Shown: piece by piece, positions 1 through 64,000 of the stretch
How positions within the stretch are numbered: the stretch's first letter is position 1
Layout of the letters: every line of letters starts with the position of its first letter
Assembly (NCBI GenBank): GCA_965219845.1
Contig: CBDCOP010000006.1
Span: forward strand, 496,005-560,004
DNA length: 64,000 nucleotides
Reading direction: 5' to 3'
DNA from: Dehalococcoidia bacterium
GTDB taxonomy: Bacteria > Chloroflexota > Dehalococcoidia > Lucifugimonadales > Australimonadaceae
Notes under the pieces: generated by a model
The model's database searches: none
What the model was told of the DNA's origin: nothing
Seen by the model: only the letters and a program-made list of their open reading frames with translations
Program-made: the position numbers and the translations under genes

Positions 1-1964
1 GCATAGACACCGGCCTGGGCCTGGACCGCATCGCGGCCATCATGCAGGGCGTGAACTCAGCGTACGAGACGGATCTGCTCGCGCCGATACGGCAGCGCGT
101 GGAGCAGCTTGCGGGCAAGACGTACCGGCAGGACCCCGACGACGATTTCGCCATTCACGTGGTGACGGAGCACGCCCGGAGCGCGGCATTCCTCATCGCG
201 GACGGCGTCGTGCCGGCCAACGAAGGCCGGGGCTACGTGCTGCGCCGCGTGATACGGCGCGGCATCCGCTTCGCGCGGAAGCTCGGCATCGAGGCGGGTT
301 TCCTGCCGGGTGTCGCCACGACGGTCATCGAGCGGTTCGGTGCGACCTACCCCGAACTCCGCGAGCACGAGCGCTTCGTCCTCAAGACGCTGGAGTCTGA
401 GGAGGACCGCTTCTACGATGCCATCGCCCTCGGGATGCCTGTGCTGGAGGAGTACATCGTGCGGGGCGCGACTATCGTCGGCGCCGACGCGTTCCGCCTG
501 TACGACACCTACGGCTTCCCGCTGGAGCTCACCCAGGAGATAGCGCGGGAGCACGGACTGGACGTGGACGTCGCGGGCTTCGAGCGCGCGATGGAGGAGC
601 AGCGCGAGCGCGGACGTGCCGCGGCACGCTTCGGCGGCGGTCGCGAGGAAGTACGCGCCTACGAGGCGCTCAACGTCCGCGAGACGGCGTTCCTCGGCTA
701 CGAGCGCATCGAGACCGACACGGTGATCGCGGCCATACTGAAGGACGGCGGACCCGTCCAGCGCGCCGACACTGGAGAGCGCGTCGAGATCGTGCTTCGC
801 GAGACGCCCTTCTACGCGGAGGGAGGCGGTCAGGTCGGCGACACGGGCGTCGTCGTGACACCCGGTGGGTCGGCGCGGGTAACCGACACGCAGAAGCCGG
901 TAGGAGAGCTCATCGTCCACGCGGCGGAGGTCGTCGAGGGCGCGGTAGCAGTCGGCGACGCGGTGCACGCATCGGTGGATGCGGAGCGCAGGCTGGACGT
1001 TGCGCGGAACCACACGGCGACGCATCTGCTGCACGCTGCGCTGCGGGACGTGCTCGGCTCGCACGTGCGGCAGGCGGGGTCACTCGTTGCGCAGGACCGG
1101 CTGCGCTTCGACTTCACGCACGTCTCGGCAGTGGGCCGCGACGAGTTGGGTGAGATCGAACGCCGCATCAACGAATCGGTGCGCGGCGATCTGCCGCTGG
1201 TGAAGGACGAGCGCTCCTACCGCGAGGCGACCGCGAGCGGAGCGCTCGCGTTCTTCGGCGAGCGGTACGGGGACCGCGTGCGCACCGTGCAGATCGGAGA
1301 GGCACAACCGGTGAGCTTCGAGGTCTGCGGCGGCACGCACCTGGAGCGCACCGGGCAGATAGGCGTCTTCCGCGTCGTGGGAGAGAGCAGCGTGGGGACG
1401 GGCGTGCGCCGCATCGAGGCGGTGACCGGACGCGGCGGCGAGGAGTGGATCGGCCAGCGGCTGCGGCAGCTGGACGAGGCCGCAGCGCTGCTCCGCACGG
1501 CGCCCGCCGAACTGCCGCAGCGCATCGAGGCGCTGCTCGCGCAGGCGGAGGAGGCGCGGCGTTCGCTGCGAGCGGGGCAGCGGGAGGCGTCGCGGCAGGA
1601 GGCAGACACGCTCCTCGATGACGTGCGCGACGTGGGCGGCGTACAGGTGCTGGCGGTCCGGAGCGATGCATCCGACGCCCAGGCGCTGCGCGAGATGGGC
1701 GACCGGCTTCGGGACAAGCTCGGCTCCGGCGTCGTCGTGCTCGGCAGCGTGTTCAACGGACGGCCCGGCCTTCTTGCGATGGTCACACCCGACCTCGTGG
1801 AGCGCGGCTTCGACGCCGGGGCTATCGTCAACGAGGCGGCGAAGGTGATGGGCGGAGGCGGAGGCGGTCAGCCGCGGCTCGCGCAGGCCGGCGGCAGGGA
1901 CGCCTCGCGATTGGGAGAGGCGCTCGCAGCAGTGGCGGACATCGTCCAGCGGCAGACGGACTAG
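1..1964 (+). CDS. alaS: Alanine--tRNA ligase, C-terminal ~650 aa (5' end outside the window)
   Basis: ORF is open from the window edge. AlaRS editing-domain motifs (NHTATHLLHAALR, FEVCGGTHL) and a G-rich C-terminal DHHA1-type tail. Stop TAG at 1962-1964. Confidence 0.95.
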   Translation, partial: IDTGLGLDRIAAIMQGVNSAYETDLLAPIRQRVEQLAGKTYRQDPDDDFAIHVVTEHARSAAFLIADGVVPANEGRGYVLRRVIRRGIRFARKLGIEAGFLPGVATTVIERFGATYPELREHERFVLKTLESEEDRFYDAIALGMPVLEEYIVRGATIVGADAFRLYDTYGFPLELTQEIAREHGLDVDVAGFERAMEEQRERGRAAARFGGGREEVRAYEALNVRETAFLGYERIETDTVIAAILKDGGPVQRADTGERVEIVLRETPFYAEGGGQVGDTGVVVTPGGSARVTDTQKPVGELIVHAAEVVEGAVAVGDAVHASVDAERRLDVARNHTATHLLHAALRDVLGSHVRQAGSLVAQDRLRFDFTHVSAVGRDELGEIERRINESVRGDLPLVKDERSYREATASGALAFFGERYGDRVRTVQIGEAQPVSFEVCGGTHLERTGQIGVFRVVGESSVGTGVRRIEAVTGRGGEEWIGQRLRQLDEAAALLRTAPAELPQRIEALLAQAEEARRSLRAGQREASRQEADTLLDDVRDVGGVQVLAVRSDASDAQALREMGDRLRDKLGSGVVVLGSVFNGRPGLLAMVTPDLVERGFDAGAIVNEAAKVMGGGGGGQPRLAQAGGRDASRLGEALAAVADIVQRQTD

Positions 1965-2380
1965 TGCGTGCACTGGGACTGGACGTCGGAGAGCGCCGCA
2001 TCGGCGTCGCGTCGGGCGATACGGATACGGGCGTCGCGGTACCCGCAGGTGTGATAGAGAATACCCCCGATGCTGCCGCGAACGTGCTGCGCGAGGCACA
2101 GGCACGGGATGCGGACGTCGTGGTCGTGGGCATGCCGTATTCGATGTCCGGACGCGTGGGGCCGCAGGCAGAGGTGGTGCAGGAATTCATCCGACGGTTG
2201 GAGGCTAGGGGGCTTGCGGTCGAGACCGTGGACGAACGGTTGTCGTCTGCGGAAGCAGAACGCGCGCTGACTGGGAGTCGCCCGCGAGGGAGAGGCCGCC
2301 GCAGGCAGGAAAAGGGCGCAGTGGATGCGGCTGCCGCGGTAGTCATCCTACAGGCGTGGCTGGACGGCAGGCGGAGGTGA
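1964..2380 (+). CDS. ruvX: Holliday-junction resolvase-like nuclease RuvX/YqgF
   Basis: GTG start overlaps the alaS stop. N-terminus LGLDVGERRIGVA is typical of YqgF; 138 aa; conserved alaS-ruvX synteny. Confidence 0.9.
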   Translation: MRALGLDVGERRIGVASGDTDTGVAVPAGVIENTPDAAANVLREAQARDADVVVVGMPYSMSGRVGPQAEVVQEFIRRLEARGLAVETVDERLSSAEAERALTGSRPRGRGRRRQEKGAVDAAAAVVILQAWLDGRRR

Positions 2381-3279
2381 GCGGCGCAGGGCAGAGGCTT
2401 GATAGAATGTCCCGCATGCGGATGAGAGGGAGTCCCCGTGTGTATGGCGCAGCCGGCGCCTCGGTGCTGGCGGCTGCGGTCACGGCGCGCTATATCGCCA
2501 AGTGGCGGCAGCGGCGCACGATGCGGCGAGGCAACGGCGGGCGCGAGGTCGGCGGCGGACGGTGCTTCATCGGTCTCGATCTCTCGGACCCGACGGCGGT
2601 GCAGAAGCGCCCGTGCGACTACGCGGTGCTCGATTCCGATCTGGTGTGCACGTTCGGCCAGTGGGACTACCGCGAGGACGCGTCGCACATCATCCCGGAC
2701 CGCGCGCTCGGGCGCTCCTTCATCCTGGCGATAGACGGCCCGCAGGGGCTGGCAGGCTCGTCGGAAGCGACGATGCGCGAATCCGAGCGACGCGTGAACG
2801 CGCCGGGGCGCACGCCCTTCACCCTGCCCACGGACGGCAGGCCGTACTCCGGCCTCATCGCGGGATCGGTGCGGCTGTTCCACCGGTTGGTGGAGAGCGG
2901 GCGCCGGTTCCGTCTGCTGGGACTTGACGGCACGCCCGCATCCGACACGACGCTGATCGAGGTGTTTCCCGGCGGCGCGTGGAAGTTGGTGTCGAACGGG
3001 ACCCAGCTCCCCGCGAAACGCACCCTGGAGGGACGCCGGGTGCGCACCGAGTTGCTGTCTGAACTGGGCGTGCAACTGCCATCCAAGGACACGCCTACCG
3101 ACGACCAGTTGGACGCGGCAATGGCGGCATGGACGGCGTACAAGTTGTGGGTGGGCGAGGCAGTTATCGAGGGCGAAGGGCCGCGCCTCGACGTGGAGGC
3201 CGGCGTCATCCGTGAGGGGTACGTCGTCCAGCCCGCGCCTGCGCCTGCCACCGAGGGTGCAGAGGTTGCGGCGGCCTAG
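2356..3279 (+). CDS. DUF429-like (RNase-H-fold) hypothetical protein
   Basis: The pattern IGLDLS...ILAIDGPQG...EVFPGG...DDQLDAAMAAW resembles DUF429 proteins. Start is uncertain: ATG 2407 or 2521 are equally possible. Confidence 0.6.
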   Translation: MAGRQAEVSGAGQRLDRMSRMRMRGSPRVYGAAGASVLAAAVTARYIAKWRQRRTMRRGNGGREVGGGRCFIGLDLSDPTAVQKRPCDYAVLDSDLVCTFGQWDYREDASHIIPDRALGRSFILAIDGPQGLAGSSEATMRESERRVNAPGRTPFTLPTDGRPYSGLIAGSVRLFHRLVESGRRFRLLGLDGTPASDTTLIEVFPGGAWKLVSNGTQLPAKRTLEGRRVRTELLSELGVQLPSKDTPTDDQLDAAMAAWTAYKLWVGEAVIEGEGPRLDVEAGVIREGYVVQPAPAPATEGAEVAAA

Positions 3280-3367
3280 GGCTGCCCCTGCATTACTTTG
3301 GGCAAAGGGAGGGGCGCTTCTTCACGAAGCGCCCCTGTTGTCTTCCGGAGTAGTGGGCCGTGGGCGG

Positions 3368-4705
3368 TCACACCGCGGCGTAGTTGACGTTCTCCCTGGG
3401 GGTGCGGTACTCGGCGGAACCCTCCACCCACTCGGTGTCGCGCGGCAGGACCATAGCGGCAGACCTGATGTGGTAGACGTCCGGGTCCCAGACGGACGCG
3501 GGCTCGATGCCGTAGTCGCGCAGGAGCTTGGCGGCTCTGAGCAGCGCTCGGCGGGTGCAGATGATACCGGTGTCGCTGATGCCGAGGTGCTCGGCCATCC
3601 GGTTAACGACGCGGCCCATCGTCTCCTGCATGCCGGAGTCCTGCACCCACGTGCCGGGCAGCCCTGAGAACTGGATGTCCTTCTGGCGCTTCCAGTCCAC
3701 GTTGAAGTCGTTGTCTATGTGGTGCTTCGGCCACCATGCGTTCTCGGGTCGGTTGGGGATGGGTGGCAGGAAGCCGTCAGCGGTGGGGTGGAGACCCTGC
3801 TGCCCGTTCCCGGGGCCGTACCGGAGGAATTCGAGTTCCTTCTCGGTGAGGGGCCGGACGGGGTTGTAGGTGAAGCAGAGCGCGAGAACGTGGTCGTCGT
3901 CCATCGGCATGTAGGCGTGACCGCTGAAGAGAGGGTCGGCGCCGTAAGGAGGAATGATGGTGTGGAAGGGGAGCATGAACTGCGTGATGCGCCAGTAGTA
4001 GGAGTCTTCCTCGGCGTTGCGGCGCGCGCCGATGAGCACGCCATAGTCCGTGTCCTTGACCTGGAAGCGGGGGTGACGATCCCGCATCTTGTAGATCATC
4101 CCCTGCTCCTGCTTCGAAGTGAGCCGGAACGGGTCGACGAAGTTGGAGTGGAGGAAACCGCTGTGGCTGGAGTCGATCTCCCCTTCGATAGTCTGGAAGT
4201 AGTTGTTCTGGGCGATGCGTTTGGTCAGGTAGCAGTGGGACTCCGGCACCATGTTCCACTCGACGTTGGGCAGCGGCGGCGGGGCGTCCTGCTCCGGGCC
4301 CATGTAGGTCCAGATGACGCCGTTGCGCTCGAGGGTGCGGTAGGTCTTCAGCCGCACCTTGTCCTTGAAGTTGCTCTCCGGGGGCTCGCTCGGCATGTCC
4401 ATGCACGTACCGTCGGCTGCGAACTTCCAGCCGTGATAGGCGCAGCGCAGGCCTTCTTCCTCGTTGCGGCCAAAGAAGAGCGATGCGGTGCGGTGCGGGC
4501 AGTGGGGCGTCATCGTTGCGACCGTGCCGCTCGTGAGGCGCACGACGATGAGGTCTTCGCCGAGGAGCCGGGTGCGGTGCGGGATGCCCTCGGCCTCCAC
4601 TTCGTTGGAGAAGACGGCCGGTATCCAGTAGCGCCGCATGAGATCTCCCATCGTGGTCCCGGCGCTTACCTGTGTCAGCAGTTCGTTGTCGGTCGCGGAC
4701 AGCAT
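3368..4705 (-). CDS. Rieske [2Fe-2S] aromatic-ring-hydroxylating oxygenase, alpha subunit (phthalate-family type)
   Basis: Rieske motif CPHRTASLFFG...LRCAYHGWKF followed by a catalytic domain. Start placed at ATG 4705, preceded by GGAGGG; the ORF track extends to 4753. Confidence 0.85.
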   Translation of the reverse strand: MLSATDNELLTQVSAGTTMGDLMRRYWIPAVFSNEVEAEGIPHRTRLLGEDLIVVRLTSGTVATMTPHCPHRTASLFFGRNEEEGLRCAYHGWKFAADGTCMDMPSEPPESNFKDKVRLKTYRTLERNGVIWTYMGPEQDAPPPLPNVEWNMVPESHCYLTKRIAQNNYFQTIEGEIDSSHSGFLHSNFVDPFRLTSKQEQGMIYKMRDRHPRFQVKDTDYGVLIGARRNAEEDSYYWRITQFMLPFHTIIPPYGADPLFSGHAYMPMDDDHVLALCFTYNPVRPLTEKELEFLRYGPGNGQQGLHPTADGFLPPIPNRPENAWWPKHHIDNDFNVDWKRQKDIQFSGLPGTWVQDSGMQETMGRVVNRMAEHLGISDTGIICTRRALLRAAKLLRDYGIEPASVWDPDVYHIRSAAMVLPRDTEWVEGSAEYRTPRENVNYAAV

Positions 4706-4802
4706 CTGCGTCCCTCCTGCCTGTGTGACCTGCGCGCGAGTATACATCGGCACGAGCGGGTGTGGGGTAGAATGAGAGCACGTCCCATCGGAGGTTGTCG
4801 TC

Positions 4803-6008
4803 TTGGTGCGATTCCTGACTGCCGGCGAGTCTCACGGTCCCGGGCTCGTCGCGCTGCTCGAAGGGCTGCCCGCCGGCATCGCCATATCGGAGGCCGCGAT
4901 ACGCGAAGACCTGGCGCGGCGCCAGATGGGCTACGGGCGCGGCGGGCGTATGCAGATCGAGACGGACTACGCGGTGCTGCAGTCCGGTGTGCGGCACGGC
5001 CACACGACGGGTGCGCCCATCGCGATGCTCATCGAGAACCGCGATCACTCGACCGGCAACGGGCCGGATGGCAAGCCGTGGACGCACACGATGGCCAAGG
5101 AGCCGGTGGAGGGCGAGGTGACGCCCATACACCGCCTGCGCCCCGGCCATGCGGACACGCCCGGCATCAGTAAGTACCTGCAGGACGACGCCCGCAACAT
5201 CCTGGAGCGCTCGTCGGCACGGGAGTCGACTGCAAGGGTCGCGGTGGGAGCGGTCTGCCGCGCGTTCCTGTCGGAGTTCGGCGTGGAGGTGCACAGCCAC
5301 GTCACGAACATCGGCGGCGTGCAGGCCCACCCGCCGGAACCGGTGGATTGGGGCGCGGCCGAAGACTCGCCGGTGCGCTGCGTCGACCCCGACGCAAGCG
5401 CTCTGATGGTCCGTGAGATCGACGCAGCGAAAGAGGCGGGCGATAGCCTTGGCGGGGTCGTGGAGGTCGTCGCGACGGGGCTGCCGATCGGGCTCGGTTC
5501 CCACGTGCAGTGGGACACGAAGCTGAGCACGCGCCTCATGGCATCCGTGGGGAGCGTGAATGCGGTGAAGGGCGTCGAGGTCGGCAAGGGGTTCGAACTC
5601 GCCGACCTGCGCGGCTCCAGGGTGCACGACGTCATCAAGCCCGTTGAGGAATGGGAGCGGAACGGGAACGGCGGCTGGGCGAAGCCGTGGCCTCGCCGCA
5701 CGAACAACGCTGGCGGCCTGGAAGGCGGCATGACGACCGGCGAACCGCTCATCGTCCGCGCCGTCGTCAAGCCCATCGCGACGATGATGACCCCGCTGCC
5801 GTCCGTCGACCTGACGACGGGCGAGTTGGAACAGGCGCACTACGAGCGGAGCGACATCACGTTCGTGCCGACGTGCGGCGTCATCGCGGAGGCGATGGTG
5901 CTGATAACGCTCGCGGACGCATTCATGGAGAAGTTCGGCGGCGACCACATCTCCGAGACGCGGCGCAACCACCAGGGTTACATGGCGACGGTCGGGCCCC
6001 GGGCGTAG
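4803..6008 (+). CDS. aroC: Chorismate synthase
   Basis: Full-length match to the AroC pattern (FLTAGESHGPGL..., GGVVEV..., ERSDITFVP). Non-ATG start (TTG 4803 or GTG 4806). Confidence 0.95.
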   Translation: MVRFLTAGESHGPGLVALLEGLPAGIAISEAAIREDLARRQMGYGRGGRMQIETDYAVLQSGVRHGHTTGAPIAMLIENRDHSTGNGPDGKPWTHTMAKEPVEGEVTPIHRLRPGHADTPGISKYLQDDARNILERSSARESTARVAVGAVCRAFLSEFGVEVHSHVTNIGGVQAHPPEPVDWGAAEDSPVRCVDPDASALMVREIDAAKEAGDSLGGVVEVVATGLPIGLGSHVQWDTKLSTRLMASVGSVNAVKGVEVGKGFELADLRGSRVHDVIKPVEEWERNGNGGWAKPWPRRTNNAGGLEGGMTTGEPLIVRAVVKPIATMMTPLPSVDLTTGELEQAHYERSDITFVPTCGVIAEAMVLITLADAFMEKFGGDHISETRRNHQGYMATVGPRA

Positions 6009-6046
6009 GGAATGGCGGAGCTAGCGCGGCGTAGGGCAGGGTTGCG

Positions 6047-6232
6047 ATGAGAGGCTTGTGGGTGCTGCTCGTCATCGGCCTGTCCCTGCTTGCCGCCGGC
6101 TGGGTGTTCAGGAACAACAAAGAGGTGTCTCCCACGGCGAAGCTGGTCATGGTCGTGGGGGGACTCCTCGTCACGGGCATCGCGCTCGTTTTTCTCATCG
6201 GCGCAGGCATCGAGTCGGTGCGGTCATTGTGA
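6047..6232 (+). CDS. Small two-TM membrane protein (hypothetical)
   Basis: 61-aa ORF with two clear hydrophobic helices, lying between aroC and aroK/aroB. No family recognised. Confidence 0.4.
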   Translation: MRGLWVLLVIGLSLLAAGWVFRNNKEVSPTAKLVMVVGGLLVTGIALVFLIGAGIESVRSL

Positions 6233-6251
6233 AACTGGTAGGTTTACGTCC

Positions 6252-7910
6252 ATGACCACGCGCAACCGCATCTATCTCATCGGGTTCTCCGGCGCGGGAA
6301 AGAGCGCCGTCGGACGCAGCGCCGCCCGTCTCTTGGGCTGGAGGTTCGAGGACGCCGACGAGCGCATCGTCGAGAGCGCCGGCAAGCCGGTCGGGCGCAT
6401 CTTCGCCGAGGACGGCGAGCCCGCGTTCCGCGAGTTGGAGCGCGCGGCCATCGCCGAGTTCGCACGCGAGGAGCGCATCGTCGTCTCGACGGGCGCCGGG
6501 TCGGTGATGCACGACCAGTCTCTCGGCGGGATGCTCGGTTCGGGGTTGGTGGTGGCGCTGGAGGCGCGTCCCGAGACGGTCTACCGGCGGCTCTCCCACA
6601 TCGCGGAGCTGGACGGCGCAGAGGCGATGACGCGGCCGATGCTGCAGTCGGACGATCCGCTGGGGCGCATCGAGTCGCTGAAGCGCGAGCGCCAGTGGGC
6701 GTACGCGCGGGCGCACTGGACCGTGCATACGGACGACCTGACGATCGAGCAGGCCGCGCACGAGGTCGTGCGCGCGTGGCGGCGGCTGGGCGCTCCGTCG
6801 GCGTGGGAGGACGACGCGGACTTCGCCGCGACCGTGCGACTGGAGCAGGGCGCTTACCCGGTGTTCGTGGGGTGGGACACGCTCGAGGAGCAGTTAGGGC
6901 GCCGCCTCGTGCAGACGGGGTTCTCCGGGCGGGCGTTCATCGTCTGCGACAGCAACGTCGTCCATCCGTACGGGCGGGCCGCGCAACGGTCGCTGCACGC
7001 CGCCGGCATCGAGATGGGGATGTTCACGTTCCCGGCGGGCGAGGCGAGCAAGAGCCTGTCGACCGCCACCGTGATCTACGAGTGGCTCGCAGAGCGGAAG
7101 GCGGAGCGCCGCGACATCATCGTCGCGGTCGGTGGGGGCGTAGTAGGCGACCTCGCGGGCTACGTTGCGGCGACGTTCCTGCGCGGCATACGGCTCGTGC
7201 AGGCGCCGACGTCCCTCACGGCGATGGTGGACTCGAGCGTCGGCGGAAAGACGGGCGTCGACCTGCCCGTGGCGAAGAACATGGTGGGCGCGTTCCACCA
7301 TCCCGCCCTGGTGCTCACGGACGTGTCGGCGCTGCGGACGCTGCCGGACCGCGCCCTGCGCGAGGGGTGGGCGGAGGCGGTGAAGCACGGACTCGCGCTG
7401 GAAGCAGGCCTGGTGGACCTGTACGAGGAGCACGCGGACGCGCTGCTGTCGCTGGATCCGGAGCTGACGACGCGGGCCATCGCCTGGAACGCGGCGGTGA
7501 AGGCGCGCATCGTCAGCGCGGACGAACGCGAGACGAGCGGGCTGCGGCAGCTGTTGAACTACGGACACACGATAGGGCACGGCATCGAGGCTGCGGCGGG
7601 CTACGACGCCTACCTGCACGGCGAGGCGGTCGCCATCGGGATGACGGGCGCGGCGCGCCTGGGGATGCTGGAGGGCGTGACGCCGCCGGAGCTGGTCGAG
7701 CGGCAGGCCTCGCTCATCGCTCGTTTCGGGTTGCCGTCCGCGTACACGGGTGTCGCGCCGGAAGCGATCCTCGAGGCGATGAGCCGCGACAAGAAGACGA
7801 CGGCGGGGCAGATCTCGTGGGTGCTGCTGGACGGCGTCGGCTCGTCCCGGACGCACCGCGGGGTCGCGCCGGAGCGCGTCGCAAGCGTCGTGCGGGAGTT
7901 GGGGGCGTAG
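6252..7910 (+). CDS. aroB: Bifunctional shikimate kinase / 3-dehydroquinate synthase fusion
   Basis: ATG at 6252. N-terminal P-loop GFSGAGKS (AroK). C-terminal AroB motifs GGGVVGDLAGY, VDSSVGGKTG and NYGHTIGH. Confidence 0.92.
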   Translation: MTTRNRIYLIGFSGAGKSAVGRSAARLLGWRFEDADERIVESAGKPVGRIFAEDGEPAFRELERAAIAEFAREERIVVSTGAGSVMHDQSLGGMLGSGLVVALEARPETVYRRLSHIAELDGAEAMTRPMLQSDDPLGRIESLKRERQWAYARAHWTVHTDDLTIEQAAHEVVRAWRRLGAPSAWEDDADFAATVRLEQGAYPVFVGWDTLEEQLGRRLVQTGFSGRAFIVCDSNVVHPYGRAAQRSLHAAGIEMGMFTFPAGEASKSLSTATVIYEWLAERKAERRDIIVAVGGGVVGDLAGYVAATFLRGIRLVQAPTSLTAMVDSSVGGKTGVDLPVAKNMVGAFHHPALVLTDVSALRTLPDRALREGWAEAVKHGLALEAGLVDLYEEHADALLSLDPELTTRAIAWNAAVKARIVSADERETSGLRQLLNYGHTIGHGIEAAAGYDAYLHGEAVAIGMTGAARLGMLEGVTPPELVERQASLIARFGLPSAYTGVAPEAILEAMSRDKKTTAGQISWVLLDGVGSSRTHRGVAPERVASVVRELGA

Positions 7911-7940
7911 CTCGCGGAGGCTGTCTCAGACCCTCATGCG

Positions 7941-8159
7941 TCAGGTCGACTGGTAGATGGCGGGGCGGTATCGAGGCTCGGGCACGGGTTTCCCGGCCTC
8001 TCTCGCGGCGTTGATCCAAGCCTCCATCGCTTTCCGAACCTCAGCGAGCGCTTCCTCCGGCGTCTCGCCGAACGCAGAGCAGTACTGAAGGTCCGGGATG
8101 TCCGCGACGTAGCACTGGTCCTCTTCACTGTAGAAAACGTTGATGTGATAGTCCTTCAT
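7941..8159 (-). CDS. hicB: HicB-family antitoxin-like protein (no hicA partner seen)
   Basis: 72 aa. The pattern YSEEDQCYVADIPDLQYCSAFGETPEEALAEVRKAMEAWI is the HicB/UPF0150 N-terminal fold. Confidence 0.75.
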   Translation of the reverse strand: MKDYHINVFYSEEDQCYVADIPDLQYCSAFGETPEEALAEVRKAMEAWINAAREAGKPVPEPRYRPAIYQST

Positions 8160-8171
8160 GAAAGAACGCCC

Positions 8172-8873
8172 CTAGCTCGCCGCGGCAGGCTCCACTTCCC
8201 CGCCCTTGAGCTGCCGGAGGGTGTGCAGGATGGAGGGGGTGGAAGGGCGGTCACCGATGGTCTGCCCGACCTGTACGGCCGCGATGATGCGGTCTGAAGT
8301 GAGAATCATGGTCGTGGGGGCCGCTACGCCGTCGCCGAGGAGGTTGAACACGCCGTATGCGTCGGCGACCTCGTGGTCCGGGTCGGCGAGGACAGGGTAC
8401 CGTGCGCCGACGCGCTCCTGCATCTGCCTGGCGCGCGCGACGTCGTCGGTGCTCAGCGTGATGAGTTCAGTATCCAGCGCGCGTATCTCGTCGTAGGCCA
8501 GTTCCAACTCGCCGAGTTGGGTGATGCAGATCCCTCAGAAGTGGCCGCGATAGAAGACGACGACGACGGCGTCGTTGTCCTCCAGAGTGTCGGAGAGGCT
8601 GACGAGGCCGCCCTGCGCGGCGGCCAACTCGAAGTCGGGCGCCTGGTTGCCGACCGCCGGTTGGAAGGCCGTCGGTTTGGAGTCGCCGTTGCACGAGAGA
8701 GCGACGACGGGAAATAGCAGCGACAAGACGATGAGTACGGAGAAGCCGATGGCGACGCGCTGCCACCACGGGCTCTGGAGGAAGGAGCGGTGGTCTGCCG
8801 GCAGGCGGTTGAGCTCTTCGATCTCGGCGAGTTCTCGTTCGGAGTATTCGTCGTTGTTCCTGGGGCCGTGCAT
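8172..8873 (-). CDS. Membrane-anchored AhpC/TSA-redoxin-like protein with in-frame UGA (probable selenocysteine, motif U-G-I-C)
   Basis: ORFs 8535-8873 and 8172-8507 share one frame and are separated only by TGA (8537-8535). Read-through gives FYRGHF-U-GICITQL, matching the FYRGxWCPxC redoxin motif. N-terminal TM anchor present. Confidence 0.7.
8504..8520 (-). promoter_or_regulatory. SECIS-like hairpin CCAACUC-GGC-GAGUUGG, 14 nt 3' of the UGA
   Basis: Perfect 7-bp inverted repeat read directly from the sequence. Its distance from the UGA and its G-containing apex fit bacterial SECIS expectations. Confidence 0.5.
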
Positions 8874-8886
8874 GGGACGCTCGCGC

Positions 8887-9162
8887 CTATCCCCCCGCGA
8901 CGGCAGGGACGATGCTCACCTCGTCGCCGGCTTTGACGGGAGTGCTCAGCCCTTCCAGGAAGCGCACGTCCTCGTTGTTCAGGTACAGGTTGACGAAGTA
9001 GCGCAGTGCGCCGTTCTCGTCCAGGATGCGTTCCTGGATGCCGGGGTACTGCGCTTCCAGTTCCGCGATGACGCCGCCGAGCGTGTCAGCGGTCACGTCT
9101 GCCTTGTCGGTCCCATCGGTGATCCGCCGCAGCGGACCGGGTATACGTACGGTTACGCTCAT
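8887..9162 (-). CDS. MoaD/ThiS-family sulfur-carrier protein (C-terminal Gly-Gly)
   Basis: 91 aa, ubiquitin-like pattern, ends ...IVPAVAGG followed by the stop. Confidence 0.85.
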   Translation of the reverse strand: MSVTVRIPGPLRRITDGTDKADVTADTLGGVIAELEAQYPGIQERILDENGALRYFVNLYLNNEDVRFLEGLSTPVKAGDEVSIVPAVAGG

Positions 9163-9183
9163 CCTGCTCTGGTTCCTCCGTGG

Positions 9184-9441
9184 TTACGGTTCTATAAGGT
9201 CGCCCAACGCGGGGTCGACCCTGACGCCAAGCGAGCGCACCCATTCGAGGCTGCGCTCGATCTCTTCCAATTCTCCCTCGACTTCGAGGATCACCCACCC
9301 TACGCCTTCCTGCACGTCGGCGCGGCGGATGTTCGTGACCACGGCGAAGTCGTGTCCCATCTTGTAGATGACGGGCTGCTTGATCATATGGTCAAGAAAG
9401 GTGAAGCGCACCCGCTGCATCGTTGTGGTCATGGCGCTCAA
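9184..9441 (-). CDS. NIL-domain protein
   Basis: 85 aa. The pattern QPVIYKMGHDFAVVTNIRRADV...GWVILEVEG matches the NIL (MetN C-terminal-like) ferredoxin-fold domain. Confidence 0.75.
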   Translation of the reverse strand: MSAMTTTMQRVRFTFLDHMIKQPVIYKMGHDFAVVTNIRRADVQEGVGWVILEVEGELEEIERSLEWVRSLGVRVDPALGDLIEP

Positions 9442-10664
9442 GCCTTTACGCCCACGCGTTTCTCGAATGCGGAGACGGTGCCCTCGATGAGGATGGGGTT
9501 CACCACGTCGCTCACTATCTCCGTGGTCTTGAGCCCGTTCCCGGTGATGTAGACAACGGTCGGCTCGTCCGGCTGGATCTCGCCGCGCTCCACGAGGCGC
9601 TTCAGCCCGGCGATGGCAACGCCGCCCGCGCCCTCCGTGAAGATACCCTCCGTCTGCGCGAGGAGCTTGATCCCCTCCGCGACCTCGTGCTCCTCCGCGA
9701 TGACCGCGGAGCCGCCGGATGCTTCGATCGTCTTGAGCGCGTAGTAGCCGTCGGCCGGGTTGCCGATGCCGAGCGACTTCGCGATGGTGGCGGGCTTCAC
9801 GGGGCGGATCACGAAGCGTCCCTCTTCATAGGCGGTGGCGATGGGCGAGCAGCCGCGCGCCTGCGCGCAGTGCATCCGCGTCTCCACCGGGCCGATGATG
9901 CCGGTCTGCTCGAACTCTTTCAGCCCCTGGTAGATCTTGGTGAACATCGCTCCGGATGCCGACGGGGCTATGGCGTGCGCCGGAGCGCGCCAGCCCAACT
10001 GCTCCGCGACCTCGTAGCCGAGCGTCTTGCTGCCGTCGGCGTAGAAGGGGCGTACGTTGATGTTGACGAATGCCCACTGGTACTGATCGGCCAGTTCACT
10101 GCAGAGGCGGTTTACGTCGTCGTAGCTGCCGTCGACCGCGATCATGGTCGGGTTGTAGATGGCCGCACCCAGCACCTTGCCCGCCTCCAGGTCCGACGGG
10201 ATGAAGACGTAGGCCGTCATGCCCGCGCGAGCCGCGTGCGCAGCCACGGAGCAGGCGAGGTTGCCGGTGGAGGCGCAGGCAAGCGTCTCGAAACCGAGTT
10301 CCAGCGCCTTGGCTGAGGCGACTGCGACGACCCGGTCCTTGAATGAATAGGAAGGGTTGACGCTGTCGTTCTTGATCCACAGTTCCTCGAGGCCGAGGAG
10401 CTTCGCGAGGCCGTGTGAACGGATGAGCGGCGTGAACCCTGCGTTGATGTCCACGAGCGGGTTGTATTCGGTTGGCAGGAAATCGGCGTAGCGCCAGAGG
10501 CTGTTGGGGCCGGACATGATGCGCTCCCTGCTGGCGATGTCCGCGATGGCATTGAGGTCGTAAACGACTTCGAGCGGCCCGAAGCAGAAATCACAGACGT
10601 TGAAAGCGCCGATGGGGTACTCGCGGGAGCATTCCTTACAGCGCAGGGCGGCGACGTTCACCAT
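9438..10664 (-). CDS. Threonine-synthase-family PLP enzyme (ThrC or ThrC-like homocysteine-forming enzyme)
   Basis: N-terminal Cys4 zinc ribbon (CKEC...CDFC), PLP-lysine motif SFKDR, full-length ThrC fold. Stop overlaps the NIL gene start. Confidence 0.9.
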   Translation of the reverse strand: MVNVAALRCKECSREYPIGAFNVCDFCFGPLEVVYDLNAIADIASRERIMSGPNSLWRYADFLPTEYNPLVDINAGFTPLIRSHGLAKLLGLEELWIKNDSVNPSYSFKDRVVAVASAKALELGFETLACASTGNLACSVAAHAARAGMTAYVFIPSDLEAGKVLGAAIYNPTMIAVDGSYDDVNRLCSELADQYQWAFVNINVRPFYADGSKTLGYEVAEQLGWRAPAHAIAPSASGAMFTKIYQGLKEFEQTGIIGPVETRMHCAQARGCSPIATAYEEGRFVIRPVKPATIAKSLGIGNPADGYYALKTIEASGGSAVIAEEHEVAEGIKLLAQTEGIFTEGAGGVAIAGLKRLVERGEIQPDEPTVVYITGNGLKTTEIVSDVVNPILIEGTVSAFEKRVGVKA

Positions 10665-10833
10665 GTGGCAACCTCCTGCGTGCGATGCATCACGCGCGCG
10701 GCGGTTCGCCTACTCCGCGCGCGCTGTCCCGTATATCGTGCCGTTGAAGGCCATGGGAGCGCATCTCGCACACTCGTAACAGCGTAGCACTCAGAGGCGC
10801 CGAGCGTCAAAGGCGTAGCGGCGCGCCGGCCTG

Positions 10834-11240
10834 CTAGCCGCCGCTCTGCCAGAGCCTCCGCCCTGTGGTGGCGAGGACGATAGAAATCATCACGGCGACG
10901 AAGTCCCAGATGACGTCGATGGGCACACTGGCGGATGCGCCCTCGTCCAGGGCCAGCAGGTATATCCAGTTCCGGAAGTACCAGATGGCGAGCACCGCAC
11001 TGGCGTAGAACAGTACGTGTGCGCCCAGCCGTGCGATGGTGACCGGCTCCCCGCCCGACTGCGAGCGCATGTGCGCGAAGTTCGTCGCGAGTGCGATCAG
11101 GATGGCCAGTGCGGAGACGTAGTTCATCACGTCCCACACCGGCTGCGGGTTGTCGTAGAGCGTGCTGAAGAGGAACTGCGCCAGGTACAACCCGCGTATG
11201 CCATCATCAGCCCACCGACCACTCGCCAGACCATCGACAT
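10834..11240 (-). CDS. Small integral membrane protein (frame break at about 11191-11193)
   Basis: Hydrophobic ORF. ATG 11240 (GGAG 10 nt upstream) opens MSMVWRVVGGLMMAYAG in another frame. One extra G in the GGG run would join it to LYLAQFLF.... As given, TTG 11190 or ATG 11127 would be the start. Confidence 0.5.
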
Positions 11241-11314
11241 GACAACAAGCTCCTGCGGTACGTTTATGCAGCCGTATGGGCGGCAGTATAGGCTGAGCGC
11301 AAGGAGGCCTGGCG

Positions 11315-12160
11315 ATGGCAGACGAGAAGGGCGTCGTGCTGATTACCGGGGCGTCGAGTGGCATAGGGATGGCTACGGCGCTCTACATGGCGGAGCGCGG
11401 CTACCGCGTGGTCGGGACCAGCCGCGTGAAGGAACGGCTCGCGGGTCTGGAGGTGGAAGCCGCCCGGCGGAGCCTGCCCGTCGCTGGAGTGGAACTCGAC
11501 ATCAACAACGAGGCCGGCCTCGCGGATGCGCTGGCCGCTGTCGTGGCGGAGCACGGCCCCGTCAGCGTGCTCGTCAACAACGCCGGCTATGGCCTGTTCG
11601 GGCCAGTCCAGACACTTACAACGGACGAACTGCGCGCGCAGTTCGAGACCAACGTCTTCGCCGTGGCGCGCCTCATCCGCGCAGTGCTGCCCGGCATGAT
11701 CGACCGTGGCGCAGGGACCATCGTGAACGTGAGTTCCATCCTCGGCCGCATCGGCGCGCCTTACCACGGGGCCTATGCCTCCTCCAAATTCGCGCTCGAA
11801 GGCCTGAGCGAATCGCTGCGGACGGAGCTGTGGCCGCTGGGCGTGCGGGTTGCGCTCGTCGAGCCTGGCCTCTTCCGCACAGCGTTTTCGGACAATCAGG
11901 CCATGGCTGCTGGCATCGAGTCGGATGACGGCGCCCCCTATGACCGCTACGTCCGTCGCTACCGGAGCAGGGTCCGCGGGGCGTTCGAACGGGCCCGGGA
12001 CCCTGTCCTCGTCGCAAAGGCTATCCACGGCATAGCCCGCTCCCGCCGTCCCCGCTTCCGCTATCCGGTCGGCATCGACTCGCGCTTCGGCACCCTGGGC
12101 GCGCGGCTGCTTCCGGAACGCGTCTTCCTCTCGCTCCTGGGCTGGGCGACCCGTCGCTAG
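11315..12160 (+). CDS. Short-chain dehydrogenase/reductase (classical SDR)
   Basis: TGASSGIG cofactor motif, NNAG, and catalytic YxxxK (YASSKFALEG). Confidence 0.9.
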   Translation: MADEKGVVLITGASSGIGMATALYMAERGYRVVGTSRVKERLAGLEVEAARRSLPVAGVELDINNEAGLADALAAVVAEHGPVSVLVNNAGYGLFGPVQTLTTDELRAQFETNVFAVARLIRAVLPGMIDRGAGTIVNVSSILGRIGAPYHGAYASSKFALEGLSESLRTELWPLGVRVALVEPGLFRTAFSDNQAMAAGIESDDGAPYDRYVRRYRSRVRGAFERARDPVLVAKAIHGIARSRRPRFRYPVGIDSRFGTLGARLLPERVFLSLLGWATRR

Positions 12161-12266
12161 GTGTAGTTCTCAGACACGTTGTTTACAGTCTCGAGGCGGG
12201 CGGGACCCGGCCGATGCCGCTGTGGGGTGGGCGCGGCTGGGCGTCGCTTCTCTCTTCCTGCGGGGG

Positions 12267-12406
12267 GAGAGAGTGAGGGCTCTCCGGGGGCTGGGCCGTG
12301 TGAAGCGGGGGCCGAGTGCTCCCTCTCCCGATGGCGGGAGAGGGTTGGGGTGAGGGTTGGCGGGGCGCGGGGCATGCGTCCGTCCCTTGTTCGGAGCATC
12401 CCTAGC
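12267..12406. repeat. ~140-bp intergenic repeat with a 9-bp-stem hairpin core (CCCTCTCCC-gatggc-GGGAGAGGG) followed by GGGGTGAGGGTTGGCGG
   Basis: Near-identical second copy at 34808-34946. Shorter relatives at 21030-21103, 25461-25510 and 53374-53434. Confidence 0.85.
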
Positions 12407-12435
12407 CGTGCACGCAGACGCGCCGCAAGCCAAGG

Positions 12436-12498
12436 GTTGATAACACTTTACTCAAGTTTGCTATACGTTTGATATACTATGAGTAAGACAGACTACTC
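12436..12498 (+). promoter_or_regulatory. AT-rich promoter/operator region upstream of cbpA-hspR-clpC with HAIR-like half-sites
   Basis: An exact ACTCAAG half-site (12450-12456) follows gTTGAta-N7. Inverted TTACTCA (12448-12454) and TGAGTAA (12480-12486). Two TTGATA hexamers and TATACT are present. Confidence 0.4.
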
Positions 12499-12508
12499 CC
12501 GCTGAGCA

Positions 12509-13435
12509 ATGCAGATGGCGAAGAACTACTACGACACGCTGGGCGTCGCGAAGAACGCCACCGAGAAGGAGATACGCTCCGCGTACCGCCGTCTCGCGCG
12601 CCGGCACCACCCGGACGTGAACCACGGCGACAGCAGCGCCGAGGCAAAGTTCAAGGAGATAAACGAGGCGTACCAGGTGCTCTCGGACGCTGACTCTCGG
12701 AACAAGTACGACCGGTTCGGCGACAACTGGCGGCATGCCGACCAGATGCCGGATGGAAGCCCAGGGTCGGGTGCGTCCCCGTTCACCTTCTTCACCAACG
12801 CGCGCACGCGCCGTGGCGGTTCGACAGGATTCAGCACGTTCACCGACGTTGGCGGCTTCGGCGACCTTGGCGGCATCTTCGAGGGGTTCGCCGGCATGGG
12901 CGGAGGTCCACAAAGGGCTGCGCCCCGGCGGTTGGAGGTGCCGGTGACCATCACGCTGGAAGAGGCGTTCGCCGGCGCGGCGCGTACCGTGCTGCACCCC
13001 TCCGGCAAGCGCCTGGAGGTGCGCATCCCGTCTGGCGTTGAGAGCGGCGCACGGATACACGTGGACCCGAAACGCGACGGCGTGGACGAGTTCTACCTCG
13101 CCGTCACCGTTGCGCCGCACGCCGTGTTCGAGCGTGCGGGCGATGACGTGCGCTTCACCGCGCGTGTGCCGCTGCTGGACGCGGTGCTTGGCGGTGAGAC
13201 GGAAGCGCCGTCCCTGGGTGGCAAGAGCATCGCGGTGCGCATCCCGCCGGGAACGCAGAACGGACGCGTGATACGCCTGCGCGGGAAGGGCATGCTGAAG
13301 CGGAGTGGCGGCGGGCACGGCGACATGCTCGTGACGGTGATGGCGATGCTGCCGGTGGAACTGACGCCCGAGCAGCGCGAACTGTTCGAGAGGCTGCGCG
13401 ACGCCGAGCACAACGCGCAGCAGGCTGGAGTGTAA
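12509..13435 (+). CDS. cbpA: DnaJ-class co-chaperone without zinc-finger domain (CbpA-like)
   Basis: J-domain YYDTLGV...HHPDVN, G/F-rich linker, C-terminal DnaJ_C domains; no CxxCxGxG repeats. Confidence 0.88.
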   Translation: MQMAKNYYDTLGVAKNATEKEIRSAYRRLARRHHPDVNHGDSSAEAKFKEINEAYQVLSDADSRNKYDRFGDNWRHADQMPDGSPGSGASPFTFFTNARTRRGGSTGFSTFTDVGGFGDLGGIFEGFAGMGGGPQRAAPRRLEVPVTITLEEAFAGAARTVLHPSGKRLEVRIPSGVESGARIHVDPKRDGVDEFYLAVTVAPHAVFERAGDDVRFTARVPLLDAVLGGETEAPSLGGKSIAVRIPPGTQNGRVIRLRGKGMLKRSGGGHGDMLVTVMAMLPVELTPEQRELFERLRDAEHNAQQAGV

Positions 13436-13469
13436 AGAGGTACGCGGTGATGTGGAGGAGGGATAGAGC

Positions 13470-13820
13470 ATGATGGAGCGAACGGTGGTCACGGAGGCGT
13501 GGAGCTTGGCCTCCAGCCGGGACAGCGTGAACGACAACGAGCCTTGCTACGTCATCAGCGTCGCGTCCCGCATGGTGGGCGTGCATGCGCAGACGCTCCG
13601 CACGTACGAGCGCATCGGGCTGCTTGCCCCGGCGCGCTCCCGGGGAAACATACGCATGTTCTCTCCGGCGGACATCTCACGGGCGCGTTGGATCAAGTCG
13701 CTCATGGAGGACCTGGGCATCAACCTCGCGGGCGTGGAGGTGCTGATGCGCATGCAGGCGCGGCTGGTCGAGCTGGAGCGCCAGGTACGCAGTTTGGAGG
13801 AACGCCTGGGCAGCCGCTGA
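13470..13820 (+). CDS. hspR: MerR-family heat-shock repressor HspR
   Basis: The pattern YVISVASRMVGVHAQTLRTYERIGLL...R.FS..D is a MerR HTH. Its position downstream of a dnaJ-class gene matches known hspR operons. Confidence 0.85.
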   Translation: MMERTVVTEAWSLASSRDSVNDNEPCYVISVASRMVGVHAQTLRTYERIGLLAPARSRGNIRMFSPADISRARWIKSLMEDLGINLAGVEVLMRMQARLVELERQVRSLEERLGSR

Positions 13821-13854
13821 CGCGGCGCTGCCGGGGCTGATCGGAGTATTCGCC

Positions 13855-16305
13855 ATGGTGTTCAAACAGGAAGATTTCACTGAACAGGCGCAGGCCGTCA
13901 TCGGGGCGAGCTACGAGATCGTCCGCAGGTTCCGCCACTCGCAGTGGGACGTGGAGCACGTGATGCTCGCACTGCTGGAGAGCGGAGACTCCGTGCCCGC
14001 GCGCATACTGAACGGCTTGGGTGTCAACGTGGACCGCACCCGCGGCGAACTGGAGCTCGTGCTGAAGAAGACGCCCCAGCTTGCGCACGAGTCCAACCAA
14101 CTGCACCCCACCCCGCGCGCGCTCGCCGTCCTGCAGGCGGCCAGGGACGAGGCGGAACGCTTGCACGACGAGCACATCGCCACCGAACACCTCTTCCTCG
14201 CCATCCTCTCCGACGAGCGTGGAGAGGCCGCGCGCATCTTGATGGACCACGGTGTCACCAAGGAGCGCGTCTACCAGGCGCTCGTGAACGTGCGCGGCGG
14301 ACATCGCGTTACCGACCCACGCGCCGAGAACCGCTACCAGGCGCTGGAGCGCTACACGATCGACCTGACCGCGCTCGCCCGTGAAGGGAAACTCGACCCC
14401 GTCGTGGGGCGCATGGCGGAGATACGCCGCGTGATGCAGACCCTCACCCGCCGCACGAAGGACAACCCGGTCATCATCGGAGGGGCGGGGGTCGGCAAGA
14501 CCGCGATCGCGGAAGGGCTTGCGCAGCGCATCGTCGCGGGCGACGTACCGGAGTCGCTGCGGGACAAGCGCGTGCTCGCGCTGGACATGGCCGGTCTGGT
14601 CGCCGGGGCGAAGTTCCGCGGCGAGTTCGAGGAGCGGCTGAAGTCGGTGATCGACGAGATGAAGGAGGCGCGCCGGGAGGTCGTGCTCTTCATCGACGAG
14701 CTGCACACCATGGTGGGCGCCGGAGCCGGAGAGGGCGGGCTGGACGCGGCGAACATCATGAAACCCGCGCTTGCGCGCGGCGAGCTGCAGGTGATCGGCG
14801 CGACGACGCCTGACGAGTACCGCAGGTACATCGAGAAGGACGCCGCGCTGGAGCGCCGTTTCCAGACGATCTGGCTGGAGGAGCCCACGGTCGAGCAGGC
14901 CATCGAGATACTGCGCGGGCTGCGCCCCCGCTACGAGGCGCATCACAAGGTGCAGCTGGACGACAGTGCCCTCGTCGCGGCGGCGCAGTTGAGCGCTCGC
15001 TACATATCGGGCCGCAACATGCCCGACAAGGCCGTGGACCTGATAGACGAGGCGGCGGCCAAGCTCCGGCTGGATGTGGAGAGCCTGCCGCCGGAACTCA
15101 CCGCGCGCGGGCATTTGATACGCGACCTGTTGGAGCAGGAGGAGTCGGCAGCGCAGCGCAGCGACTACGAAGCGGCCGCTCAGCTCAAGGTGGAGCGCGT
15201 GCGGAAGGAGGAGGACTTCAACCGCGACCGCAGCGAATTCCTCGGACGCGACCACACCGACCTCGTGGTGCGCGCAGATGACATCGCCTCCCTCATCGCG
15301 ACGTGGACGGGCATCCCTTCCACGCGCCTGATGGAGGAGGAGGCGGTGCGCCTGCTGCACTTGGAGGACCGTCTTCATGAGCGGGTCGTCGGCCAGCACG
15401 ACGCGGTCGTCGCCGTGGCGGACGCCATACGCCGCGCTCGCGCCGGTCTGCGGGACGAGAAGCGTCCGGTAGGCTCTTTCATGTTTCTCGGCCCGACAGG
15501 CGTCGGGAAGACGGAACTCGCGCGGGCGCTTGCGGAATCCCTGTTCGACGACGAGGAGAACATGGTGCGCGTGGACATGTCCGAGTTCGCGGAGCGGCAC
15601 ACCGTCTCCCGCCTCATCGGCGCGCCGCCCGGCTACGTCGGCTACGACGAGGCAGGGCAGTTGACCGAGGCGATACGTCGCAGGCCGTTCCGTGTCGTGC
15701 TGTTCGACGAGATCGAGAAGGGGCACCCGGACGTGTTCAACGTCATGCTCCAGGTGCTGGAGGACGGGCGGCTGACGGACGGCCACGGGCGCACCGTCGA
15801 CTTCAGCCACACCATCATCATCATGACCAGCAACATCGGCACGGCTGAGTTCAGCAAAGGAGGCATCGGCTTCCGCGCAGGGCAGCCGACGACCGAGGAA
15901 GAACGCCACCGCAGGGCAGTGATGGATGCGCTCAGGAAGCACTTCACTCCCGAGTTCTTGAACCGCGTCGACGAGTACATCGTCTTCCACCCGCTCACCC
16001 GCGAGGAGCTGCACGAGATCATCGACCTGATGGTGCGTGAAGTACAGAAACGTCTGGAGGAGCGTTCGATCACGATCCACCTGACGGATGCTGCCAAGGG
16101 CTGGCTGGAGGACGAGGGGTTCGACCCGGTCTACGGCGCCCGCCCCCTGCGGCGTGCGGTGGAGCGCCACGTGGAGAACGTCGTCGCCCGGGGCATCCTC
16201 GGCGGCGAGTACGTGGACGGCGACACCATCACCGTGGACGCGGGCGACGGTGGCCTCACCTTCGCCCGCGCGCCCGTTGCCGAGCCTGCAGCAGCAGGGG
16301 TGTAG
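13855..16305 (+). CDS. clpC: Hsp100/Clp AAA+ chaperone, ClpC-type (short M-domain, IGF-like loop)
   Basis: Two AAA+ modules ([16 protein letters not shown]). ~75-aa middle region containing a UVR-like DYEAAAQLK motif. GIGF loop after NBD2. 816 aa. Confidence 0.85.
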
Positions 16306-16470
16306 GTGACGGACGGCCCCCGGCATTCTGCCCTACGACTACCTCACCCCTCGGAGCGGACAGCGTGAACGCTGGCTTGGAGATGGCGAGCAACGTCACG
16401 AAGGCGCATCGGCATAGCCCCGACGCGCACCTCGTGATTCTCGGCGGCGAGGGCTTCTCGCTAAAGAAGC

Positions 16471-18561
16471 CTACGGACCGAGGCCGAGAATCTCCGTGTG
16501 GTTGAGAGGGTAGACCTCCTTCTCGCTCCCCGGCGGGTTGGGCTCCTTCTCTTGTCCGATGCCTCCTACCAGCAGGACACGTCCGTCGGGCAGCAGCGTT
16601 GCCGTATGTTCGTAGCGTGGTTCGGCAAGCTCGGGGCCTTCCATCCAGGTATCGGTAGCCGGGTCGAATATCTCCGTCGTCGCGATGAGGTTCAGTTCGG
16701 AAGTGTATTCGAAGGGATTGCCCGGATCGAGGCCGCCCGTTGCCAGCACACGCCCATCTCGTAGCAGTGTGAGCGTGTGTCCTGTGCGGATGCGGGAGAC
16801 GGGCCCGGTGAATGCAGTTGTGCCTGAAGCGACGTCATGGACCGTTGACACGGAGTGGCATGGGTCAGGGATGAGCAGGTCGGCTTGCTCGGGGAAACCG
16901 GCGTTGCACAGGTCTGGTGAAGAATTGTGGAGGCTTTCAGCCTCCGTTGCCCCGGTGATGAGCAACCTCCCGTCCCGGAGCAGGATTGCAGGCCCCGGCC
17001 GTTGGAGAAAGAAGGCGACTTCGGCCGGGACCGACTCTGGAGTCAGGTCGAGGGGCTCCCACGCATCGGCATCAGGATCATAGATCCAGGTGGCATCCTC
17101 TTCATCAAATGGATCCTCGGGGTGTCCAATCACAAGTGCTCGCCCGTCCGGCAAGGCAAAGATGGACTGCTCAGTGAAGGCGCTCGGCATCGCAGCCTTC
17201 CTGTCCCAGAGTCCGGTCTCCGGGTCGAATACCTCCACCACGTCGGAAGGGTCCGGGGAGTACATGGACGTTTCCAGGTCGACACCCCCGACTGCCAGGA
17301 CGCGGCCATCGGCGAGCAGAACGAGGTTTGGGGCAACTCGCAAGGCCGGTTCACCCGGCAATAGATTCCACGAGTCATCGGCTGGATCGAATAGGCTCGC
17401 GGCGTTGTGTTCCTCCTCTCCCTCGCCGCCAGCGCCGGCACCGGAGAGCAGCACTCTGCCGTCGGCCAGTTTGACCACCGAACTCAACACGGAGTAACCC
17501 TCCAGCGGCTCTATGAAAGTCCACGTCTCCGCTGCCGGATCGTAGACCTGGACGAAGGGAAGAGGGAAAGGGGCGATGAAGTTGTTGTTGGCAACCCCGG
17601 TGGACCCCCCGCTTACGAGAATGCGGCCATCGTCGAGATCAACCGCCTGGTGTGCGAAGAGGTGCATGGCAAACTCGGGCAGGACAACGGGGACCTCCTT
17701 GCCGTGATCGAACAGGCTCAAGGTCGCCGTGAATGTGGCTTCGCCAGAGGTCAGGTTCCCGAAGGCAGTCGTGACGCTCCCGTCGATGGGTAAGCTGCCG
17801 CTCGCTTCTACTTGCAGGAGCAGGCCGTCCTCGACGCCTATCAGGAGCCTGACGTCCCCGTCCATCCGCATGCCGGAACTGCGGCCAAGCTTGCCGGAGA
17901 CGACGTGCGTGTCCACTCCGCTCAGCACTTGGCGGTCTTCGAACCTCGGGTCGTTCTGGTCGAGGAGTGTAGCCAGGTTGACGAAGAAGAGCGCCGTACC
18001 CAGCCCTTCCACTTCGCCCAGCCCCTGCTCCCACTCCTGGGTCGTGGAAGCGCGTGAGAAAACTGCTGGGTAGAGCCCGATGTCGAAGAGCAGCAAGCTC
18101 GACCCGATGGTTTCATCAGGCAATACTGCGGCGATGTCGGCTGATGTGTACACGATGCGGGAGTCCCCGCTGTACGTTATCGGCACCGTGACCGCTCCGC
18201 TGTCCACCGTGAGGTTGAGCGTTACCTGCATGTCGAACGCGAAGCCCTCGGTGACAGTCTTCAGCAGCGCTGCGTCCAGGAGGTCTCGCGGCTGCTCCGG
18301 GGTCGGAGTGGGGGGTAGTGCGGGAGTGGATGTTGGTGTAGCTGTGGGAACAGAAGTCGCGGTGGGTGCAGAAGTGGGGGTTGGAGCGGGAGTGGACGTT
18401 GGTGTAACTGTAGGAACAACAGTCGGGATGGGTGCAAGTGTGGCAGTAGGGATAGCCGTGGCCGTATGCGTTACGGAGGGTGTAGCGGTGGGGGTTTCCC
18501 CGCAGGCGATGCTCGATGCGACGATGAGGACCGCTAACGCTCCGGCGCATGCAACTCGCAT
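16471..18561 (-). CDS. Secreted lipoprotein with PT-rich linker and Kelch-type beta-propeller repeats
   Basis: Lipobox SSIAC, ~70-aa Thr/Pro linker, and at least 7 repeats of the form DGR(V/I/L)L(V/A/L)xGG. Confidence 0.8.
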   Translation of the reverse strand: MRVACAGALAVLIVASSIACGETPTATPSVTHTATAIPTATLAPIPTVVPTVTPTSTPAPTPTSAPTATSVPTATPTSTPALPPTPTPEQPRDLLDAALLKTVTEGFAFDMQVTLNLTVDSGAVTVPITYSGDSRIVYTSADIAAVLPDETIGSSLLLFDIGLYPAVFSRASTTQEWEQGLGEVEGLGTALFFVNLATLLDQNDPRFEDRQVLSGVDTHVVSGKLGRSSGMRMDGDVRLLIGVEDGLLLQVEASGSLPIDGSVTTAFGNLTSGEATFTATLSLFDHGKEVPVVLPEFAMHLFAHQAVDLDDGRILVSGGSTGVANNNFIAPFPLPFVQVYDPAAETWTFIEPLEGYSVLSSVVKLADGRVLLSGAGAGGEGEEEHNAASLFDPADDSWNLLPGEPALRVAPNLVLLADGRVLAVGGVDLETSMYSPDPSDVVEVFDPETGLWDRKAAMPSAFTEQSIFALPDGRALVIGHPEDPFDEEDATWIYDPDADAWEPLDLTPESVPAEVAFFLQRPGPAILLRDGRLLITGATEAESLHNSSPDLCNAGFPEQADLLIPDPCHSVSTVHDVASGTTAFTGPVSRIRTGHTLTLLRDGRVLATGGLDPGNPFEYTSELNLIATTEIFDPATDTWMEGPELAEPRYEHTATLLPDGRVLLVGGIGQEKEPNPPGSEKEVYPLNHTEILGLGP

Positions 18562-18683
18562 CCCACCCCTTTCTGCGACCCCAGGTGGCGTCGTTCGCTG
18601 TGGATGTTGTCTCGCGACCCGGCCAGTCTACACGAATGAGGACGTGCTCCCTGTCCCCTTCCCTCTCGTGGTAACCTGCGCCC

Positions 18684-19511
18684 ATGGACACGAAACCGTT
18701 GGGAAAGAGCGGCGTTGCCCTGCCGGAGATAGGGCTCGGCACCTGGGAGTTCAGCGGCGACGCCTCCGTCATCCACCGCGCCATCGAGCTCGGCTCGTTC
18801 CTGCTCGACACCGCCGAGTCCTACGGTACCGAAGAGCGTGTCGGCAGGGCGATCGCAGGTCGCCGGGACGAGGTCTTCATCGCGACGAAGGTCTCGCCTT
18901 CGCACTTCCGCCACGCGGACGTGCTCGCCGCCTGCGACCGCAGCCTCAGGGCGCTGGGCGTCGAGACGATCGACCTCTACCAGTTGCACGCACCGTCAGC
19001 CGACGTCTCCATCGAGGAGACGATGGGCGCGATGGCCGACCTCGTAGCAGCGGGCAAGGTGCGCCACGTCGGCGTCAGCAACTTCTCCGTGCGGGAGATG
19101 GCGGCAGCGGAGGATGCCCTCGGCACGGACCTGGTCGTCGAGAACCAGATCAAGTACAGCCTCTTCGACCACCAGTTCGCCGAGACCGTGATCCCTTACT
19201 GCGAGGAGCGCGGCATCATGGTGCTGGCGTACAGCTCGCTGGAGCAGGGCGCGTTCCAGCGTGAGATGCGCCGCAACAAGCGGCTCGTCCAGGTCATGGA
19301 AAGCGTCTGTGCGGAGACGGGAAGGACCGCCGCGCAGGTGCTGCTGAACTGGACGCTCCGCTCGCCCGTCGTCATCACCATCCCGAAGACCAACACCCTC
19401 TCACGCGTGGACGAGAACTGCGCCGCGTCCGGCTGGCGGCTCACCGACGCCCAATGGCACGCGCTCACCGATGCCGCGGGCGCGACCCGCTCCTCCTACT
19501 GGTGGCGGTAG
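18684..19511 (+). CDS. Aldo/keto reductase
   Basis: LGKSGVALPEIGLGTW N-terminus, AKR catalytic-region pattern, 275 aa. Confidence 0.9.
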   Translation: MDTKPLGKSGVALPEIGLGTWEFSGDASVIHRAIELGSFLLDTAESYGTEERVGRAIAGRRDEVFIATKVSPSHFRHADVLAACDRSLRALGVETIDLYQLHAPSADVSIEETMGAMADLVAAGKVRHVGVSNFSVREMAAAEDALGTDLVVENQIKYSLFDHQFAETVIPYCEERGIMVLAYSSLEQGAFQREMRRNKRLVQVMESVCAETGRTAAQVLLNWTLRSPVVITIPKTNTLSRVDENCAASGWRLTDAQWHALTDAAGATRSSYWWR

Positions 19512-19512
19512 T

Positions 19513-20187
19513 GTGAGCGCAGGCGCGGTCATCGTCGCCGCCGGCGCGAGCACGCGCATGGGAAGCGCGGGCGACAAGACGCTCGCCGACGTCGGCGGCG
19601 ATCCGCTCATCGCCCGGACCGTGGACGTCTTCGAGGGCTGCGATGCCATCGCTGCCGTCGTGCTCGTCGTCTCGGAGCGCAACTTGGACGCCATCGCCGC
19701 CTTGCGAGACGCCAAGGGATGGCAGAAGACGATGCCCCCGCTGCCCGGAGGCGCGCGGCGGCAGGACAGCGTCCGCGCCGGGCTCGATGCGTTGCCGCTC
19801 GACTGCGAGTGGGTGCTCGTGCACGACGGCGCGCGCCCGTTCGTGACGCCCCGCATGATCGAGGACGGCCTCGCAGCCGCCGCCGCGACCGGCGCCGCCA
19901 TCGCCGTGGTGCCGGCATTCGACACCGTGAAGCGCGTCGGGGAGGGCGGTCGCGTCGTCGAGACCCTCGACCGCAGCGAACTCGCCATGGTGCAGACACC
20001 GCAGGTGTTCCGCCGCGACGTGCTCGAGCGCGCCCACGCCGAGGTCGCGGACGATGTGACCGACGACGCCTCGATGGTGGAGCGCATCGGCGTCGAGGTG
20101 CGCACCTTCGAGGGCGCGCGCAGCAACATCAAGGTGACGACGCCGGAGGACCTCGTGTTGGCTCAGGCGATGCATCGGCGCGATTGA
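19513..20187 (+). CDS. ispD: 2-C-methyl-D-erythritol 4-phosphate cytidylyltransferase
   Basis: VIVAAGASTRMG P-loop-like motif and the VLVHDGARPF and VQTPQVF motifs. GTG 19513 chosen; the ORF track's upstream ATG 19471 overlaps the AKR gene. Confidence 0.9.
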   Translation: MSAGAVIVAAGASTRMGSAGDKTLADVGGDPLIARTVDVFEGCDAIAAVVLVVSERNLDAIAALRDAKGWQKTMPPLPGGARRQDSVRAGLDALPLDCEWVLVHDGARPFVTPRMIEDGLAAAAATGAAIAVVPAFDTVKRVGEGGRVVETLDRSELAMVQTPQVFRRDVLERAHAEVADDVTDDASMVERIGVEVRTFEGARSNIKVTTPEDLVLAQAMHRRD

Positions 20188-20221
20188 CGCGGTCCGGAGG
20201 TCGCGAAACCGTGTCGGTGGG

Positions 20222-20566
20222 CTATCCGGTTCTTGCGTAGAGCCCGATGATTGCGCCAACGATCCCAACCAGGATGGTTGCAAGCACAGCGACACCCGTT
20301 GTCAGCACAGTCGTCAGGCTGCGGAATCGCTCGTTCATCTCTTGGCGCATGGCGTCGAACTTCGCGTCCGAGTCTGCGCGTGCGGCTCGAATCTCCCCAA
20401 GGACACTCTCGAAACGCACGTTGGTCTCGGACCGTGACGCATCGAATCCTGCCCGCGTCTCTGCGCGGTGGCCTTCCAGTGAGCGCACGACGTCCCCGAT
20501 TCGCTCGTAAGAACCTTCGAGCCTGCTTACTCGTTCCGTGATGGATGGGGTCTGCTGCGTAGTCAT
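20222..20566 (-). CDS. Tail-anchored coiled-coil protein (hypothetical)
   Basis: 114 aa. Repetitive E/R-rich helical region followed by a C-terminal TM helix (VAVLATILVGIVGAIIGLY). Confidence 0.5.
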   Translation of the reverse strand: MTTQQTPSITERVSRLEGSYERIGDVVRSLEGHRAETRAGFDASRSETNVRFESVLGEIRAARADSDAKFDAMRQEMNERFRSLTTVLTTGVAVLATILVGIVGAIIGLYARTG

Positions 20567-21029
20567 GGGGTTGCTCTCTGCAATGGTAGCATAGTGGTGT
20601 TAGCGTAGGTAGCCCCTGCGAACAGCACGATGCCCTGGTGGCCGTTGGGCATCGCCAACCTCTTCCCACCCTTGTGACACGCGCCCCTTACGCCATCGCC
20701 CCTACGTGCCCTACGATGGTTCCGGCTGCGAATCCCTGCGTCGACGCCGCTCGCCCAGCTCGTTCAGGAGTGCAGTGGCGCTTAATGGCGCACAATGGCT
20801 CACTTTTCGCGGTGGAGGATGGCCACTCGCAGACCGGCGAGTGGTCCCTCCGGCGCGGAGGACACCGTCAGAGGAGAAATGGGACCGAATGAGACCCGAA
20901 ATTCGAGGGACCATTCCTCGACAACTCCACCTTCACGAGTGCAATGCCGTGCTTATTCCGCGCCATCCGTGGCCTTTCGCACGCAGGCCCTGCTCGCCGG
21001 CGTCTACCGTCCCGTGGCGAATCATCTCT

Positions 21030-21103
21030 CAGTTCCCCTCTCCCCCTGGGAGAGGGGTCAGGGGTGAGGGTTGGCGGCGTGGGGGCGGCATGCGCGCTTC
21101 GCC
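21030..21103. repeat. Copy of the 'PLPxGEG' hairpin repeat family
   Basis: CCCCTCTCCCCctggGAGAGGGGtcaGGGGTGAGGGTTGGCGG, related to 12267-12406. Confidence 0.8.
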
Positions 21104-21145
21104 TGCTAAACTTCCTCTGCACACCCGCCGCTGGAGGATGAGGAG

Positions 21146-21634
21146 ATGACCACGCGGTTTGGCATAGGCTACGACGCTCACGTCCTGGAGGAGGGCGTAC
21201 CGCTCACTCTGGGCGGTGTCCGTATCCCGTCGGAGCGCGGGCTCTCCGGCCACAGCGACGGCGACGTCGCCGCGCACGCCATCATCGACGCCCTCCTCGG
21301 CGCGGCTGCTCTCGGCGACATCGGCACGCACTTCAAGGAGGACGACCCCTCTGTTCCGCACGGCGTCACCAGCACGTCGCTCCTGAAACGCACCACCGCC
21401 ATGCTGCGCAGGTCCGGATGGAAGGTGGTCAACGTCGATGCTACAATCGTTCTCCAGCGCCCCCGGATCGCCGAGTACACCCCGGCCATGCGGTGGGCCA
21501 TCGCCGCCTCACTCGGCGTCGAACTCTCTGCCGTGAGCATCAAGGCCACCACGGAAGATGGCCTCGGGTACACCGGCTCGGAATCGGGCGCGGCGGCCAT
21601 GGCCGTGGCATCCATCACTGACGGCAATCCATGA
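21146..21634 (+). CDS. ispF: 2-C-methyl-D-erythritol 2,4-cyclodiphosphate synthase
   Basis: IGYDAHVL...GHSDGDVAAHAIIDALLGA signature; 162 aa. Confidence 0.95.
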   Translation: MTTRFGIGYDAHVLEEGVPLTLGGVRIPSERGLSGHSDGDVAAHAIIDALLGAAALGDIGTHFKEDDPSVPHGVTSTSLLKRTTAMLRRSGWKVVNVDATIVLQRPRIAEYTPAMRWAIAASLGVELSAVSIKATTEDGLGYTGSESGAAAMAVASITDGNP

Positions 21635-24228
21635 AACTCTCCGACACCCTCACCGGCGAGAAGCGCGACTTCCATCCATCTGGCGATGAGGTGCGTATCT
21701 ACGTCTGCGGCGTTACCCCGTATTCCTCCGCGCACGTCGGCCACGCGATGAGCTACATCGTCTTCGACGTGCTCCACCGCTACCTAGAGTTCCGTGGCTT
21801 CAAGGTGCGCCGCGTCCAGAACTTCACCGACATAGACGACAAGCTCATCGACCGCGCCGCCCAGGAGAACACGACCGTCGAGGCGCTCGCCGAGCGCCAC
21901 ATCGCCGAGTACTTCGCGAACATGGCCGCCCTCAACATCCGCGAGGCCGACGAGTATCCCCGCGCCACCCAGGAAGTGCCCAAGATCGTCGAGGTCATCT
22001 CCGGCCTCATCGACTCCCGCCATGCCTACGAGTCCAACGGCGACGTCTACTTCCGCGTCCGCAGCGACGACCAGTACGGCAAGCTCAGCCACCGCTCCCT
22101 GGACGCGATGCGGGCGGGAGCGCGCATCGAGCCGGGTGTGCAGAAGGAGCACCCCATGGACTTCGCGCTCTGGAAGTCCGCCAAGCCCGGCGAGCCGTCG
22201 TGGGAGAGCCCGTGGGGCGGCGGACGCCCCGGCTGGCACATCGAGTGCTCCGCGATGGCCCTCCGCTATCTCGGCGAAAGCATCGACATCCACGGCGGCG
22301 GGCAGGACCTCGTCTTCCCCCACCACGAGAACGAGATCGCCCAGAGCGAGGCGTTCACTGGCATACGCCCATTCGCGCGCTTCTGGCTCCACAACGGCCT
22401 GCTGAACCTGGACGCGCAGAAGATGAGCAAGTCGCTCGGCAATCTTGTCACTATCGACGAAGCACTAGAAGAGTACTCAGCAGACGCCATCCGTCTCTCC
22501 GTGCTCAACGCGCACTACCGTAGTCCCGGCTACTACTCGGACGAGGCGCTCGCCGGTTCGGAACGCGCCGCCGAGCGGCTCCGCGAGGCGGCATCGGCGG
22601 AGCCGAACGCGGGCGCGGGCGATGCGCTCGATGCCTCGGAGACGCAGGCGCGTTTCATTGAGGCGATGGACGATGACCTCAACAGTCCTCAGGCGGTCGC
22701 CACGCTATTCGACCTGGCGCGCGAGATCAACCGGGGTTCGACCGGGGGGCAGGACGTTGCGTCTGCACAGGAGACGCTTCGGGAACTGACCGGCGTGCTT
22801 GGCCTGACACTGGAGGAGCGCAAGGATACAGTCGACGCGGGTCTTGCCGCTCGCATCGAGCGCCTTGAAAATCGGCGAGCAGCCCTGCGTTCCGCTCGTG
22901 ACTTCGAAGGAGCAGACGCTATCCGCACCGAACTTATGGCACTCGGTGTTGAGTTGTCAGATACTCAATCTGCGCGTAACCAAAATGGAGATAATGGTTA
23001 TGAGGATTGGGGTGATGATACCTATGGGAGAAATAGACTGTACTTCGGCGATAACCTAAAGATCTTACGTGAAAGAATTCAAGACGATAGCGTAGACCTC
23101 ATCTATGTTGATCCACCCCAGCTGCTTTCAAATCACAGCTGGCCATCGTTGGATCTCACGGATACTATGCTTGCTAGAAGTACGAGGGTGTTTAACGATA
23201 TCTTGCACTGGGATAGCGAAGAGCCATTTGCTCGCCAAGATATTGCTCGTTTTATTGAAGCGATGAAGGTAGTTCACAACCTGCGCGATGTTCACTATCT
23301 GACTGGCACAGCAAAGAGGATCATTGAATTACATCGTGTCCTCCGTCCTAAGGGCAGCATATATCTCCACTGCAACTCTGATGCAAGTCATTATTTTAGA
23401 TTGCTGATGGATGTCGTGTTCGGCAAAGATAACTTTCGATCAGAAATTATATGGAATAATGCTCATTCTAGTGCACGATTGCAAGAGAAACGATACAGCG
23501 CCGCCCACGACGTAATCTTCTTCTATACTAAAGGTAGAGAATGGACTTGGAACCCTGTCTATACATATTACTATAGACTGTATGGCAAGAAGAGATATCC
23601 GAATGGCGAATTCGATGAAAAATCAAACAAGACTCGTCATTATAGGACTACTAGTTTGATGCGACCAAAAGGAATGAGTGGTTATTCATATTCATGGGAT
23701 GTGAAGCGTCCGATGGATGGAGAATGGACTGCTGACCTTGGCGGAGGCATCGAGAATCCTATATCTGGTTGGGAATACAAGAGAATTGTCTTAGACAAGC
23801 ACCATTGGAGAGTTTCTTATGAAGACATGGTGAAATTTACTCACGACAATAGACTCGCTTATTCTGAAGACGGAATCCCAACGTACAAAACCTATCTGGA
23901 AGAGATGCCGGGTGTTCCTCTACGGGATGTGTGGACTGATATCCCTGCACTAGGCATTCACTCGCGAGAAGGCGCTGGTTATCCCACACAAAAACCCGCG
24001 GCTTTACTTGAACGTATTATCACGGTGTCGAGCAACAAAGGAGACGTAGTGCTTGATCCTTTCTGCGGGAGTGGCACGACGATTGTTGCTTCGGAGCATC
24101 TTGGTCGCAAATGGATTGGTATGGAGGCCTCACATTTTGCGATGACGATGATTGGTAATCGCTTGGTGAAGACTTTCGAAGAGCCGGTTCCCTATGATGT
24201 AGTAAATGAAAATGGCATACGGTCGTAA
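21631..24228 (+). CDS. cysS: Cysteine--tRNA ligase continuing in-frame into a beta-class N6/N4 DNA methyltransferase module (865-aa ORF as given)
   Basis: The N-terminal ~450 aa are CysRS (YVCGVTPYSSAHVGHA, KMSKSLGN). From about 22985 the ORF encodes an MTase: RLYFGDNLKIL, motif IV DPPQ, motif I VLDPFCGSGTT. Confidence 0.8.
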   Translation: MKLSDTLTGEKRDFHPSGDEVRIYVCGVTPYSSAHVGHAMSYIVFDVLHRYLEFRGFKVRRVQNFTDIDDKLIDRAAQENTTVEALAERHIAEYFANMAALNIREADEYPRATQEVPKIVEVISGLIDSRHAYESNGDVYFRVRSDDQYGKLSHRSLDAMRAGARIEPGVQKEHPMDFALWKSAKPGEPSWESPWGGGRPGWHIECSAMALRYLGESIDIHGGGQDLVFPHHENEIAQSEAFTGIRPFARFWLHNGLLNLDAQKMSKSLGNLVTIDEALEEYSADAIRLSVLNAHYRSPGYYSDEALAGSERAAERLREAASAEPNAGAGDALDASETQARFIEAMDDDLNSPQAVATLFDLAREINRGSTGGQDVASAQETLRELTGVLGLTLEERKDTVDAGLAARIERLENRRAALRSARDFEGADAIRTELMALGVELSDTQSARNQNGDNGYEDWGDDTYGRNRLYFGDNLKILRERIQDDSVDLIYVDPPQLLSNHSWPSLDLTDTMLARSTRVFNDILHWDSEEPFARQDIARFIEAMKVVHNLRDVHYLTGTAKRIIELHRVLRPKGSIYLHCNSDASHYFRLLMDVVFGKDNFRSEIIWNNAHSSARLQEKRYSAAHDVIFFYTKGREWTWNPVYTYYYRLYGKKRYPNGEFDEKSNKTRHYRTTSLMRPKGMSGYSYSWDVKRPMDGEWTADLGGGIENPISGWEYKRIVLDKHHWRVSYEDMVKFTHDNRLAYSEDGIPTYKTYLEEMPGVPLRDVWTDIPALGIHSREGAGYPTQKPAALLERIITVSSNKGDVVLDPFCGSGTTIVASEHLGRKWIGMEASHFAMTMIGNRLVKTFEEPVPYDVVNENGIRS
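22985..24228 (+). other. AT-rich, presumably horizontally acquired orphan DNA methyltransferase module
   Basis: Sharp composition break: 23401-23460 has 21/60 G+C against 50/60 in 22561-22620. N6_N4_Mtase motif order is IV then I. No adjacent restriction enzyme gene. Confidence 0.8.
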
Positions 24229-25711
24229 TGCTCATTCCGTGTGCTCCTTGACCATTGCCCTCCGCGACTCCCTCGCCGCCATCGTCGGCCCGGAGCACGT
24301 CCTGACCGACGACGAGTCGCGCGAGCGGCTGTCGTTCGACGCCGTGATGGCGCACCGGCTCGGCGGACGCTCCGAGCTGGCAGCGGCGCGCGTGGACGCG
24401 GTGGCGCGTCCGGCTGACACGGCGGAGGTCGCTGCGGTGGTGTCGCTCGCGTCGGAGCGCGGCATTCCGGTCGTGCCCTACGGCGGCGGCACCGGCGTCA
24501 TGGGAGCGGTCGTGCCGGTGCGCGGTGGCATCGCGCTCGACCTGCGGCGCATGGACCGCATCGTCGAAGTGGGCCGCGAGGACAGGACCGCCCGCGTACA
24601 GCCCGGCGTCTACCTCGCCGACCTCGACGCGGCTGCCCGCGACTACGGCATGATGCTGGGGCACGACCCGTGGAGCGTGCCCATAGCCACGGTGGGAGGC
24701 GCGATCTCGACCGACAGCGTCGGCTACCGCGCCAGCTGGTACGGCTCCATGGGGCAGCAGGTGCGGGCTCTGGAAGTGGTGCTGGGGAGCGGCGAGGTCG
24801 TGCGGACCCGTCCCATCCAGCGGCAGAGCAGCGGCCCGATGCTGAAGGGGCTGTTTGCCGGCGCCGAGGGCACGATGGGCGTCATCACCGAGGCTACGAT
24901 TGACCTGCGCGCCCTGCCGGAAGCGCGCGAGTTCGCGTCGGTGGGGTTCGACACGTTCGAGCATGGCTATCCCGTCGTTGCCCGGTTGTTCGACATCGGC
25001 CTCGTTCCCGCGCTGATAGACCTCACCGAGGAGCCGGGGACTCCGGAGAACGCCGCGCCCTGCATCCTCTACCTTGGCTTCGAGGGCTACCGCGAGCAGG
25101 TGGAAGCGCAGCGCACCCGCGCGATGGCAGAGGCGCTGGCAGCGGGCGGCCGCGACCTTGGCCCCGGCCCGACCCGCGAGTACTGGGAGACGCGGCACGC
25201 GGTCGCGGAGCGCTGGCGCGACCGTACCCGCCCACTGCGCCCGACCGAGCGTTGGAAGGAGCAGCGGTGGCGCTACGCCGACTACCTGCACATCGCGATG
25301 CCTGTCTCGAAGGTTCTCGCATATAAGCGTTTCTGCGAAGAGGTCGCCGCCCGCCATGGTCTGGACGTGCGCGAGTCCGCCGTCTGGACGCACCCGGAGC
25401 TCTTCTCCGTGTTCGTGCGCGCGCCTCATGAATCCTCCCTTCCAGTTGGAAACGGCCGCGATGTTCCCTCTCTCCCCCTGGGAGATGGCAGGGGTGAGGG
25501 TGAACGAGCCTCGGCGTTGCGGCAGGCGGTCGACGCCATGCTGGAGGAGGCGCTGCGCCTCGGCGGAGGCGTCGAGTACTGCCACGGCCTCGGTGTGAAG
25601 CTCGACGGTTGGGCGGAGCGGGAGTGGGGCGACGCGCTCCTGCTCGCGCGGCGGCTGAAGCGTGCGGTCGACCCCAACGGCATCCTGAACCCGGAGAAGC
25701 TGGGGCTGTGA
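24206..25711 (+). CDS. FAD-linked oxidase (GlcD/FAD_binding_4 family)
   Basis: FAD-binding PCMH-type N-terminal region (VVPYGGGTGVMG) and C-terminal HGLGVK...DPNGILNP. Start uncertain (24206-24240). Confidence 0.85.
   Translation: MKMAYGRNAHSVCSLTIALRDSLAAIVGPEHVLTDDESRERLSFDAVMAHRLGGRSELAAARVDAVARPADTAEVAAVVSLASERGIPVVPYGGGTGVMGAVVPVRGGIALDLRRMDRIVEVGREDRTARVQPGVYLADLDAAARDYGMMLGHDPWSVPIATVGGAISTDSVGYRASWYGSMGQQVRALEVVLGSGEVVRTRPIQRQSSGPMLKGLFAGAEGTMGVITEATIDLRALPEAREFASVGFDTFEHGYPVVARLFDIGLVPALIDLTEEPGTPENAAPCILYLGFEGYREQVEAQRTRAMAEALAAGGRDLGPGPTREYWETRHAVAERWRDRTRPLRPTERWKEQRWRYADYLHIAMPVSKVLAYKRFCEEVAARHGLDVRESAVWTHPELFSVFVRAPHESSLPVGNGRDVPSLPLGDGRGEGERASALRQAVDAMLEEALRLGGGVEYCHGLGVKLDGWAEREWGDALLLARRLKRAVDPNGILNPEKLGL
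25461..25510. repeat. 'PLPxGEG' repeat copy embedded in-frame in the FAD-oxidase CDS
   Basis: TTCCCTCTCTCCCCCTGGGAGATGGCAGGGGTGAGGGTG translates to VPSLPLGDGRGEGE within the ORF. Confidence 0.7.
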
Positions 25712-26568
25712 GCCTCTCGCTCGTCGTGGTCGCGGGCGCGACCGGCGCCATCGGCGCGGAAGTCGTGCGCGAGTTGCAGTCGCGAGGGTCGCGTGTGCGG
25801 GCACTGGTCCGCGAGCCCGCACGACTGACGACTGAACCGGAAGAGATATTCGTAGGCAACCTCCTGAATCCTCGAACGTTGGAGGGGCTGTGTGCCGGGG
25901 CGGATGCCGTCGTCTCCTGCGCCGGCGCGAAGCTCGCATCTGGCGTCTTCACCTACAGGTCCGAGACGTTCCACGCAGTGGACGACACCGGGAACCGCAG
26001 CCTGCTGGCTGAGGCGGAGGAGGCGGGTGTGCGGCGGTTCGGGTACGTCTCCATATACGGTGGGCGCTTCCTCGGCGTGATGGAGTACATCCGGGCGCAT
26101 GAATCGTTCGCGGCTGCCCTGCGGGTGTCCGCCGTCGACCATCTGATCGTGCGCCCCACCGTCACGTTCGCGCGGTTCGTCCCGCTGGTGGAGCGCGCGC
26201 GGAAGCACGGAATGCTGTCGATGGTGGGAACAGGGCAGGCAGAGACGAACCCCGTCCACGAGGCGGACGTTGCGAAAGCGCTCGTGGACGGTCTGGAGGG
26301 CCGCGAGCATGAGGTGGATGTCGGCGGCCCGGAGGTCCTGACTTGGGAGGAGATAGCCGGGAGTGCTGCGGCTGCTGCGGGGGACGTGCCGGTGCGCTTC
26401 TCCTACGTCTGGCGGGCGCAACTGCGCGCGTCGCTGCGCCGGTTCACGGGGCGCCACGGGTACCACTCGGCGCTCTACCGCATCGCGGAAGCGGAGGTCG
26501 ACATGGTCGCCCCTGTCGTCGGCGAGCAGAGGCTGGAGGACTACTTCGCCTCGCTGTCGCCTAGGTGA
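25708..26568 (+). CDS. NAD(P)-binding atypical SDR / NmrA-like oxidoreductase
   Basis: GTG 25708 overlaps the upstream stop. Rossmann motif VVAGATGAIGAEV. Confidence 0.75.
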   Translation: MSLSLVVVAGATGAIGAEVVRELQSRGSRVRALVREPARLTTEPEEIFVGNLLNPRTLEGLCAGADAVVSCAGAKLASGVFTYRSETFHAVDDTGNRSLLAEAEEAGVRRFGYVSIYGGRFLGVMEYIRAHESFAAALRVSAVDHLIVRPTVTFARFVPLVERARKHGMLSMVGTGQAETNPVHEADVAKALVDGLEGREHEVDVGGPEVLTWEEIAGSAAAAAGDVPVRFSYVWRAQLRASLRRFTGRHGYHSALYRIAEAEVDMVAPVVGEQRLEDYFASLSPR

Positions 26569-26779
26569 TGGTCAGGTTGAGGAGCGCCAGTATCACGAAG
26601 AGGACGCCCAGGCCGATGGTGAACTGGAAGAGCGTGCGCTCCACCCCGCGCCGCGTGCGGTAGGACTGGATCGAACCTGCGCCGAAGAGGCCGCCGCCCG
26701 CCCCGCGCACCTGCATGAGGATGCTCGCCACGAGCAGGACGACCACGATGATGACTGCGAAACTGATGTATGTACCCAA
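26561..26779 (-). CDS. secG: Preprotein translocase subunit SecG
   Basis: 72 aa, two TM helices, central G-rich loop (RGAGGGLFGAG). Confidence 0.8.
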   Translation of the reverse strand: MGTYISFAVIIVVVLLVASILMQVRGAGGGLFGAGSIQSYRTRRGVERTLFQFTIGLGVLFVILALLNLTIT

Positions 26780-26788
26780 GTGCTCCCC

Positions 26789-28267
26789 CTAGCTTTTCAT
26801 CGCGTCCAACTGCTCGACGATGAGCCCGGCCACCACCGACGGGTTGGCGTTGCCGCGCGTCGCCTTCATCACCTGTCCCACGAGGAACTTGGCCGCCGTC
26901 CCTTTCCCCGCCAGGTAGTCTGCAACCGCTTGGGGGTTCGCGTCTACCGCCTCGGCGACCGCTGCCGCGAGTTCGTTCGAGTCCGATATCTGGACGAGCC
27001 CGAGGTCCCCCACCACGGCCTGCGCGGACTTGCCGGTGTGGAACATCTCCTCGATGGCGCGTTTCCCCTGCGGTGTGCCGAGCGTCCCCTTCTCCAGCAG
27101 GCCCAGCAGTTCCGCGAGCCGCTCCGGCGCCACGGGCGATTCGTGGATCTCCGTATGCGTCTCGTTGGCCAGCCGCCCGAGTTCCGTCAGCGTCCAGTTG
27201 GCGGCAGCCTTGGCCACGCCATCGGAGCCGCCGCTTGCTCTGGCGTGCCGGATCGTTGCTTCATAGTACTCGGCGAGACCGGGCGACCCGGTCAGCAGCG
27301 TGGCGTCGTAGGCCGGCAGGCCGTAATCCGCGACGAAGCGCTGCCTGCGCTCCTCCGGCAGTTCCGGCAGCAGTTCCTCTATCTCCGCAACCCACGCCGG
27401 GTCCACGTTGAGCGGCGGCAGGTCCGGCTCAGGGAAGTAGCGGTAGTCGTTCGCCTCTTCCTTGCTGCGCAGCGATGTGGTGACGCCCTTGTTCTCCAGC
27501 CAGCCGCGCGTCTCCTGAATGACGCGGCCGCCGGAGTCCAGCACCTTCGCCTGGCGCTCGACCTCGTGCTCGATGGCGCGGAAGACCGAGCGGAACGAGT
27601 TCATGTTCTTGACCTCGACCTTCGTGCCGAACCGGTCGCTGCCCGTCGGGCGGATGCTGACGTTGGCGTCGCACCGGAACGAACCCTCGTCCATATTGGC
27701 CGTGGAGACGCCCAGGTAGCGCAGGATGGTCTGGTAGGACATGAGGTATTGCCGGGCCTCCTCCGCGGAGCGGATGTCCGGTCGGCTGACCATCTCGACC
27801 AGCGGCACCCCGGAGCGGTTCACGTCCACGAGCGAGTAGCCTTCGCCGGTGGCCGCATCGGTGAGGTGGCTCAGCTTGGCGACGTCCTCCTCCATGTGGA
27901 CGCGCTCGATACCGACGCGTCGGCGTTCGCCTTCCACGTTCACGTCCAGATAGCCGTTGACGCAGAGCGGGAGGTCGTACTGGGAGATCTGGTAGCCCTT
28001 CATCAGGTCGGGGTAGGGGTAGTTCTTGCGGTCGAACTTGCTGTGGGAGGGGATGCTGCAGTGGAGCGCCAGCCCAATCATGATGATGGAGCGGATGGCC
28101 TCACGGTTGATGACCGGCAGGGAGCCGGGCAGCCCGAGACAGACGGGACAGACACGGGTGTTGGGCTCGGCGTTCTGGTAGTCGGCGGGGCAGGCGCAGT
28201 ACATCTTGCTGCTGGTCCGCAGCTGAGCGTGCACCTCCAAACCGATGACTGGTTCGTAGTCGGTCAT
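26789..28267 (-). CDS. gatB: Asp/Glu-tRNA amidotransferase subunit B
   Basis: YEPVIGLEVHAQL N-terminus and full-length GatB including the YqeY-like tail. ATG 28267 chosen over the upstream 28342. Confidence 0.95.
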   Translation of the reverse strand: MTDYEPVIGLEVHAQLRTSSKMYCACPADYQNAEPNTRVCPVCLGLPGSLPVINREAIRSIIMIGLALHCSIPSHSKFDRKNYPYPDLMKGYQISQYDLPLCVNGYLDVNVEGERRRVGIERVHMEEDVAKLSHLTDAATGEGYSLVDVNRSGVPLVEMVSRPDIRSAEEARQYLMSYQTILRYLGVSTANMDEGSFRCDANVSIRPTGSDRFGTKVEVKNMNSFRSVFRAIEHEVERQAKVLDSGGRVIQETRGWLENKGVTTSLRSKEEANDYRYFPEPDLPPLNVDPAWVAEIEELLPELPEERRQRFVADYGLPAYDATLLTGSPGLAEYYEATIRHARASGGSDGVAKAAANWTLTELGRLANETHTEIHESPVAPERLAELLGLLEKGTLGTPQGKRAIEEMFHTGKSAQAVVGDLGLVQISDSNELAAAVAEAVDANPQAVADYLAGKGTAAKFLVGQVMKATRGNANPSVVAGLIVEQLDAMKS

Positions 28268-28340
28268 GAGCAGTTCGATTATAGCGCAGAGCCTGCCGGG
28301 AGCGGCGGCGCGCCGAGAACGACGCGGTACAATCCCCCGC

Positions 28341-29819
<1,479 letters not shown>

Positions 29820-29863
29820 GGGGCGAGATGCCGATGGCAGGTTGGAAGGCAGTCCCCGGAGCC

Positions 29864-30037
29864 CTAACTCTTAGGGGGTGAGAACCGCTTCCTCAGCCAT
29901 AACACGGAGCCCAGGAGTGCGAGCACGATGGCCGTCTGGAGTACGACAGTCATGAACGTTCCAAGCGTGCTCTGGAAGCTGAAGTACACGACCATCAGCA
30001 GGGCGAAGAGGCCTATGAATACGAGTCCGGGGCGCAT
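29864..30037 (-). CDS. 57-aa two-TM membrane protein (below the ORF-track size cut-off)
   Basis: Hand translation gives MRPGLVFIGLFALLMVVYFSFQSTLGTFMTVVLQTAIVLALLGSVLWLRKRFSPPKS. GGAAGGTGG lies just upstream of the ATG. Confidence 0.45.
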   Translation of the reverse strand: MRPGLVFIGLFALLMVVYFSFQSTLGTFMTVVLQTAIVLALLGSVLWLRKRFSPPKS

Positions 30038-30179
30038 GGACCACCTTCCGTGTTGGCAGGCATGACCGCCTGATTTTTACAGCCGGTTAACGATAGCATG
30101 GCACATGAAATTCACACAAGATAGGGCCTCTTCCGGTAGTGTCTCAGTTTGAAGACACAGGGGCGGTGCTGCACGGCTG

Positions 30180-30209
30180 TTGACAAATCTGCAAACACCC
30201 CCGTAACGT
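30180..30209 (+). promoter_or_regulatory. Sigma-70-like promoter candidate (TTGACA-18 nt-TAACGT)
   Basis: Hexamers read directly from the sequence. GGGAGG RBS and ATG 30228 follow. Confidence 0.35.
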
Positions 30210-30227
30210 TCACAGAGGGAGGATGCC

Positions 30228-30452
30228 ATGAGAGGACCTAACGGCGAACGGCGCAGACGCGCCGGGTTTGAGACCGGATTCCAAGTGGCACGGATCGCCA
30301 CCGGCGAGGAGGAGGAGCAGCTGCCCTCCAAGACGCGCAACGGCGGCCTCATCGGGGGCGTGCGCCGCAGGCAGAACCTCACCCCCGAACGACGCTCCGA
30401 GATCGCCCGCAAGGCGGCGCAGACCCGCTGGGGCAAGGAGCAAGCAGCGTAG
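30228..30452 (+). CDS. Small basic hypothetical protein
   Basis: 74 aa with a good RBS. C-terminal LTPERRSEIARKAAQTRW motif. No function assigned. Confidence 0.5.
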   Translation: MRGPNGERRRRAGFETGFQVARIATGEEEEQLPSKTRNGGLIGGVRRRQNLTPERRSEIARKAAQTRWGKEQAA

Positions 30453-30460
30453 GTTGCGGA

Positions 30461-30554
30461 TGGCGGGGAGCGGCGGAGTCGAACCGCAACGCGTGGGTTA
30501 GCACGCGCTCAGAGGTGTATCAGGCCTTGTCCCGTCCGACGGGCAACGCTCCCC
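30461..30554 (-). tRNA. tRNA-like gene, 94 nt, Sec/allo-tRNA-like 8/4 fold with long variable arm; anticodon arm non-canonical (loop CUGAUAC, nominal GAU)
   Basis: 8-bp acceptor GGGGAGCG/CGCUCCCC, discriminator G plus encoded CCA, T-arm GCGG-UUCGACU-CCGC, GG in the D-loop, 8-bp variable arm. The anticodon stem has only 3 Watson-Crick pairs. Confidence 0.5.
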
Positions 30555-30560
30555 GTTTCA

Positions 30561-30605
30561 CAGGAACCCGGTCAGTGGGCAATCCCCTCGCTGACCGGGT
30601 TCCTG
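30561..30605. terminator. Perfect 15-bp-stem hairpin (CAGGAACCCGGTCAG / CTGACCGGGTTCCTG, 15-nt loop)
   Basis: Read directly from the sequence. No U-tract, so terminator function is uncertain. Confidence 0.35.
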
Positions 30606-30641
30606 CTATTGTAGAAGATAAGCATCCGTGGTAATTTCCCC

Positions 30642-30733
30642 CTTGCAGTGAGTCCTATGTGATGCCGTCCCGCGTGAGGGCTGGGGCCAGACAGGCCCCC
30701 TTGCCAGCATCTACGGGTAGGACTCACTGCAAG
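30642..30733. repeat. 92-bp unit bounded by a 16-bp perfect inverted repeat (CTTGCAGTGAGTCCTA / TAGGACTCACTGCAAG)
   Basis: Read directly from the sequence. Inner GGGGCC-agaca-GGCCCC hairpin. The CCCCCTTGC motif occurs twice directly and once inverted nearby. Confidence 0.6.
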
Positions 30734-30766
30734 AGCACCTGACTCGCGCGGGCAAGGGGGTTCCCT

Positions 30767-31825
30767 ATGCGGCTCCTCGTACTCGTGTTACTGATGGTTC
30801 TCATCTCTGCCTGTGGCCCACCTGGGCCAACGCCAACCGCCATCCCACCGCCCACTGCTACGCGCCCGCCACCCACCGCCACTCCCACTGCAACCTCTAC
30901 GCCGACACCCACTCCTCCAGCCATTCCCGTCCCTACTCCTTCCCTAACGCCTACCCCATCTCCCGTCCCTACCCCGACTCCGACATCCAGCCCCACACAT
31001 ACTCCTACGCCAACCGCGACGGCCACTCCGACGCCGGCGCCACGGCCTACGGCAACACCTATACCGGCGCCGTCCCTCACCGCGCCGTTCGATGTGTGGG
31101 TGTGCTTCCTGGACCGCGACGACCGCGTGCGGGACCGGTATGACACCGTGCTGAGTCCGTGCGGGTGGCGGGAGACGATTATTCCGGACGCTGCCCATTG
31201 GGATAACGCGGAGGAGATACGGGGCAGCCGCCATGCGAACGTGTTTCTGCAACAGGGCTACGACCGGACAGTTGTAATCACAGGAGGAGACCTCCGGATG
31301 TCAGAGATGCTGGCCAATGCCATCAGGGAACTATCCCTGCTGCTCCGCATTGGCTTGACCATCTCAAGCACCGATGAGCACTACGACGACCGCTCCGGCA
31401 TCATCTACCTGTCATTCCTCGACGTGGATTGGGTGCTGTGTGGAGGCGAGCGGTTTCTCGGCTGTGCCTACTGGCAAGACACTCCCCAGCGGATCGAGAT
31501 AGCGACGCATGGCGTCACCGACGATGTTCTCTTAGGAGTCATCCAGCACGAGCTGCTGCACGTGCTGGCGTTGATGGGCCATGCCGAGAGCGGAATCATG
31601 AGCCATGCCGAAGAGGGGGAGGTTCAATCGACGCTGTCGGACATGGACAGGGCACAGGTCTGGCTGTTCAGCAATCCACTGTTCACGGGAGGAGTCCCGC
31701 TGTCGGCGGTTGAACAGGTGGCGCGGTTCGGTGAGTGGGATAAGCAGCCGCCCACGGACAGCGAGTGCTATACGGACGTGAGGGACGAAGGGCGGAGCCT
31801 CTACGTGAAGTGCACACCGGTATAG
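30767..31825 (+). CDS. Secreted lipoprotein with PT-rich linker and putative zinc-metalloprotease motif (HELLH)
   Basis: Lipobox LISAC, ~90-aa Pro/Thr linker, HELLHVLALMGH motif. Confidence 0.65.
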   Translation: MRLLVLVLLMVLISACGPPGPTPTAIPPPTATRPPPTATPTATSTPTPTPPAIPVPTPSLTPTPSPVPTPTPTSSPTHTPTPTATATPTPAPRPTATPIPAPSLTAPFDVWVCFLDRDDRVRDRYDTVLSPCGWRETIIPDAAHWDNAEEIRGSRHANVFLQQGYDRTVVITGGDLRMSEMLANAIRELSLLLRIGLTISSTDEHYDDRSGIIYLSFLDVDWVLCGGERFLGCAYWQDTPQRIEIATHGVTDDVLLGVIQHELLHVLALMGHAESGIMSHAEEGEVQSTLSDMDRAQVWLFSNPLFTGGVPLSAVEQVARFGEWDKQPPTDSECYTDVRDEGRSLYVKCTPV

Positions 31826-31835
31826 GATAACGACG

Positions 31836-31872
31836 CCCCGCACCTGGCGACGACCAATCAGCAGGTGCGGGG
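31836..31872 (+). terminator. 11-bp-stem hairpin after the lipoprotein gene
   Basis: CCCCGCACCTG...CAGGTGCGGGG, located 11 nt after the stop codon. Confidence 0.4.
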
Positions 31873-31887
31873 CGGAAAGGAGCGACG

Positions 31888-32136
31888 ATGGAGTTCAGCA
31901 GGTTCGAGTATGGCTCAGAGGAGGACCTAGAATGGTTCCCCCGTCTGTTCGGGAATACCATGAGCGCTTGGCCTCTGGTTGACTGGCGTCTAAAGGCGGG
32001 CCGAGAAGGGGACGAGCATCCAGCACTACTGTTATCGCTCCGCTTCGCGGATGATTCGCAAATCGTAGTGAGTATGCGAGTGAGTCTAGCTCGTGGTGTG
32101 AAAGATGGGATTGCTGAACTGTTGAGCGAGCCATAG
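31888..32136 (+). CDS. Hypothetical protein
   Basis: 82-aa ORF in a lower-GC stretch with GGAAAGGAG upstream. No family recognised. Confidence 0.4.
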   Translation: MEFSRFEYGSEEDLEWFPRLFGNTMSAWPLVDWRLKAGREGDEHPALLLSLRFADDSQIVVSMRVSLARGVKDGIAELLSEP

Positions 32137-32198
32137 TCGTTTGACGTTACTCCTGTGGTTGCTATGGTGAGCATAGCACAGAGAGAGGAGGTCAAGCG

Positions 32199-33026
32199 AT
32201 GAACAGGCTATCCATCGAGAGGCGGGCGCAGATACTTCAACTGCTCTGCGAGGGTTCCTCGATGCGTTCCGTCACCCGCCTGACCGGAGCCTCCATCAAC
32301 ACGGTGACGAAGCTACTGGTGGATACGGGGGAGGCGTGCATCCGCTACCACAACGAGGCGGTCAACGAGGTCCCGGCGCGTCGTGTGCAGTGCGACGAGA
32401 TATGGGCGTTCTGCTACGCGAAGCGGAAGAACGTGGAGCATGCCGTAGCAGCGCCGGAGGATGCGGGAGACGTGTGGACGTGGACGGGCATCGAGGCGGA
32501 CACGAAACTCATCATCTCGTGGCTAGTGGGGGACAGGGATGCGGAGGCAGCGCGGGTGTTCCTGGACGACATACGGTCCCGCCTGCTGAGCCGAGTGCAG
32601 CTGACGACGGACGGGCACAGGGCGTACCTGGAGGCGGTGGAGGACGTGTTCGGAACGGACGTGGACTACGCGCAGCTGGTGAAGATGTACGGTCAGCCGG
32701 TGGGGGATGAAGCGCGGCGGTACTCTCCGGCGGTGTGCATCGGGGCGCGGAAGGAAGTGGTGATGGGGAAGCCGGTCATGGCCGACGTGAACACGTCGTA
32801 TGTGGAGCGGCATAACCTGACGATGCGGATGAGCATGAGGCGGTTCACGCGGTTGACCAACGCCTTCTCGAAGAAGGTGGAGAACCACGCCTACGCCGCC
32901 GCAATCTACTTCGTGTACTACAACTTCTGTCGAACGCACAAGAGCCTGGGCATGACGCCCGCAATGGCATCGGGCTTGGCAGCGGAGCCGCACACGATGG
33001 CTTGGCTGGCCAGCCTTTCAAACTGA
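32199..33026 (+). CDS. IS1-family transposase (single ORF with N-terminal HTH); element ends not resolved
   Basis: The pattern CDEIWAF...W.W...D..TKLI...TTDG...Y and [27 protein letters not shown] mirrors IS1 InsB (VERHNLNLRQ...FSKS). Confidence 0.8.
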
Positions 33027-33107
33027 GACACTACCGTGTCGTGACGCGCGTGCCTGACGTGCGCGCACTCGACGGCTGAGCGCAAAAGGCGCACAATCCG
33101 CCCACTG

Positions 33108-34442
33108 GTGAGAAGACCCACACCCGAGGAGAACGTCGCCATGGTCACGACAGCAGAACAGACCGCCACCAGGCGCATCAACATCGGAGTCATCGGCATC
33201 GGCGTCGGAGGACTCGAGATACTGCGGTCGGTCGTGCAGCAGCCGGACATCGTTCACCTGGCCGCCGGGTGCGACGTGGTCCCCGTCACGCGGGAACGCT
33301 TCAAGGAGCGGTTCCCCGACGTGAAGGTGTACGAGAGCGCGGAGGACATCTGCAGCGACCCCGACGTCGACGCCGTTTACATCGCGTCGCCGAACCGCTT
33401 CCACGCCGAACACACGATCACGGCAGCCCGGCACGGGAAGCACGTGATGGTCGAGAAGCCCATGGCCATCTCCCTCAGGGAGACGGAGCAGATGGTCGAG
33501 GAGTGCGACAAGGCGGGCGTGCACCTGGTCTGCGCCCACACCGCCAGCTTCGGCCTGCCCTACCGCACGATGCGGAAAATCATCGAGTCCGGAGACCTCG
33601 GCGCAGTCCGGGCCATACACCTCTTCGCCTACACGGACTGGATGCTGCGGCCACGAACGCCGGACGAGCTGGACTTCGCTCAGGGCGGCGGCGTCCCGTA
33701 CCGCCAGGGGCCGCACCAGATCGACACCGTCCGCCTGCTCGGCGGAGGGATGGTCAAGCGGGTCTGGGGCAAGGTCGGCCAGTGGATGCCGGAAAGGCCC
33801 ATGCCCGGCTACTACACCGCGCACTTCGAGTTCGAGGGCGGCGCGGTCGCCACGGCAACGCACAACGGCTACGGCTACTTCACGCTGAGCGACATAAACG
33901 GGCCCGCCGCGGGGCGCAGCTCCATCGAGAACCTCATCCGCGTCCGCAAGGAGATGCAGAGCGGAACGCGCAACGAGGAGCAGGACAAGCAGGACCTGCG
34001 CATCGGCGGCGCCATCGAGGCGCGGCAGTTCGCTGAGGCGCTACAGTCCGACGGCGGGCGCGGCAACTTCGGGCGCCAGGTCGCGCGCGAGCCGGGCGAC
34101 CGCACGGGACTGAACGACACCGGCGACCCGGGCACGATCTTCGTGTCCTGCGACCGCGGCGACCTGCGCATCGGCTCGCATGGCGTCCTCGTCTACGATG
34201 ACAACGGCGTGCGCGAGGTCACCGGAGAATCGAACGTCCACAGCCGGGGCGAGGTGCACGAACTGTACGACGCGATGATCAACGGGAAGCCGGTCTACCA
34301 CTCCGGCCGCTGGGGCATGGCGACGGCTGAAGCGATCTTCGGAATGGTCGAGTCGTCGCAGACCGGCAAGGTCGTCGAGCTCAGCCACCAGGTGCCTGTA
34401 CACCCCGAGTACGATGCCGACCTGAGGGTCGTTCCCATCTAG
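33108..34442 (+). CDS. Gfo/Idh/MocA-family oxidoreductase
   Basis: INIGVIGIGVGG Rossmann N-terminus and the ...SPNRFHAEH...GKHVMVEKPMA signature. ATG 33141 is an alternative start. Confidence 0.88.
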   Translation: MRRPTPEENVAMVTTAEQTATRRINIGVIGIGVGGLEILRSVVQQPDIVHLAAGCDVVPVTRERFKERFPDVKVYESAEDICSDPDVDAVYIASPNRFHAEHTITAARHGKHVMVEKPMAISLRETEQMVEECDKAGVHLVCAHTASFGLPYRTMRKIIESGDLGAVRAIHLFAYTDWMLRPRTPDELDFAQGGGVPYRQGPHQIDTVRLLGGGMVKRVWGKVGQWMPERPMPGYYTAHFEFEGGAVATATHNGYGYFTLSDINGPAAGRSSIENLIRVRKEMQSGTRNEEQDKQDLRIGGAIEARQFAEALQSDGGRGNFGRQVAREPGDRTGLNDTGDPGTIFVSCDRGDLRIGSHGVLVYDDNGVREVTGESNVHSRGEVHELYDAMINGKPVYHSGRWGMATAEAIFGMVESSQTGKVVELSHQVPVHPEYDADLRVVPI

Positions 34443-34823
34443 GAACCCCTCCGAATAGGCACCTGTCGACCGTGCCCGTCATTCCCGCGCACCATGCCCG
34501 TCATTCCCGCGCAGGCGGGAATCCAGCGTGCGTGGGCAGCGCACAAGGGGCTGCGAGGGTGCGCGGAAGTTGTCATGCTGAGCGAAGCCGAAGCATCTCT
34601 CACTGGGGTATGGTCGGCCCCCTCTCGTGAGGGAGAGGGCCGGGAACCCCTCCGAATAGGCACCTGTCGACCGTGCCCGTCATTCCCGCGCAGGCGGGAA
34701 TCCAGAGTGCGTGGGCAGCGCACAAGAGGCTGCGAGGGTGCGCGGAGGTTGTCATGCTGAGCGAAGCCGAAGCATCTCTCACTGGGGTGTGGTCGGCCCC
34801 CTCTCGTGAGAGGGTGAGGGCCC
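34442..34823. repeat. Two tandem units (201 bp and 181 bp) of a composite palindromic repeat
   Basis: Units start at 34442 and 34643 and are near-identical. Unit 1 carries an extra 21-bp internal duplication. Sub-motifs GTCATTCCCGCGCAGGCGGGAATC and GTCATGCTGAGCGAAGCCGAAGCATC. Confidence 0.9.
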
Positions 34824-34946
34824 TCCGGGGGGCTAGTCCGTGTGAAGCGGGGCCGCGTGCTCCCTCTCCCGATGGCGGGAGAGGGCTGGGGTGAGGGTTG
34901 GCGGGGCGCGGGGCGTCCGTCCCTCCGCTGTTCAGAGCATCCCTGG
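34808..34946. repeat. Second full copy of the ~140-bp hairpin repeat seen at 12267-12406
   Basis: Aligned by eye over ~140 bp with a few substitutions and a 3-nt indel. Confidence 0.85.
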
Positions 34947-35064
34947 CGGACCGGAGAGGCGTGCGGTTTTGCAGTGTGCACGGCATTCCCGCACGCCCCG
35001 GTCATGCCCACGGGTGCGGGCACGCTGAATGTTCCGGTGCGCCAGGGTCGGGTCGCAGAGGTGG

Positions 35065-35661
35065 CTACCGCGTGTAGAGACGGACGCAGTCTTCGAGGCC
35101 CGGCCAGGACGGCAACGGCAGCAGCATCTCCAGTGTCCAGTCGCGGTCGAGCATGCCGTGGAACGCGGCGTCGCCGGTGAACCGGCTATCTCCGATGTAG
35201 ACGAACCGGGTCCCTCCGAATGTCCGCATCGCCTCCGCAGCCGCTGGCTGCCCGTTGGGAGGCCAGCAGAGCAACAAGGCATCGCATCCGCCGTTCGAGG
35301 CGATTGCCGCCGGCGCGTCTTGTCGCTCGACGCAGACATAGGGCAAATCGCGCGGGGCACCGGCGTCGGTTGCGACGACACTCACGCCCTCGTCGCGAAG
35401 GAGCCTTGCCCACAACCCCAGGCCGGCGCAGACCTCCAGCGCCGAGCATCCCTCCAGGAACTCCGCTATGGCACGGACGGCCCCGCGTGTCGGGACTGCG
35501 TACCCATACCAAGCGATGAACGTGCGCCTTCGAGCGTGTTCCTGGCGCAGGGCTTCGTCAGAGTCGAACGACTCCGACCCCCGGTGCGTCCACGCTCTGG
35601 GGCCTGCCGCCTCTATCGCGGCCCAGAGGACGGAGGGGTCTATTTCACGAGTTGGAGTCAA
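35065..35661 (-). CDS. Putative class-I SAM-methyltransferase-like protein
   Basis: Motif-I-like LEVCAGLGLWARLL followed by VVATD. TTG 35661 was chosen because the upstream part of ORF 35065-36207 overlaps the amidohydrolase gene. Confidence 0.45.
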   Translation of the reverse strand: MTPTREIDPSVLWAAIEAAGPRAWTHRGSESFDSDEALRQEHARRRTFIAWYGYAVPTRGAVRAIAEFLEGCSALEVCAGLGLWARLLRDEGVSVVATDAGAPRDLPYVCVERQDAPAAIASNGGCDALLLCWPPNGQPAAAEAMRTFGGTRFVYIGDSRFTGDAAFHGMLDRDWTLEMLLPLPSWPGLEDCVRLYTR

Positions 35662-35681
35662 TGCGCACAGTCCGGGCGCAA

Positions 35682-36785
35682 CTACAGCCTCAAAGCGCGG
35701 GCCAGGTTGCCGCCGAGGATCTTGTCTTGGTCGTCGCCGGACAAGCCGCTCCCGCTGATGTCGGTCGTGGCGTTCGGGAGGCGCTGGAACTCCGGGTGGG
35801 GGAAATCGGTGCCGATGACGAAGTTGTCCGCTCCGTAGGCTTCCACCAGCTGTTCCAGGGGTTCGATGCTTTCGACTGCGGTGAGGCAGTGCCGCTTGAT
35901 CAGTTCGCTCGGCCGGGTATCCGTTCGCGCGCAGGCCCGCTCGATATAGAACGACCTGTCCGTCCCGTGCATCGCGTAGGCCATCCACGACGCTCCGGCC
36001 TCGAAGAAGAGGAAGCGCAGTTTCGGGAACCGGTCGAGCACGCCACCGAGGGTCAGCGCCGCGCACGCGATGGTGTAGTCGAGGCCGAACCCAACGTACG
36101 TGCCGATATGCATACGATGGTAGCGCTCCGTGCCAACCATCGGGTACGAGGTGCGATGGTCGTGGAAGTTCCCCCGGTGCCCCTGGGTGAAATTGTGGAT
36201 CATGCACGCGAGGCCGAGCCCGCTCACCGCCTCCCAGAACGGGTAAAGCTCGTAGGCATCCAGGTTCCCGTCCAGGTAGCTCCCACAGATGCTCACCGCG
36301 CGGAGCCCCATCCCCGAGGCACGTTCGAGCTCACGCACGGACTCGCCGATGTCGTCCCAGGGCACCGTTATCTGGCAGATGAAGCGGTCCGGGTAGCGGT
36401 TCTGCAGCTCTGCCGCTGCGTTGTTGTAGAGCCGTGCGAGCGCCGTGCGGAGCCACAGCGGGCTGTCGGGCGGCATGAGCAGGTTCGGCATCGCCCGCTG
36501 CGTGTTGAGCACCTGCATGTCGAACCCCAACCTGTCCATCTCGGCGATACGCGCCTCAGGGTCCCACTCCGGATCACCCAGGTGTGCATCCAATGGAGGT
36601 TCCTTCCCGGCGATCGCGGCCTTGACCACGTCCAGGTCGACGACCTGGAGCGCGTCGCGGTACATCATCTCCTCGATCAGGGCGCCGCCGGAGCGCGGGA
36701 CCAGGTCCTGCAACTCCCTGTGGTCGATGGTCAGGCTGAAGTGCGTGTCGGCGTCGATGCGTTTCGTGACTACCTGCGTCGCCAT
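35682..36785 (-). CDS. Amidohydrolase-2 (ACMSD/decarboxylase-type) family protein
   Basis: RIDADTHF metal-binding N-terminus, ...CMIHNF..., and FGTDFPH C-terminal motif. Confidence 0.85.
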   Translation of the reverse strand: MATQVVTKRIDADTHFSLTIDHRELQDLVPRSGGALIEEMMYRDALQVVDLDVVKAAIAGKEPPLDAHLGDPEWDPEARIAEMDRLGFDMQVLNTQRAMPNLLMPPDSPLWLRTALARLYNNAAAELQNRYPDRFICQITVPWDDIGESVRELERASGMGLRAVSICGSYLDGNLDAYELYPFWEAVSGLGLACMIHNFTQGHRGNFHDHRTSYPMVGTERYHRMHIGTYVGFGLDYTIACAALTLGGVLDRFPKLRFLFFEAGASWMAYAMHGTDRSFYIERACARTDTRPSELIKRHCLTAVESIEPLEQLVEAYGADNFVIGTDFPHPEFQRLPNATTDISGSGLSGDDQDKILGGNLARALRL

Positions 36786-36870
36786 GGCCGTCTCCTCTGC
36801 GCGAACTCGTCTGCCGAAACAGCGCCATCCTACTCCTAAACCCCGGAGCCTTCACGATGACGCAGGCTGT

Positions 36871-38391
36871 TCACATTCCGGCAGAGCGGTTCCGCCATGG
36901 AACGCCCACGGCGACCAGGAAGGTGACGGCGGAGCCGGGCCCTGCGCCGACGGCGTCCACGACCTCGTCGTCGTAGAACGTCAGCCCCGACGCGCCGAGT
37001 CCCAGGGCATAGGCCGCCAGGTACACGCGCCCAGCCCTGATGCTGGCGTCGAGGTGGGCTGTCCTGTATCCGCGGGCGCCCCACCTGCTGAGGACGGCCG
37101 GCATGTCGGCGATGAAGTACAGGTCCGCCGCGGCGTCCCCTCCCAGGGGCTGGTCCAAGTCCAGATGCTCGGCCAGCGTCCGGGTCTCTGATGCGCTGAC
37201 CGGTTGCAGCGCCCGCGGCGACGGCCTGTAGCGATAGATGCCCTCCGCCAACCCCTCAACCGCGTTGGCGAAGACGTACAGGTCGTTGAACGCTTCGCGC
37301 GGGTCAGCGCCGTCCGGCTCAGTGGGGCGCCCCGCGGCATCGAGCATCGCGGCGAGCGCCGGGAGGCTGATGGGGTCGCGGGCGAACCTACGCGACGAGC
37401 CGCGCTGCAGGACAACGTCCTCCAGCGCCGTCGTGAGCGCCCCCCTTTCCCTCAGCCGGACGAGGCTTGCGCCTACGGGAAGAAGCTCCTCGTCTGGCCT
37501 CGGCTTCGGATCAACCGTCGCTGGGCCATCGAGCACGGTGGCCGCGTGCGCCTCGCGGATCGATGGGTAGTCGATCGGGTTGCCGGACAACGGAACGACG
37601 GGCGTATCGATGCGCGCCGGGGCGTCGACAGGCGGCGCGTCGGGCCCCGTGCCGACGGGCAGCAGCGCGACCGACACCTCCGTTTCCCCATCGACGTCGA
37701 TGAGGTCGTTGATCGCCGGGTCCCCGTACCTCGTTACGAGGTCGGCGCGCAGGCCATTGGCCCGCGCCGCCGCCAGGCTGTGCGCGAGGATCGTCCCACT
37801 GTCCCAGAAGGCATGCCGGTACGTCCTGCTCTGGTACTTCCAGGCGTTGCGCCAGAACGTGGACGTGTAGACCACAACGGCGGCGGGGGCGTTCTCCAGA
37901 CCCGCAGCCTGCATGGCCGCTCCCCGGAAGTCTCCCTCCCGGACTCTGCGCAGGGTGTTGTCGTGCGCTCCGTAGTGGTACACACCGGCGGGCAGGCCGG
38001 GCAAGGCTCCGCTGACGACGTAGAGTTCGATGTGGTAGAGCGCGCCCGTGCATGCCGCCGCGCGGAAGTACATGTAGCCCCTGCCCGCCCGCAGCCGCTT
38101 CGTGATGCCGGCGGAGAGCTGCAGGACGCTCGCCAGGTTCGACAGCGTCAGTTCCGCGCTGCCGGCAGGCAGCGGGTCTGCGTGTAGAAGCGCATCGCCG
38201 ACGGACACGCCGGTCCTGCTCAGCTCCAACGACAGCGGCGCCTCCGGCAGTGCGGCGTCGTACAGCTTCCACGGGCGGGGCATGTTCGTCCAGTCGAGCA
38301 TGTGCCCCCCGCGCCGGATGCTCTCCACGGAGTGCTTCGTGGCCTCGTGGTACGCGAGGATCGCCTCGACGCCGGAGCCGCTCAGCGTCAC
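36871..38391 (-). CDS. SagB/ThcOx-type dehydrogenase (double nitroreductase-fold)
   Basis: AYHEATKHS N-terminal signature; two nitroreductase-like halves; 506 aa. Confidence 0.8.
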   Translation of the reverse strand: MTLSGSGVEAILAYHEATKHSVESIRRGGHMLDWTNMPRPWKLYDAALPEAPLSLELSRTGVSVGDALLHADPLPAGSAELTLSNLASVLQLSAGITKRLRAGRGYMYFRAAACTGALYHIELYVVSGALPGLPAGVYHYGAHDNTLRRVREGDFRGAAMQAAGLENAPAAVVVYTSTFWRNAWKYQSRTYRHAFWDSGTILAHSLAAARANGLRADLVTRYGDPAINDLIDVDGETEVSVALLPVGTGPDAPPVDAPARIDTPVVPLSGNPIDYPSIREAHAATVLDGPATVDPKPRPDEELLPVGASLVRLRERGALTTALEDVVLQRGSSRRFARDPISLPALAAMLDAAGRPTEPDGADPREAFNDLYVFANAVEGLAEGIYRYRPSPRALQPVSASETRTLAEHLDLDQPLGGDAAADLYFIADMPAVLSRWGARGYRTAHLDASIRAGRVYLAAYALGLGASGLTFYDDEVVDAVGAGPGSAVTFLVAVGVPWRNRSAGM

Positions 38392-38402
38392 CTCGTCATC
38401 CG

Positions 38403-39284
38403 CTAGCGAACGACCGCAGCCTCGTAGCTGAGGCTGCCGGCCTGGTCGGCCGTGAAAAGATCGTGCAGCACCATCCAGCGGTGCGTCCGCTCGAAGACCT
38501 CCACGGTGTACGGCTCGAAGACGATGCGCTCGCCGATGCCGCAGCGCCGGATGTCCAGCATGGAGTGGTATTTCTCCGGGATCTCGTCCAGCAGGTAGTG
38601 CTTGTACCGCTCAGGCTCAACGTCGATGTCGCGCTGGGCTCGCTGCAATGCGCGGAAGTACTTCGCGGCGTCCTCGTCCGTCGCCGTGTCCTGGATCAGG
38701 AAACCGATCATGAAGGACGTGTCGACCACTTTCCTGAACCCCTGCTGTTCCAGTATGTAGGAGTGCGTGCCGAAGACGTTTCCCGCCTGGACTCGGCGGT
38801 CCAGCAGCAACTGCATCCTGTCCAGCGGGCTGCCCATGAACTGCAACTCCACGTGCTCCGGGCCCAGCAGATATTCGAGCGCCTGGAGCGCGGAGAAGTG
38901 GCTGCCCGAGTGGTAGCCGACCGCGACGGGCACGTCCGCAAGCTGCTCCGGTTCGGTGATAGGCGATTCGGGCGGCGCCCATATCCCGGACGGCGTCACC
39001 GAGTAGGCGTTTCCCCACATCCGGCCGTGTTGCGCGCTTGCAGCCATCCCCACTGCCCAGTGGCACGCCGAACTCACGTCGCACGTCCGGCCCGCTTGCA
39101 TCGACTCGTACGCGCCGCGCTTCACCTCACCGGGCGCTCCCTCGGTCGAGTTGACGGACGGGTTGCGCGACTTGTCGTCCGAGTGTCTGAACACGTAATC
39201 GAGGCCCTCGTCCGCGAAGTAGCCGTTCTCCTCGGCCACCCACTCCTGCAATCTGGTGTGGGGCTGAATGATGAACGTTGCCAT
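38403..39284 (-). CDS. NMT1/THI5-like (periplasmic-binding-fold) protein without signal peptide
   Basis: 293 aa with SsuA/THI5-like pattern (VAVGYHSGSHFSALQALE). No N-terminal hydrophobic segment. Confidence 0.6.
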   Translation of the reverse strand: MATFIIQPHTRLQEWVAEENGYFADEGLDYVFRHSDDKSRNPSVNSTEGAPGEVKRGAYESMQAGRTCDVSSACHWAVGMAASAQHGRMWGNAYSVTPSGIWAPPESPITEPEQLADVPVAVGYHSGSHFSALQALEYLLGPEHVELQFMGSPLDRMQLLLDRRVQAGNVFGTHSYILEQQGFRKVVDTSFMIGFLIQDTATDEDAAKYFRALQRAQRDIDVEPERYKHYLLDEIPEKYHSMLDIRRCGIGERIVFEPYTVEVFERTHRWMVLHDLFTADQAGSLSYEAAVVR

Positions 39285-39465
39285 GACGCCTCCTCTGCGT
39301 TCCGACGATTCCTCAACCGGCGATTCCGATGCCTCATGCTACGGCCATGCAAGTAACTCCGCAACGAGACCGAACGCAACCGCTTCCCCTCCGTCCGGTG
39401 ATTGCCTCAGCTCCCCGGCGGATGGATCAACCGGTGCACCCGTGCCCCTGCCCTCCTCTGCTAAC

Positions 39466-40221
39466 ATGTTTCCCATGCAGGACTTCCTCGTTGCCAGCGG
39501 CCTGACCAAGAGCTTTGATGGCGTGCAGGTCGTGGAGTCAGTCTCGTTCACCGTCCGCTCCAAGGAGATATTCGGCCTGCTTGGCCCGAACGGCGCTGGG
39601 AAGACCACCACCATCCGCATGCTTTCCACCGTCCTCGACCCCGACGACGGCGACGTGAGCATCGGCGGGCACTCCGTGGCGCGTGAGAGCGATGCGGTCC
39701 GCAGGCTCATCGGCGTCTGTCCGCAGGAGCTGGCCCTCTACCCGGAACTCTCCGCGACCGACAACCTCGTCTTCTTCGGACGCATGGCCGGACTCTCCGG
39801 CAGCGAGGCGAAAGAGCGCGCGGCGGACATACTGGAGCGCGTCGGGCTCACGGACCGCGCGAAGGACGCCGTGCGAAAGTACTCCGGCGGTATGAAGCGC
39901 CGCGTCAACATTGCCATCGCTCTCATGAGCCGGCCGCAACTGCTCTTCCTCGACGAACCGACCGTCGGCATCGACCCGCAGTCGCGCAACCACATCTTCG
40001 ACACCGTCCTCGCCCTCCGGGACGAAGGGATGAGCGTCCTCTACACCACCCACTACATGGAGGAGGCGGACCGCCTCTGCGACCGCATCGGCGTCATGGA
40101 CGAAGGGCACATCATCGCGCTCGGCACCCCCACGGAGTTGAAGACCCAGATCGGCGACCCCGACACGACGACCCTCGAAGAGGTTTTCCTCAACTTCACC
40201 GGCAGGAGCCTCCGCGACTAG
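39466..40221 (+). CDS. ABC transporter ATP-binding protein (ABC-2/DrrA type)
   Basis: Walker A GPNGAGKTT, signature YSGGMKRR, Walker B LLFLDEP. ATG 39466 or 39475. Confidence 0.92.
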   Translation: MFPMQDFLVASGLTKSFDGVQVVESVSFTVRSKEIFGLLGPNGAGKTTTIRMLSTVLDPDDGDVSIGGHSVARESDAVRRLIGVCPQELALYPELSATDNLVFFGRMAGLSGSEAKERAADILERVGLTDRAKDAVRKYSGGMKRRVNIAIALMSRPQLLFLDEPTVGIDPQSRNHIFDTVLALRDEGMSVLYTTHYMEEADRLCDRIGVMDEGHIIALGTPTELKTQIGDPDTTTLEEVFLNFTGRSLRD

Positions 40222-40222
40222 C

Positions 40223-41407
40223 ATGACGCGTCCCATCCTGCTCGCACTCCTGGAGGTCAAGCGCTTCCTCGCCGACCGCGGTGCGCTCGCGTTCAGCATC
40301 GCGCTCCCCATCGTCCTGTTCGCCCTCATGCTCGGTGTATTCGGTGGCGAGGCGTCGTTCAACGACACCGCCCACGTCGTCGACCTCGACGGCGGAGACG
40401 CAGCGCGCGAACTGATCGAACGTATCGAGGACGTAGAAGGCCTCGATGTCAGGCTGTACACGGAAGCGAAGCTGGACGACGCGCTCGACCGGTCCGCCGT
40501 TTTGACCGGGTTCGTCATCCCTGCGGGGTTCACGGCTGCGCTTGAGGGCGGCACTCCTGCCGCCATACATGTCAGGCGGCGCGGCAGCGGCGGCGCCTCA
40601 GGGCAGATCACGGCGTCCATCGTACGGGGCGTGGCGGACGGCCTCGCCTCCGAGTACGAGCTGCGCCGTGCGCTCGCCGCCCTCGTCAGCGATGCGACGC
40701 CGCCGGAGCGCGTCGAAGCCCAGACCGGGATCCTCCTCGCCGATGCCCGCAGGGAGCCTCCCGTCCGCGTCGTCAACCAGACGCTCGTTGAGCAGGAAGA
40801 GGAGGAGGACATCCTAGACCGCCTGCTCCCCGGCGTCATCGTCATGTTCCTGCTCTTCTCCGTGACGCTGAGCGCCCAGACCCTCATCGAAGAGCGGCGC
40901 AACGGCACGCTGGAACGCTTGCTCACGACCCAGTTGAATGCCGGTGAACTCTTCGCAGGGAAGTTCCTGGCAGGGGTCAGCCGGGGCATGCTGCAGACCC
41001 TCGTGCTCCTCGTGCTGGCATTCGTCGTGCTGCGGGTCGGGGGACTGAGCGCGCTCGCTCAGAGCGCCGTCCTGGCGCTCGTGGTCTCCGCCGCTGCCAG
41101 CGCGATAGCTCTCGTCATCGCCACCGTGGCGCGGACGGACGATCAGGCGACGTGGGCCGCCGTGTTCGTCACCATGTTCATGACCGTTTTCGGCGGCACG
41201 TTCTTCCCCATCGGCGACTCCGGCACGCTCGAACTCTTCAGCAGGTTCACGCTCAATCGATACGCCATCGACGCCTACGAGGGCATCCTCGCCGAGACGG
41301 CCACACTTGGGGACGCTACATCCGAGGTCGCCATTCTCGGCAGCGTTGCGCTGGTGTGCCTCGTCATCGCGCGTGTGCTGTTCCGCGTCTCGTCGGAGAC
41401 GAAGTGA
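40223..41407 (+). CDS. ABC-2 family permease
   Basis: N-terminal TM helix, large extracytoplasmic loop, C-terminal multi-TM ABC-2 domain. Confidence 0.85.
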   Translation: MTRPILLALLEVKRFLADRGALAFSIALPIVLFALMLGVFGGEASFNDTAHVVDLDGGDAARELIERIEDVEGLDVRLYTEAKLDDALDRSAVLTGFVIPAGFTAALEGGTPAAIHVRRRGSGGASGQITASIVRGVADGLASEYELRRALAALVSDATPPERVEAQTGILLADARREPPVRVVNQTLVEQEEEEDILDRLLPGVIVMFLLFSVTLSAQTLIEERRNGTLERLLTTQLNAGELFAGKFLAGVSRGMLQTLVLLVLAFVVLRVGGLSALAQSAVLALVVSAAASAIALVIATVARTDDQATWAAVFVTMFMTVFGGTFFPIGDSGTLELFSRFTLNRYAIDAYEGILAETATLGDATSEVAILGSVALVCLVIARVLFRVSSETK

Positions 41408-42588
41408 TGCGCCTCTTCGTACGACAGGCCCTTCTCCTCTCGCTGAAGGACACCCGCCTCTTCTTCAAAGACAGGTTCGCCCTCGGCTTTGCGCTCCTGT
41501 TCCCCATCTTGTTCATCGTCGCCTTCTCACTTGCGCTCGGCGACATCGGCCCGGAGGACGAGCAACTGCGGATGGCCGTGGTTACTGAGGAGGACAGCGG
41601 CTTCTCCCGCCAGGTCATCGACGTGCTCACCGCCGCAGAGGCGACCGGTGTTGACGAGTGGGACCCGAAAAGCGCAGGGTTGGCGCTGCACGAAGGCCGC
41701 ATACCCGGCTATGTGCTTTTCCCCGTGGACTTCACGCAGCGCATATTCAGCGGCGGGAGCGCGGAGATATGGGTCGTCACCGCCGACGGTGACCCGGAGA
41801 CCGAAGCCGTGCTGGGCGGGCTCGCGCGCTCCATCGGCGGGCGCATCGGTACGCTCAGTCTCGCCGCGCGTGGTGCGGCCGAACTGGAAGGATTCGGTTC
41901 GTTGGACCTCGTCAAACTCGGCGAACTCGGGGCGGCGCCGCCTTCTATATTCTTCACGACCGAGCAAGTGGGCGACGTGGAACCGTTCAACGCCTCCAAC
42001 TTCACGCTTCCTGGTTACCTGACGATGTTCGTCTTCTTCGCTGCCGCTCTCGGCGCGGAGGCCATTGCCCGCGAGCGGCAGACCCAGACGCTGGAACGCC
42101 TGCTTGCGAACGGCGTGCGCCGCTCCTCCATCGTTGGGGGCAAGATGCTGGCCAGCCTCTACCGCGGCTTCCTGCAGCTCGCCTTCCTCTGGCTGCTGGG
42201 CATCTTCGCCTTCTCCATCGACTTCGGCGCCTCCCCGCTGGCCGTCATCGCCGTCTCCGTGTTCATGGCCGTGGCGTCGTCCGCATTCGGCGTCATGCTT
42301 GCGGCGCTCGTGCGCACGGTGAAGAGCGCGTCGTCCGCCGCGGTGCTGGCGTCGCTTACGCTCGCGCCGCTCGGGGGGTGCTGGTGGCCGCTCTTCATCA
42401 CGCCGGACTGGATGCAGGCGCTCGGGCGCCTCACGCCGCACGGCTGGGCGAACGACGCGTTCAACAAGCTCATGCTCTTCGGCGCGGAGGGGCAGGACGT
42501 TCTCGTGAACATGGCCGCGCTCGCCCTCTTCGCCGTCGGGTTCCTCGCCGTCGCCGTCGCCCGCTTCCGCTCCGTTCAGGCGAACTAG
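41407..42588 (+). CDS. ABC-2 family permease (second subunit)
   Basis: ATGA overlap with the upstream stop. Same architecture as the preceding gene. Confidence 0.85.
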   Translation: MRLFVRQALLLSLKDTRLFFKDRFALGFALLFPILFIVAFSLALGDIGPEDEQLRMAVVTEEDSGFSRQVIDVLTAAEATGVDEWDPKSAGLALHEGRIPGYVLFPVDFTQRIFSGGSAEIWVVTADGDPETEAVLGGLARSIGGRIGTLSLAARGAAELEGFGSLDLVKLGELGAAPPSIFFTTEQVGDVEPFNASNFTLPGYLTMFVFFAAALGAEAIARERQTQTLERLLANGVRRSSIVGGKMLASLYRGFLQLAFLWLLGIFAFSIDFGASPLAVIAVSVFMAVASSAFGVMLAALVRTVKSASSAAVLASLTLAPLGGCWWPLFITPDWMQALGRLTPHGWANDAFNKLMLFGAEGQDVLVNMAALALFAVGFLAVAVARFRSVQAN

Positions 42589-42589
42589 G

Positions 42590-42853
42590 GTGAGTGAGTC
42601 CCGGGATCTGGTGTTCACCAGTCACGCGATTCACGTCATGGCAGAACGAATGATCTCCCGCGAATGGGTGGAGCGTATAGTGGCAGGGCCAATCTCTCGT
42701 ACACCAGACTCGAGCGATGATGAAATCGAACGATTCTTCGGTTCCATCCCTGAGCGCGATGGGCGAGTTCTGCGTGTCGTTGTGAATACTCGCGTTGCAC
42801 CGTGGCGAGTGGTGAGCGTATTCTTCGATAGGAACATGAGAGGCCAGGCATGA
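42590..42853 (+). CDS. DUF4258-family toxin-like protein
   Basis: VFTSHAIHVMAERMISREWVERIV signature. 4-bp overlap with the next gene. Confidence 0.75.
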   Translation: MSESRDLVFTSHAIHVMAERMISREWVERIVAGPISRTPDSSDDEIERFFGSIPERDGRVLRVVVNTRVAPWRVVSVFFDRNMRGQA

Positions 42854-43050
42854 AACTGAATGTCGACAAGAGGTCCGATGCGCTCTATCTGCGCCTCGAT
42901 GATTCGGCCATAGCCGACTCTGAGGAAGTGTCGCCGGGCGTAGTGCTCGACTACAACGATTCCAACGAAGTCGTCGGAATCGAGATGCGCTACCTCTCGA
43001 AGCGTTCCTCGGATTTGAACCTGTACGCCGTGGAGTTGGAGACGGCCTGA
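42850..43050 (+). CDS. DUF2283-family antitoxin-like protein
   Basis: DALYLRL...GVVLDYNDSNEVVGIEM signature; 66 aa. Confidence 0.75.
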   Translation: MKLNVDKRSDALYLRLDDSAIADSEEVSPGVVLDYNDSNEVVGIEMRYLSKRSSDLNLYAVELETA

Positions 43051-43079
43051 CTCCCCGCCCTACCTCCTGCTAACGCAGA

Positions 43080-43110
43080 AGCGCCGGTGGATAATCACCG
43101 GCGCTTTGTT
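43080..43110. terminator. Bidirectional rho-independent terminator (AGCGCCGGTG-gataat-CACCGGCGCT followed by TTGTT)
   Basis: Perfect 10-bp GC stem followed by a T-rich tract, read directly from the sequence. Confidence 0.65.
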
Positions 43111-43131
43111 CGTGTGCTGCGTACTCGCGGT

Positions 43132-43195
43132 CTACTGCCAGCAGTCGAACCCCCAGCCGCCTACGGTGCCCGCTTCCCCTCTGTACAGACGAACT
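43132..43195 (-). pseudogene. Relic 3' end of a LigB-type dioxygenase gene (paralogous to 45597-45660)
   Basis: Encodes ...LYRGEAGTVGGWGFDCWQ*, compared with ...VYRTPAGTGGGWGFGRWQ* at the intact gene. About 120 nt of DNA similarity, including the downstream hairpin region. Confidence 0.65.
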
Positions 43196-43312
43196 AGAGG
43201 CCCCGCCCACTGCCCATGGGTTCGTGGCAAGCCTGCCGATCGACTGCGCTCCGAGTGAGAACCATGCAGATTGCAGCTAGTACTTTCAATCTGCATGGTT
43301 TCTCGCCGCACT

Positions 43313-44099
43313 ATGCCCATGATTGAGCGTGAAGTCACTCCCCGTCTGACCGCCCTGTTCGGGCAATATCCGTTCGTCAGCGTCACCGGCCCACGGCAAT
43401 CGGGAAGACTGCGTTGTGCCGCGCAGCCTTCCCCTATCTGCCCTACGCCAACCTGGAGGCGCCGGACCAGCGGGAGTTCGCCGAGTCCGACCCGCGTGGA
43501 TTCCTCGCGCAGTTCAGCGATGGAGCCATTCTCGACGAGATTCAGAACATTCCCCACCTCCTGTTCTACCTGCAGGTCATCGCCGACGACAGAGGCGGCA
43601 ACGGCCTCTTTGTGCTCACCGGCAGCGAGCAGTCCAGGCTCTCGGACGCGATCAACCAGTCGCTGGCCGGACAGACTGCGCTGCTCCGTCAGTTGCCATT
43701 CTCGCTGGAGGAACGGCAACTGACCGGCGCGAGCGAAGCCGTAGACGACCTCCTCTACTCAGGGTTCTACCCGCGCATCCTCGACCAGAAGCTCGACCCG
43801 TGGCAGGCGTTGGGCGACTATTTCGAGACCTACGTCGAGCGTGACGTGCGCCGGATAGGGGAGATACGCAACCTCTCGAATTTCCGGTGTTTCGTCCGTC
43901 TCTGCGCAGGCCGGGTGGGCCAGTTGGTCAACCTCTCTTCGCTCGGTTCGGACGCCGGTGTTTCCCACACGACAGCGCGCGAGTGGTTGACCGCCTTGGA
44001 AGCGAGCTACATCGTCTTCCAGCTGCCGCCGTTTCACGCCAACATCCGAAAGCGGCTCACGAAATCGCCCAAGATCTATTTCTACGACGTCGGCCTAGC
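43313..44099 (+). pseudogene. AAA+ ATPase (DUF4143-type), 5' part: frameshift in Walker A, then interrupted by IS481-family element
   Basis: GPRQSG|KTALC requires one extra nucleotide at 43402-43407 (GGGAAG versus GGGNAAG). The coding sequence ...YFYDVGLA stops at the IS boundary. Confidence 0.75.
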
Positions 44100-45132
44100 T
44101 GTAGTTCCCATAGAGGTTGTTGACAAGTGAGAGGCCTCGCTGTTGCTGTTGTGTGAACGAACCCAGCAGTAACAGGAGGCCTCTCATGACCCATCGTAAC
44201 GCACGCTTGACTCCCGTGACTCGCGCTGAGCTGGTCGAACAGGTGATGGACGGCTGGCCCCAGGCCGAAGTGGCTCGCTTGTTCCGCGTCTCCCGCTCTA
44301 CCGTCTCGAAGTGGGTGCGTCGGTTCCGCGAAGGTGGGGCAGACGCGCTCCACGATCGTTCCAGCCGCCCCCTACGCAGCCCCCGCCAGACCGCTCGGTT
44401 CCAGGAAGCAACCATCTGCGCTGCACGCCGTATGCTTGCCTGGGGACCGCACCGCATCGGGTGGAAGTTGGGCATCGCTCGCTCCACCGTCTACGCCGTG
44501 CCGGGCTTCACCGCCTCGCGTGGCTCCACCGCACCACACGGGAGATCGTTCGCTACGAGCATCCCCGTCCTGGCGCGCTGGTTCACCTGGATATCAAGAA
44601 ACTCGGTCGCATCCCGCAGGGTGGCGGCAAGCGCATCCTGCCCGGGTTCGCAGAGACTCGCAGTGGCCCTCAGCGCGGCCCTCGCCTCGGTTTCGACTTC
44701 GTCCACGTAGCCGTGGACGACCACTCCCGCTATGCCTACGCCGAGGCCTTGCCGGACGAACGCGGCGTGAGCGCTGCTGCTTTCCTGGTCCGGGCGCTTG
44801 CCCACTTCGAACGCCAAGGTTTCACGGTCGAGCGCGTCCTGACCGACAACGGCGCCTGCTACGTGAGCCGCATCTTCACCTCTACGGCGGCGGCACGAAA
44901 CCTGCGGTTGAAGCGCACGAGGCCCTTCCGGCCTCAGACCAATGGCAAGGCGGAGGCGTTCAACAAGATCATGCAGGCCGAATGGGCCTACCAGCGGCCG
45001 TACTCTTCCAACCGTGAGCGGCTCGAAGCGCTGCGTGGCTTCCTTGCGTATTACAATCACCAGCGTCCACACGGCGGCATCGGCGGGACCACTCCCGCCT
45101 CCCGGCTGTAAACAATGTCCCTGGGAACTACA
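44100..45132 (+). mobile_element. IS481-family insertion sequence, 1033 bp
   Basis: Terminal inverted repeats TGTAGTTCCCAtaGAggTTGTTgACA and TGTAGTTCCCAggGAcaTTGTTtACA. 6-bp direct duplication CCTAGC at 44094-44099 and 45133-45138. Confidence 0.9.
44186..45111 (+). pseudogene. IS481-family transposase (rve integrase core), reading frame split at about 44480-44490
   Basis: AGGAGG RBS plus ATG 44186. HTH part lies in one frame (…GIARS). The DDE core (HLDIKKLGRIP...DNG...TNGKAE) lies in the overlapping frame of ORF 44311-45111, one base short of continuity, and ends ...YNHQRPH. Confidence 0.8.
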
Positions 45133-45540
45133 CCTAGCCAGTTACCTCATAGGCATCGAACGCCCGGAGCAGATCGCCACGCATCCTCTTCGCGGCGCCC
45201 CCTTCGAAAACCTCGTCGTGATGGAGGCGCTCAAGCATCGCTTCAACCAGGGGCGTCAGTCCAACCTCTCGTTCTACAGGAACGCCGGCGGCCTCGAATG
45301 CGACCTCTTCTATGAGACAGGCAGCGGTATCGGCGCGATCGAGGTCGAGGCCGGAGCCACGGTCTCTTCCAGCTATTTCACGGCCCTCAACCGTGTCGCT
45401 GAGGTGGTCTCGGGCATCTCGGCCAGGGCGGTCGTCTACGGGGGCAATGACGCGCAGTCCAAGAATGACGCTGAAGTCGCCCCATTGAGTGGCCTGCGTG
45501 AAGCACTGGAGTGGTTCGACGGGATGCGCAGACCCCAAAG
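45133..45540 (+). pseudogene. AAA+ ATPase (DUF4143-type), 3' part after the IS
   Basis: Removing the IS and one TSD copy restores ...DVGLASYLIGIERPEQI... The natural stop is unclear: the frame stays open to 45865, antisense to the next gene. Confidence 0.6.
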
Positions 45541-45596
45541 CAGAAGCGCCGGTGGTGGTCCACGGGCCCTTCGTTCGTCTGTTGTCTACTCGCGGC

Positions 45597-46676
45597 CTAC
45601 TGCCAGCGCCCGAACCCCCAGCCGCCGCCGGTGCCCGCGGGCGTCCGGTAGACCGGCACGTACTCGATGGTCTCGAAGTTCAGGTCCGTGTCCGCCATCG
45701 CGCCGCCGACCGCTATCCAGTTCTGCGTCTCGGACGCCGCCGAGTACAGGCGGTTGCGGGGAATCGTCATCAGCGTTTCGGAGTCCTTCTCTTCCAGCGC
45801 CTTCAACACCGTGCGGTCCAACCATTCGTCGACTACGAAGTGACTCAGCCCGCCGGAGGCGATGATCGCCACGCGCGCGTCGCTCTCCCACGAGCGGACC
45901 GCATTCGCCACAGCACGCCCGAACTCGAACGAGCGCTTCGGCGTCGGCTGGTTGGGCGGGTAGCACGTGTTCTGGAAGATGGGGAGGATCGTGTTCGGCT
46001 CGTTGTCGAACAGGCGCTTCACCACGAACGCGAACCCGTGCGGCAGGCCCTGCTCGCGCGGCTCCGTGGTGCGCACCGAGTCCAACTCTTCGCCATGTTC
46101 CTTCGGGTAGCGGCGCGCAACCCTGCCGCCGTAGGTGTCCTGCAGATACGTGAAGTGCGACACGTCGAAATCGTTGGCGATCATGTGCTCGATCACGTGC
46201 CGCCCCAGGTCGGACGCTACCGGAACGTCTACCGCCACGTCCCCGTAGCCGTCCGCTATCGACTGGATGATGTCCGGGTCGCGGAAACCCGCGAGTTTGC
46301 GCGGAATGATGGGCGCCGACTCCCCCCAGAACACGGAGAACGTCGGCATGTTGTCCTCGAAGAACCACTCGTCCTGGTCGTCCGAGATGATGACCGTGAT
46401 GTCCGGCTTCACCTCGGCGAACGTCTTCGCCAACTCGGCGATGCCGTTCTGGCAGGCGTCGACCTGCGCCTGGAACACCTCGTCCGTCAGCGGTTTCTCT
46501 TTCACCGCCGTCGGGATGCGCGCGAGTCCCTCGTCGTACGGCATCGCCCAGCCTTCGGGCGGGAAGACGAGTTCCTGGTGCCGCAGGTCACCCTGCGCGT
46601 ATCGCGGCCACTGCTCCGCATTCAGTGCGAGCATCGGGCTGTGCGACGTCCCAACTCCCAACACTATCTTGGCCAT
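45597..46676 (-). CDS. Class III (LigB-type) extradiol ring-cleavage dioxygenase
   Basis: MAKIVLGVGTSHSPML N-terminus and conserved His/Asn pattern of LigB-family enzymes; 359 aa. Confidence 0.85.
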   Translation of the reverse strand: MAKIVLGVGTSHSPMLALNAEQWPRYAQGDLRHQELVFPPEGWAMPYDEGLARIPTAVKEKPLTDEVFQAQVDACQNGIAELAKTFAEVKPDITVIISDDQDEWFFEDNMPTFSVFWGESAPIIPRKLAGFRDPDIIQSIADGYGDVAVDVPVASDLGRHVIEHMIANDFDVSHFTYLQDTYGGRVARRYPKEHGEELDSVRTTEPREQGLPHGFAFVVKRLFDNEPNTILPIFQNTCYPPNQPTPKRSFEFGRAVANAVRSWESDARVAIIASGGLSHFVVDEWLDRTVLKALEEKDSETLMTIPRNRLYSAASETQNWIAVGGAMADTDLNFETIEYVPVYRTPAGTGGGWGFGRWQ

Positions 46677-46828
46677 CGTCTGACCTCCGTTGCGCAGATC
46701 TCACGGGCGCGGACGCCCGCCGGAAACGTTACTCGGTCTCAGTCGCGCCTAGTCTACCACGCCCCGTTGCAACAGAGCGCACGCTCTGCCACCTCCGGTC
46801 CTGCCGGGTCTCAGCAGACCCTCCGCAC

Positions 46829-46857
46829 TTGACACTCCACCCCTGCCCATGTAGAAA
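46829..46857 (+). promoter_or_regulatory. Sigma-70-like promoter candidate (TTGACA-17 nt-TAGAAA) in the divergent LigB/LigJ intergenic region
   Basis: Hexamers read directly from the sequence. Palindromes GTTGCAAC (46766-46773) and CAGAGCG-ca-CGCTCTG (46773-46788) lie upstream. Confidence 0.35.
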
Positions 46858-46955
46858 CGCACGAGAAGCGCCGGGCGCAAACGGTACGGCGCTGTGCGTT
46901 CACGCTCGCGCCCCAACCCCAAGCCGGGCTGCGAGTCCACAACATAGGAGGAGAG

Positions 46956-48035
46956 ATGCTCGACGGCCAGAGAATCATAGACATGCACGCCCATACCGTG
47001 GCGCCGCCTGAACTCTACGCGGCCAAGGCCGGGCTCCTCTCGGGCCGCGGTTACCACGGCAAGAGCGGGGTCTCGGAAGAGCGCATAGAACAGTTCGCGC
47101 AGAACAACCTCAAGATCATGGACAAGGTCCAGACCGACGTCCAGTTCCTTTCCCCCCGCCCCTTCCAGCTGATGCACTCCGAGAAGCCGGAGGTCCTCGT
47201 CCACTGGTGGTGCGAGATGAACAACGACGTCATCGTATCGCAGGTGAGGGCCCACCCAGACCGCTTCCAGGGCATCGCCGGCCTGCCGCACGTCTCCGGT
47301 GCGAAGGACTCCTCGCACGTCGTTCCCGAACTCGAGCGCGCAGTCAACGAGCTCGGCTTCATCGGCTGCCTCATCAACCCCGACCCTGAAGAGGGCGAGG
47401 GCGACCTCGCCGACCCGAACCACACCCCGCCGATGGACCACGAGTACTGGTACCCGCTGTACGAGGCGATGGAGAGGCTGGACGTACCCGGCCTCATCCA
47501 CTCCGCCGCGTGCAAGAACCCGCACGAGTCCTACAGCGCGCACTTCATCACCACCGAGTCCGAGACCGTCCTGAACCTCGCCCGCCCGTCGAGCAAGGTC
47601 TTCAGCACGTTCCCGAACCTCAAGATCATCGTCGCCCACGGCGGTGGCTCCGTCCCCTACCAGATCGGCCGCTGGCGCGTCCGCCGCTACAACGACATGA
47701 GGAGCAACCCGGACCTGGAGGACTTCGACACGAGCCTCCGCCGCATGTACTACGACAGTAACCTCTACACGAGGGAGTCGCTGGACTACTGCCTGCAGGT
47801 CTGCGGCCCGGACCGTGTCATGTTCGGCACGGAGAACCCCGGCAGCGGCTCCTCCGTCCATCCGGACTTCAAGTGGGAGAAGGGCAAGAGGCTCCCCGCC
47901 GGCGACCTCGAAGGCTGGGAGACCGACGACCTCGCCCCCGTCATCCTCAACCAGATCGACTGGCTGACGGACGAGGACAAGCAGAACGTCATGGAGGGCA
48001 ATGCCCGCCGCGTATTCACCCGGGGCAACTTCTAA
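46956..48035 (+). CDS. Amidohydrolase-2 family enzyme, LigJ-like (4-oxalomesaconate hydratase type)
   Basis: IIDMHAHT..., SPRPFQLM, VHWWCE, INPDP, YWYPLYE, HGGGSVPYQIGR, and NARRVF at the C-terminus resemble LigJ (recalled from memory, not searched). Confidence 0.75.
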   Translation: MLDGQRIIDMHAHTVAPPELYAAKAGLLSGRGYHGKSGVSEERIEQFAQNNLKIMDKVQTDVQFLSPRPFQLMHSEKPEVLVHWWCEMNNDVIVSQVRAHPDRFQGIAGLPHVSGAKDSSHVVPELERAVNELGFIGCLINPDPEEGEGDLADPNHTPPMDHEYWYPLYEAMERLDVPGLIHSAACKNPHESYSAHFITTESETVLNLARPSSKVFSTFPNLKIIVAHGGGSVPYQIGRWRVRRYNDMRSNPDLEDFDTSLRRMYYDSNLYTRESLDYCLQVCGPDRVMFGTENPGSGSSVHPDFKWEKGKRLPAGDLEGWETDDLAPVILNQIDWLTDEDKQNVMEGNARRVFTRGNF

Positions 48036-48157
48036 CCCCCTGGTTGCCCTTCACCGCCACCGGGCGTCCGTTTGAACGGCGGGCGCTCGGTGGTATATTT
48101 GATCCGGCCTGCGCTTGCGCGCTGAGAGCGTAAACACCTGGGGAGGGAAACCAACCG

Positions 48158-48367
48158 ATGGCGGACAGAGAACTCATCACGGTTATCGAAGGTCCCAAGG
48201 GACGCGCGGAGGTCTACGAGGTCTCCGAGGGCGGCTCCACGACGTCGGCCACGTCTGGCGTCATGTCCTCCAGCTACGAGGTCGTCATGGGCAGCACCTC
48301 CGAGACGGTCATGACCCTCGGCGAGGCGTCCATCGTCGCCCACGAGCTGTCCGGCGCCCAGCAGTAG
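48158..48367 (+). CDS. Small hypothetical protein
   Basis: 69-aa ORF with GGGGAGGGA upstream. S/T-rich. No family recognised. Confidence 0.35.
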   Translation: MADRELITVIEGPKGRAEVYEVSEGGSTTSATSGVMSSSYEVVMGSTSETVMTLGEASIVAHELSGAQQ

Positions 48368-48556
48368 ACGGCGCGTCACCCTAACAGGACCGCGAACGGA
48401 CAGGGCGCAGCGCCGCCCCCTGTCTCCCATGTTGCGCACCGTCCCTCTCGCCATTCCCGTGAGCACGGGAGCCTGCAACCCTTCCTGCACGTCCTGTCCA
48501 TCCATGGTTGACTTCCTCCGAGCGGTCGGGATGCTACCCTTAACCCTGACCGCGCC

Positions 48557-49180
48557 ATGACATCCCCAGACACAACGCCCCAGGCCGACGCACCCCCGAG
48601 CCGCACGTCCGCCAGCGGACGGAGGCGTCTGCTCTTCTTCCTCCTGACCATAACGCCCGTGCTCGCGATCATCGCCCTGCTCTTCTGGGGCCAGCTGCGC
48701 ACCGGCGGCAACCCCGGCGGCGTGCTGGAGCACGAGGAGTCGAGCGAATCGCAGGTCGCCGTCCGCGACGCGCCCGATTTCGCAGGGTTCGACCTCGTCT
48801 CCGGCCTGCCCGTGAATGCCGAGGGCCTGCGCGGAAACGTCGTGATGGTCGACTTCTGGTCGTCGTGGTGCGCCGCCTGCCGCGTCGAGGCTGCCGCGCT
48901 CGCGCAGGTCTACGGTGAGTACGAGGGCGCTCCCGTCGAGTTCGTCGGTATCGCCGTCTGGGACCGGCCCATCGACGCCGTGGAGCACATCGAACGCTAC
49001 GACGTCGCCTACCTCAACATCCTCGATGAGCGCGGCGCGACCGCCGTCTCCTACGGCGTGCGCGGCGTCCCCGAGAAGTTCTTCATCGATGCCGAGGGCC
49101 GCATCGTGCGCAAGCTCATCGGACCCGTCTCTGCCGAGGAGATGCGCAGCATCCTCGACGGCCTGCTCACAGCCTCGTAG
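48557..49180 (+). CDS. Membrane-anchored thiol:disulfide oxidoreductase (TlpA/ResA/DsbE family)
   Basis: N-terminal TM helix. VVMVDFWSSWCAACRVE CxxC motif. Confidence 0.88.
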   Translation: MTSPDTTPQADAPPSRTSASGRRRLLFFLLTITPVLAIIALLFWGQLRTGGNPGGVLEHEESSESQVAVRDAPDFAGFDLVSGLPVNAEGLRGNVVMVDFWSSWCAACRVEAAALAQVYGEYEGAPVEFVGIAVWDRPIDAVEHIERYDVAYLNILDERGATAVSYGVRGVPEKFFIDAEGRIVRKLIGPVSAEEMRSILDGLLTAS

Positions 49181-49184
49181 CGTG

Positions 49185-50105
49185 ATGATCGACGCCCGCG
49201 CCTTCCACGACGCCGTTGCCTCCTGGTACGCGCGCAACGCCCGCATCCTCCCCTGGCGCGGCATCTCCGACCCGTACGCCATCCTCGTCTCGGAGGTCAT
49301 GCTCCAGCAGACCCAGGTGGAGCGCGTCATCCCCAAGTACCGCGCCTTCCTCGACGCCTTCCCCACACTCCGCGCGCTCGCCGACGCCCAGCCCGCCGAT
49401 GTCGTCCGCCTCTGGGCCGGGATGGGGTACAACGGCCGTGCCGTCCGCCTGCACAGGCTCGCGCGGGAGGTCGTGGAGCGCCACGGCGGCGAACTGCCGC
49501 GCACCGCCGATGGACTGCGAAAGCTTCCCGGCATCGGCCCGTATACCGCCGCGGCCGTAGCCTCTTTTGCGTTCGGCCAGCATATCGCCATACTGGACAC
49601 GAACATCTATCGCGTGCTGAGCCGCGCCGTTCACGGCGTGGATGCACCGTCGCGCGACGCCATACACCCGCTCGCCGAGGCGCTGCTGCCGCAGCCGGAC
49701 AGCCCTATCACGCCCAGCGACTGGCACCAGGCCCTCATGGACATCGGCGCGACGCTCTGCACAGCGCGCCAGCCGCGCTGCATGCTCTGTCCGCTACGAC
49801 CGCATTGCGCCGCCGCGCCGCACCTGCAGTCCGGCAGTGACCCTGTGCTCGCCGGGGCGTCGGTCCCCCACGCGCCGCGTCAGCCGAGGTTCCAGGGTTC
49901 GGCACGCTACTTCCGGGGACGCATCGTCGACCACCTCCGCGAGCAGCCCGACGCCGGCATCGAGGAGGGTGCACTCGAGACAGTCCTCCGCGACGCCGAA
50001 ACCGCCTCAGGTGCCCCTTGCCCCGTCCCCCTCTCCGCCCTCCTGGTTGCCCTCGAACGCGACGGCCTCATCCACCGCGATGCCGGACGCGTGCGCCTGC
50101 CGTGA
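49185..50105 (+). CDS. mutY: A/G-specific adenine glycosylase (MutY-type HhH-GPD, 4Fe-4S)
   Basis: WYARNARILPWR, LVSEVMLQQTQV, and Cys cluster CTARQPRCMLCPLRPHC. No obvious NUDIX-like C-terminal domain. Confidence 0.85.
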   Translation: MIDARAFHDAVASWYARNARILPWRGISDPYAILVSEVMLQQTQVERVIPKYRAFLDAFPTLRALADAQPADVVRLWAGMGYNGRAVRLHRLAREVVERHGGELPRTADGLRKLPGIGPYTAAAVASFAFGQHIAILDTNIYRVLSRAVHGVDAPSRDAIHPLAEALLPQPDSPITPSDWHQALMDIGATLCTARQPRCMLCPLRPHCAAAPHLQSGSDPVLAGASVPHAPRQPRFQGSARYFRGRIVDHLREQPDAGIEEGALETVLRDAETASGAPCPVPLSALLVALERDGLIHRDAGRVRLP

Positions 50106-50185
50106 GACTTCCAGGACGAACGCAACGGACGCAAACTCCCGGGGAGGAGGGGCTCACAACCGGGGCATCGAAGGAGACGCCGCCT

Positions 50186-50755
50186 TCAGCGGTAGTCGAC
50201 TGTGTCCAAACAGGAGTCGTACATCGCTCTATCTATTACAACCCACTGCGTGCCGTCTATGCCTCTGCGTGGTTTCCGTGCGGTAAGCGCGTCAGGGTAT
50301 GCTGATTCGAAATTGACCCACCGACCCTGGTCCCTGGCGAAGTCTTTCGCCATTCTCACTGCCGGAGCCAAGTCTGAATCCTGGCTGACAATGATTGCCG
50401 TATCCAGCATATTGCGGTAGGTGTGCCACAAGAGATCGGTTGCGATGCTGACATCCACACCCTTTTCTTGATTGCCGTCACCTATCCGCCCTTCGTACAC
50501 TCGGATACCCTGTCGTTCCATCGTGTATATCTTCTTCCGCCAGAAGCGAGCCCATAGTCCACTCTGCTCAGGAGTGGGCACCCCAGTGTAGAAACGCACT
50601 TCCTCCAAGTTGCGCCCTCCGATGCGGTTCGTCAGCGTCTGGGCGATCTTCAAGACGTCGTAGCAGGGAAAATGGTAAGGGTAGCCATACTTCCCCCAAG
50701 CATTCTTGGCAAGCCGGTAGAGGTTCTGGCCGTCTACAAAGACAACTGTCCTCAT
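50186..50755 (-). CDS. NYN-domain (LabA/PIN-like) protein
   Basis: MRTVVFVDGQNLY...EKGVDVSIATDL...IVSQDSDLAPAV signature. Lower G+C than its flanks (31/60 in 50401-50460). Confidence 0.8.
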   Translation of the reverse strand: MRTVVFVDGQNLYRLAKNAWGKYGYPYHFPCYDVLKIAQTLTNRIGGRNLEEVRFYTGVPTPEQSGLWARFWRKKIYTMERQGIRVYEGRIGDGNQEKGVDVSIATDLLWHTYRNMLDTAIIVSQDSDLAPAVRMAKDFARDQGRWVNFESAYPDALTARKPRRGIDGTQWVVIDRAMYDSCLDTVDYR

Positions 50756-50878
50756 TTCATCCGTCTCTGGGCGATGACACACGCCCCTCAAAGGAAAACC
50801 CCGGCTGGTGGCGCAGCTTCCGCTGGTCCTGGCAGCCGGGGGGTAAGCCGCAGGGTTGAAGCACCCTGCGCACTCTCA

Positions 50879-50907
50879 ATGTAACTGCGCCCATCGTAGC
50901 TTGTCAA
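50879..50907 (-). promoter_or_regulatory. Sigma-70-like promoter candidate (TTGACA-17 nt-TTACAT) upstream of the NYN gene
   Basis: Read on the minus strand. A 9-bp-stem hairpin (CCCCGGCTG...CAGCCGGGG, 50799-50841) lies in the would-be leader. Confidence 0.3.
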
Positions 50908-50986
50908 TACGTCCGGTTGCGTCACCGGAGGACTCTTGCGCTCCTTCAGCCCGTAGGCGATAGGAGGAAGACGAGCAAACCTACGC

Positions 50987-51619
50987 CTACCCCATCCTGT
51001 GCATCCTGTTCATCGATGTGAGCAACCCTCGCAACGGCTCACGCAGCGACTCCCACGGATCGCCCAGCCGCGCGGCGTCCTCCGCCGTCAGCGCCCAGCG
51101 GCGCACGCCGTCGCGCGTCACCCACAGCCCGCCCACCCAGAAACCGTTGGCTCCACCCTCCGGCGGGACGAAGTCGTGCGCGATGTAGCCCTCCAGCCCG
51201 TTCGCCTCCCACGCCCCCACCAGTTCCCCCGACCGCGCGACCGCAACCGCCTCCGTCCACCAGCACGCCCGGCGCTCGCCCTCGAGGTCCCGCATCCGCC
51301 GCAGCAACCGCCGCGCCCGCTCCTCGTCCGGCACGTCCGCGCCCGTCCCGCGACGCGTGATGAGGCTCGACCAGCCGTCGCCCAGCGCAGGGATGCTCAG
51401 CCCGCCATCGGACGCCACCACGAGCGTGCCCAGCGCCCGCGACCACGCAACCGCCTTGCCGATAGCTATCGCCAGGTGCGAGCCGCCTTCCTCGCCGGGG
51501 TCCGGCGCCTCCGGGAACGACGCACCGTCGGAGAGCTCGAGGTCGAGGCCCGCCAGCAGTTCGCGCATCTGCGCCGTCTTCGCCGGGTTCCGCGTCGCCA
51601 GCACCACCGCCACTCCCAT
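50987..51619 (-). CDS. Ham1/RdgB-like non-canonical purine NTP pyrophosphatase (divergent)
   Basis: VVLATRNPAKTAQMRELL N-terminus and ASDGGLSIPALGDGW motif. Position next to mutL. Confidence 0.65.
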   Translation of the reverse strand: MGVAVVLATRNPAKTAQMRELLAGLDLELSDGASFPEAPDPGEEGGSHLAIAIGKAVAWSRALGTLVVASDGGLSIPALGDGWSSLITRRGTGADVPDEERARRLLRRMRDLEGERRACWWTEAVAVARSGELVGAWEANGLEGYIAHDFVPPEGGANGFWVGGLWVTRDGVRRWALTAEDAARLGDPWESLREPLRGLLTSMNRMHRMG

Positions 51620-51620
51620 C

Positions 51621-53351
51621 TCACAACCTCCCGAACTGCCTCCCGAGCACGTCCGTCGATACGCGGATCACGGTCGGCCTCCCATGCGGGCAGTGCTGCG
51701 GGTTCATCTCCGACGCCAGCGCTTCGCCGAGCGCCGTCATCTCCTGGAGGTCGAGCGTCTGCCCTGCCCGCACGGCGCTGTGGCACGCGATGGACGCCGC
51801 CGCCGCGAGGTGCGTATCCGCGCCGTTGTTCCGCGCCGCGAAGCCATCCAGCGCCTCGGCAACCAGTTTCGCCGCGTCCACGCGCCGCGCCATCACGGGC
51901 ACCGCGCGCACCAGCAGCGTGTCGTCTCCGAACGGCTCCACCAGCAAGCCGTACCGCTCCAGCACTGCGCGCCCTTCGCCGAGCGCATCCATCTGCTGGG
52001 GCGTAAGGCCCACAGCGAGTGGCTCCAGCATCGGCTGGACCTCCGGCGCGCTGTTCGCCCACTGCCGCAGCAGCCGGTAGTACAACACCGATTCGTGGGC
52101 AGCGTGCTGGTCGATCAGGTACATGCCGTCCGGCCCCTCCGCGACGATGTACGTGTTCGCGATCTGCCCCAGCACCCGCAACCGCGACAGCGGCGACGCT
52201 CCCGGCGGAGGCGCGAGCGGCTCGTACGCATCCGCCGCAACAGGCGCGGGCTCCGGCAGCGGCGTCTGCTCCCGCTCCTGAGGCGCGAACGTCATCTCGA
52301 ACGACGGCGCAACAGGCGGAGCAGCGGTCGCGGCCTGTGACAGCAACCCCTCGCCCTCCGCGATGGGCGACGCCGCGAGCAGCGCCTCGCGCACCGCGTG
52401 CTGCACGCTGGAGAACGCGTCGCCCTCGTGGGACAGCCGTACTTCGCGCTTGTTCGGGTGCACGTTCACGTCCACCTCGCCCGGGGGCACGTCCAAGAAC
52501 ACGACCGCTATGGGGAAGCGGCCCTCCATCAGCAGGCCCCGGTACGCCTCCTCCACCGCGACGCCCACCGCGCGGTGCTGCACCCAGCGGCCGTTCACGA
52601 ACAGGCTGACCCCCGTGCGGTTCGCCCTGCTCTGCTCCGGCGTCCCCACCAGGCCCCACACCGGATACGGTCCGGTCCACGAACCGACCTCGATCATCGC
52701 CTGCGCGAGCTCCGCGCCGTGCACGCCCGCGACCGCGTCCCGCAGGCTGCCGTTGCCGGACGTGGCCAGTTGCAGTCTGCCGTCGGTCTTGAGCGTGAAC
52801 TGTACGTGCGGGTGCGCCATCGCCAGGTGGTCCACCGTCTGACGCACGCGCGCCGTCTCCGCCGCGGGCGAGCGGATGAACTTCAGCCGCGCCGGTATCG
52901 TCGAGAAAAGCGCTTCGACCTCGATCGTCGTCCCCACGCCCGAGCCCGCCGCCGACTGGCGCACGACTTCGCCGCCTTCCAGTTCGACCGTCGCCGCCGC
53001 CGCATCTGCTGTGCGCGTCGTCATCCGCACACTCGCCGCCGCCGCGATGCTCGCCAGCGCTTCGCCGCGGAACCCCAGCGTACCGATGCCCGCGAGGTCT
53101 TCCACCGACGCGAGTTTGCTCGTTGCGTGACGCTCGAACGCCAGCCGGACCTCGTCCGCCGGTATGCCGCAGCCGTCGTCGGTTACCCGTATCGACGCCA
53201 GCCCGCCGTGCCGTATCTCGATGCCAACGACGCGTGCACCGGCGTCCAGCGAGTTCTCGACCAACTCCTTCACCACCGACGCCGGGCGCTCGATGACCTC
53301 CCCCGCCGCGATCCGCGCCGCAACCCCCGCAGGCAACACTCGTATCGCCAC
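51621..53351 (-). CDS. mutL: DNA mismatch repair protein MutL
   Basis: IRVLPAGVAARIAAGEVIERPASVVKELVENSLDAG GHKL ATPase N-terminus and C-terminal dimerisation domain. GTG 53351 chosen because the longer ORF N-terminus runs through a repeat element. Confidence 0.92.
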   Translation of the reverse strand: MAIRVLPAGVAARIAAGEVIERPASVVKELVENSLDAGARVVGIEIRHGGLASIRVTDDGCGIPADEVRLAFERHATSKLASVEDLAGIGTLGFRGEALASIAAAASVRMTTRTADAAAATVELEGGEVVRQSAAGSGVGTTIEVEALFSTIPARLKFIRSPAAETARVRQTVDHLAMAHPHVQFTLKTDGRLQLATSGNGSLRDAVAGVHGAELAQAMIEVGSWTGPYPVWGLVGTPEQSRANRTGVSLFVNGRWVQHRAVGVAVEEAYRGLLMEGRFPIAVVFLDVPPGEVDVNVHPNKREVRLSHEGDAFSSVQHAVREALLAASPIAEGEGLLSQAATAAPPVAPSFEMTFAPQEREQTPLPEPAPVAADAYEPLAPPPGASPLSRLRVLGQIANTYIVAEGPDGMYLIDQHAAHESVLYYRLLRQWANSAPEVQPMLEPLAVGLTPQQMDALGEGRAVLERYGLLVEPFGDDTLLVRAVPVMARRVDAAKLVAEALDGFAARNNGADTHLAAAASIACHSAVRAGQTLDLQEMTALGEALASEMNPQHCPHGRPTVIRVSTDVLGRQFGRL

Positions 53352-53373
53352 CGCTACGCCCCCGAGCCTTCTG

Positions 53374-53434
53374 GTCCCCTCTCCCCACAAGGGAAGGAGG
53401 GTGCCGCCCCTGCGGGCCGGATGGTGAGGGTACT
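53374..53434. repeat. Degenerate copy of the 'PLPxGEG' hairpin repeat
   Basis: CCCCTCTCCCCacaagGGAAGGAGGG...GGTGAGGGT. Confidence 0.6.
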
Positions 53435-53487
53435 CCAGCGGGGCAGAGCGGGGTGTCCCGTTCCTGGTGAGCCTGTCGAAGCAGCCA

Positions 53488-53838
53488 TCAGAACCCCAGC
53501 GCCGCGCCCAACTGCTTCGCGTTCGCGCCTGCCATAAGCTTGCCATCCACGACCGCGACGGGGCGCTTCCAGTAACGGGGCTCCTCCGCCAGCAGCGCCA
53601 GCATCCGCTCCTCGGTGAGCGACTCCGGGTCGATGCCGCTCTTCCGGAAGGTCGCCGACCTCAGGTTGAACAGTACGCTCGGGGGCTCGCCGCCCAACAG
53701 CGCCTCGATCTCTTCCTTCGAGAGACGCTGCTTGAAGAAGTCACGCTCCGTGAACGCCACCCCTGCTTGCGAGAGCGCCGCCCTCGCCGTCTTGCACGTC
53801 CCTCACCCCACCCAGTGGTACAGCGCGACGTCGGCCAT
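53488..53838 (-). CDS. ArsC/Spx/YffB-family reductase-like protein with in-frame UGA at the catalytic Cys (motif U-G-T-C); probable selenoprotein
   Basis: GGGAGG RBS plus ATG 53838. MADVALYHWVG-U-GTCKTARAAL aligns with the LYGIKNCDTCKKARRWL pattern of YffB/ArsC. TGA at 53805-53803, same frame as ORF 53488-53760. Confidence 0.7.
53769..53787 (-). promoter_or_regulatory. SECIS-like hairpin GCGAGGGC-GGC-GCUCUCGC, 15 nt 3' of the UGA
   Basis: 8-bp stem (one G-U pair) with a GGC apex, read directly. Same spacing and apex as the hairpin at 8504-8520. Confidence 0.5.
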
Positions 53839-54212
53839 GACATACCTCCCGGTCCATTGGCTCATGGTACGCACCTGCCTTCCGCGGGCGCTACTGCCGA
53901 CGCCGTCATTCCTCCGGAGGCAGGAATCTCGCAGCCCTGAAACGGGGAGCAGCGAAACTTCCGGGGGAAAAGCGGTCCAAAACAGATCATCACCCTGGGT
54001 TCACCTCTGGACCCGGCTCTGCACGTGGACCGTCGGGCAGCCCAAAACAGTCCATCAGCGGTCCTTTTCCGGTCTTTCGCAGTCCATTACGGCTCATATC
54101 GGCCCAGCCCGCCTGCGAGGTCAACATCCATTCCTGTCCGGTGCGGCAACGGGAGTGCTTCGCCGTCACAGATACAGCGTAGCCGCTCACCGGTCATTGG
54201 CGTAAGGGGCCG

Positions 54213-54737
54213 GTGTCACATGCGTTGCCCCGACGACGCGCGCTCGCCTACCATGCCTCCGACATGACTGACGCTGCTCTGCTCGCCGCCCGCTGGGCGC
54301 ACTCGATCGCCGCTGTGGCCTGGGTGGGAGGCGGCCTCTTCTACCTGCTCGTTCTGCAGCCCGCCGTCAGGAGCGGCGCGCTCCCGTCCGACAGCGTCCG
54401 GACCGCGGCGGAGCGCTTCGGCGGGCTCGTGAAGCTTGCGATGTGGACGCTCGTCGTCACCGGCGCGGTCCTCTTCTTCACGCGCATCTCGGAACCCACC
54501 GCCACCGCGCGCTACGCCGCCGTGCTGGCCCTCAAGGTCGCGCTCTCCGCATGGATGTTCTTCATCGCCATACGCCGCCGCAGGCGCATCGCGGATGCCG
54601 TTGCCGTCCGGCCCGGACGCATCCTGGCCGTCGCCGCCGCGCTGGGCCACGTCAACATGGTCGTCATCCTGGGCGTCGTCGTCTTCCTGCTGTCGGACGT
54701 GCTGCGCTACATCGTCGAGCAGGAACTGGACGGGTGA
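54213..54737 (+). CDS. Integral membrane protein (4 TM, CopD-like topology), hypothetical
   Basis: Four hydrophobic helices. Start uncertain (ATG 54264 also possible). Confidence 0.6.
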   Translation: MSHALPRRRALAYHASDMTDAALLAARWAHSIAAVAWVGGGLFYLLVLQPAVRSGALPSDSVRTAAERFGGLVKLAMWTLVVTGAVLFFTRISEPTATARYAAVLALKVALSAWMFFIAIRRRRRIADAVAVRPGRILAVAAALGHVNMVVILGVVVFLLSDVLRYIVEQELDG

Positions 54738-54746
54738 GGCCCGTGA

Positions 54747-55151
54747 TCAGCGCACTGACAGGCGAGTCCAAGCAAGGCCATCAACATGCTCAAAGTGCGC
54801 GTCGGCCGAAACGAGGTCGGCGCCCGTCTCCATGACGTGGGCCGCGATCCAGATGTCGTTCGTCGGGATGGGTCTGCCCTTGGCACGCAGGGACGCTGCT
54901 ATCCTGCCGTAGCGGTCCGCAGTCACCAGTCCAATGGGCACAAGGGACGCGCGGGGACCATCGAGAAAGGCTCTCAGCTGAGCAACGTTCTGCTCGAAGT
55001 GTGCACCCCACCGGAACCCGTAGAGCAGTTCTCCCACGACGACTGCTGAGAGCAACAATTGTTCAGCATCGCGTGCGAGATTCGCAATCTGCTCGTGTCC
55101 ATGCATCAGCAATGTATACGCATTGGAGTCCAGTAGGATCCTCATTCCCAA
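54747..55151 (-). CDS. vapC: PIN-domain toxin VapC
   Basis: ILLDSNAY...acidic residues of the PIN fold...NDIWIAAH. Overlaps the upstream antitoxin gene. Confidence 0.85.
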   Translation of the reverse strand: MGMRILLDSNAYTLLMHGHEQIANLARDAEQLLLSAVVVGELLYGFRWGAHFEQNVAQLRAFLDGPRASLVPIGLVTADRYGRIAASLRAKGRPIPTNDIWIAAHVMETGADLVSADAHFEHVDGLAWTRLSVR

Positions 55152-55411
55152 GCCGACTCGTCGATAGTCTCAAAGTCCTCTATGGCAGCGTTCACCGCGT
55201 CTGCCTCCTCGGATGTCCAGCTACCTATGAAGTGGTCCAACGAATCGCCGATCGTGTCTGCCTTCCCGCCATCATCCGCCAACCCCGCACCTTTCCGCAT
55301 GAGCTTCAAGGCAGCCTGGTTCAGGGAGATCCCATCGCGTGTGGCGAGGCGTTGCATGCTGTCGCTCAGCGCGTCGTCGAACCCTCTAACTGTCAGTTGG
55401 TTCATGTGCAA
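55142..55411 (-). CDS. vapB: VapB/FitA-type antitoxin (RHH-like)
   Basis: QLTVRGFDDALSDSMQRLATRDGISLNQAALKLM N-terminal DNA-binding pattern. 10-bp overlap with vapC. Confidence 0.75.
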   Translation of the reverse strand: MHMNQLTVRGFDDALSDSMQRLATRDGISLNQAALKLMRKGAGLADDGGKADTIGDSLDHFIGSWTSEEADAVNAAIEDFETIDESAWE

Positions 55412-55536
55412 CCTCTGTGAGTCACGGATGAGTCACCTGTGACTCATCCTATCAGTTTCAATGAGGAGCGCAAGGTTCCAGGCTCTTCGGCTTCGCCTCT
55501 CCTGTATCATCCGCAGCAACCCACGGAGCGCACCCC

Positions 55537-55719
55537 ATGCAACGCGACCTGATCGACATCCTGGCATGCCCCGCCGACAAAGCGCCGCTCACGCTCGCCA
55601 TCGAGCACGCGGACGGAGATGACGTCGTCACCGGCACGCTCACCTGCACCGCGTGCAACACGGCCTACCCCATCCGGGACTCCATCCCCAACCTTCTCCC
55701 ACCTGGTTACCCGGGCTGA
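55537..55719 (+). CDS. Trm112/UPF0434-family zinc-ribbon protein
   Basis: LIDILACPADKAPL...LTCTACNTAYPIRDSIPNLL signature; 60 aa. Confidence 0.8.
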   Translation: MQRDLIDILACPADKAPLTLAIEHADGDDVVTGTLTCTACNTAYPIRDSIPNLLPPGYPG

Positions 55720-55755
55720 TCCGTCGCAGTCGTCCCGCTATTCCTGTTAACCCCC

Positions 55756-55811
55756 TTGACAACCGTCTCTTGTTGTCTATACTCCCCATTCAAGTTAGTG
55801 CATACTAACTT
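55756..55811 (+). promoter_or_regulatory. Promoter (TTGACA-16 nt-TATACT) followed by the 20-bp perfect palindrome AAGTTAGTGCATACTAACTT
   Basis: Read directly from the sequence, in an AT-rich stretch 40-95 nt upstream of the Fe-transporter binding-protein gene. Confidence 0.5.
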
Positions 55812-55850
55812 ACAAGCACAGGTCAACCTAATATACCTCAGGAGTTACCC

Positions 55851-56936
55851 ATGCGACTCATTCCCAATCCCGGACGAGCGCTCGCCGCAGCGGCGCTGGT
55901 CATCGGTGCCACAGTCCTCGCTGCGTGCGGCGGGGGCGAACCCACAGCCACGCCGACCACGGCGCCACAGTCGGCGCCCACTCCCACCGCTGCGCCGGTG
56001 CAGCAGGGCTCCGGCTCGCTCGTCGTCTACTCAGGGCGCGGCGAGAGCCTCGTCGATTCCATCATCCAACAGTTCGGCGACGTCACGGGCATCGACGTGC
56101 AGGTCAAATACGGCGGCACCGCCTCGCTCGCGGCCACGCTCCTCGAAGAGGGAACGAATAGCCCCGCCGACGTCTTCTACGCGCAGGACCCCGGCGGGCT
56201 CGGTGCGGTCGAGTCGCTCCTCGCTCCCCTGCCTGCCGGCATCCTGGAGCGCTCGCCGGAGTGGGCGCGCTCGCCGCAGGGACTCTGGGCCGGCGTCTCC
56301 GGCAGGGCGCGCGTCCTCGTCTACAGCCCGGACCGCGTACCGGAGAGCGAACTGCCCGCCGACATCTTCGAGCTCATCCAGCCGCAGTGGAAAGGCCGTG
56401 TCGGCTGGGCCCCCACCAACGGCTCCTTCCTCACCATGGTCACCGGCATGCGCAAGCTCTGGGGCGAGGAGAAGACCGCGGAATGGATCGAAGGCATGGT
56501 CGCCAACGGCGCAACCATTTACCCGAAGAACACGCCGCAGGTCGCCGCAGTCGCCGCGGGCGAGATCGACATCGGGCTCGTCAACCACTACTACCTCTAC
56601 CGCTTCATCTCCGAGGAGGGTGAGGACTTCGCCGCGCGCAACTACCATCCGTCCGGCGGCGGACCCGGCGCGCTCGTTATGGTCTCCGGCGCGGGCATCC
56701 TCAGCACCGCCGAGAACCGAGAGAACGCCGAACGCTTCGTCGAGTTCCTCTTGGGCACGGTCGCCCAGCAGTACTTCGCAGGCCAGACCTTCGAGTACCC
56801 TCTCGTCGAAGGCGTGAACATCAACCGCCTCCTCACACCGCTCGACGAGATCGCGAGGCCCGACATCGCGCTCGCAGACCTCGCCGACCTCGATGGCACG
56901 ACCGCGATCCTGCGCGACCTCGGCGCGCTCCCGTAG
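55851..56936 (+). CDS. Fe(III) ABC transporter substrate-binding lipoprotein (FbpA/AfuA family)
   Basis: Lipobox VLAAC, PT linker, SLVVYSGRGESL...ADVFYAQD pattern. Confidence 0.88.
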   Translation: MRLIPNPGRALAAAALVIGATVLAACGGGEPTATPTTAPQSAPTPTAAPVQQGSGSLVVYSGRGESLVDSIIQQFGDVTGIDVQVKYGGTASLAATLLEEGTNSPADVFYAQDPGGLGAVESLLAPLPAGILERSPEWARSPQGLWAGVSGRARVLVYSPDRVPESELPADIFELIQPQWKGRVGWAPTNGSFLTMVTGMRKLWGEEKTAEWIEGMVANGATIYPKNTPQVAAVAAGEIDIGLVNHYYLYRFISEEGEDFAARNYHPSGGGPGALVMVSGAGILSTAENRENAERFVEFLLGTVAQQYFAGQTFEYPLVEGVNINRLLTPLDEIARPDIALADLADLDGTTAILRDLGALP

Positions 56937-57342
56937 CGGCGCGCTCCCAGAGCGCGGGAAGGACGACACGCGATGGAGACGGCACACAACGATCGCGAAG
57001 CCTGCTGGAATGAGATGCTGGAGCGCTGGAACGAATTGAGCTGGTGTGCTTATGCCTATCAGGAGACTGACATGGTCGCTGCCAAGATCCTGTTGTGGAG
57101 AGACGTGACCTGCGAGCCAACGCAAACCTGCGCGCCAGCGGTTGGTGGCAAGCACGCCATGCCGCGCAGGTCCTCCACCCTGCCGGAGGGCCTGCGCGGG
57201 ACCCGGGTTGGCGGACGTGCGGTGTGGTGGACTCTCCTCAGCGCCGCTGCAGCCGTGGGGCGAGCCCTCCGGTAGGCACGTTCCCGCTTTCCGATACAGC
57301 CCCGGCCGCCGATCCTCCCCGGCGCGCCGGGGCACTTTGTTC

Positions 57343-57445
57343 TGTCATGCTGAGCGAAGCCGAAGCATCTCTCAGGGAGGTATGGGGAAGCAGCAGCTTA
57401 CCCGAGAGATTCCTCGACTCCGCTCGGAATGACAAGGCAGCCCAC
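57343..57445. repeat. Intergenic palindromic repeats (GTCATGCTGAGCGAAGCCGAAGCATC; ATTCCTCGACTCCGCTCGGAATGAC)
   Basis: The first motif is identical to the sub-motif in the tandem array at 34442-34823. Confidence 0.8.
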
Positions 57446-57514
57446 GCATATGCTGCTTGTCCCCACAGACGTCCCCCATTGCGCCGAGAGCCCTCAGTGT
57501 GAAAGATACCCACA

Positions 57515-59128
57515 GTGCAGAGCGCAACGAACACCCCCGAGGCGCAGAACCGGGTGCGGCCCGGCAGGATGCCGCCCGTCTTCATCTGGCTGCCCGCCGC
57601 CGCCATCGGCCTCCTCATGCTCCTGCCTCCCGTTTACCTGCTCGTACGTACGCTCGACTCAGGCGCGGCGGGGCTGGAAGTGCTCTTCAGTATGCGCACG
57701 CTAGGCATCCTCTTCCGCACCGTCCTCCTCGTCGGCATCGTCACTGCCGCCTGCGCCGTCATCGGCGTCTCGCTGGCATGGCTGACTCTCCGCACGGACT
57801 TGCCGTTCCGGCGGACGTTCGGGATGCTCACCGCCCTCCCGCTCGCTATCCCCAGCTACGTCTTCGCGCTGCTCGTCATAACCGCGCTCGGCCCAAGGGG
57901 AATGGCGCAGGGATGGCTCGAACCGCTCGGCGTCGACCGCCTGCCGTCCGTGTTCGGCCTGCCGGGCGCCGCGCTGACGCTCACGCTCCTCTCGTTCCCG
58001 TACGTCATGCTGCCGGTCAAGGCCGCGCTCCAGCGTATGGACCCCGCGATGGAGGAGGCCGCGCGCGGCCTCGGAAGGACCGCCGCAGGCGCGTTCTTCC
58101 AGGTGACGCTGCCCCTGCTCCGCCCCGCCATCGTCGCGGGATCGCTGCTCGTTGCGCTCTACACGCTCAGCGACTTCGGGGCCGTCTCGCTGCTACGTTA
58201 CCAGACGTTCACCTGGGTCATCTTCATCCAATACGAGACCGCATTCGACCGCAGCATCGCCGCCGCGCTCTCGCTGGCGCTCACGGCGCTCGCCATTGCG
58301 CTGCTCATCGCCGAGAGCCGCACGAGGGGGAGCGCCGTCTACCACCGCGTAACGCCCGGCGCGCAGCGCACACCCCGCGTCGCGAACCTTGGCGCCTGGC
58401 GATGGGCCGCTACGTTCTACGCCGCAGCCATCGTTCTGTTTTCGCTCGCGGGGCCGATGGCCATCCTCATCTACTGGGTGGTGCGCGGCGTCACGGCAGG
58501 CGAGCCGCTCGACCTGCTCTGGAGCAACACGCTCAGCACCATCTACGTCTCCGCGCTGGCCGCCGCGGCAGCCGCCGTTGCCGCCACTCCCGTCGCGCTC
58601 CTCACTGTGCGTTACCCCGGATGGGTCTCTTCGACGCTGGAGCGTCTCGCCTACGTCGGGTTCGCCTTGCCCGGTCTCGCGGTCGCGCTCGCGTTCGTCT
58701 TCTTCGGCGCGTCCGTCCTCACTCCGCTCTACCAGACGACGTTCCTGCTGGTAACCGCCTACGTCGTCCTCTTCCTCCCCGCGTCCGTCGGCGCAACGCA
58801 GACCGCGCTCAAGCAGGTCAGCCCCCGGCTGGAAGAGGCTGCGCGCGGCCTCGGCAAGACGCCGTTCCACGCCTTCCGGCTCGTTACGCTGCCGATGCTG
58901 TCGAAGGGTATCGCCGCTGGGGCTGCGCTCGTCTTCCTGCTCACGATGAAGGAACTGCCAGCGACGCTCATCCTGAGCCCTACCGGCTTCCGGACGCTCG
59001 CCACGTCCGTGTGGAGCGCGGCGTCGGAGGCGTTCTTCGCCCGCGCCGCGATGCCCGCAATTCTGCTCATCGTCGCAGCCGGCATCCCCACCACGCTCCT
59101 CATCCTCCGCGAGCAGGAGGAGCGGTAG
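57515..59128 (+). CDS. Fe(III) ABC transporter permease (two fused MetI-like domains, FbpB type)
   Basis: 12-TM hydrophobic profile. Two EAA-loop motifs (EEAARGLGRT and EEAARGLGKT). Confidence 0.9.
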   Translation: MQSATNTPEAQNRVRPGRMPPVFIWLPAAAIGLLMLLPPVYLLVRTLDSGAAGLEVLFSMRTLGILFRTVLLVGIVTAACAVIGVSLAWLTLRTDLPFRRTFGMLTALPLAIPSYVFALLVITALGPRGMAQGWLEPLGVDRLPSVFGLPGAALTLTLLSFPYVMLPVKAALQRMDPAMEEAARGLGRTAAGAFFQVTLPLLRPAIVAGSLLVALYTLSDFGAVSLLRYQTFTWVIFIQYETAFDRSIAAALSLALTALAIALLIAESRTRGSAVYHRVTPGAQRTPRVANLGAWRWAATFYAAAIVLFSLAGPMAILIYWVVRGVTAGEPLDLLWSNTLSTIYVSALAAAAAAVAATPVALLTVRYPGWVSSTLERLAYVGFALPGLAVALAFVFFGASVLTPLYQTTFLLVTAYVVLFLPASVGATQTALKQVSPRLEEAARGLGKTPFHAFRLVTLPMLSKGIAAGAALVFLLTMKELPATLILSPTGFRTLATSVWSAASEAFFARAAMPAILLIVAAGIPTTLLILREQEER

Positions 59129-59219
59129 GCATCATGCGTATCCAACGACGGCTAGGGTGCGCGCATATATCTGTTACGGTCATTCCCATACGCAATCTGA
59201 TGGATTAGAGGAGCCACAG

Positions 59220-59828
59220 ATGGAGATTCCTTTGGTAGTGATAGTGGTATGGATAGGCTTAGTTAGTGGTTTCATTCTAATTGTTGTGGGTGCACTCTGG
59301 TCTCCATTCGCTGGGCTTATCTGCGCGAATATCGCCCGGAACAAGGGTGCCGACATATTACGATACAGGAAAGAAGGAACTCAAGCTTCTCTCCACCAGT
59401 TCTTGCCTTGGCTCTATGTTGTCTCGCTGATGAGGGAGAGACCGGTTTCTGAACAAGTGGTTCGGTTAGGTTACATAATCATCTATGCGCTTTGGTTTCT
59501 TGGACCAATAGGCATGTGGGTAGCTGTTGCGTTGTTGACAATGTTTACCTCTGTCGAAGACTTGGACGCTGGGAGTGCTGGAGTCAAGGCGCTATGGGTA
59601 GTTGTTTATGTGGCTATCGCTGTGTTCAATGGATCAGTGTGGTACCGCTCTTTGCAAGCATTACACCGGTTTCATCATTCACAACGAACAGCAGTGTCGT
59701 CGTTGAATCCTACAATCCACGAAGGCTACCTCAAGGTCTTCAAATACTCGGTGGCATCGTATGCGGCTGTTCCTTTATTTGTCGTCATCGCTGTTATTCT
59801 CGCTTTTGCAACAGGCGAGTGGGAGTAG
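59220..59828 (+). CDS. AT-rich multi-TM membrane protein (hypothetical, likely acquired)
   Basis: GAGGAG RBS plus ATG 59220. About 5 hydrophobic helices. 23/60 G+C in 59221-59280. Confidence 0.6.
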   Translation: MEIPLVVIVVWIGLVSGFILIVVGALWSPFAGLICANIARNKGADILRYRKEGTQASLHQFLPWLYVVSLMRERPVSEQVVRLGYIIIYALWFLGPIGMWVAVALLTMFTSVEDLDAGSAGVKALWVVVYVAIAVFNGSVWYRSLQALHRFHHSQRTAVSSLNPTIHEGYLKVFKYSVASYAAVPLFVVIAVILAFATGEWE

Positions 59829-59897
59829 GATATGGCGAAGCACGGTGCAGCGCACGTGTGACGGGCACACCAAGGCTCTCTACCACAACCCCGGCCC

Positions 59898-60240
59898 TCA
59901 TGGCGCCCTGAAGCACCCCGTAACGTGGTCGTTCACGAGGCCCACCGACTGCATGTACGCGTACACGATGGTCGAGCCGACGAACTTGAAGCCGCGGCGC
60001 TTCAGGTCCGCGGACAGCGCGTCGGACTCGGGTGTCGTCGCGGGGATCATGTCTTCGGTGAGCACGTCCGGCCTCGGCAACGGCGCCTCATCGAAGAAGC
60101 CCCAGAGGTAGGCGTCGAAGCTGCCGAACTCGCGCTGTACCTCAACGAATCGCTGAACGGTGTGCGTGATGGCCCAAAACCCCAGACGGCTCCCGAACGA
60201 TACCCAGGTCCCTCAGCATCTGCTCGATGTCGGGATCAAG
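59898..60240 (-). pseudogene. tag: DNA-3-methyladenine glycosylase I remnant (5'-truncated and frameshifted)
   Basis: C-terminal ...SDALSADLKRRGFKFVGSTIVYAYMQSVGLVNDH is Tag. Upstream LDPDIEQMLRDLGIVR lies in another frame (break at the CCC/GGG run 60192-60194). Homology ends at 60240. Confidence 0.75.
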
Positions 60241-60243
60241 GCC

Positions 60244-60290
60244 CCCCACCACCCTCCTCGTCCTCCGCGAGCAGAAGGAGCGGCAGCCCC
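60244..60290 (+). repeat. Diverged second copy of the permease gene 3' end (compare 59085-59131)
   Basis: CCCCACCACcCTCCTCgTCCTCCGCGAGCAGaAGGAGCGGcAG versus CCCCACCACgCTCCTCaTCCTCCGCGAGCAGgAGGAGCGGtAG. Confidence 0.7.
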
Positions 60291-60384
60291 CGGCCGCGGC
60301 CCGTCATTCCAGTAGGAGATGGAACCCGGGCGACCGACAGGTCACTTCTCCGCTTAACCCCTGTCGGTTCATGGTACAGAGGGC

Positions 60385-61782
60385 TCAGGAGCGGTCGAGG
60401 AGTCCTTGCAGACCGATATCCGCCTGGCGGCGCAGCCTGTTGGCATTCACCCGCTCCTGGTCCACGGCCTTGAAGGCATCGACCGTGAAGGGACGCCAGG
60501 AGTTGCGCAGAGCACGGATCGCCCCCTCTTCCCTATCCATCGCCTCGACCAGCAGGTTGTACATGGGCAGGAGATAGCTGGACTGGGGAAGACGCCGCAC
60601 CTCGCGGCCAAGGTCGCCCATGCGCAGGTTGAACCCGTCCAGGGACTGGAGCACCTCAGTGCGGTCACACCCGCCATCGGTCCTGCGCCAGTCGCTGTAG
60701 CGTTGGTGGAAGGCGTCCCACGCTACGAGAAGGCTCCCGTAGTCGTCGTCGAAGTTCTCGAGCTCCGCAAGGTTCTCCTCCGGGTCGTCTTCAACCAGGA
60801 CCGTGGTTGTCCGGCTGACTCGCTCCAGAGTGGCTTCGCTCTCCTCGAATATCGCATCCATCCCGTCCAAGGGCGAACCCGTCGACCCGCCTGTCGCGTG
60901 TGGAGATATCTGGCCCTCGGGAGGTGCAGCGATGCTCTCCTGCAGCCTGCCATGCACCGCGAGCAAGGCCTCGCGCTCTGACTCCGCCGCTGCTCGAAGC
61001 GTCTCGGCCAGGCGTTCCGTCGCGCCCTCCGCTGGTAGTCCGGCTATGGTTTCTGCTATCGCAGCGAACTGCGCGATAAGCCCATCGAGCTGTGCGATGA
61101 GCGTGAACGCGTCCAAGTGGGGGGCGGCCGCCTGCAGCTCAGCATAGTCATCGTGGAACCCGTTCCAGTCGTTCGTGACGGCTTCGAGGAGATCGGAGAA
61201 CTCCCTCAACGCCGCTCTCTCCCCGGGATCGGCGGCTGCCTCGAACTGCTCCCGCAACTCGAATATCCTGTCTTCCACGTTCCTCTGGGCCTCAGCGGCA
61301 TCGGAACGCCGCTGCTCAACCAGCTCGAACAGCGCAGTGTCATCGGGTTGCCAGCGGTCTCGCAGCTGACGGAACGCCGCCCCTTCCTCCTCGGCGGCTG
61401 CTATCAGTATGTCGGCAAGCTCCCGGGTGATGATGGTCCGAGGAAGGTCTCCGGCCTGCGCGGTCACATCTGCGAAACCGGCGGCAAAGCCCTGCAGGGC
61501 CTCATGTACCGAGCTTCTGTGGCAGGAGGTAAGCCCAGCGCGCCACTGGTCGAGGTCCTGGTGGAGCTGGTCCCATTCCTGATCGATGGCCTCGCGTTGG
61601 TCCGCGAACGCATCCACGGCCATCCGGTCGCTGGCCGACAACGGCTCGACAGCCTGGCCGGGTGATGGGTCCGGGGGCGCCGTCGCCGGTTGCGTATCGG
61701 CGGCCTCGCTGCAGGCCGCCAGCGAAGCCAGCAGCAACAACCCCAAGAGAGGCGAGATAAGGGAGCTGAATCGTACCTTCAT
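60385..61782 (-). CDS. Secreted helical lipoprotein (hypothetical)
   Basis: Lipobox SLAAC. 465 aa, acidic, helix-rich repetitive sequence. No family recognised. Confidence 0.7.
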   Translation of the reverse strand: MKVRFSSLISPLLGLLLLASLAACSEAADTQPATAPPDPSPGQAVEPLSASDRMAVDAFADQREAIDQEWDQLHQDLDQWRAGLTSCHRSSVHEALQGFAAGFADVTAQAGDLPRTIITRELADILIAAAEEEGAAFRQLRDRWQPDDTALFELVEQRRSDAAEAQRNVEDRIFELREQFEAAADPGERAALREFSDLLEAVTNDWNGFHDDYAELQAAAPHLDAFTLIAQLDGLIAQFAAIAETIAGLPAEGATERLAETLRAAAESEREALLAVHGRLQESIAAPPEGQISPHATGGSTGSPLDGMDAIFEESEATLERVSRTTTVLVEDDPEENLAELENFDDDYGSLLVAWDAFHQRYSDWRRTDGGCDRTEVLQSLDGFNLRMGDLGREVRRLPQSSYLLPMYNLLVEAMDREEGAIRALRNSWRPFTVDAFKAVDQERVNANRLRRQADIGLQGLLDRS

Positions 61783-61785
61783 GAA

Positions 61786-63093
61786 CTACCTGCCTACCCC
61801 CACGAAGTTAGTCACCTGGTCACTTCTGAACTCGCCCCCGAGCAAACGGTCGACCGCACCGTTCAATGTTCCCGGGTTGTCTGCCAGCACCACCAGGACG
61901 TGCCGGTCCTGGTTCTGGTCCAGCACGGTAACGGACGTCCCCTCGGGGTCCAGGTCGGGAGCGAAGGGAGTGCCCAGCGTGTCACCGATACGCACACCGG
62001 CGGCCTGGAGGTATCGGCTCATCGGAAGGGCGTCCTCGTACAGCCCCAGGAACACGGTGTCCCGGCTGAGGTCTTCTACCCCGCGGATCTCGGAAGAGAT
62101 CTGGTAGTCGGCCAGGCCGTTCTTTGTGCGGATGCCGATGTCCCAGAGAGATTCGCGGCCCAGCAGGATATCCGTGCCGTTCTCCGGGCCGGTCTCGTAG
62201 AAGTACGGGAAGTCTGCCAACTCGTACTCTCGTTCGCTCGATGCCAGGAAGTCGGCGATGTTGGATATCAGCCTGTCGTTGTCCAGCAGGGAGTTCTGGG
62301 GAGGGACCATGAAAGTGAGGTCCGCGACCGCCAGCACGTTATGGCTATCGCCCCCGGCGATCGGGTAGAGCTTCTCCGAAGTCTCCAGCACCGACGACTC
62401 GGTATCAGCGCCGGCGAACGCCAGCCCAGGGCCGGAAGAGCGGATCGAGCCTGCGGCGTAGAGGGTTATGGCATCCACACCAACGGTGAGCTCGTCGGGC
62501 TGGAACTCCCTCACGATGATGTTCTGGAAGCTCAGGTCGTACTCCGCCACGTTGTAGAGGTAGTCGGGCCGGAATTCCAGTCCGAACCTGGCGGCCAGCG
62601 TGTTGATCTGCTGGGGACGGGTCGGATCTGACACCAGCAGGAGTTTCCCGCCCTTCCGCACGAATCGTTCCACCAGGGCTGTTTCGGCTTCGGAGTACGC
62701 CAACCGGGGGAGGATGACCAGAAGGCTGTCCGCGCGCCGCAGTTTCTCCTCCAGAAGCTGAAGGCGGAAACTCTCTTCGTAAGGGGTGACACCGCCGATG
62801 AACTCCACGTCATGTCCCCGGTTGGCCACCCGGGAGGTGAGGGTGAAGACCTCGTTCTCAGCGAACGCGTTGCCGTGCATGGCGTCCACCAGGAGGAGAC
62901 CTCGCTCTACTCGGGGGGCGGGCGCGTCCACGAAGTCGCCCGGGGGGAGACGCGGCGAGGTTATCTGCTCGAAGGGGATCTCCACCTGGGGTGGTGGGTC
63001 GTAGGTCCCCCGATGAGAGAAGATGAAGGCTGTCCCGAAAGCGACGACGGCGAAGGCGGGCAACAGGGCTAGCAGTACCAGTTTACGGAGCAT
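61786..63093 (-). CDS. N-terminally anchored protein with DUF4350/GldG-like domain (hypothetical)
   Basis: Single N-terminal TM helix. The LLVILPRLAYSEAE...GGKLLLVSDP pattern is reminiscent of DUF4350. 3-bp gap to the downstream gene. Confidence 0.65.
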   Translation of the reverse strand: MLRKLVLLALLPAFAVVAFGTAFIFSHRGTYDPPPQVEIPFEQITSPRLPPGDFVDAPAPRVERGLLLVDAMHGNAFAENEVFTLTSRVANRGHDVEFIGGVTPYEESFRLQLLEEKLRRADSLLVILPRLAYSEAETALVERFVRKGGKLLLVSDPTRPQQINTLAARFGLEFRPDYLYNVAEYDLSFQNIIVREFQPDELTVGVDAITLYAAGSIRSSGPGLAFAGADTESSVLETSEKLYPIAGGDSHNVLAVADLTFMVPPQNSLLDNDRLISNIADFLASSEREYELADFPYFYETGPENGTDILLGRESLWDIGIRTKNGLADYQISSEIRGVEDLSRDTVFLGLYEDALPMSRYLQAAGVRIGDTLGTPFAPDLDPEGTSVTVLDQNQDRHVLVVLADNPGTLNGAVDRLLGGEFRSDQVTNFVGVGR

Positions 63094-64000
63094 TTCCCAC
63101 GTACAGGTAATAGAAGTTCGGACGGCCTATGCTCAAGGGGAACTCCGGCAGAGGGTCTTCCTGATCCGTGAGCAACTGCCGGTCGAGCACGAATCCTTGC
63201 AGGGCCTGGAGTCCTGACGCGCCGTTGCCATTGCTTCCTGAGTATGCGTCCAGCACTGGGTCGCCGCTACCGTCGTCCGGTGTAAGCAGGTCGAGGGTAT
63301 CGACAAGGCTGGACTCGCCTCCGCTGTCCAGTGGTTCGAGGATCCGCTGCAGTTCCCGGATGAACTCTATCTGCACCTCCAGGTTGACATCGACGAGGCC
63401 GTAGTTGGCGATTCCCGCCAGTTCCGCTGCCTTCTGCATGGCGTCGGCGTCGCTCCCGATCTCGTCGGCGAGGCCCAGCCTCACGGCGTCTATGCCGGAG
63501 TAGAGGCGTGCCTCGACCAACTCCTCCCTGGAGATGCGCAGCCTGTCCCCCCGTTCGCTGATCACCATCTGCGCGAAGGATGACTTCAGCTGGTCGATCA
63601 TTCCGATCCAGTCCCTTCTGGAAGCGCCATCCAGCTTGTGGGGGCCGCTGAATACGACATCCTCGTCGGGCACGGGGGGGATCAACGGTCCGGCAGAGGA
63701 GACTATCCCCACGTTCCCCACCAGGGACGATGGTTTGGCATAGGAGTAGGTAGTCCCCATCGCCATCATGTACCCGCCGCTGGCAACCAGGCCGTTCATG
63801 ACCAGCACTACAGGCTTCTCCTGGCGTAGCCTGCGAGTCTCGAGGTACAGGTTCTCGCTGGCAGCGGCGCCTCCGCCGGGGGTGGTCAGCTTGATGACCA
63901 CAGCCTTGATGGCATCGTCCTCACGAGCGTAGTTGAGGTACTCGCCGATCACGTAGGCCGAGTTCTCGTTTATGACCGTGAAGGGGATATCGATCACGCC
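63083..64000 (-). CDS. sppA: Signal peptide peptidase SppA (S49 family), N-terminus outside the window
   Basis: AVVIKLTTPGGGAAASE...LVASGGYMMAMG ClpP/crotonase-fold S49 motifs. ORF is open to the window end. Confidence 0.85.
   Translation of the reverse strand, partial: GVIDIPFTVINENSAYVIGEYLNYAREDDAIKAVVIKLTTPGGGAAASENLYLETRRLRQEKPVVLVMNGLVASGGYMMAMGTTYSYAKPSSLVGNVGIVSSAGPLIPPVPDEDVVFSGPHKLDGASRRDWIGMIDQLKSSFAQMVISERGDRLRISREELVEARLYSGIDAVRLGLADEIGSDADAMQKAAELAGIANYGLVDVNLEVQIEFIRELQRILEPLDSGGESSLVDTLDLLTPDDGSGDPVLDAYSGSNGNGASGLQALQGFVLDRQLLTDQEDPLPEFPLSIGRPNFYYLYVGNAP

What the first reader, a model, noticed from the sequence alone, without database searches (positions are those of the whole stretch)
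21631..24228. Foreign AT-rich DNA methyltransferase fused in-frame to the 3' end of cysS
The CysRS ORF has no stop at its normal C-terminus (...IRTELMALGVELSDTQ). It runs on for ~415 codons that encode a beta-class N6/N4 DNA methyltransferase (RLYFGDNLKIL, motif IV, then motif I VLDPFCGSGTT). Composition changes abruptly: 21/60 G+C in 23401-23460 against 50/60 in 22561-22620. The module is therefore acquired DNA that replaced the cysS stop. No restriction enzyme gene is adjacent. One extra A in the run at 23031-23033 would produce both a cysS stop (AGA AAA TAG) and a separate MTase ORF starting ATG 23024 (MGENRLYFGDNLKIL). The fusion could therefore be a real single-base deletion, a phase-variable tract, or a homopolymer sequencing error. 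AAAATGG occurs at both borders (22982-22988 and 24209-24215), which may be coincidence.
Basis: partly seen in the sequence, partly recalled or inferred. Interest (0 to 1): 0.7.

Follow-up and report, generated by a model that had tools for sequence, protein, structure and literature searches.

The report
Foreign methylase remnant fused onto cysS
In an uncultured Dehalococcoidia bacterium, a 1.4-kb piece of low-GC foreign DNA replaced the end of the essential cysteinyl-tRNA synthetase gene, leaving one real 865-codon reading frame that joins the synthetase to a truncated, probably inactive DNA methyltransferase; it looks like a genomic accident, not a new enzyme.

Summary
ORF 21631-24228 encodes CysRS followed in frame by a beta-class DNA methyltransferase (MTase) domain in DNA of about 45% GC, in a genome of 66% GC. 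It is not a sequencing error: independent assemblies of three public runs from two samples give the same sequence with no indel. Related strains in six other runs, and all 120 closest CysRS proteins, lack it.

- The foreign block starts inside cysS at about 22822, not at the stop. It carries its own diverged, low-GC3 copy of cysS codons 398-446.
- The likely original cysS stop (TGG AGA TAA, 22986-22994) is still there but out of frame. One extra A at 22982-22985 would give a 454-aa CysRS of normal length. Two 1-nt losses in short A runs therefore probably merged cysS, a 29-nt spacer and the MTase gene.
- All close MTase homologues carry a C-terminal Mrr-type nuclease domain, which is cut off here. 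Family-invariant residues are lost (DPPF to DPPQL).

Best reading: a decaying restriction-modification remnant, stuck to an essential gene at an apparent insertion hotspot. The architecture was not found elsewhere, but it is probably not adaptive.

The parts
21631..22821 (+). Native part of cysS (codons 1-397): catalytic domain with HVGH (21733-21744) and KMSKS (22420-22434), plus the DALR_2 domain.
   Evidence: 95% aa identity to P0271 and 89-90% nt identity to L001, L100 and L103. GC3 is 0.87, like the neighbouring genes at 0.83-0.89.
22822..22968 (+). Left end of the foreign block: a homeologous cysS 3' segment (codons 398-446), colinear and in frame with the native part.
   Evidence: There is a sharp break at codon 398. 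GC3 falls to 0.47. Nt identity to relatives is 0.58-0.65, while those relatives share 0.88-0.95 with each other in this segment. Aa identity to any of 120 relatives is at most 65%. Contigs of relatives stop aligning at 22805-22825. The segment matches only positions 2-39 of the 51-position CysS_C profile.
22982..22994 (+). A4 run (22982-22985) followed by TGG AGA TAA (22986-22994) in the -1 frame: inferred original end of the imported cysS, no longer read because of a 1-nt loss.
   Evidence: One extra A gives a 454-aa CysRS ending ...SARNQKWR*, which is the family-typical length (relatives are 453-457 aa). The CysS_C profile match then extends to positions 2-51 of 51, and the score rises from 14.4 to 16.8 bits. 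Inference, not shown.
22969..23028 (+). Linker SARNQNGDNGYEDWGDDTYG. It covers the frameshifted cysS tail, the former 29-nt intergenic spacer (22995-23023, with SD-like GAGGA and GGGGTGA), and the first bases after ATG 23024.
   Evidence: No homologue of this peptide was found in any search.
23024..23033 (+). Former MTase start codon ATG (23024-23026, +1 frame) and the A3 run 23031-23033, the inferred site of a second 1-nt loss.
   Evidence: With one extra A the product starts MGENRLYFGDNL. In 108 of 120 homologues the start Met lies 1-7 residues before this motif. There is no in-frame ATG, GTG or TTG between 22969 and motif IV (read from the sequence).
23029..24225 (+). Beta-class N6/N4 DNA MTase domain, truncated after PYDVV (24190-24204). 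Motif IV is degenerate: DPPQLL at 23110-23127. LHCN is at 23365-23376 and motif I DPFCGSGTT at 24055-24081.
   Evidence: Pfam N6_N4_Mtase scores 137 bits. The best homologue is 49% identical, and nearly all close homologues are about 575 aa with a C-terminal Mrr_cat/NA-iREase1 domain that is absent here. DPPF, LHCD and DTW are invariant in homologues and changed here. The excess divergence is concentrated in residues 497-556.
24226..24250 (+). Stop codon TAA (24226-24228) and the right junction of the foreign block.
   Evidence: Homology to L001 resumes at ATTCCG (24233), just upstream of the start of the downstream gene. The native GGAGGAG Shine-Dalgarno of L001 is gone. Contigs of relatives resume at 24251-24260.
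24239..25711 (+). Downstream FAD-linked oxidase gene. The start is probably GTG 24239; the longer ORF from ATG 24206 overlaps the end of the fusion ORF. No terminator lies between the two genes.
   Evidence: Pfam FAD_binding_4 and FAD-oxidase_C. It is syntenic with L001, L102 and L103. No terminator-like site was found in 21000-25000.

Best explanation
The ORF is a real chimeric gene made by horizontal transfer followed by decay.

1. A block of about 1.41 kb and about 46% GC (22822 to about 24232) replaced roughly 190-220 nt of native sequence: the last ~59 codons of cysS, its stop, and the spacer upstream of the FAD-oxidase gene.
2. The left join is an in-register crossover inside cysS. The incoming DNA therefore carried the 3' end of a related, lower-GC cysS. 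Downstream of that lay a single-chain MTase-nuclease (restriction-modification) gene.
3. The nuclease (Mrr_cat) domain was cut off at the right join or by a later deletion.
4. Two single-base losses in short A runs (22982-22985 and 23031-23033) then removed the imported cysS stop from the frame and destroyed the MTase's own start. cysS, the former spacer and the MTase domain are now read as one 865-aa protein.
5. The MTase domain has lost the motif-IV aromatic residue and other family-invariant residues, so it is most likely inactive or severely impaired.
6. The CysRS part keeps its catalytic core but lacks the last strand of its anticodon-binding domain.

I read the fusion as a tolerated by-product of the decay of a restriction-modification gene at an insertion hotspot, not as a selected bifunctional enzyme.

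Shown: the DNA state, the borders, the foreign origin, the truncation and the loss of conserved residues. Inferred: the order of events, the two 1-nt losses, the loss of MTase activity and the lack of adaptive value.
For: **Reality of the DNA state**
- Contigs of X1 and X2 (0 differences over 22400-24504) and of X3 from another sample and study (3 substitutions, 0 gaps over 22797-24342) reproduce both junctions and both A runs.
- Depth across the block (10.9x in X1) equals that of the flanks.

**Absence in relatives**
- Contigs in X4, X6, X7, X11 and X12 skip 22820/25 to 24251/60, with only 202-215 nt between.
- L001, L102 and L103 have cysS followed directly by the FAD oxidase.
- All 120 closest CysRS proteins are 391-520 aa and have no MTase domain.
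- No protein among the best 150 hits in 1.84 billion representatives matches both halves.

**Left border inside cysS**
- The codon-by-codon break falls at codon 398. GC3 drops from 0.87 to 0.47, the same as the MTase part at 0.43.
- Nt identity to relatives is 0.58-0.65, where those relatives share 0.88-0.95 with each other.

**Truncated restriction-modification gene**
- Homologues are 43-49% identical and about 575 aa, with Mrr_cat/NA-iREase1 at residues ~430-515. The window copy ends at PYDVV, which aligns with P0001 residue ~407.

**Degeneration of the MTase**
- DPPF, LHCD and DTW are invariant in the 120 homologues and are retained in the metagenome homologues of 33-59% identity whose alignment spans them. 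The window has DPPQL, LHCN and DIL.
- The window differs at 47 of about 150 columns that are at least 95% conserved. Over all 174 such columns, nuclease domain included, homologues differ at a mean of 2.25.
- The divergence peaks right after motif IV.
- Both substitutions seen inside the MTase in the X3 strain are non-synonymous: G681R and I749V.

**Frameshift reconstruction**
- An extra A at 22982-22985 gives a 454-aa CysRS ending KWR* and a full-length CysS_C match.
- An extra A at 23031-23033 gives MGENRLYFGDNL, as in the homologues.
- A 29-nt spacer with Shine-Dalgarno-like motifs lies between the two.

**Hotspot**
- Three different arrangements occur at this site in sample S4, and two other assemblies break 2 nt after the cysS stop.
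Against: - The donor was not found. Nothing closer than 49% to the MTase exists in the protein, metagenome or viral collections, and nothing matches the imported cysS tail. The donor arrangement and the right-hand join are therefore inferred.
- The MTase frame is fully open over 400 codons of AT-rich DNA despite heavy divergence. That is not what long neutral decay predicts. It could mean selection on the domain or a very recent transfer from an unsampled, naturally divergent lineage.
- Two independent 1-nt losses that together yield a clean fusion is a coincidence that selection might explain better.
- The gain in CysS_C score on 'repair' is small (2.4 bits) and stays below Pfam's cut-off. 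The D-to-W spacing in the repaired tail (9 residues) is longer than the usual 7-8.
- Loss of MTase activity rests on sequence only.
- The carrier strain is the main form of this lineage in sample S1 (11-18x). The only native-type cysS 3' end seen there is a single 151-nt contig at about 2x. The allele is therefore not obviously costly.
Confidence: 0.62

Rival explanations
1. Selected, working fusion. The 98-kDa protein is kept because the MTase-like domain does something useful when tethered to CysRS. It might bind nucleic acid in place of the lost anticodon-binding strand, methylate RNA or DNA with an unusual catalytic loop, or couple translation status to DNA methylation.
For: - The ORF is intact over 400 AT-rich codons, with 13-32 stops in each of the other frames.
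- The AdoMet-binding half (YPTQKP, DPFCGSGTT) is well conserved, with a window-to-homologue versus homologue-to-homologue identity ratio of 0.85-0.87.
- The allele is the main form of this lineage in S1 and is also present in S2.
- Fusions of aaRS genes with other enzymes are known (PMC13215547).
Against: - The architecture is unique among the best 150 hits in 1.84 billion representatives and among the 120 closest CysRS proteins.
- The carriers are nearly clonal: 0 differences in 2516 nt and 3 in 1546 nt. There is therefore no evidence of long-term retention.
- Composition is not ameliorated (0.46 against 0.66 GC), so the event is recent.
- The motif-IV aromatic residue and other invariant residues are lost.
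- The linker is translated former intergenic DNA.
Confidence: 0.1
2. Artefact: a homopolymer miscall or a chimeric metagenome assembly joined an AT-rich contig from another organism to cysS.
For: - Both suspected frameshift sites lie in A runs.
- The source is a metagenome-assembled genome.
- X1 and X2 may be the very reads the window was assembled from.
Against: - Three independently assembled runs, including X3 from another sample and study, span both junctions and both A runs with no gaps.
- The runs look like short-read data, since they yield 151-nt contigs. A3 and A4 runs are not error-prone in such data.
- Depth is continuous across the junctions.
- The left junction is in register within cysS, which a random chimera would not produce.
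Confidence: 0.03
3. Two or three separate products are still made from this DNA by recoding: ribosomal frameshifting at the A runs, transcriptional slippage or phase variation. That would yield a normal 454-aa CysRS and a free MTase.
For: - The out-of-frame W-R-stop and the out-of-frame ATG are each one base away from being in frame.
- A normal CysRS tail would restore the conserved last strand.
Against: - A3 and A4 tracts are far shorter than known slippage or phase-variable tracts. This rests on established knowledge and was not tested here.
- No canonical X XXY YYZ heptamer is visible at either site (sequence).
- No indel variants appear in any contig, although contigs drop rare variants.
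Confidence: 0.05
4. Same end state, different origin. The block is the stump of an integrative element that targets the 3' end of cysS and brings a surrogate 3' end, as phage 21 and e14 do at icd. Later deletions removed the integrase, the nuclease domain and the displaced native cysS end.
For: - The in-register junction sits in a conserved stretch of cysS.
- The surrogate 3' end has the same composition as the cargo.
- In sample S4 a second lineage also loses alignment near cysS codon ~392 and carries a different insert.
- The site is variable in several assemblies.
Against: - There is no integrase, no att repeat and no displaced cysS 3' fragment at the right end.
- The inserts seen (0.74-1.7 kb) are too small to be autonomous elements.
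- It needs more deletion events than exchange through flanking homology or one-sided-homology (HFIR-type) recombination.
Confidence: 0.15

Closest known systems
Uncharacterised single-chain family of beta-class N6/N4 MTase plus C-terminal Mrr_cat/NA-iREase1 PD-(D/E)xK domain (about 575 aa; P0001-P0120; some annotated 'restriction endonuclease subunit M' or 'DNA modification methylase')
   Same: The MTase domain aligns end to end at 43-49% identity, with the same N-terminus (NxLYFGDNL), the same motif order and the same inserted recognition region.
   Different: The nuclease domain is missing. The gene's own start codon is out of frame. DPPF, LHCD and DTW are changed. The window copy is a long-branch outlier: 0.46 identity to the family, against 0.66 among its members.
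Solved beta-class MTases (CcrM 6pbd, M.MboIIA 1g60, M.RsrI 1eg2, DpnA 5hek; EcoP15I Mod 4zcf)
   Same: There is sequence similarity around motif I and the preceding TQKP motif (E 1e-15 to 1e-9), and the permuted motif order IV...I is shared.
   Different: These enzymes are free-standing or are subunits of restriction-modification systems. They have an aromatic residue in motif IV (DPPY/SPPY); that is general knowledge and was not re-checked here.
Aminoacyl-tRNA synthetase gene fusions, e.g. Mycoplasma penetrans MetRS with tandem N-terminal ancillary domains (PMC13215547)
   Same: A bacterial aaRS gene is roughly doubled in size by fusion to an unrelated enzyme-like module.
   Different: The M. 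penetrans fusion is a stable feature of the species with a demonstrated structural role. Here the partner is a decaying DNA MTase of foreign composition, the join is translated spacer DNA, and the aaRS lost part of its anticodon-binding domain.
Fragments of fused restriction-modification genes acquired by transfer, e.g. Haloferax volcanii HVO_A0006 (PMC4389544)
   Same: Only one domain of a single-chain restriction-modification protein persists after transfer or rearrangement.
   Different: In H. volcanii the surviving piece is the N-terminal nuclease of a Type IIG enzyme, flanked by transposases, and it is a free-standing gene. Here the MTase half survives and is fused to a housekeeping gene.
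Homology-facilitated illegitimate recombination and mosaic transformation (PMC3240628, PMC13344027)
   Same: There is one clear homologous, in-register junction in a core gene, with foreign cargo beyond it. There may also be an extra donor-like patch in cysS (codons 271-284).
   Different: Neither the donor nor the uptake route is known. The right junction cannot be classified as illegitimate or homologous without the donor.

Membership tests
Cysteinyl-tRNA synthetase (class I, TIGR00435) | Whole-protein score above the curated cut-off | tested here: met
   499 bits against a cut-off of 340, over residues 1-446.
Cysteinyl-tRNA synthetase (class I, TIGR00435) | HIGH and KMSKS signature motifs | tested here: met
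   HVGH at residues 35-38 and KMSKS at 264-268.
Cysteinyl-tRNA synthetase (class I, TIGR00435) | Complete C-terminal anticodon-binding domain (Pfam CysS_C, ending ...G-T-x-W-K/R) | tested here: not met
   Only profile positions 2-39 of 51 match, at 14.5 bits against a cut-off of 23. Relatives match positions 2-51 at 25-27 bits. All but two of the 70 compared loci (one cut by its contig end, one divergent) end in the ...G-x-x-hydrophobic/W... strand, which is missing here.
Beta-class N6A/N4C DNA methyltransferase (Pfam N6_N4_Mtase) | Score above the gathering threshold, and permuted motif order (IV before I) | tested here: met
   136.9 bits against 26.7. DPP lies at residue 494 and FCGSG at 811-815.
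Beta-class N6A/N4C DNA methyltransferase (Pfam N6_N4_Mtase) | Motif IV (D/N/S)PP(Y/F/W) with an aromatic fourth residue | tested here: not met
   The window has DPPQLL. All 120 close homologues, and every metagenome homologue aligned across the motif, have DPPF.
Beta-class N6A/N4C DNA methyltransferase (Pfam N6_N4_Mtase) | Motif I FxGxG (AdoMet binding) | tested here: met
   DPFCGSGTT at residues 809-817.
Beta-class N6A/N4C DNA methyltransferase (Pfam N6_N4_Mtase) | Methyl transfer to DNA | not testable with these tools
   This needs a methylome or an enzyme assay.
Single-chain MTase + Mrr_cat restriction-modification family | C-terminal PD-(D/E)xK (Mrr_cat/NA-iREase1) domain | tested here: not met
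   The ORF ends 7 residues after the PYDVV motif at the end of the MTase domain. No Mrr_cat hit was found.
Phase-variable homopolymer switch | A long mutable tract (usually 7 nt or more) with length variants in the population | tested here: not met
   The tracts are A4 and A3. No indel appears in the contigs of three runs. Rare variants cannot be excluded from contigs.
Integrative element with a surrogate 3' end of its target gene (phage 21/e14-icd type) | An integrase, att core repeats and a displaced native 3' fragment at the far end | tested here: not met
   None is present between 22822 and the FAD-oxidase gene. An element-like surrogate 3' end is present.

The most novel reading that the evidence does not exclude
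The CysRS-MTase fusion is a functional, selected protein. A catalytically re-purposed MTase-like domain either replaces the lost anticodon-binding strand in tRNA(Cys) recognition, or it links an essential translation enzyme to nucleic-acid methylation or binding. That would be a new class of appended aaRS domain, born from a restriction-modification gene.
Probability: 0.05. Interest if true: 0.75.

Novelty: new variant of a known kind. Interest (0 to 1): 0.35.

Why it matters
- It is a clean natural snapshot of how foreign DNA enters at a core-gene junction, loses its dangerous half (the nuclease), and becomes welded to an essential gene by single-base losses.
- It shows that an essential aaRS can apparently tolerate loss of its last anticodon-domain strand plus a 46-kDa appendage, if no second cysS exists in the genome.
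- For annotation it is a warning. The ORF should not be called a bifunctional enzyme or an active orphan methylase on domain hits alone.
- The apparent hotspot between cysS and the FAD-oxidase gene in this Dehalococcoidia clade may be of more general interest than the fusion itself.

Tried and rejected
- An exact look-up of the 865-aa product in public assemblies found nothing on record.
- A protein search with the 73-aa junction segment (imported cysS tail plus linker) gave no hit; the query was too short for the word index.
- The donor was sought in the metagenome and viral collections. Only MTases of 34-48% identity turned up, and none matched the cysS-like part.
- No RNA runs exist for this locus.
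- PADLOC gives only generic Type II/III MTase models.
- I tested whether the degenerate stretch after motif IV is a compensated frameshift. The other frames do not read better, and SN...(W/Y) and F.D..HW stay in register, so this is true amino-acid divergence (and reading).
- The AAAATGG 'border repeat' is rejected: both copies lie inside the block, and such 7-mer repeats are common there.
- Literature searches found no CysRS-DNA MTase fusion.
- The 0.74-kb and 1.7-kb inserts of relatives in run X6 could not be read, because contig sequences are not retrievable with these tools.
- No second cysS lies in the 64-kb window. The rest of the genome could not be checked.


Full report
**1. The observation**

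The window contains one ORF, 21631..24228 on the + strand, of 865 codons. Its first 446 residues are a cysteinyl-tRNA synthetase. TIGR00435 scores 499 bits against a cut-off of 340, and Pfam finds tRNA-synt_1e and DALR_2. Residues 488-839 match Pfam N6_N4_Mtase at 137 bits.

GC falls from about 0.66 to 0.40-0.50 between roughly 22900 and 24230. The 23-24 kb bin is the only 1-kb bin below 0.54 GC in the 64 kb. The MTase frame has only its terminal stop, against 13-32 stops in each of the other five frames.

**2. Is the fusion real DNA?**

A k-mer search found three public metagenome runs that hold the stretch.
- Logan contigs of X1 and X2 (sample S1) are identical to the window over 22400-24504.
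- A 1546-nt contig of X3, from another sample and another study, covers 22797-24342 with three substitutions and no gap.

Both junctions and both short A runs are therefore reproduced by independent assemblies. In X1, depth over the block (10.9x) is continuous with the flanks. The runs yield 151-nt minimal contigs, which suggests short reads; A3 and A4 runs are not error-prone in such data. I consider a sequencing or assembly artefact very unlikely.

The carrier strains in S1 and S2 are almost identical, with 0 differences in 2516 nt and 3 in 1546 nt. The allele has therefore spread between samples, but it is young.

**3. Host and empty sites**

The nearest genome (L001, a Dehalococcoidia MAG; CysRS 88% identical) and other relatives (L102, L103) share the gene order ispD-ispF-cysS-FAD oxidase-NmrA-like. 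In them cysS ends ...ELTDSPSGTTWRVVG*, and the next gene starts 21-52 nt later.

Contigs of relatives in five further runs align up to 22820-22825 and resume at 24251-24260, with only 202-215 nt between. All 120 closest CysRS clusters (65-94% identity) are 391-520 aa and have no MTase domain. A full HMMER scan of 1.84 billion representative proteins with the 865-aa query returned only ordinary CysRS proteins at the top. No protein among the best 150 matches both halves. The fusion is thus confined to this lineage.

**4. Where the foreign DNA really starts**

A codon-by-codon comparison with L001 shows a sharp break at codon 398 (22822).
- Upstream of the break most codons are identical and GC3 is 0.87.
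- From codon 398 on, nearly every codon differs and GC3 is 0.47, the same as the linker plus MTase (0.43). Neighbouring genes have 0.83-0.89.
- In codons 398-446 the window shares 0.58-0.65 nt identity with four relatives. Those relatives share 0.88-0.95 within the close clade and about 0.70 with the outgroup L102.
- At protein level the segment is at most 65% identical to any of the 120 relatives, while residues 1-397 reach 95%.

The block (22822 to about 24232, 1411 nt, 0.46 GC) therefore includes a homeologous copy of the cysS 3' end, joined in register. Laid on L001, the carrier contig replaces 221 nt with 1437 nt.

A small extra patch, codons 271-284, has 9 of 14 third positions AT where L001 has GC. 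This hints at mosaic recombination.

The right border lies between the TAA stop (24226-24228) and 24250. Homology to L001 resumes at ATTCCG (24233), and the native GGAGGAG ribosome-binding site is gone.

**5. The missing stop and the missing start**

After ...ELSDTQ the protein leaves the CysRS family. Nearly all of the 70 compared CysRS proteins continue with ...G-T-x-W-K/R and stop within a few residues. Pfam CysS_C matches only positions 2-39 of 51 here (14.5 bits), against positions 2-51 (25-27 bits) in relatives.

In the -1 frame, however, TGG AGA TAA lies at 22986-22994, directly after the A run 22982-22985.
- One extra A there would give ...SARNQKWR*, a CysRS of 454 aa. That is the normal length in this clade (453-457 aa).
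- The CysS_C match would then run to the end of the profile, and the score would rise from 14.4 to 16.8 bits.

After that stop comes a 29-nt spacer with Shine-Dalgarno-like GAGGA and GGGGTGA, then ATG 23024 in the +1 frame. One extra A at 23031-23033 would give MGENRLYFGDNL... (401 aa), which matches the homologues; most of them start 1-7 residues before this motif. No in-frame ATG, GTG or TTG exists between 22969 and motif IV.

The most economical reconstruction is a donor arrangement of cysS-stop, spacer, then the MTase gene, converted into one ORF by two 1-nt losses. This is inference. The score gain is small, and the W lies two residues further from the conserved D than usual.

**6. What the MTase was**

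The best homologues (43-49% identity over 95-98% of the domain) are proteins of about 575 aa, in which the MTase is followed by a Mrr_cat/NA-iREase1 PD-(D/E)xK domain at residues ~430-515. They sit as solitary genes among housekeeping genes, so they look like single-chain restriction-modification enzymes. The window copy ends 7 residues after PYDVV, exactly at the end of the MTase domain. The nuclease half was therefore deleted, which explains why no restriction gene is nearby.

The remaining domain is an outlier. Its identity to the family is 0.46, against 0.66 among family members. It differs at 47 of about 150 MTase columns that are at least 95% conserved; over all 174 such columns, homologues differ at a mean of 2.25 and a maximum of 19.

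The losses include the motif-IV aromatic residue (DPPF to DPPQL), LHCD to LHCN and DTW to DIL. These residues are invariant in the 120 close homologues and are kept in the distant homologues of 33-59% identity whose alignment spans them.

The excess divergence is concentrated in residues 497-556, right after motif IV. The AdoMet-binding part (YPTQKP, DPFCGSGTT) is well kept. The two substitutions that distinguish the X3 strain inside the MTase are both non-synonymous, G681R and I749V. That is weakly consistent with relaxed selection. I infer that the domain is inactive or severely impaired. This was not tested.

**7. What argues the other way**

Heavy divergence without a single stop or frameshift in 400 AT-rich codons is not what prolonged neutral decay predicts. 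There are three possible explanations:
- the divergence arose in an unsampled donor lineage where the protein was functional, and the transfer is recent;
- the open frame is being maintained, for example because translation must reach the downstream gene, which has lost its own ribosome-binding site, overlaps the fusion ORF, and has no terminator before it;
- the domain itself is useful.

The carrier is the dominant form of this lineage in S1. The only native-type cysS 3' end seen there is one 151-nt contig at about 2x. I give the 'selected fusion' reading about 10%, and its most novel form 5%.

**8. How the block got there**

The in-register left junction calls for recombination within cysS. 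The candidates are:
- exchange of a variable cassette through homology in both flanking core genes with a lower-GC relative;
- one-sided, homology-facilitated illegitimate recombination (PMC3240628; mosaic outcomes in PMC13344027);
- the stump of an integrative element that brings a surrogate gene end. No integrase, att repeat or displaced cysS fragment is present.

The site looks like a hotspot. In sample S4, three related lineages have 215, 980 and 1873 nt between the same flanks. One of them also loses alignment near cysS codon ~392. Two other assemblies break 2 nt after the cysS stop. I could not read those inserts.

**9. Comparison with what is known, and verdict**

aaRS genes fused to other modules are known (PMC13215547). 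So are fragments of fused restriction-modification genes left by transfer (PMC4389544). A CysRS joined to a DNA MTase was not found in any collection or in the literature searches.

The object is therefore a new architecture of a known kind of event: gene fusion by frameshift during the decay of acquired DNA. It is real and well documented, but it is most probably a tolerated accident. Interest 0.35.

Noticed in passing
window 22805-24260, compared with contigs of run X6 (sample S4); L100 and L101 contig ends: The spacer between cysS and the FAD-oxidase gene varies among close relatives. In one sample, related lineages have 215, 980 and 1873 nt between the same flanks. One of them also has a non-alignable cysS 3' end. 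Two assemblies end 2 nt after the cysS stop. This looks like an insertion or replacement hotspot.
   Followed up: partly
window 20188-21145 (between ispD and ispF): About 770 nt more than in L001, L100 and L103. It contains a minus-strand ORF, 20222-20566 (114 aa, coiled-coil plus a C-terminal hydrophobic helix, no Pfam hit). One X3 contig appears to skip 20153 to 21245, so this may be a second variable insert next to the same operon.
   Followed up: partly
window 22441-22482 (cysS codons 271-284): A short patch in which 9 of 14 third codon positions are A/T where L001 has G/C, well inside the otherwise native part of cysS. It may be a second donor-derived recombination tract.
   Followed up: partly
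window 59157-59828: A lower-GC stretch (0.54 in the 59-60 kb bin) with a 223-aa ORF predicted to be a multi-pass membrane protein, with no Pfam hit. It may be another acquired gene.
   Followed up: no
window 24206-24241: The FAD-oxidase gene has lost the strong GGAGGAG ribosome-binding site seen in L001. Its likely start (GTG 24239, or ATG 24206/24212 inside the foreign DNA) overlaps or abuts the stop of the fusion ORF, so its translation may now depend on coupling to the fusion ORF.
   Followed up: partly
P0278 and P0367 (close CysRS relatives in public assemblies): Two database CysRS entries, 92-94% identical over the aligned part, have frameshifted and unrelated C-termini (464 and 391 aa). 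These are probably assembly errors or further lesions in the same 3' region of cysS.
   Followed up: no

What the first reader, a model, noticed from the sequence alone, without database searches (positions are those of the whole stretch)
53488..53838. Second UxxC selenoprotein candidate: ArsC/Spx/YffB-family protein with UGA at the active-site Cys
From ATG 53838 (GGGAGG 6 nt upstream) the minus strand reads MADVALYHWVG-TGA-GTCKTARAALSQAGVAFTERDFF.... It continues in-frame into ORF 53488-53760. The TGA (53805-53803) sits where ArsC/YffB proteins have the first Cys of C-x-T-C (compare LYGIKNCDTCKKARRWL). Fifteen nt downstream lies the hairpin GCGAGGGC-GGC-GCUCUCGC (53787-53769). It has the same spacing and the same GGC apex as the hairpin in the redoxin gene at 8504-8520. 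Two independent genes sharing the same arrangement argue against a chance stop codon.
Basis: partly seen in the sequence, partly recalled or inferred. Interest (0 to 1): 0.7.

Follow-up and report, generated by a model that had tools for sequence, protein, structure and literature searches.

The report
Spx/ArsC-like selenoprotein gene, mis-called truncated
This is a real but ordinary selenoprotein gene: a small Spx/ArsC-like redox protein of a sponge-associated SAR202 (Dehalococcoidia) bacterium in which UGA encodes selenocysteine at the active site, a gene that automatic annotation cuts short in every close relative examined.

Summary
On the minus strand, ATG 53838 follows a GGGAGG ribosome-binding site. 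Codon 12 is an in-frame TGA (53805-53803), giving a U-G-T-C motif. An 8-bp hairpin with a GGC loop (53787-53769) starts 15 nt after the TGA. The gene ends at TGA 53490-53488.

The selenocysteine reading is strongly supported:
- 82 of 83 related loci, almost all species-level Dehalococcoidia/SAR202 genomes plus three Desulfobacterota, keep the TGA at this position with coding sequence conserved on both sides.
- The hairpin sits at a fixed distance and shows compensatory changes at four pairs. Its first loop base is G in 82 of 82.
- It meets every published bacterial SECIS constraint.
- The alternative start GTG 53760 is not conserved.
- A Cys homologue and Bacillus Spx place Cys exactly at the U position.

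No sel genes lie in the window. However, the genome of an 88%-identical orthologue (SAR202 bin16) is published as having SelA, SelB and SelD.

ArsC-like UxxC selenoproteins and selenoprotein-rich Dehalococcoidia are already catalogued, so this is a new member of a known kind. The protein's substrate is unknown.

A more unusual item seen in passing is a conserved tRNA-Sec-shaped (8/4) tRNA with an Ile GAU anticodon at 30461-30554.

The parts
53845..53850 (-). Shine-Dalgarno-like GGGAGG, 6 nt upstream of the start codon
   Evidence: Read directly from the sequence. The same GGGAGG is present in sister locus L002.
53488..53838 (-). Full coding sequence of the 116-residue Spx/ArsC-like selenoprotein (ATG 53838-53836; terminal TGA 53490-53488)
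   Evidence: Translation. Pfam ArsC PF03960 scores 44.7 bits (cut-off 24) over residues 7-111 with U read as C. PDB Spx matches at E 3e-11 over residues 4-110. The nearest upstream in-frame ATG lies 11 codons before the TGA in 53 of 82 loci.
53803..53805 (-). In-frame UGA, codon 12, read as selenocysteine (first position of U-G-T-C)
   Evidence: TGA is conserved at this position in 82 of 83 related loci. It aligns with Cys in homologue P0026 and with Cys10 of the Spx CxxC motif. It is retained in RNA-derived contigs of orthologues.
53794..53796 (-). TGC, Cys15, the resolving residue of the UxxC motif
   Evidence: The three residues after the TGA end in Cys in all 82 loci: GTC, STC, SSC, NTC, SAC and others.
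53769..53787 (-). Bacterial SECIS-type hairpin: 8-bp stem, GGC apical loop, starting 15 nt after the UGA (23 nt between the UGA and the loop)
   Evidence: MFE is -11.9 kcal/mol. Across 81 distinct sequences, 96.9% of cells pair, and 46 cells at 4 pairs carry compensatory changes; 0 of 500 shuffles reach this. The first loop base is G in 82 of 82. Third-codon-position variability drops inside the hairpin.
53758..53760 (-). GTG that gene callers take as the start of a truncated 90-aa product; it encodes Val27 of the full protein
   Evidence: Only 13 of 82 loci have GTG at this codon. L002 and L005 have ATA there.
53352..53487 (-). 136-nt intergenic insert between the selenoprotein gene and mutL. 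It is a copy of a short repeated element and is absent from sister loci, where the two genes overlap as TGATG
51621..53351 (-). mutL, the downstream neighbour on the same strand (conserved synteny)
   Evidence: Pfam families are given for the orthologous genes. A MutL homologue lies downstream in 32 of the 83 related loci, as it does in the window itself; these include clades only about 45% identical.

Best explanation
The locus 53838-53488 (minus strand) is one gene for a 116-residue thioredoxin-fold protein of the ArsC/Spx superfamily. Its active-site motif is U12-G-T-C15.

Inferred decoding mechanism: during translation, the hairpin 15 nt downstream of UGA-12 acts as a bacterial SECIS. It recruits SelB-GTP-Sec-tRNA(Sec) to the ribosome, so that UGA is read as selenocysteine instead of stop. 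The same gene then terminates normally at a second UGA that has no such hairpin.

Inferred protein function: the mature protein most likely cycles between a selenol/thiol form and a selenenylsulfide (U12-C15) form. It would work as a small redox-active reductase or redox sensor of the Spx/MgsR type. Its substrate or partner is not known.

Shown here: the conserved TGA, the coding conservation on both sides, the covarying hairpin, the family membership, and the alignment of Cys to U.

Inferred only: actual Sec insertion, the presence of the machinery in this particular genome, and the redox role.
For: - TGA at the same codon in 82 of 83 related loci, from 95% down to about 37% protein identity and in several different gene neighbourhoods.
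- Variability is highest at the third codon position both upstream (1.33 vs 1.02/0.91) and downstream (1.45 vs 0.88/0.67) of the TGA, so both sides are coding.
- The hairpin sits at a fixed distance. 96.9% of cells pair. C-G to U-A changes occur in 13 sequences and G-C to A-U in 29 sequences. 0 of 500 shuffles reach this, and sliding the partner columns collapses pairing to 32-67%.
- Synonymous-site variability is suppressed inside the hairpin (0.58).
- All published bSECIS constraints are met: 3-9 nt loop, 4-16 bp stem, G in the first two loop positions, 16-37 nt spacing, MFE <= -7.5 (PMC13188914).
- Cys stands at the U position in homologue P0026 and in Spx Cys10.
- The genes' genuine stops are TGA 36, TAG 27 and TAA 19, so UGA is not reassigned genome-wide.
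- A second gene in the window (redoxin, TGA 8537-8535) has the same layout, and a 39%-identical homologue of it has TGA at the same site.
- Sister genome SAR202 bin16 has SelA, SelB and SelD.
- Dehalococcoidia genomes rank among the ten richest bacterial selenoproteomes (PMC13326102).
Against: - No selA, selB, selD or canonical tRNA-Sec(UCA) lies in the 64-kb window. The rest of this genome could not be examined.
- No protein-level evidence exists (no 75Se labelling, no mass spectrometry).
- The window protein is below the curated cut-offs of every specific NCBIfam model: TIGR01617 scores 54.2 against 75.05, and NF041106 scores 19.1 against 85. The functional assignment therefore rests on superfamily membership only.
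- Both hairpin arms are coding, so part of their conservation reflects the conserved peptide A-R-A-A-L-S.
Confidence: 0.92

Rival explanations
1. The UGA is a true stop. The functional product is an N-terminally truncated protein that starts at GTG 53760 or further downstream, as gene callers annotate it.
For: All 25 close database homologues are called as 69-105 aa proteins starting after the TGA. GTG 53760 exists in the window.
Against: Only 13 of 82 loci have GTG at that codon, and 33 of 82 have no start codon within 29 codons after the TGA. The 11-12 codons upstream of the TGA are conserved as coding sequence with an SD and an ATG. A truncated product would lack the first beta-strand and the CxxC-type active site of the ArsC/Spx fold.
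Confidence: 0.02
2. The gene is a decaying pseudogene, or the TGA is a sequencing or assembly error replacing TGC/TGT.
For: A single-base change separates TGA from TGC or TGT. One related locus (L046) does carry a frameshift in the N-terminal region.
Against: The identical TGA appears in 82 independently assembled genomes from different studies and sequencing technologies. It also appears in RNA-derived contigs. No other stops or frameshifts are present, and purifying selection is visible on both sides.
Confidence: 0.01
3. The UGA is recoded, but not to selenocysteine. It could be read as Cys by a tRNA-Sec-like tRNA charged with cysteine, or as Trp or Gly by near-cognate or suppressor decoding.
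For: Sec insertion itself was not observed. A tRNA-Sec-shaped tRNA with a non-UCA anticodon exists in the window, showing that this lineage carries unusual tRNAs.
Against: The SECIS-type hairpin with the G[G/U] loop signature is specific to SelB-dependent decoding. The odd tRNA has anticodon GAU and cannot read UGA. SelA, SelB and SelD are present in the sister genome. UGA serves as an ordinary stop in the same genes.
Confidence: 0.04

Closest known systems
ArsC-like / 'arsenate reductase-like' UxxC selenoproteins. These are 'ArsC-like' in Desulfotalea and Desulfuromonas (Zhang et al. 2006, PMC1794560), 'Arsenate reductase 2, cd03032, UxxC' in the GOS metagenomes (Zhang & Gladyshev 2008, PMC2398784), and 'Arsenate reductase-like protein, UxxC' in recent reviews (PMC9312934, PMC13188914)
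   Same: Same superfamily (PF03960). Same UxxC motif, with Sec replacing the first Cys. Same coding-region SECIS hairpin immediately downstream. Same marine or anaerobe-associated distribution.
   Different: The curated model that the 2026 review attaches to this family (NF041106) is not matched: 19.1 bits for the window protein and 25-45 bits for relatives, against a cut-off of 85. This clade is therefore a separate, Spx-like branch. In the 80 best genome hits it is essentially always the Sec form.
Spx / MgsR family (TIGR01617; Bacillus subtilis Spx, PDB 1Z3E, 7F75)
   Same: Best solved-structure and best NCBIfam match. It aligns end to end (residues 4-110), with U12-x-x-C15 on Spx Cys10-x-x-Cys13. 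Arg60 and the R-P motif (R92-P93) are conserved. Three Desulfobacterota members of the same clade were tested. The two scored (L071 and L076) pass the TIGR01617 cut-off at 82.5 and 75.9 bits against 75.05.
   Different: The window protein scores 54.2 bits, below the cut-off. It lacks the roughly 15-residue C-terminal tail of Spx. It has Pro where Spx has Gly52; that this residue is needed for RNA polymerase binding is from my own knowledge. It comes from Chloroflexota, where no Spx-type regulation is known. It uses Sec instead of Cys.
Glutaredoxin-coupled arsenate reductase ArsC (R773 type, TIGR00014; PDB 1I9D)
   Same: Same fold family. Sec12 corresponds to the catalytic Cys12. The sequence H-x-x-x-[C/U]-G-T-[S/C] is similar, and Arg60 is conserved (residue roles are from my own knowledge).
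   Different: It scores 30.3 bits against a cut-off of 106. PDB ArsC matches only at E 0.0065. No ars operon genes are nearby; the neighbours are mutL, a Ham1-like gene and a CopD-like gene. The second Cys (UxxC) is not an ArsC feature.

Membership tests
Bacterial selenoprotein gene (SelB/SECIS-dependent UGA recoding) | In-frame UGA that aligns with Cys in homologues | tested here: met
   U12 aligns with Cys in P0026 (MADVAIYQYAGCGTCKK) and with Cys10 of Spx.
Bacterial selenoprotein gene (SelB/SECIS-dependent UGA recoding) | UGA and the coding sequence on both sides conserved in orthologues | tested here: met
   82 of 83 loci keep the TGA. Third-codon-position variability is in excess both upstream and downstream.
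Bacterial selenoprotein gene (SelB/SECIS-dependent UGA recoding) | bSECIS hairpin: 3-9 nt loop, 4-16 bp stem, G in the first two loop positions, 16-37 nt between UGA and loop, MFE <= -7.5 kcal/mol (model as given in PMC13188914) | tested here: met
   3-nt loop GGC, 8-bp stem, 23-nt spacing, MFE -11.9 kcal/mol. G is first in the loop in 82 of 82. Covariation is present.
Bacterial selenoprotein gene (SelB/SECIS-dependent UGA recoding) | selA, selB, selD and tRNA-Sec(UCA) in the same genome | not testable with these tools
   None are in the 64-kb window. The rest of the genome could not be fetched. Indirect support: the sister genome SAR202 bin16 (L018) has SelA 1, SelB 1 and SelD 1 (PMC5649159, Table S4).
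Bacterial selenoprotein gene (SelB/SECIS-dependent UGA recoding) | Selenium demonstrated in the protein (75Se labelling or mass spectrometry) | not testable with these tools
   This is an experiment. Only RNA-level presence of the TGA in orthologous transcripts was seen.
ArsC/Spx/YffB superfamily (Pfam PF03960) | Score above the Pfam gathering threshold over the whole domain | tested here: met
   44.7 bits against a cut-off of 24, residues 7-111, profile positions 1-77 of 79.
Spx/MgsR family (NCBIfam TIGR01617) | Score at or above the curated cut-off of 75.05 bits | tested here: not met
   The window protein scores 54.2 bits. Other Dehalococcoidia members score 49.5-66.6. Two Desulfobacterota members (L071, L076) score 82.5 and 75.9 and pass.
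ArsC family (seleno)protein, NCBIfam NF041106 | Score at or above the curated cut-off of 85 bits | tested here: not met
   19.1 bits for the window protein; 25-45 bits for relatives.
Arsenate reductase ArsC (NCBIfam TIGR00014) | Score at or above the curated cut-off of 106 bits; ars operon context | tested here: not met
   30.3 bits. The neighbours are mutL, a Ham1-like gene and a CopD-like gene, not ars genes.

The most novel reading that the evidence does not exclude
This may be a distinct Spx-like selenoprotein clade that is essentially obligately Sec-containing across SAR202/Dehalococcoidia and is not captured by any curated selenoprotein model. In several clades it sits immediately upstream of mutL. 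It could act as a selenol-based redox sensor or regulator, for example one that couples oxidative stress to mismatch repair, rather than as a simple reductase.
Probability: 0.12. Interest if true: 0.55.

Novelty: new member of a known kind. Interest (0 to 1): 0.3.

Why it matters
The practical value lies in annotation. Every close homologue in the protein database is recorded as a 69-105 aa fragment lacking its active site. No curated NCBIfam model reaches this clade. Automated pipelines will therefore keep missing it in SAR202 genomes, which are abundant in the deep ocean and in sponges.

The finding adds a well-supported, covarying SECIS alignment of 81 distinct sequences that could seed a family model. 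It also confirms that this genome uses selenocysteine.

Biologically it is not surprising. ArsC-like UxxC selenoproteins have been listed since 2006-2008, and Dehalococcoidia are known to have very large selenoproteomes.

Tried and rejected
1. Rfam at gathering thresholds over the whole window found nothing. A permissive scan of 53700-53900 gave only a chance osmY hit; bacterial coding-region SECIS elements are not matched there.

2. It found only the gene itself (70.8 bits). The next hits, at 13.5 and 11.7 bits, lack the hairpin. The redoxin SECIS at 8504-8520 was not recovered, because the model is dominated by family-specific coding sequence.

3. A motif scan of all six frames of the window for SelB/EF-Tu G1, SelD and SelA signatures found nothing. 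I read ten long ORFs by eye; they look like an AlaRS fragment, a Rieske oxygenase, AroKB, chorismate synthase, amidohydrolases and similar, with no sel genes among them. These assignments are by eye only and were not tested against a family library.

4. ARAGORN on 60 related loci found no tRNA-Sec.

5. A scan of the window for other in-frame TGAs with good coding signal on both sides found only the two known candidates with a redox motif and hairpin. The rest look like wrong-frame artefacts.

The fold assignment therefore rests on Pfam and on PDB sequence matches.

7. The idea that the 94-nt tRNA at 30461-30554 is the missing selC was rejected. Its anticodon is GAU, not UCA.

Full report
**Observation**

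On the minus strand, GGGAGG (53850-53845) is followed after 6 nt by ATG 53838. The frame reads MADVALYHWVG, then TGA (53805-53803), then GTCKTARAALSQAGVAFTERDFF... It continues without interruption into the ORF that gene finders call (53760-53488) and ends at a second TGA (53490-53488). Fifteen nucleotides after the in-frame TGA lies GCGAGGGC-GGC-GCUCUCGC (53787-53769). This is a perfect 8-bp hairpin, including one G-U pair, with MFE -11.9 kcal/mol.

The redoxin gene it refers to also has TGA (8537-8535), a 14-nt spacer and CCAACUC-GGC-GAGUUGG.

A hairpin alone is weak evidence in this 65-70% G+C sequence. Of the 1452 TGA triplets in the window, 1.4% have an 8-bp hairpin with an early loop G at 11-20 nt downstream.

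**Family**

With U read as C, the 116-residue protein matches Pfam ArsC (PF03960) at 44.7 bits (cut-off 24) across residues 7-111. Against solved structures the best matches are Spx proteins (7F75, 6GHB, 1Z3E; E about 3e-11). They align over residues 4-110 with U12-G-T-C15 on Spx C10-T-S-C13. YffB and true arsenate reductases match much more weakly.

In NCBIfam the best model is TIGR01617 (Spx/MgsR family) at 54.2 bits, below its 75.05 cut-off. The curated 'ArsC family (seleno)protein' model NF041106 gives only 19.1 bits against a cut-off of 85.

**Comparative evidence**

A protein search returned 26 hits. All 25 close ones are annotated as 69-105 aa fragments (one of 164 aa) that begin after the TGA position. 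A more distant one (P0026, 123 aa) is a full-length Cys form beginning MADVAIYQYAGCGTCKK.

DNA of three homologues and a scan of one genome per species gave 83 loci. They are almost all Dehalococcoidia/SAR202 MAGs, many from sponges, plus three Desulfobacterota/Syntrophales MAGs. Protein identity to the window ranges from 95% down to about 37%.
- In 82 of the 83 loci the codon at the U position is TGA. It is followed by x-x-C (GTC 36, STC 15, SSC 13, NTC 9, and others) and preceded by a conserved hydrophobic strand with an ATG 10-12 codons upstream.
- The single exception, L046, has a frameshift.
- Column variability is highest at third codon positions both upstream (1.02/0.91/1.33) and downstream (0.88/0.67/1.45) of the TGA, so both sides are translated.
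- The proposed alternative start, GTG 53760, is GTG in only 13 of 82 loci; elsewhere it is ATC, CTG, CAC, ATA and so on.
- 33 of 82 loci have no ATG, GTG or TTG at all in the 29 codons after the TGA.
- The genes' real stop codons are TGA 36, TAG 27 and TAA 19, so UGA is not reassigned globally.

**The hairpin**

In an ungapped alignment of 81 distinct sequences, the 8-bp helix is at the same columns in every sequence.
- 96.9% of cells form standard pairs.
- Four pairs show changes on both sides. Pair 26/42 is C-G in 63 and U-A in 13. Pair 29/39 is G-C in 51 and A-U in 29.
- There are 46 compensatory cells, against 14.3 +/- 2.8 in shuffles (0 of 500 reach the observed value).
- Sliding the 3' partner by 1-3 columns drops pairing to 32-67%. 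RNAalifold independently recovers the core six pairs.
- Third-position variability falls to 0.58 inside the hairpin codons, against 1.2-1.45 outside. This is the signature of an RNA structure overlaid on coding sequence.
- The first loop nucleotide is G in 82 of 82, followed by G or U (GGC 48, GUU 13, GUC 9, GGU 4, GUG 4, GGA 3, GGG 1).

The published consensus for bacterial SECIS elements requires a 3-9 nt loop, a 4-16 bp upper stem, G in the first two loop positions (mostly G[G|U]), 16-37 nt between the UGA and the loop, and MFE <= -7.5 kcal/mol (PMC13188914). Every point is met.

**Sec machinery**

The window holds no selA, selB or selD and no tRNA with a UCA anticodon. That says little for 64 kb of a roughly 3-Mb genome, and I could not reach the rest of it. 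Indirect evidence is good:
- Locus L018, whose orthologue is 88% identical and keeps the TGA, belongs to SAR202 bin16 of the Aplysina aerophoba metagenome.
- Table S4 of that study lists SelA 1, SelB 1 and SelD 1 for bin16, and SelA 3, SelB 1 and SelD 1 for bin90, which carries L062 (PMC5649159).
- BSepDB includes only species with the Sec pathway. It places two Dehalococcoidia MAGs among the ten bacteria with the most selenoprotein genes, 49 and 46 (PMC13326102).
- The second candidate in the window is also supported. A 39%-identical homologue of the redoxin (P0028, locus L192) is stored with W at that residue, and its DNA has TGA there.
- RNA-derived contigs of orthologues from sponge and other metatranscriptomes span the TGA and the upstream codons without a change at 53803-53805. 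This shows the TGA is in the transcript, though it does not show how it is decoded.

**Mechanism**

The gene is a SelB/SECIS-decoded selenoprotein gene (confidence about 0.92). The protein is a thioredoxin-fold member of the ArsC/Spx superfamily whose nucleophile is Sec12 with Cys15 as partner. It keeps Arg60 and the R92-P93 motif common to the superfamily (residue roles are from my own knowledge). The most likely chemistry is a selenol/thiol to selenenylsulfide cycle. Whether it reduces a small substrate or acts as a redox switch like Spx cannot be decided from sequence.

Gene context gives no partner pathway.
- In the window and 27 related loci the gene sits between a divergent CopD-like membrane protein gene and mutL plus a Ham1-like gene.
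- MutL also lies downstream in six more distant loci (about 45% MutL identity), giving 32 of 83 related loci.
- Other clades have quite different neighbours, for example rpsF-ssb-rpsR upstream and an enoyl-CoA hydratase gene downstream in L003.

**Comparison with what is known**

ArsC-like selenoproteins were reported in Desulfotalea and Desulfuromonas in 2006 (PMC1794560). 'Arsenate reductase 2 (cd03032, i.e. Spx-type; UxxC)' was among the GOS selenoprotein families in 2008 (PMC2398784). 'Arsenate reductase-like protein, UxxC' appears in the 2022 and 2026 reviews.

The present clade fails the curated model tied to that family (NF041106) and falls just outside TIGR01617. It is best described as a new, Dehalococcoidia-centred member of a known kind, not a new kind. 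The interest is therefore modest (0.3).

**Things that led nowhere**

These are listed in full under 'tried and rejected'.

**Seen in passing**

The most interesting side observation is the '94-nt tRNA-Ile(GAU)' at 30461-30554.
- It is not a normal tRNA-Ile. Rfam matches it end to end to tRNA-Sec (38 bits, below the 47-bit threshold; E 2e-6).
- ARAGORN draws an 8-bp acceptor stem, a 4-bp T stem, a long variable arm, G73 and an encoded CCA. This is the 8/4 architecture described for Chloroflexi tRNA-Sec and for 'allo-tRNAs' (PMC5389517).
- A syntenic metagenome contig (L108, about 80% DNA identity) carries the same tRNA. It has an identical anticodon loop (CU-GAU-AC) and a fully compensated, different variable-arm stem, so the gene is under selection.
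- An IS1-like transposase gene lies 1.6 kb away.

Noticed in passing
window 30461-30554 (-); related copy in L108 (plus-strand coordinates about 1836-1929): A 94-nt tRNA that ARAGORN calls tRNA-Ile(GAU) actually has tRNA-Sec/allo-tRNA architecture. It has an 8-bp acceptor stem, a 4-bp T stem, a long 7-bp variable arm, G73 and an encoded CCA. It matches Rfam tRNA-Sec RF01852 full length at 38 bits (gathering score 47, E 2e-6). The anticodon loop CU-GAU-AC is identical in a syntenic metagenome contig, while the variable-arm stem differs by fully compensatory changes, so the gene appears functional. With G73 and a long arm it would probably be serylated, and it would read Ile AUC/AUU codons. The main text of the allo-tRNA paper (PMC5389517) does not mention a GAU anticodon. 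A 17-bp inverted repeat (30562-30604) lies directly upstream, and an IS1-like transposase gene lies at 32199-33026..
   Followed up: partly
window 8172-8873 (-), TGA 8537-8535, hairpin 8504-8520: This is the second selenoprotein candidate, a membrane-anchored AhpC/TSA-redoxin-like protein with the motif FYRGHF-U-GIC. A 39%-identical homologue (P0028, locus L192) is stored with W at that residue, but its DNA has TGA there, and an equivalent CAACU-AGGUG-AGUUG hairpin follows. This supports Sec decoding in this genome..
   Followed up: partly
window 53352-53487; also about 12321, 21036 and 34862 (+): A short repeated intergenic element contains CCCTCTCCC-N-GGGAGAGGG followed by (T/C)(T/C)GGGGTGAGGGTTGGCGG. 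One copy forms the 136-nt insert between the selenoprotein gene and mutL. In sister genomes those two genes overlap as TGATG. The copies at 12321 and 34862 are nearly identical over about 100 nt..
   Followed up: partly
window 54747-55411 (-): A PIN-domain (VapC-like) gene (54747-55151) and an overlapping small upstream ORF (55142-55411, no Pfam hit, antitoxin-like position) lie between the CopD-like gene and the Trm112-like gene. Those two genes are adjacent in sister locus L002, so this looks like an inserted toxin-antitoxin pair..
   Followed up: no
window 28266-29819 (+): A 517-aa protein combines an N-terminal thioredoxin-like/AhpC-TSA domain with C-terminal NHL repeats. It lies just beside the odd tRNA. 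Its active-site motif was not inspected..
   Followed up: no
L046 5001-5346: This is the only related locus without the in-frame TGA arrangement. The N-terminal region is frameshifted relative to the rest of the gene, either from an assembly indel or because the gene is a true pseudogene..
   Followed up: no
window 16305-18684, 21634-24206, 30767-31825, 41407-43414: These stretches have third-codon-position G+C of about 0.63-0.71, well below the 0.85-0.9 of most genes in the window. They may be foreign or recently acquired DNA. The ORF at 30767-31825 has no Pfam hit..
   Followed up: no
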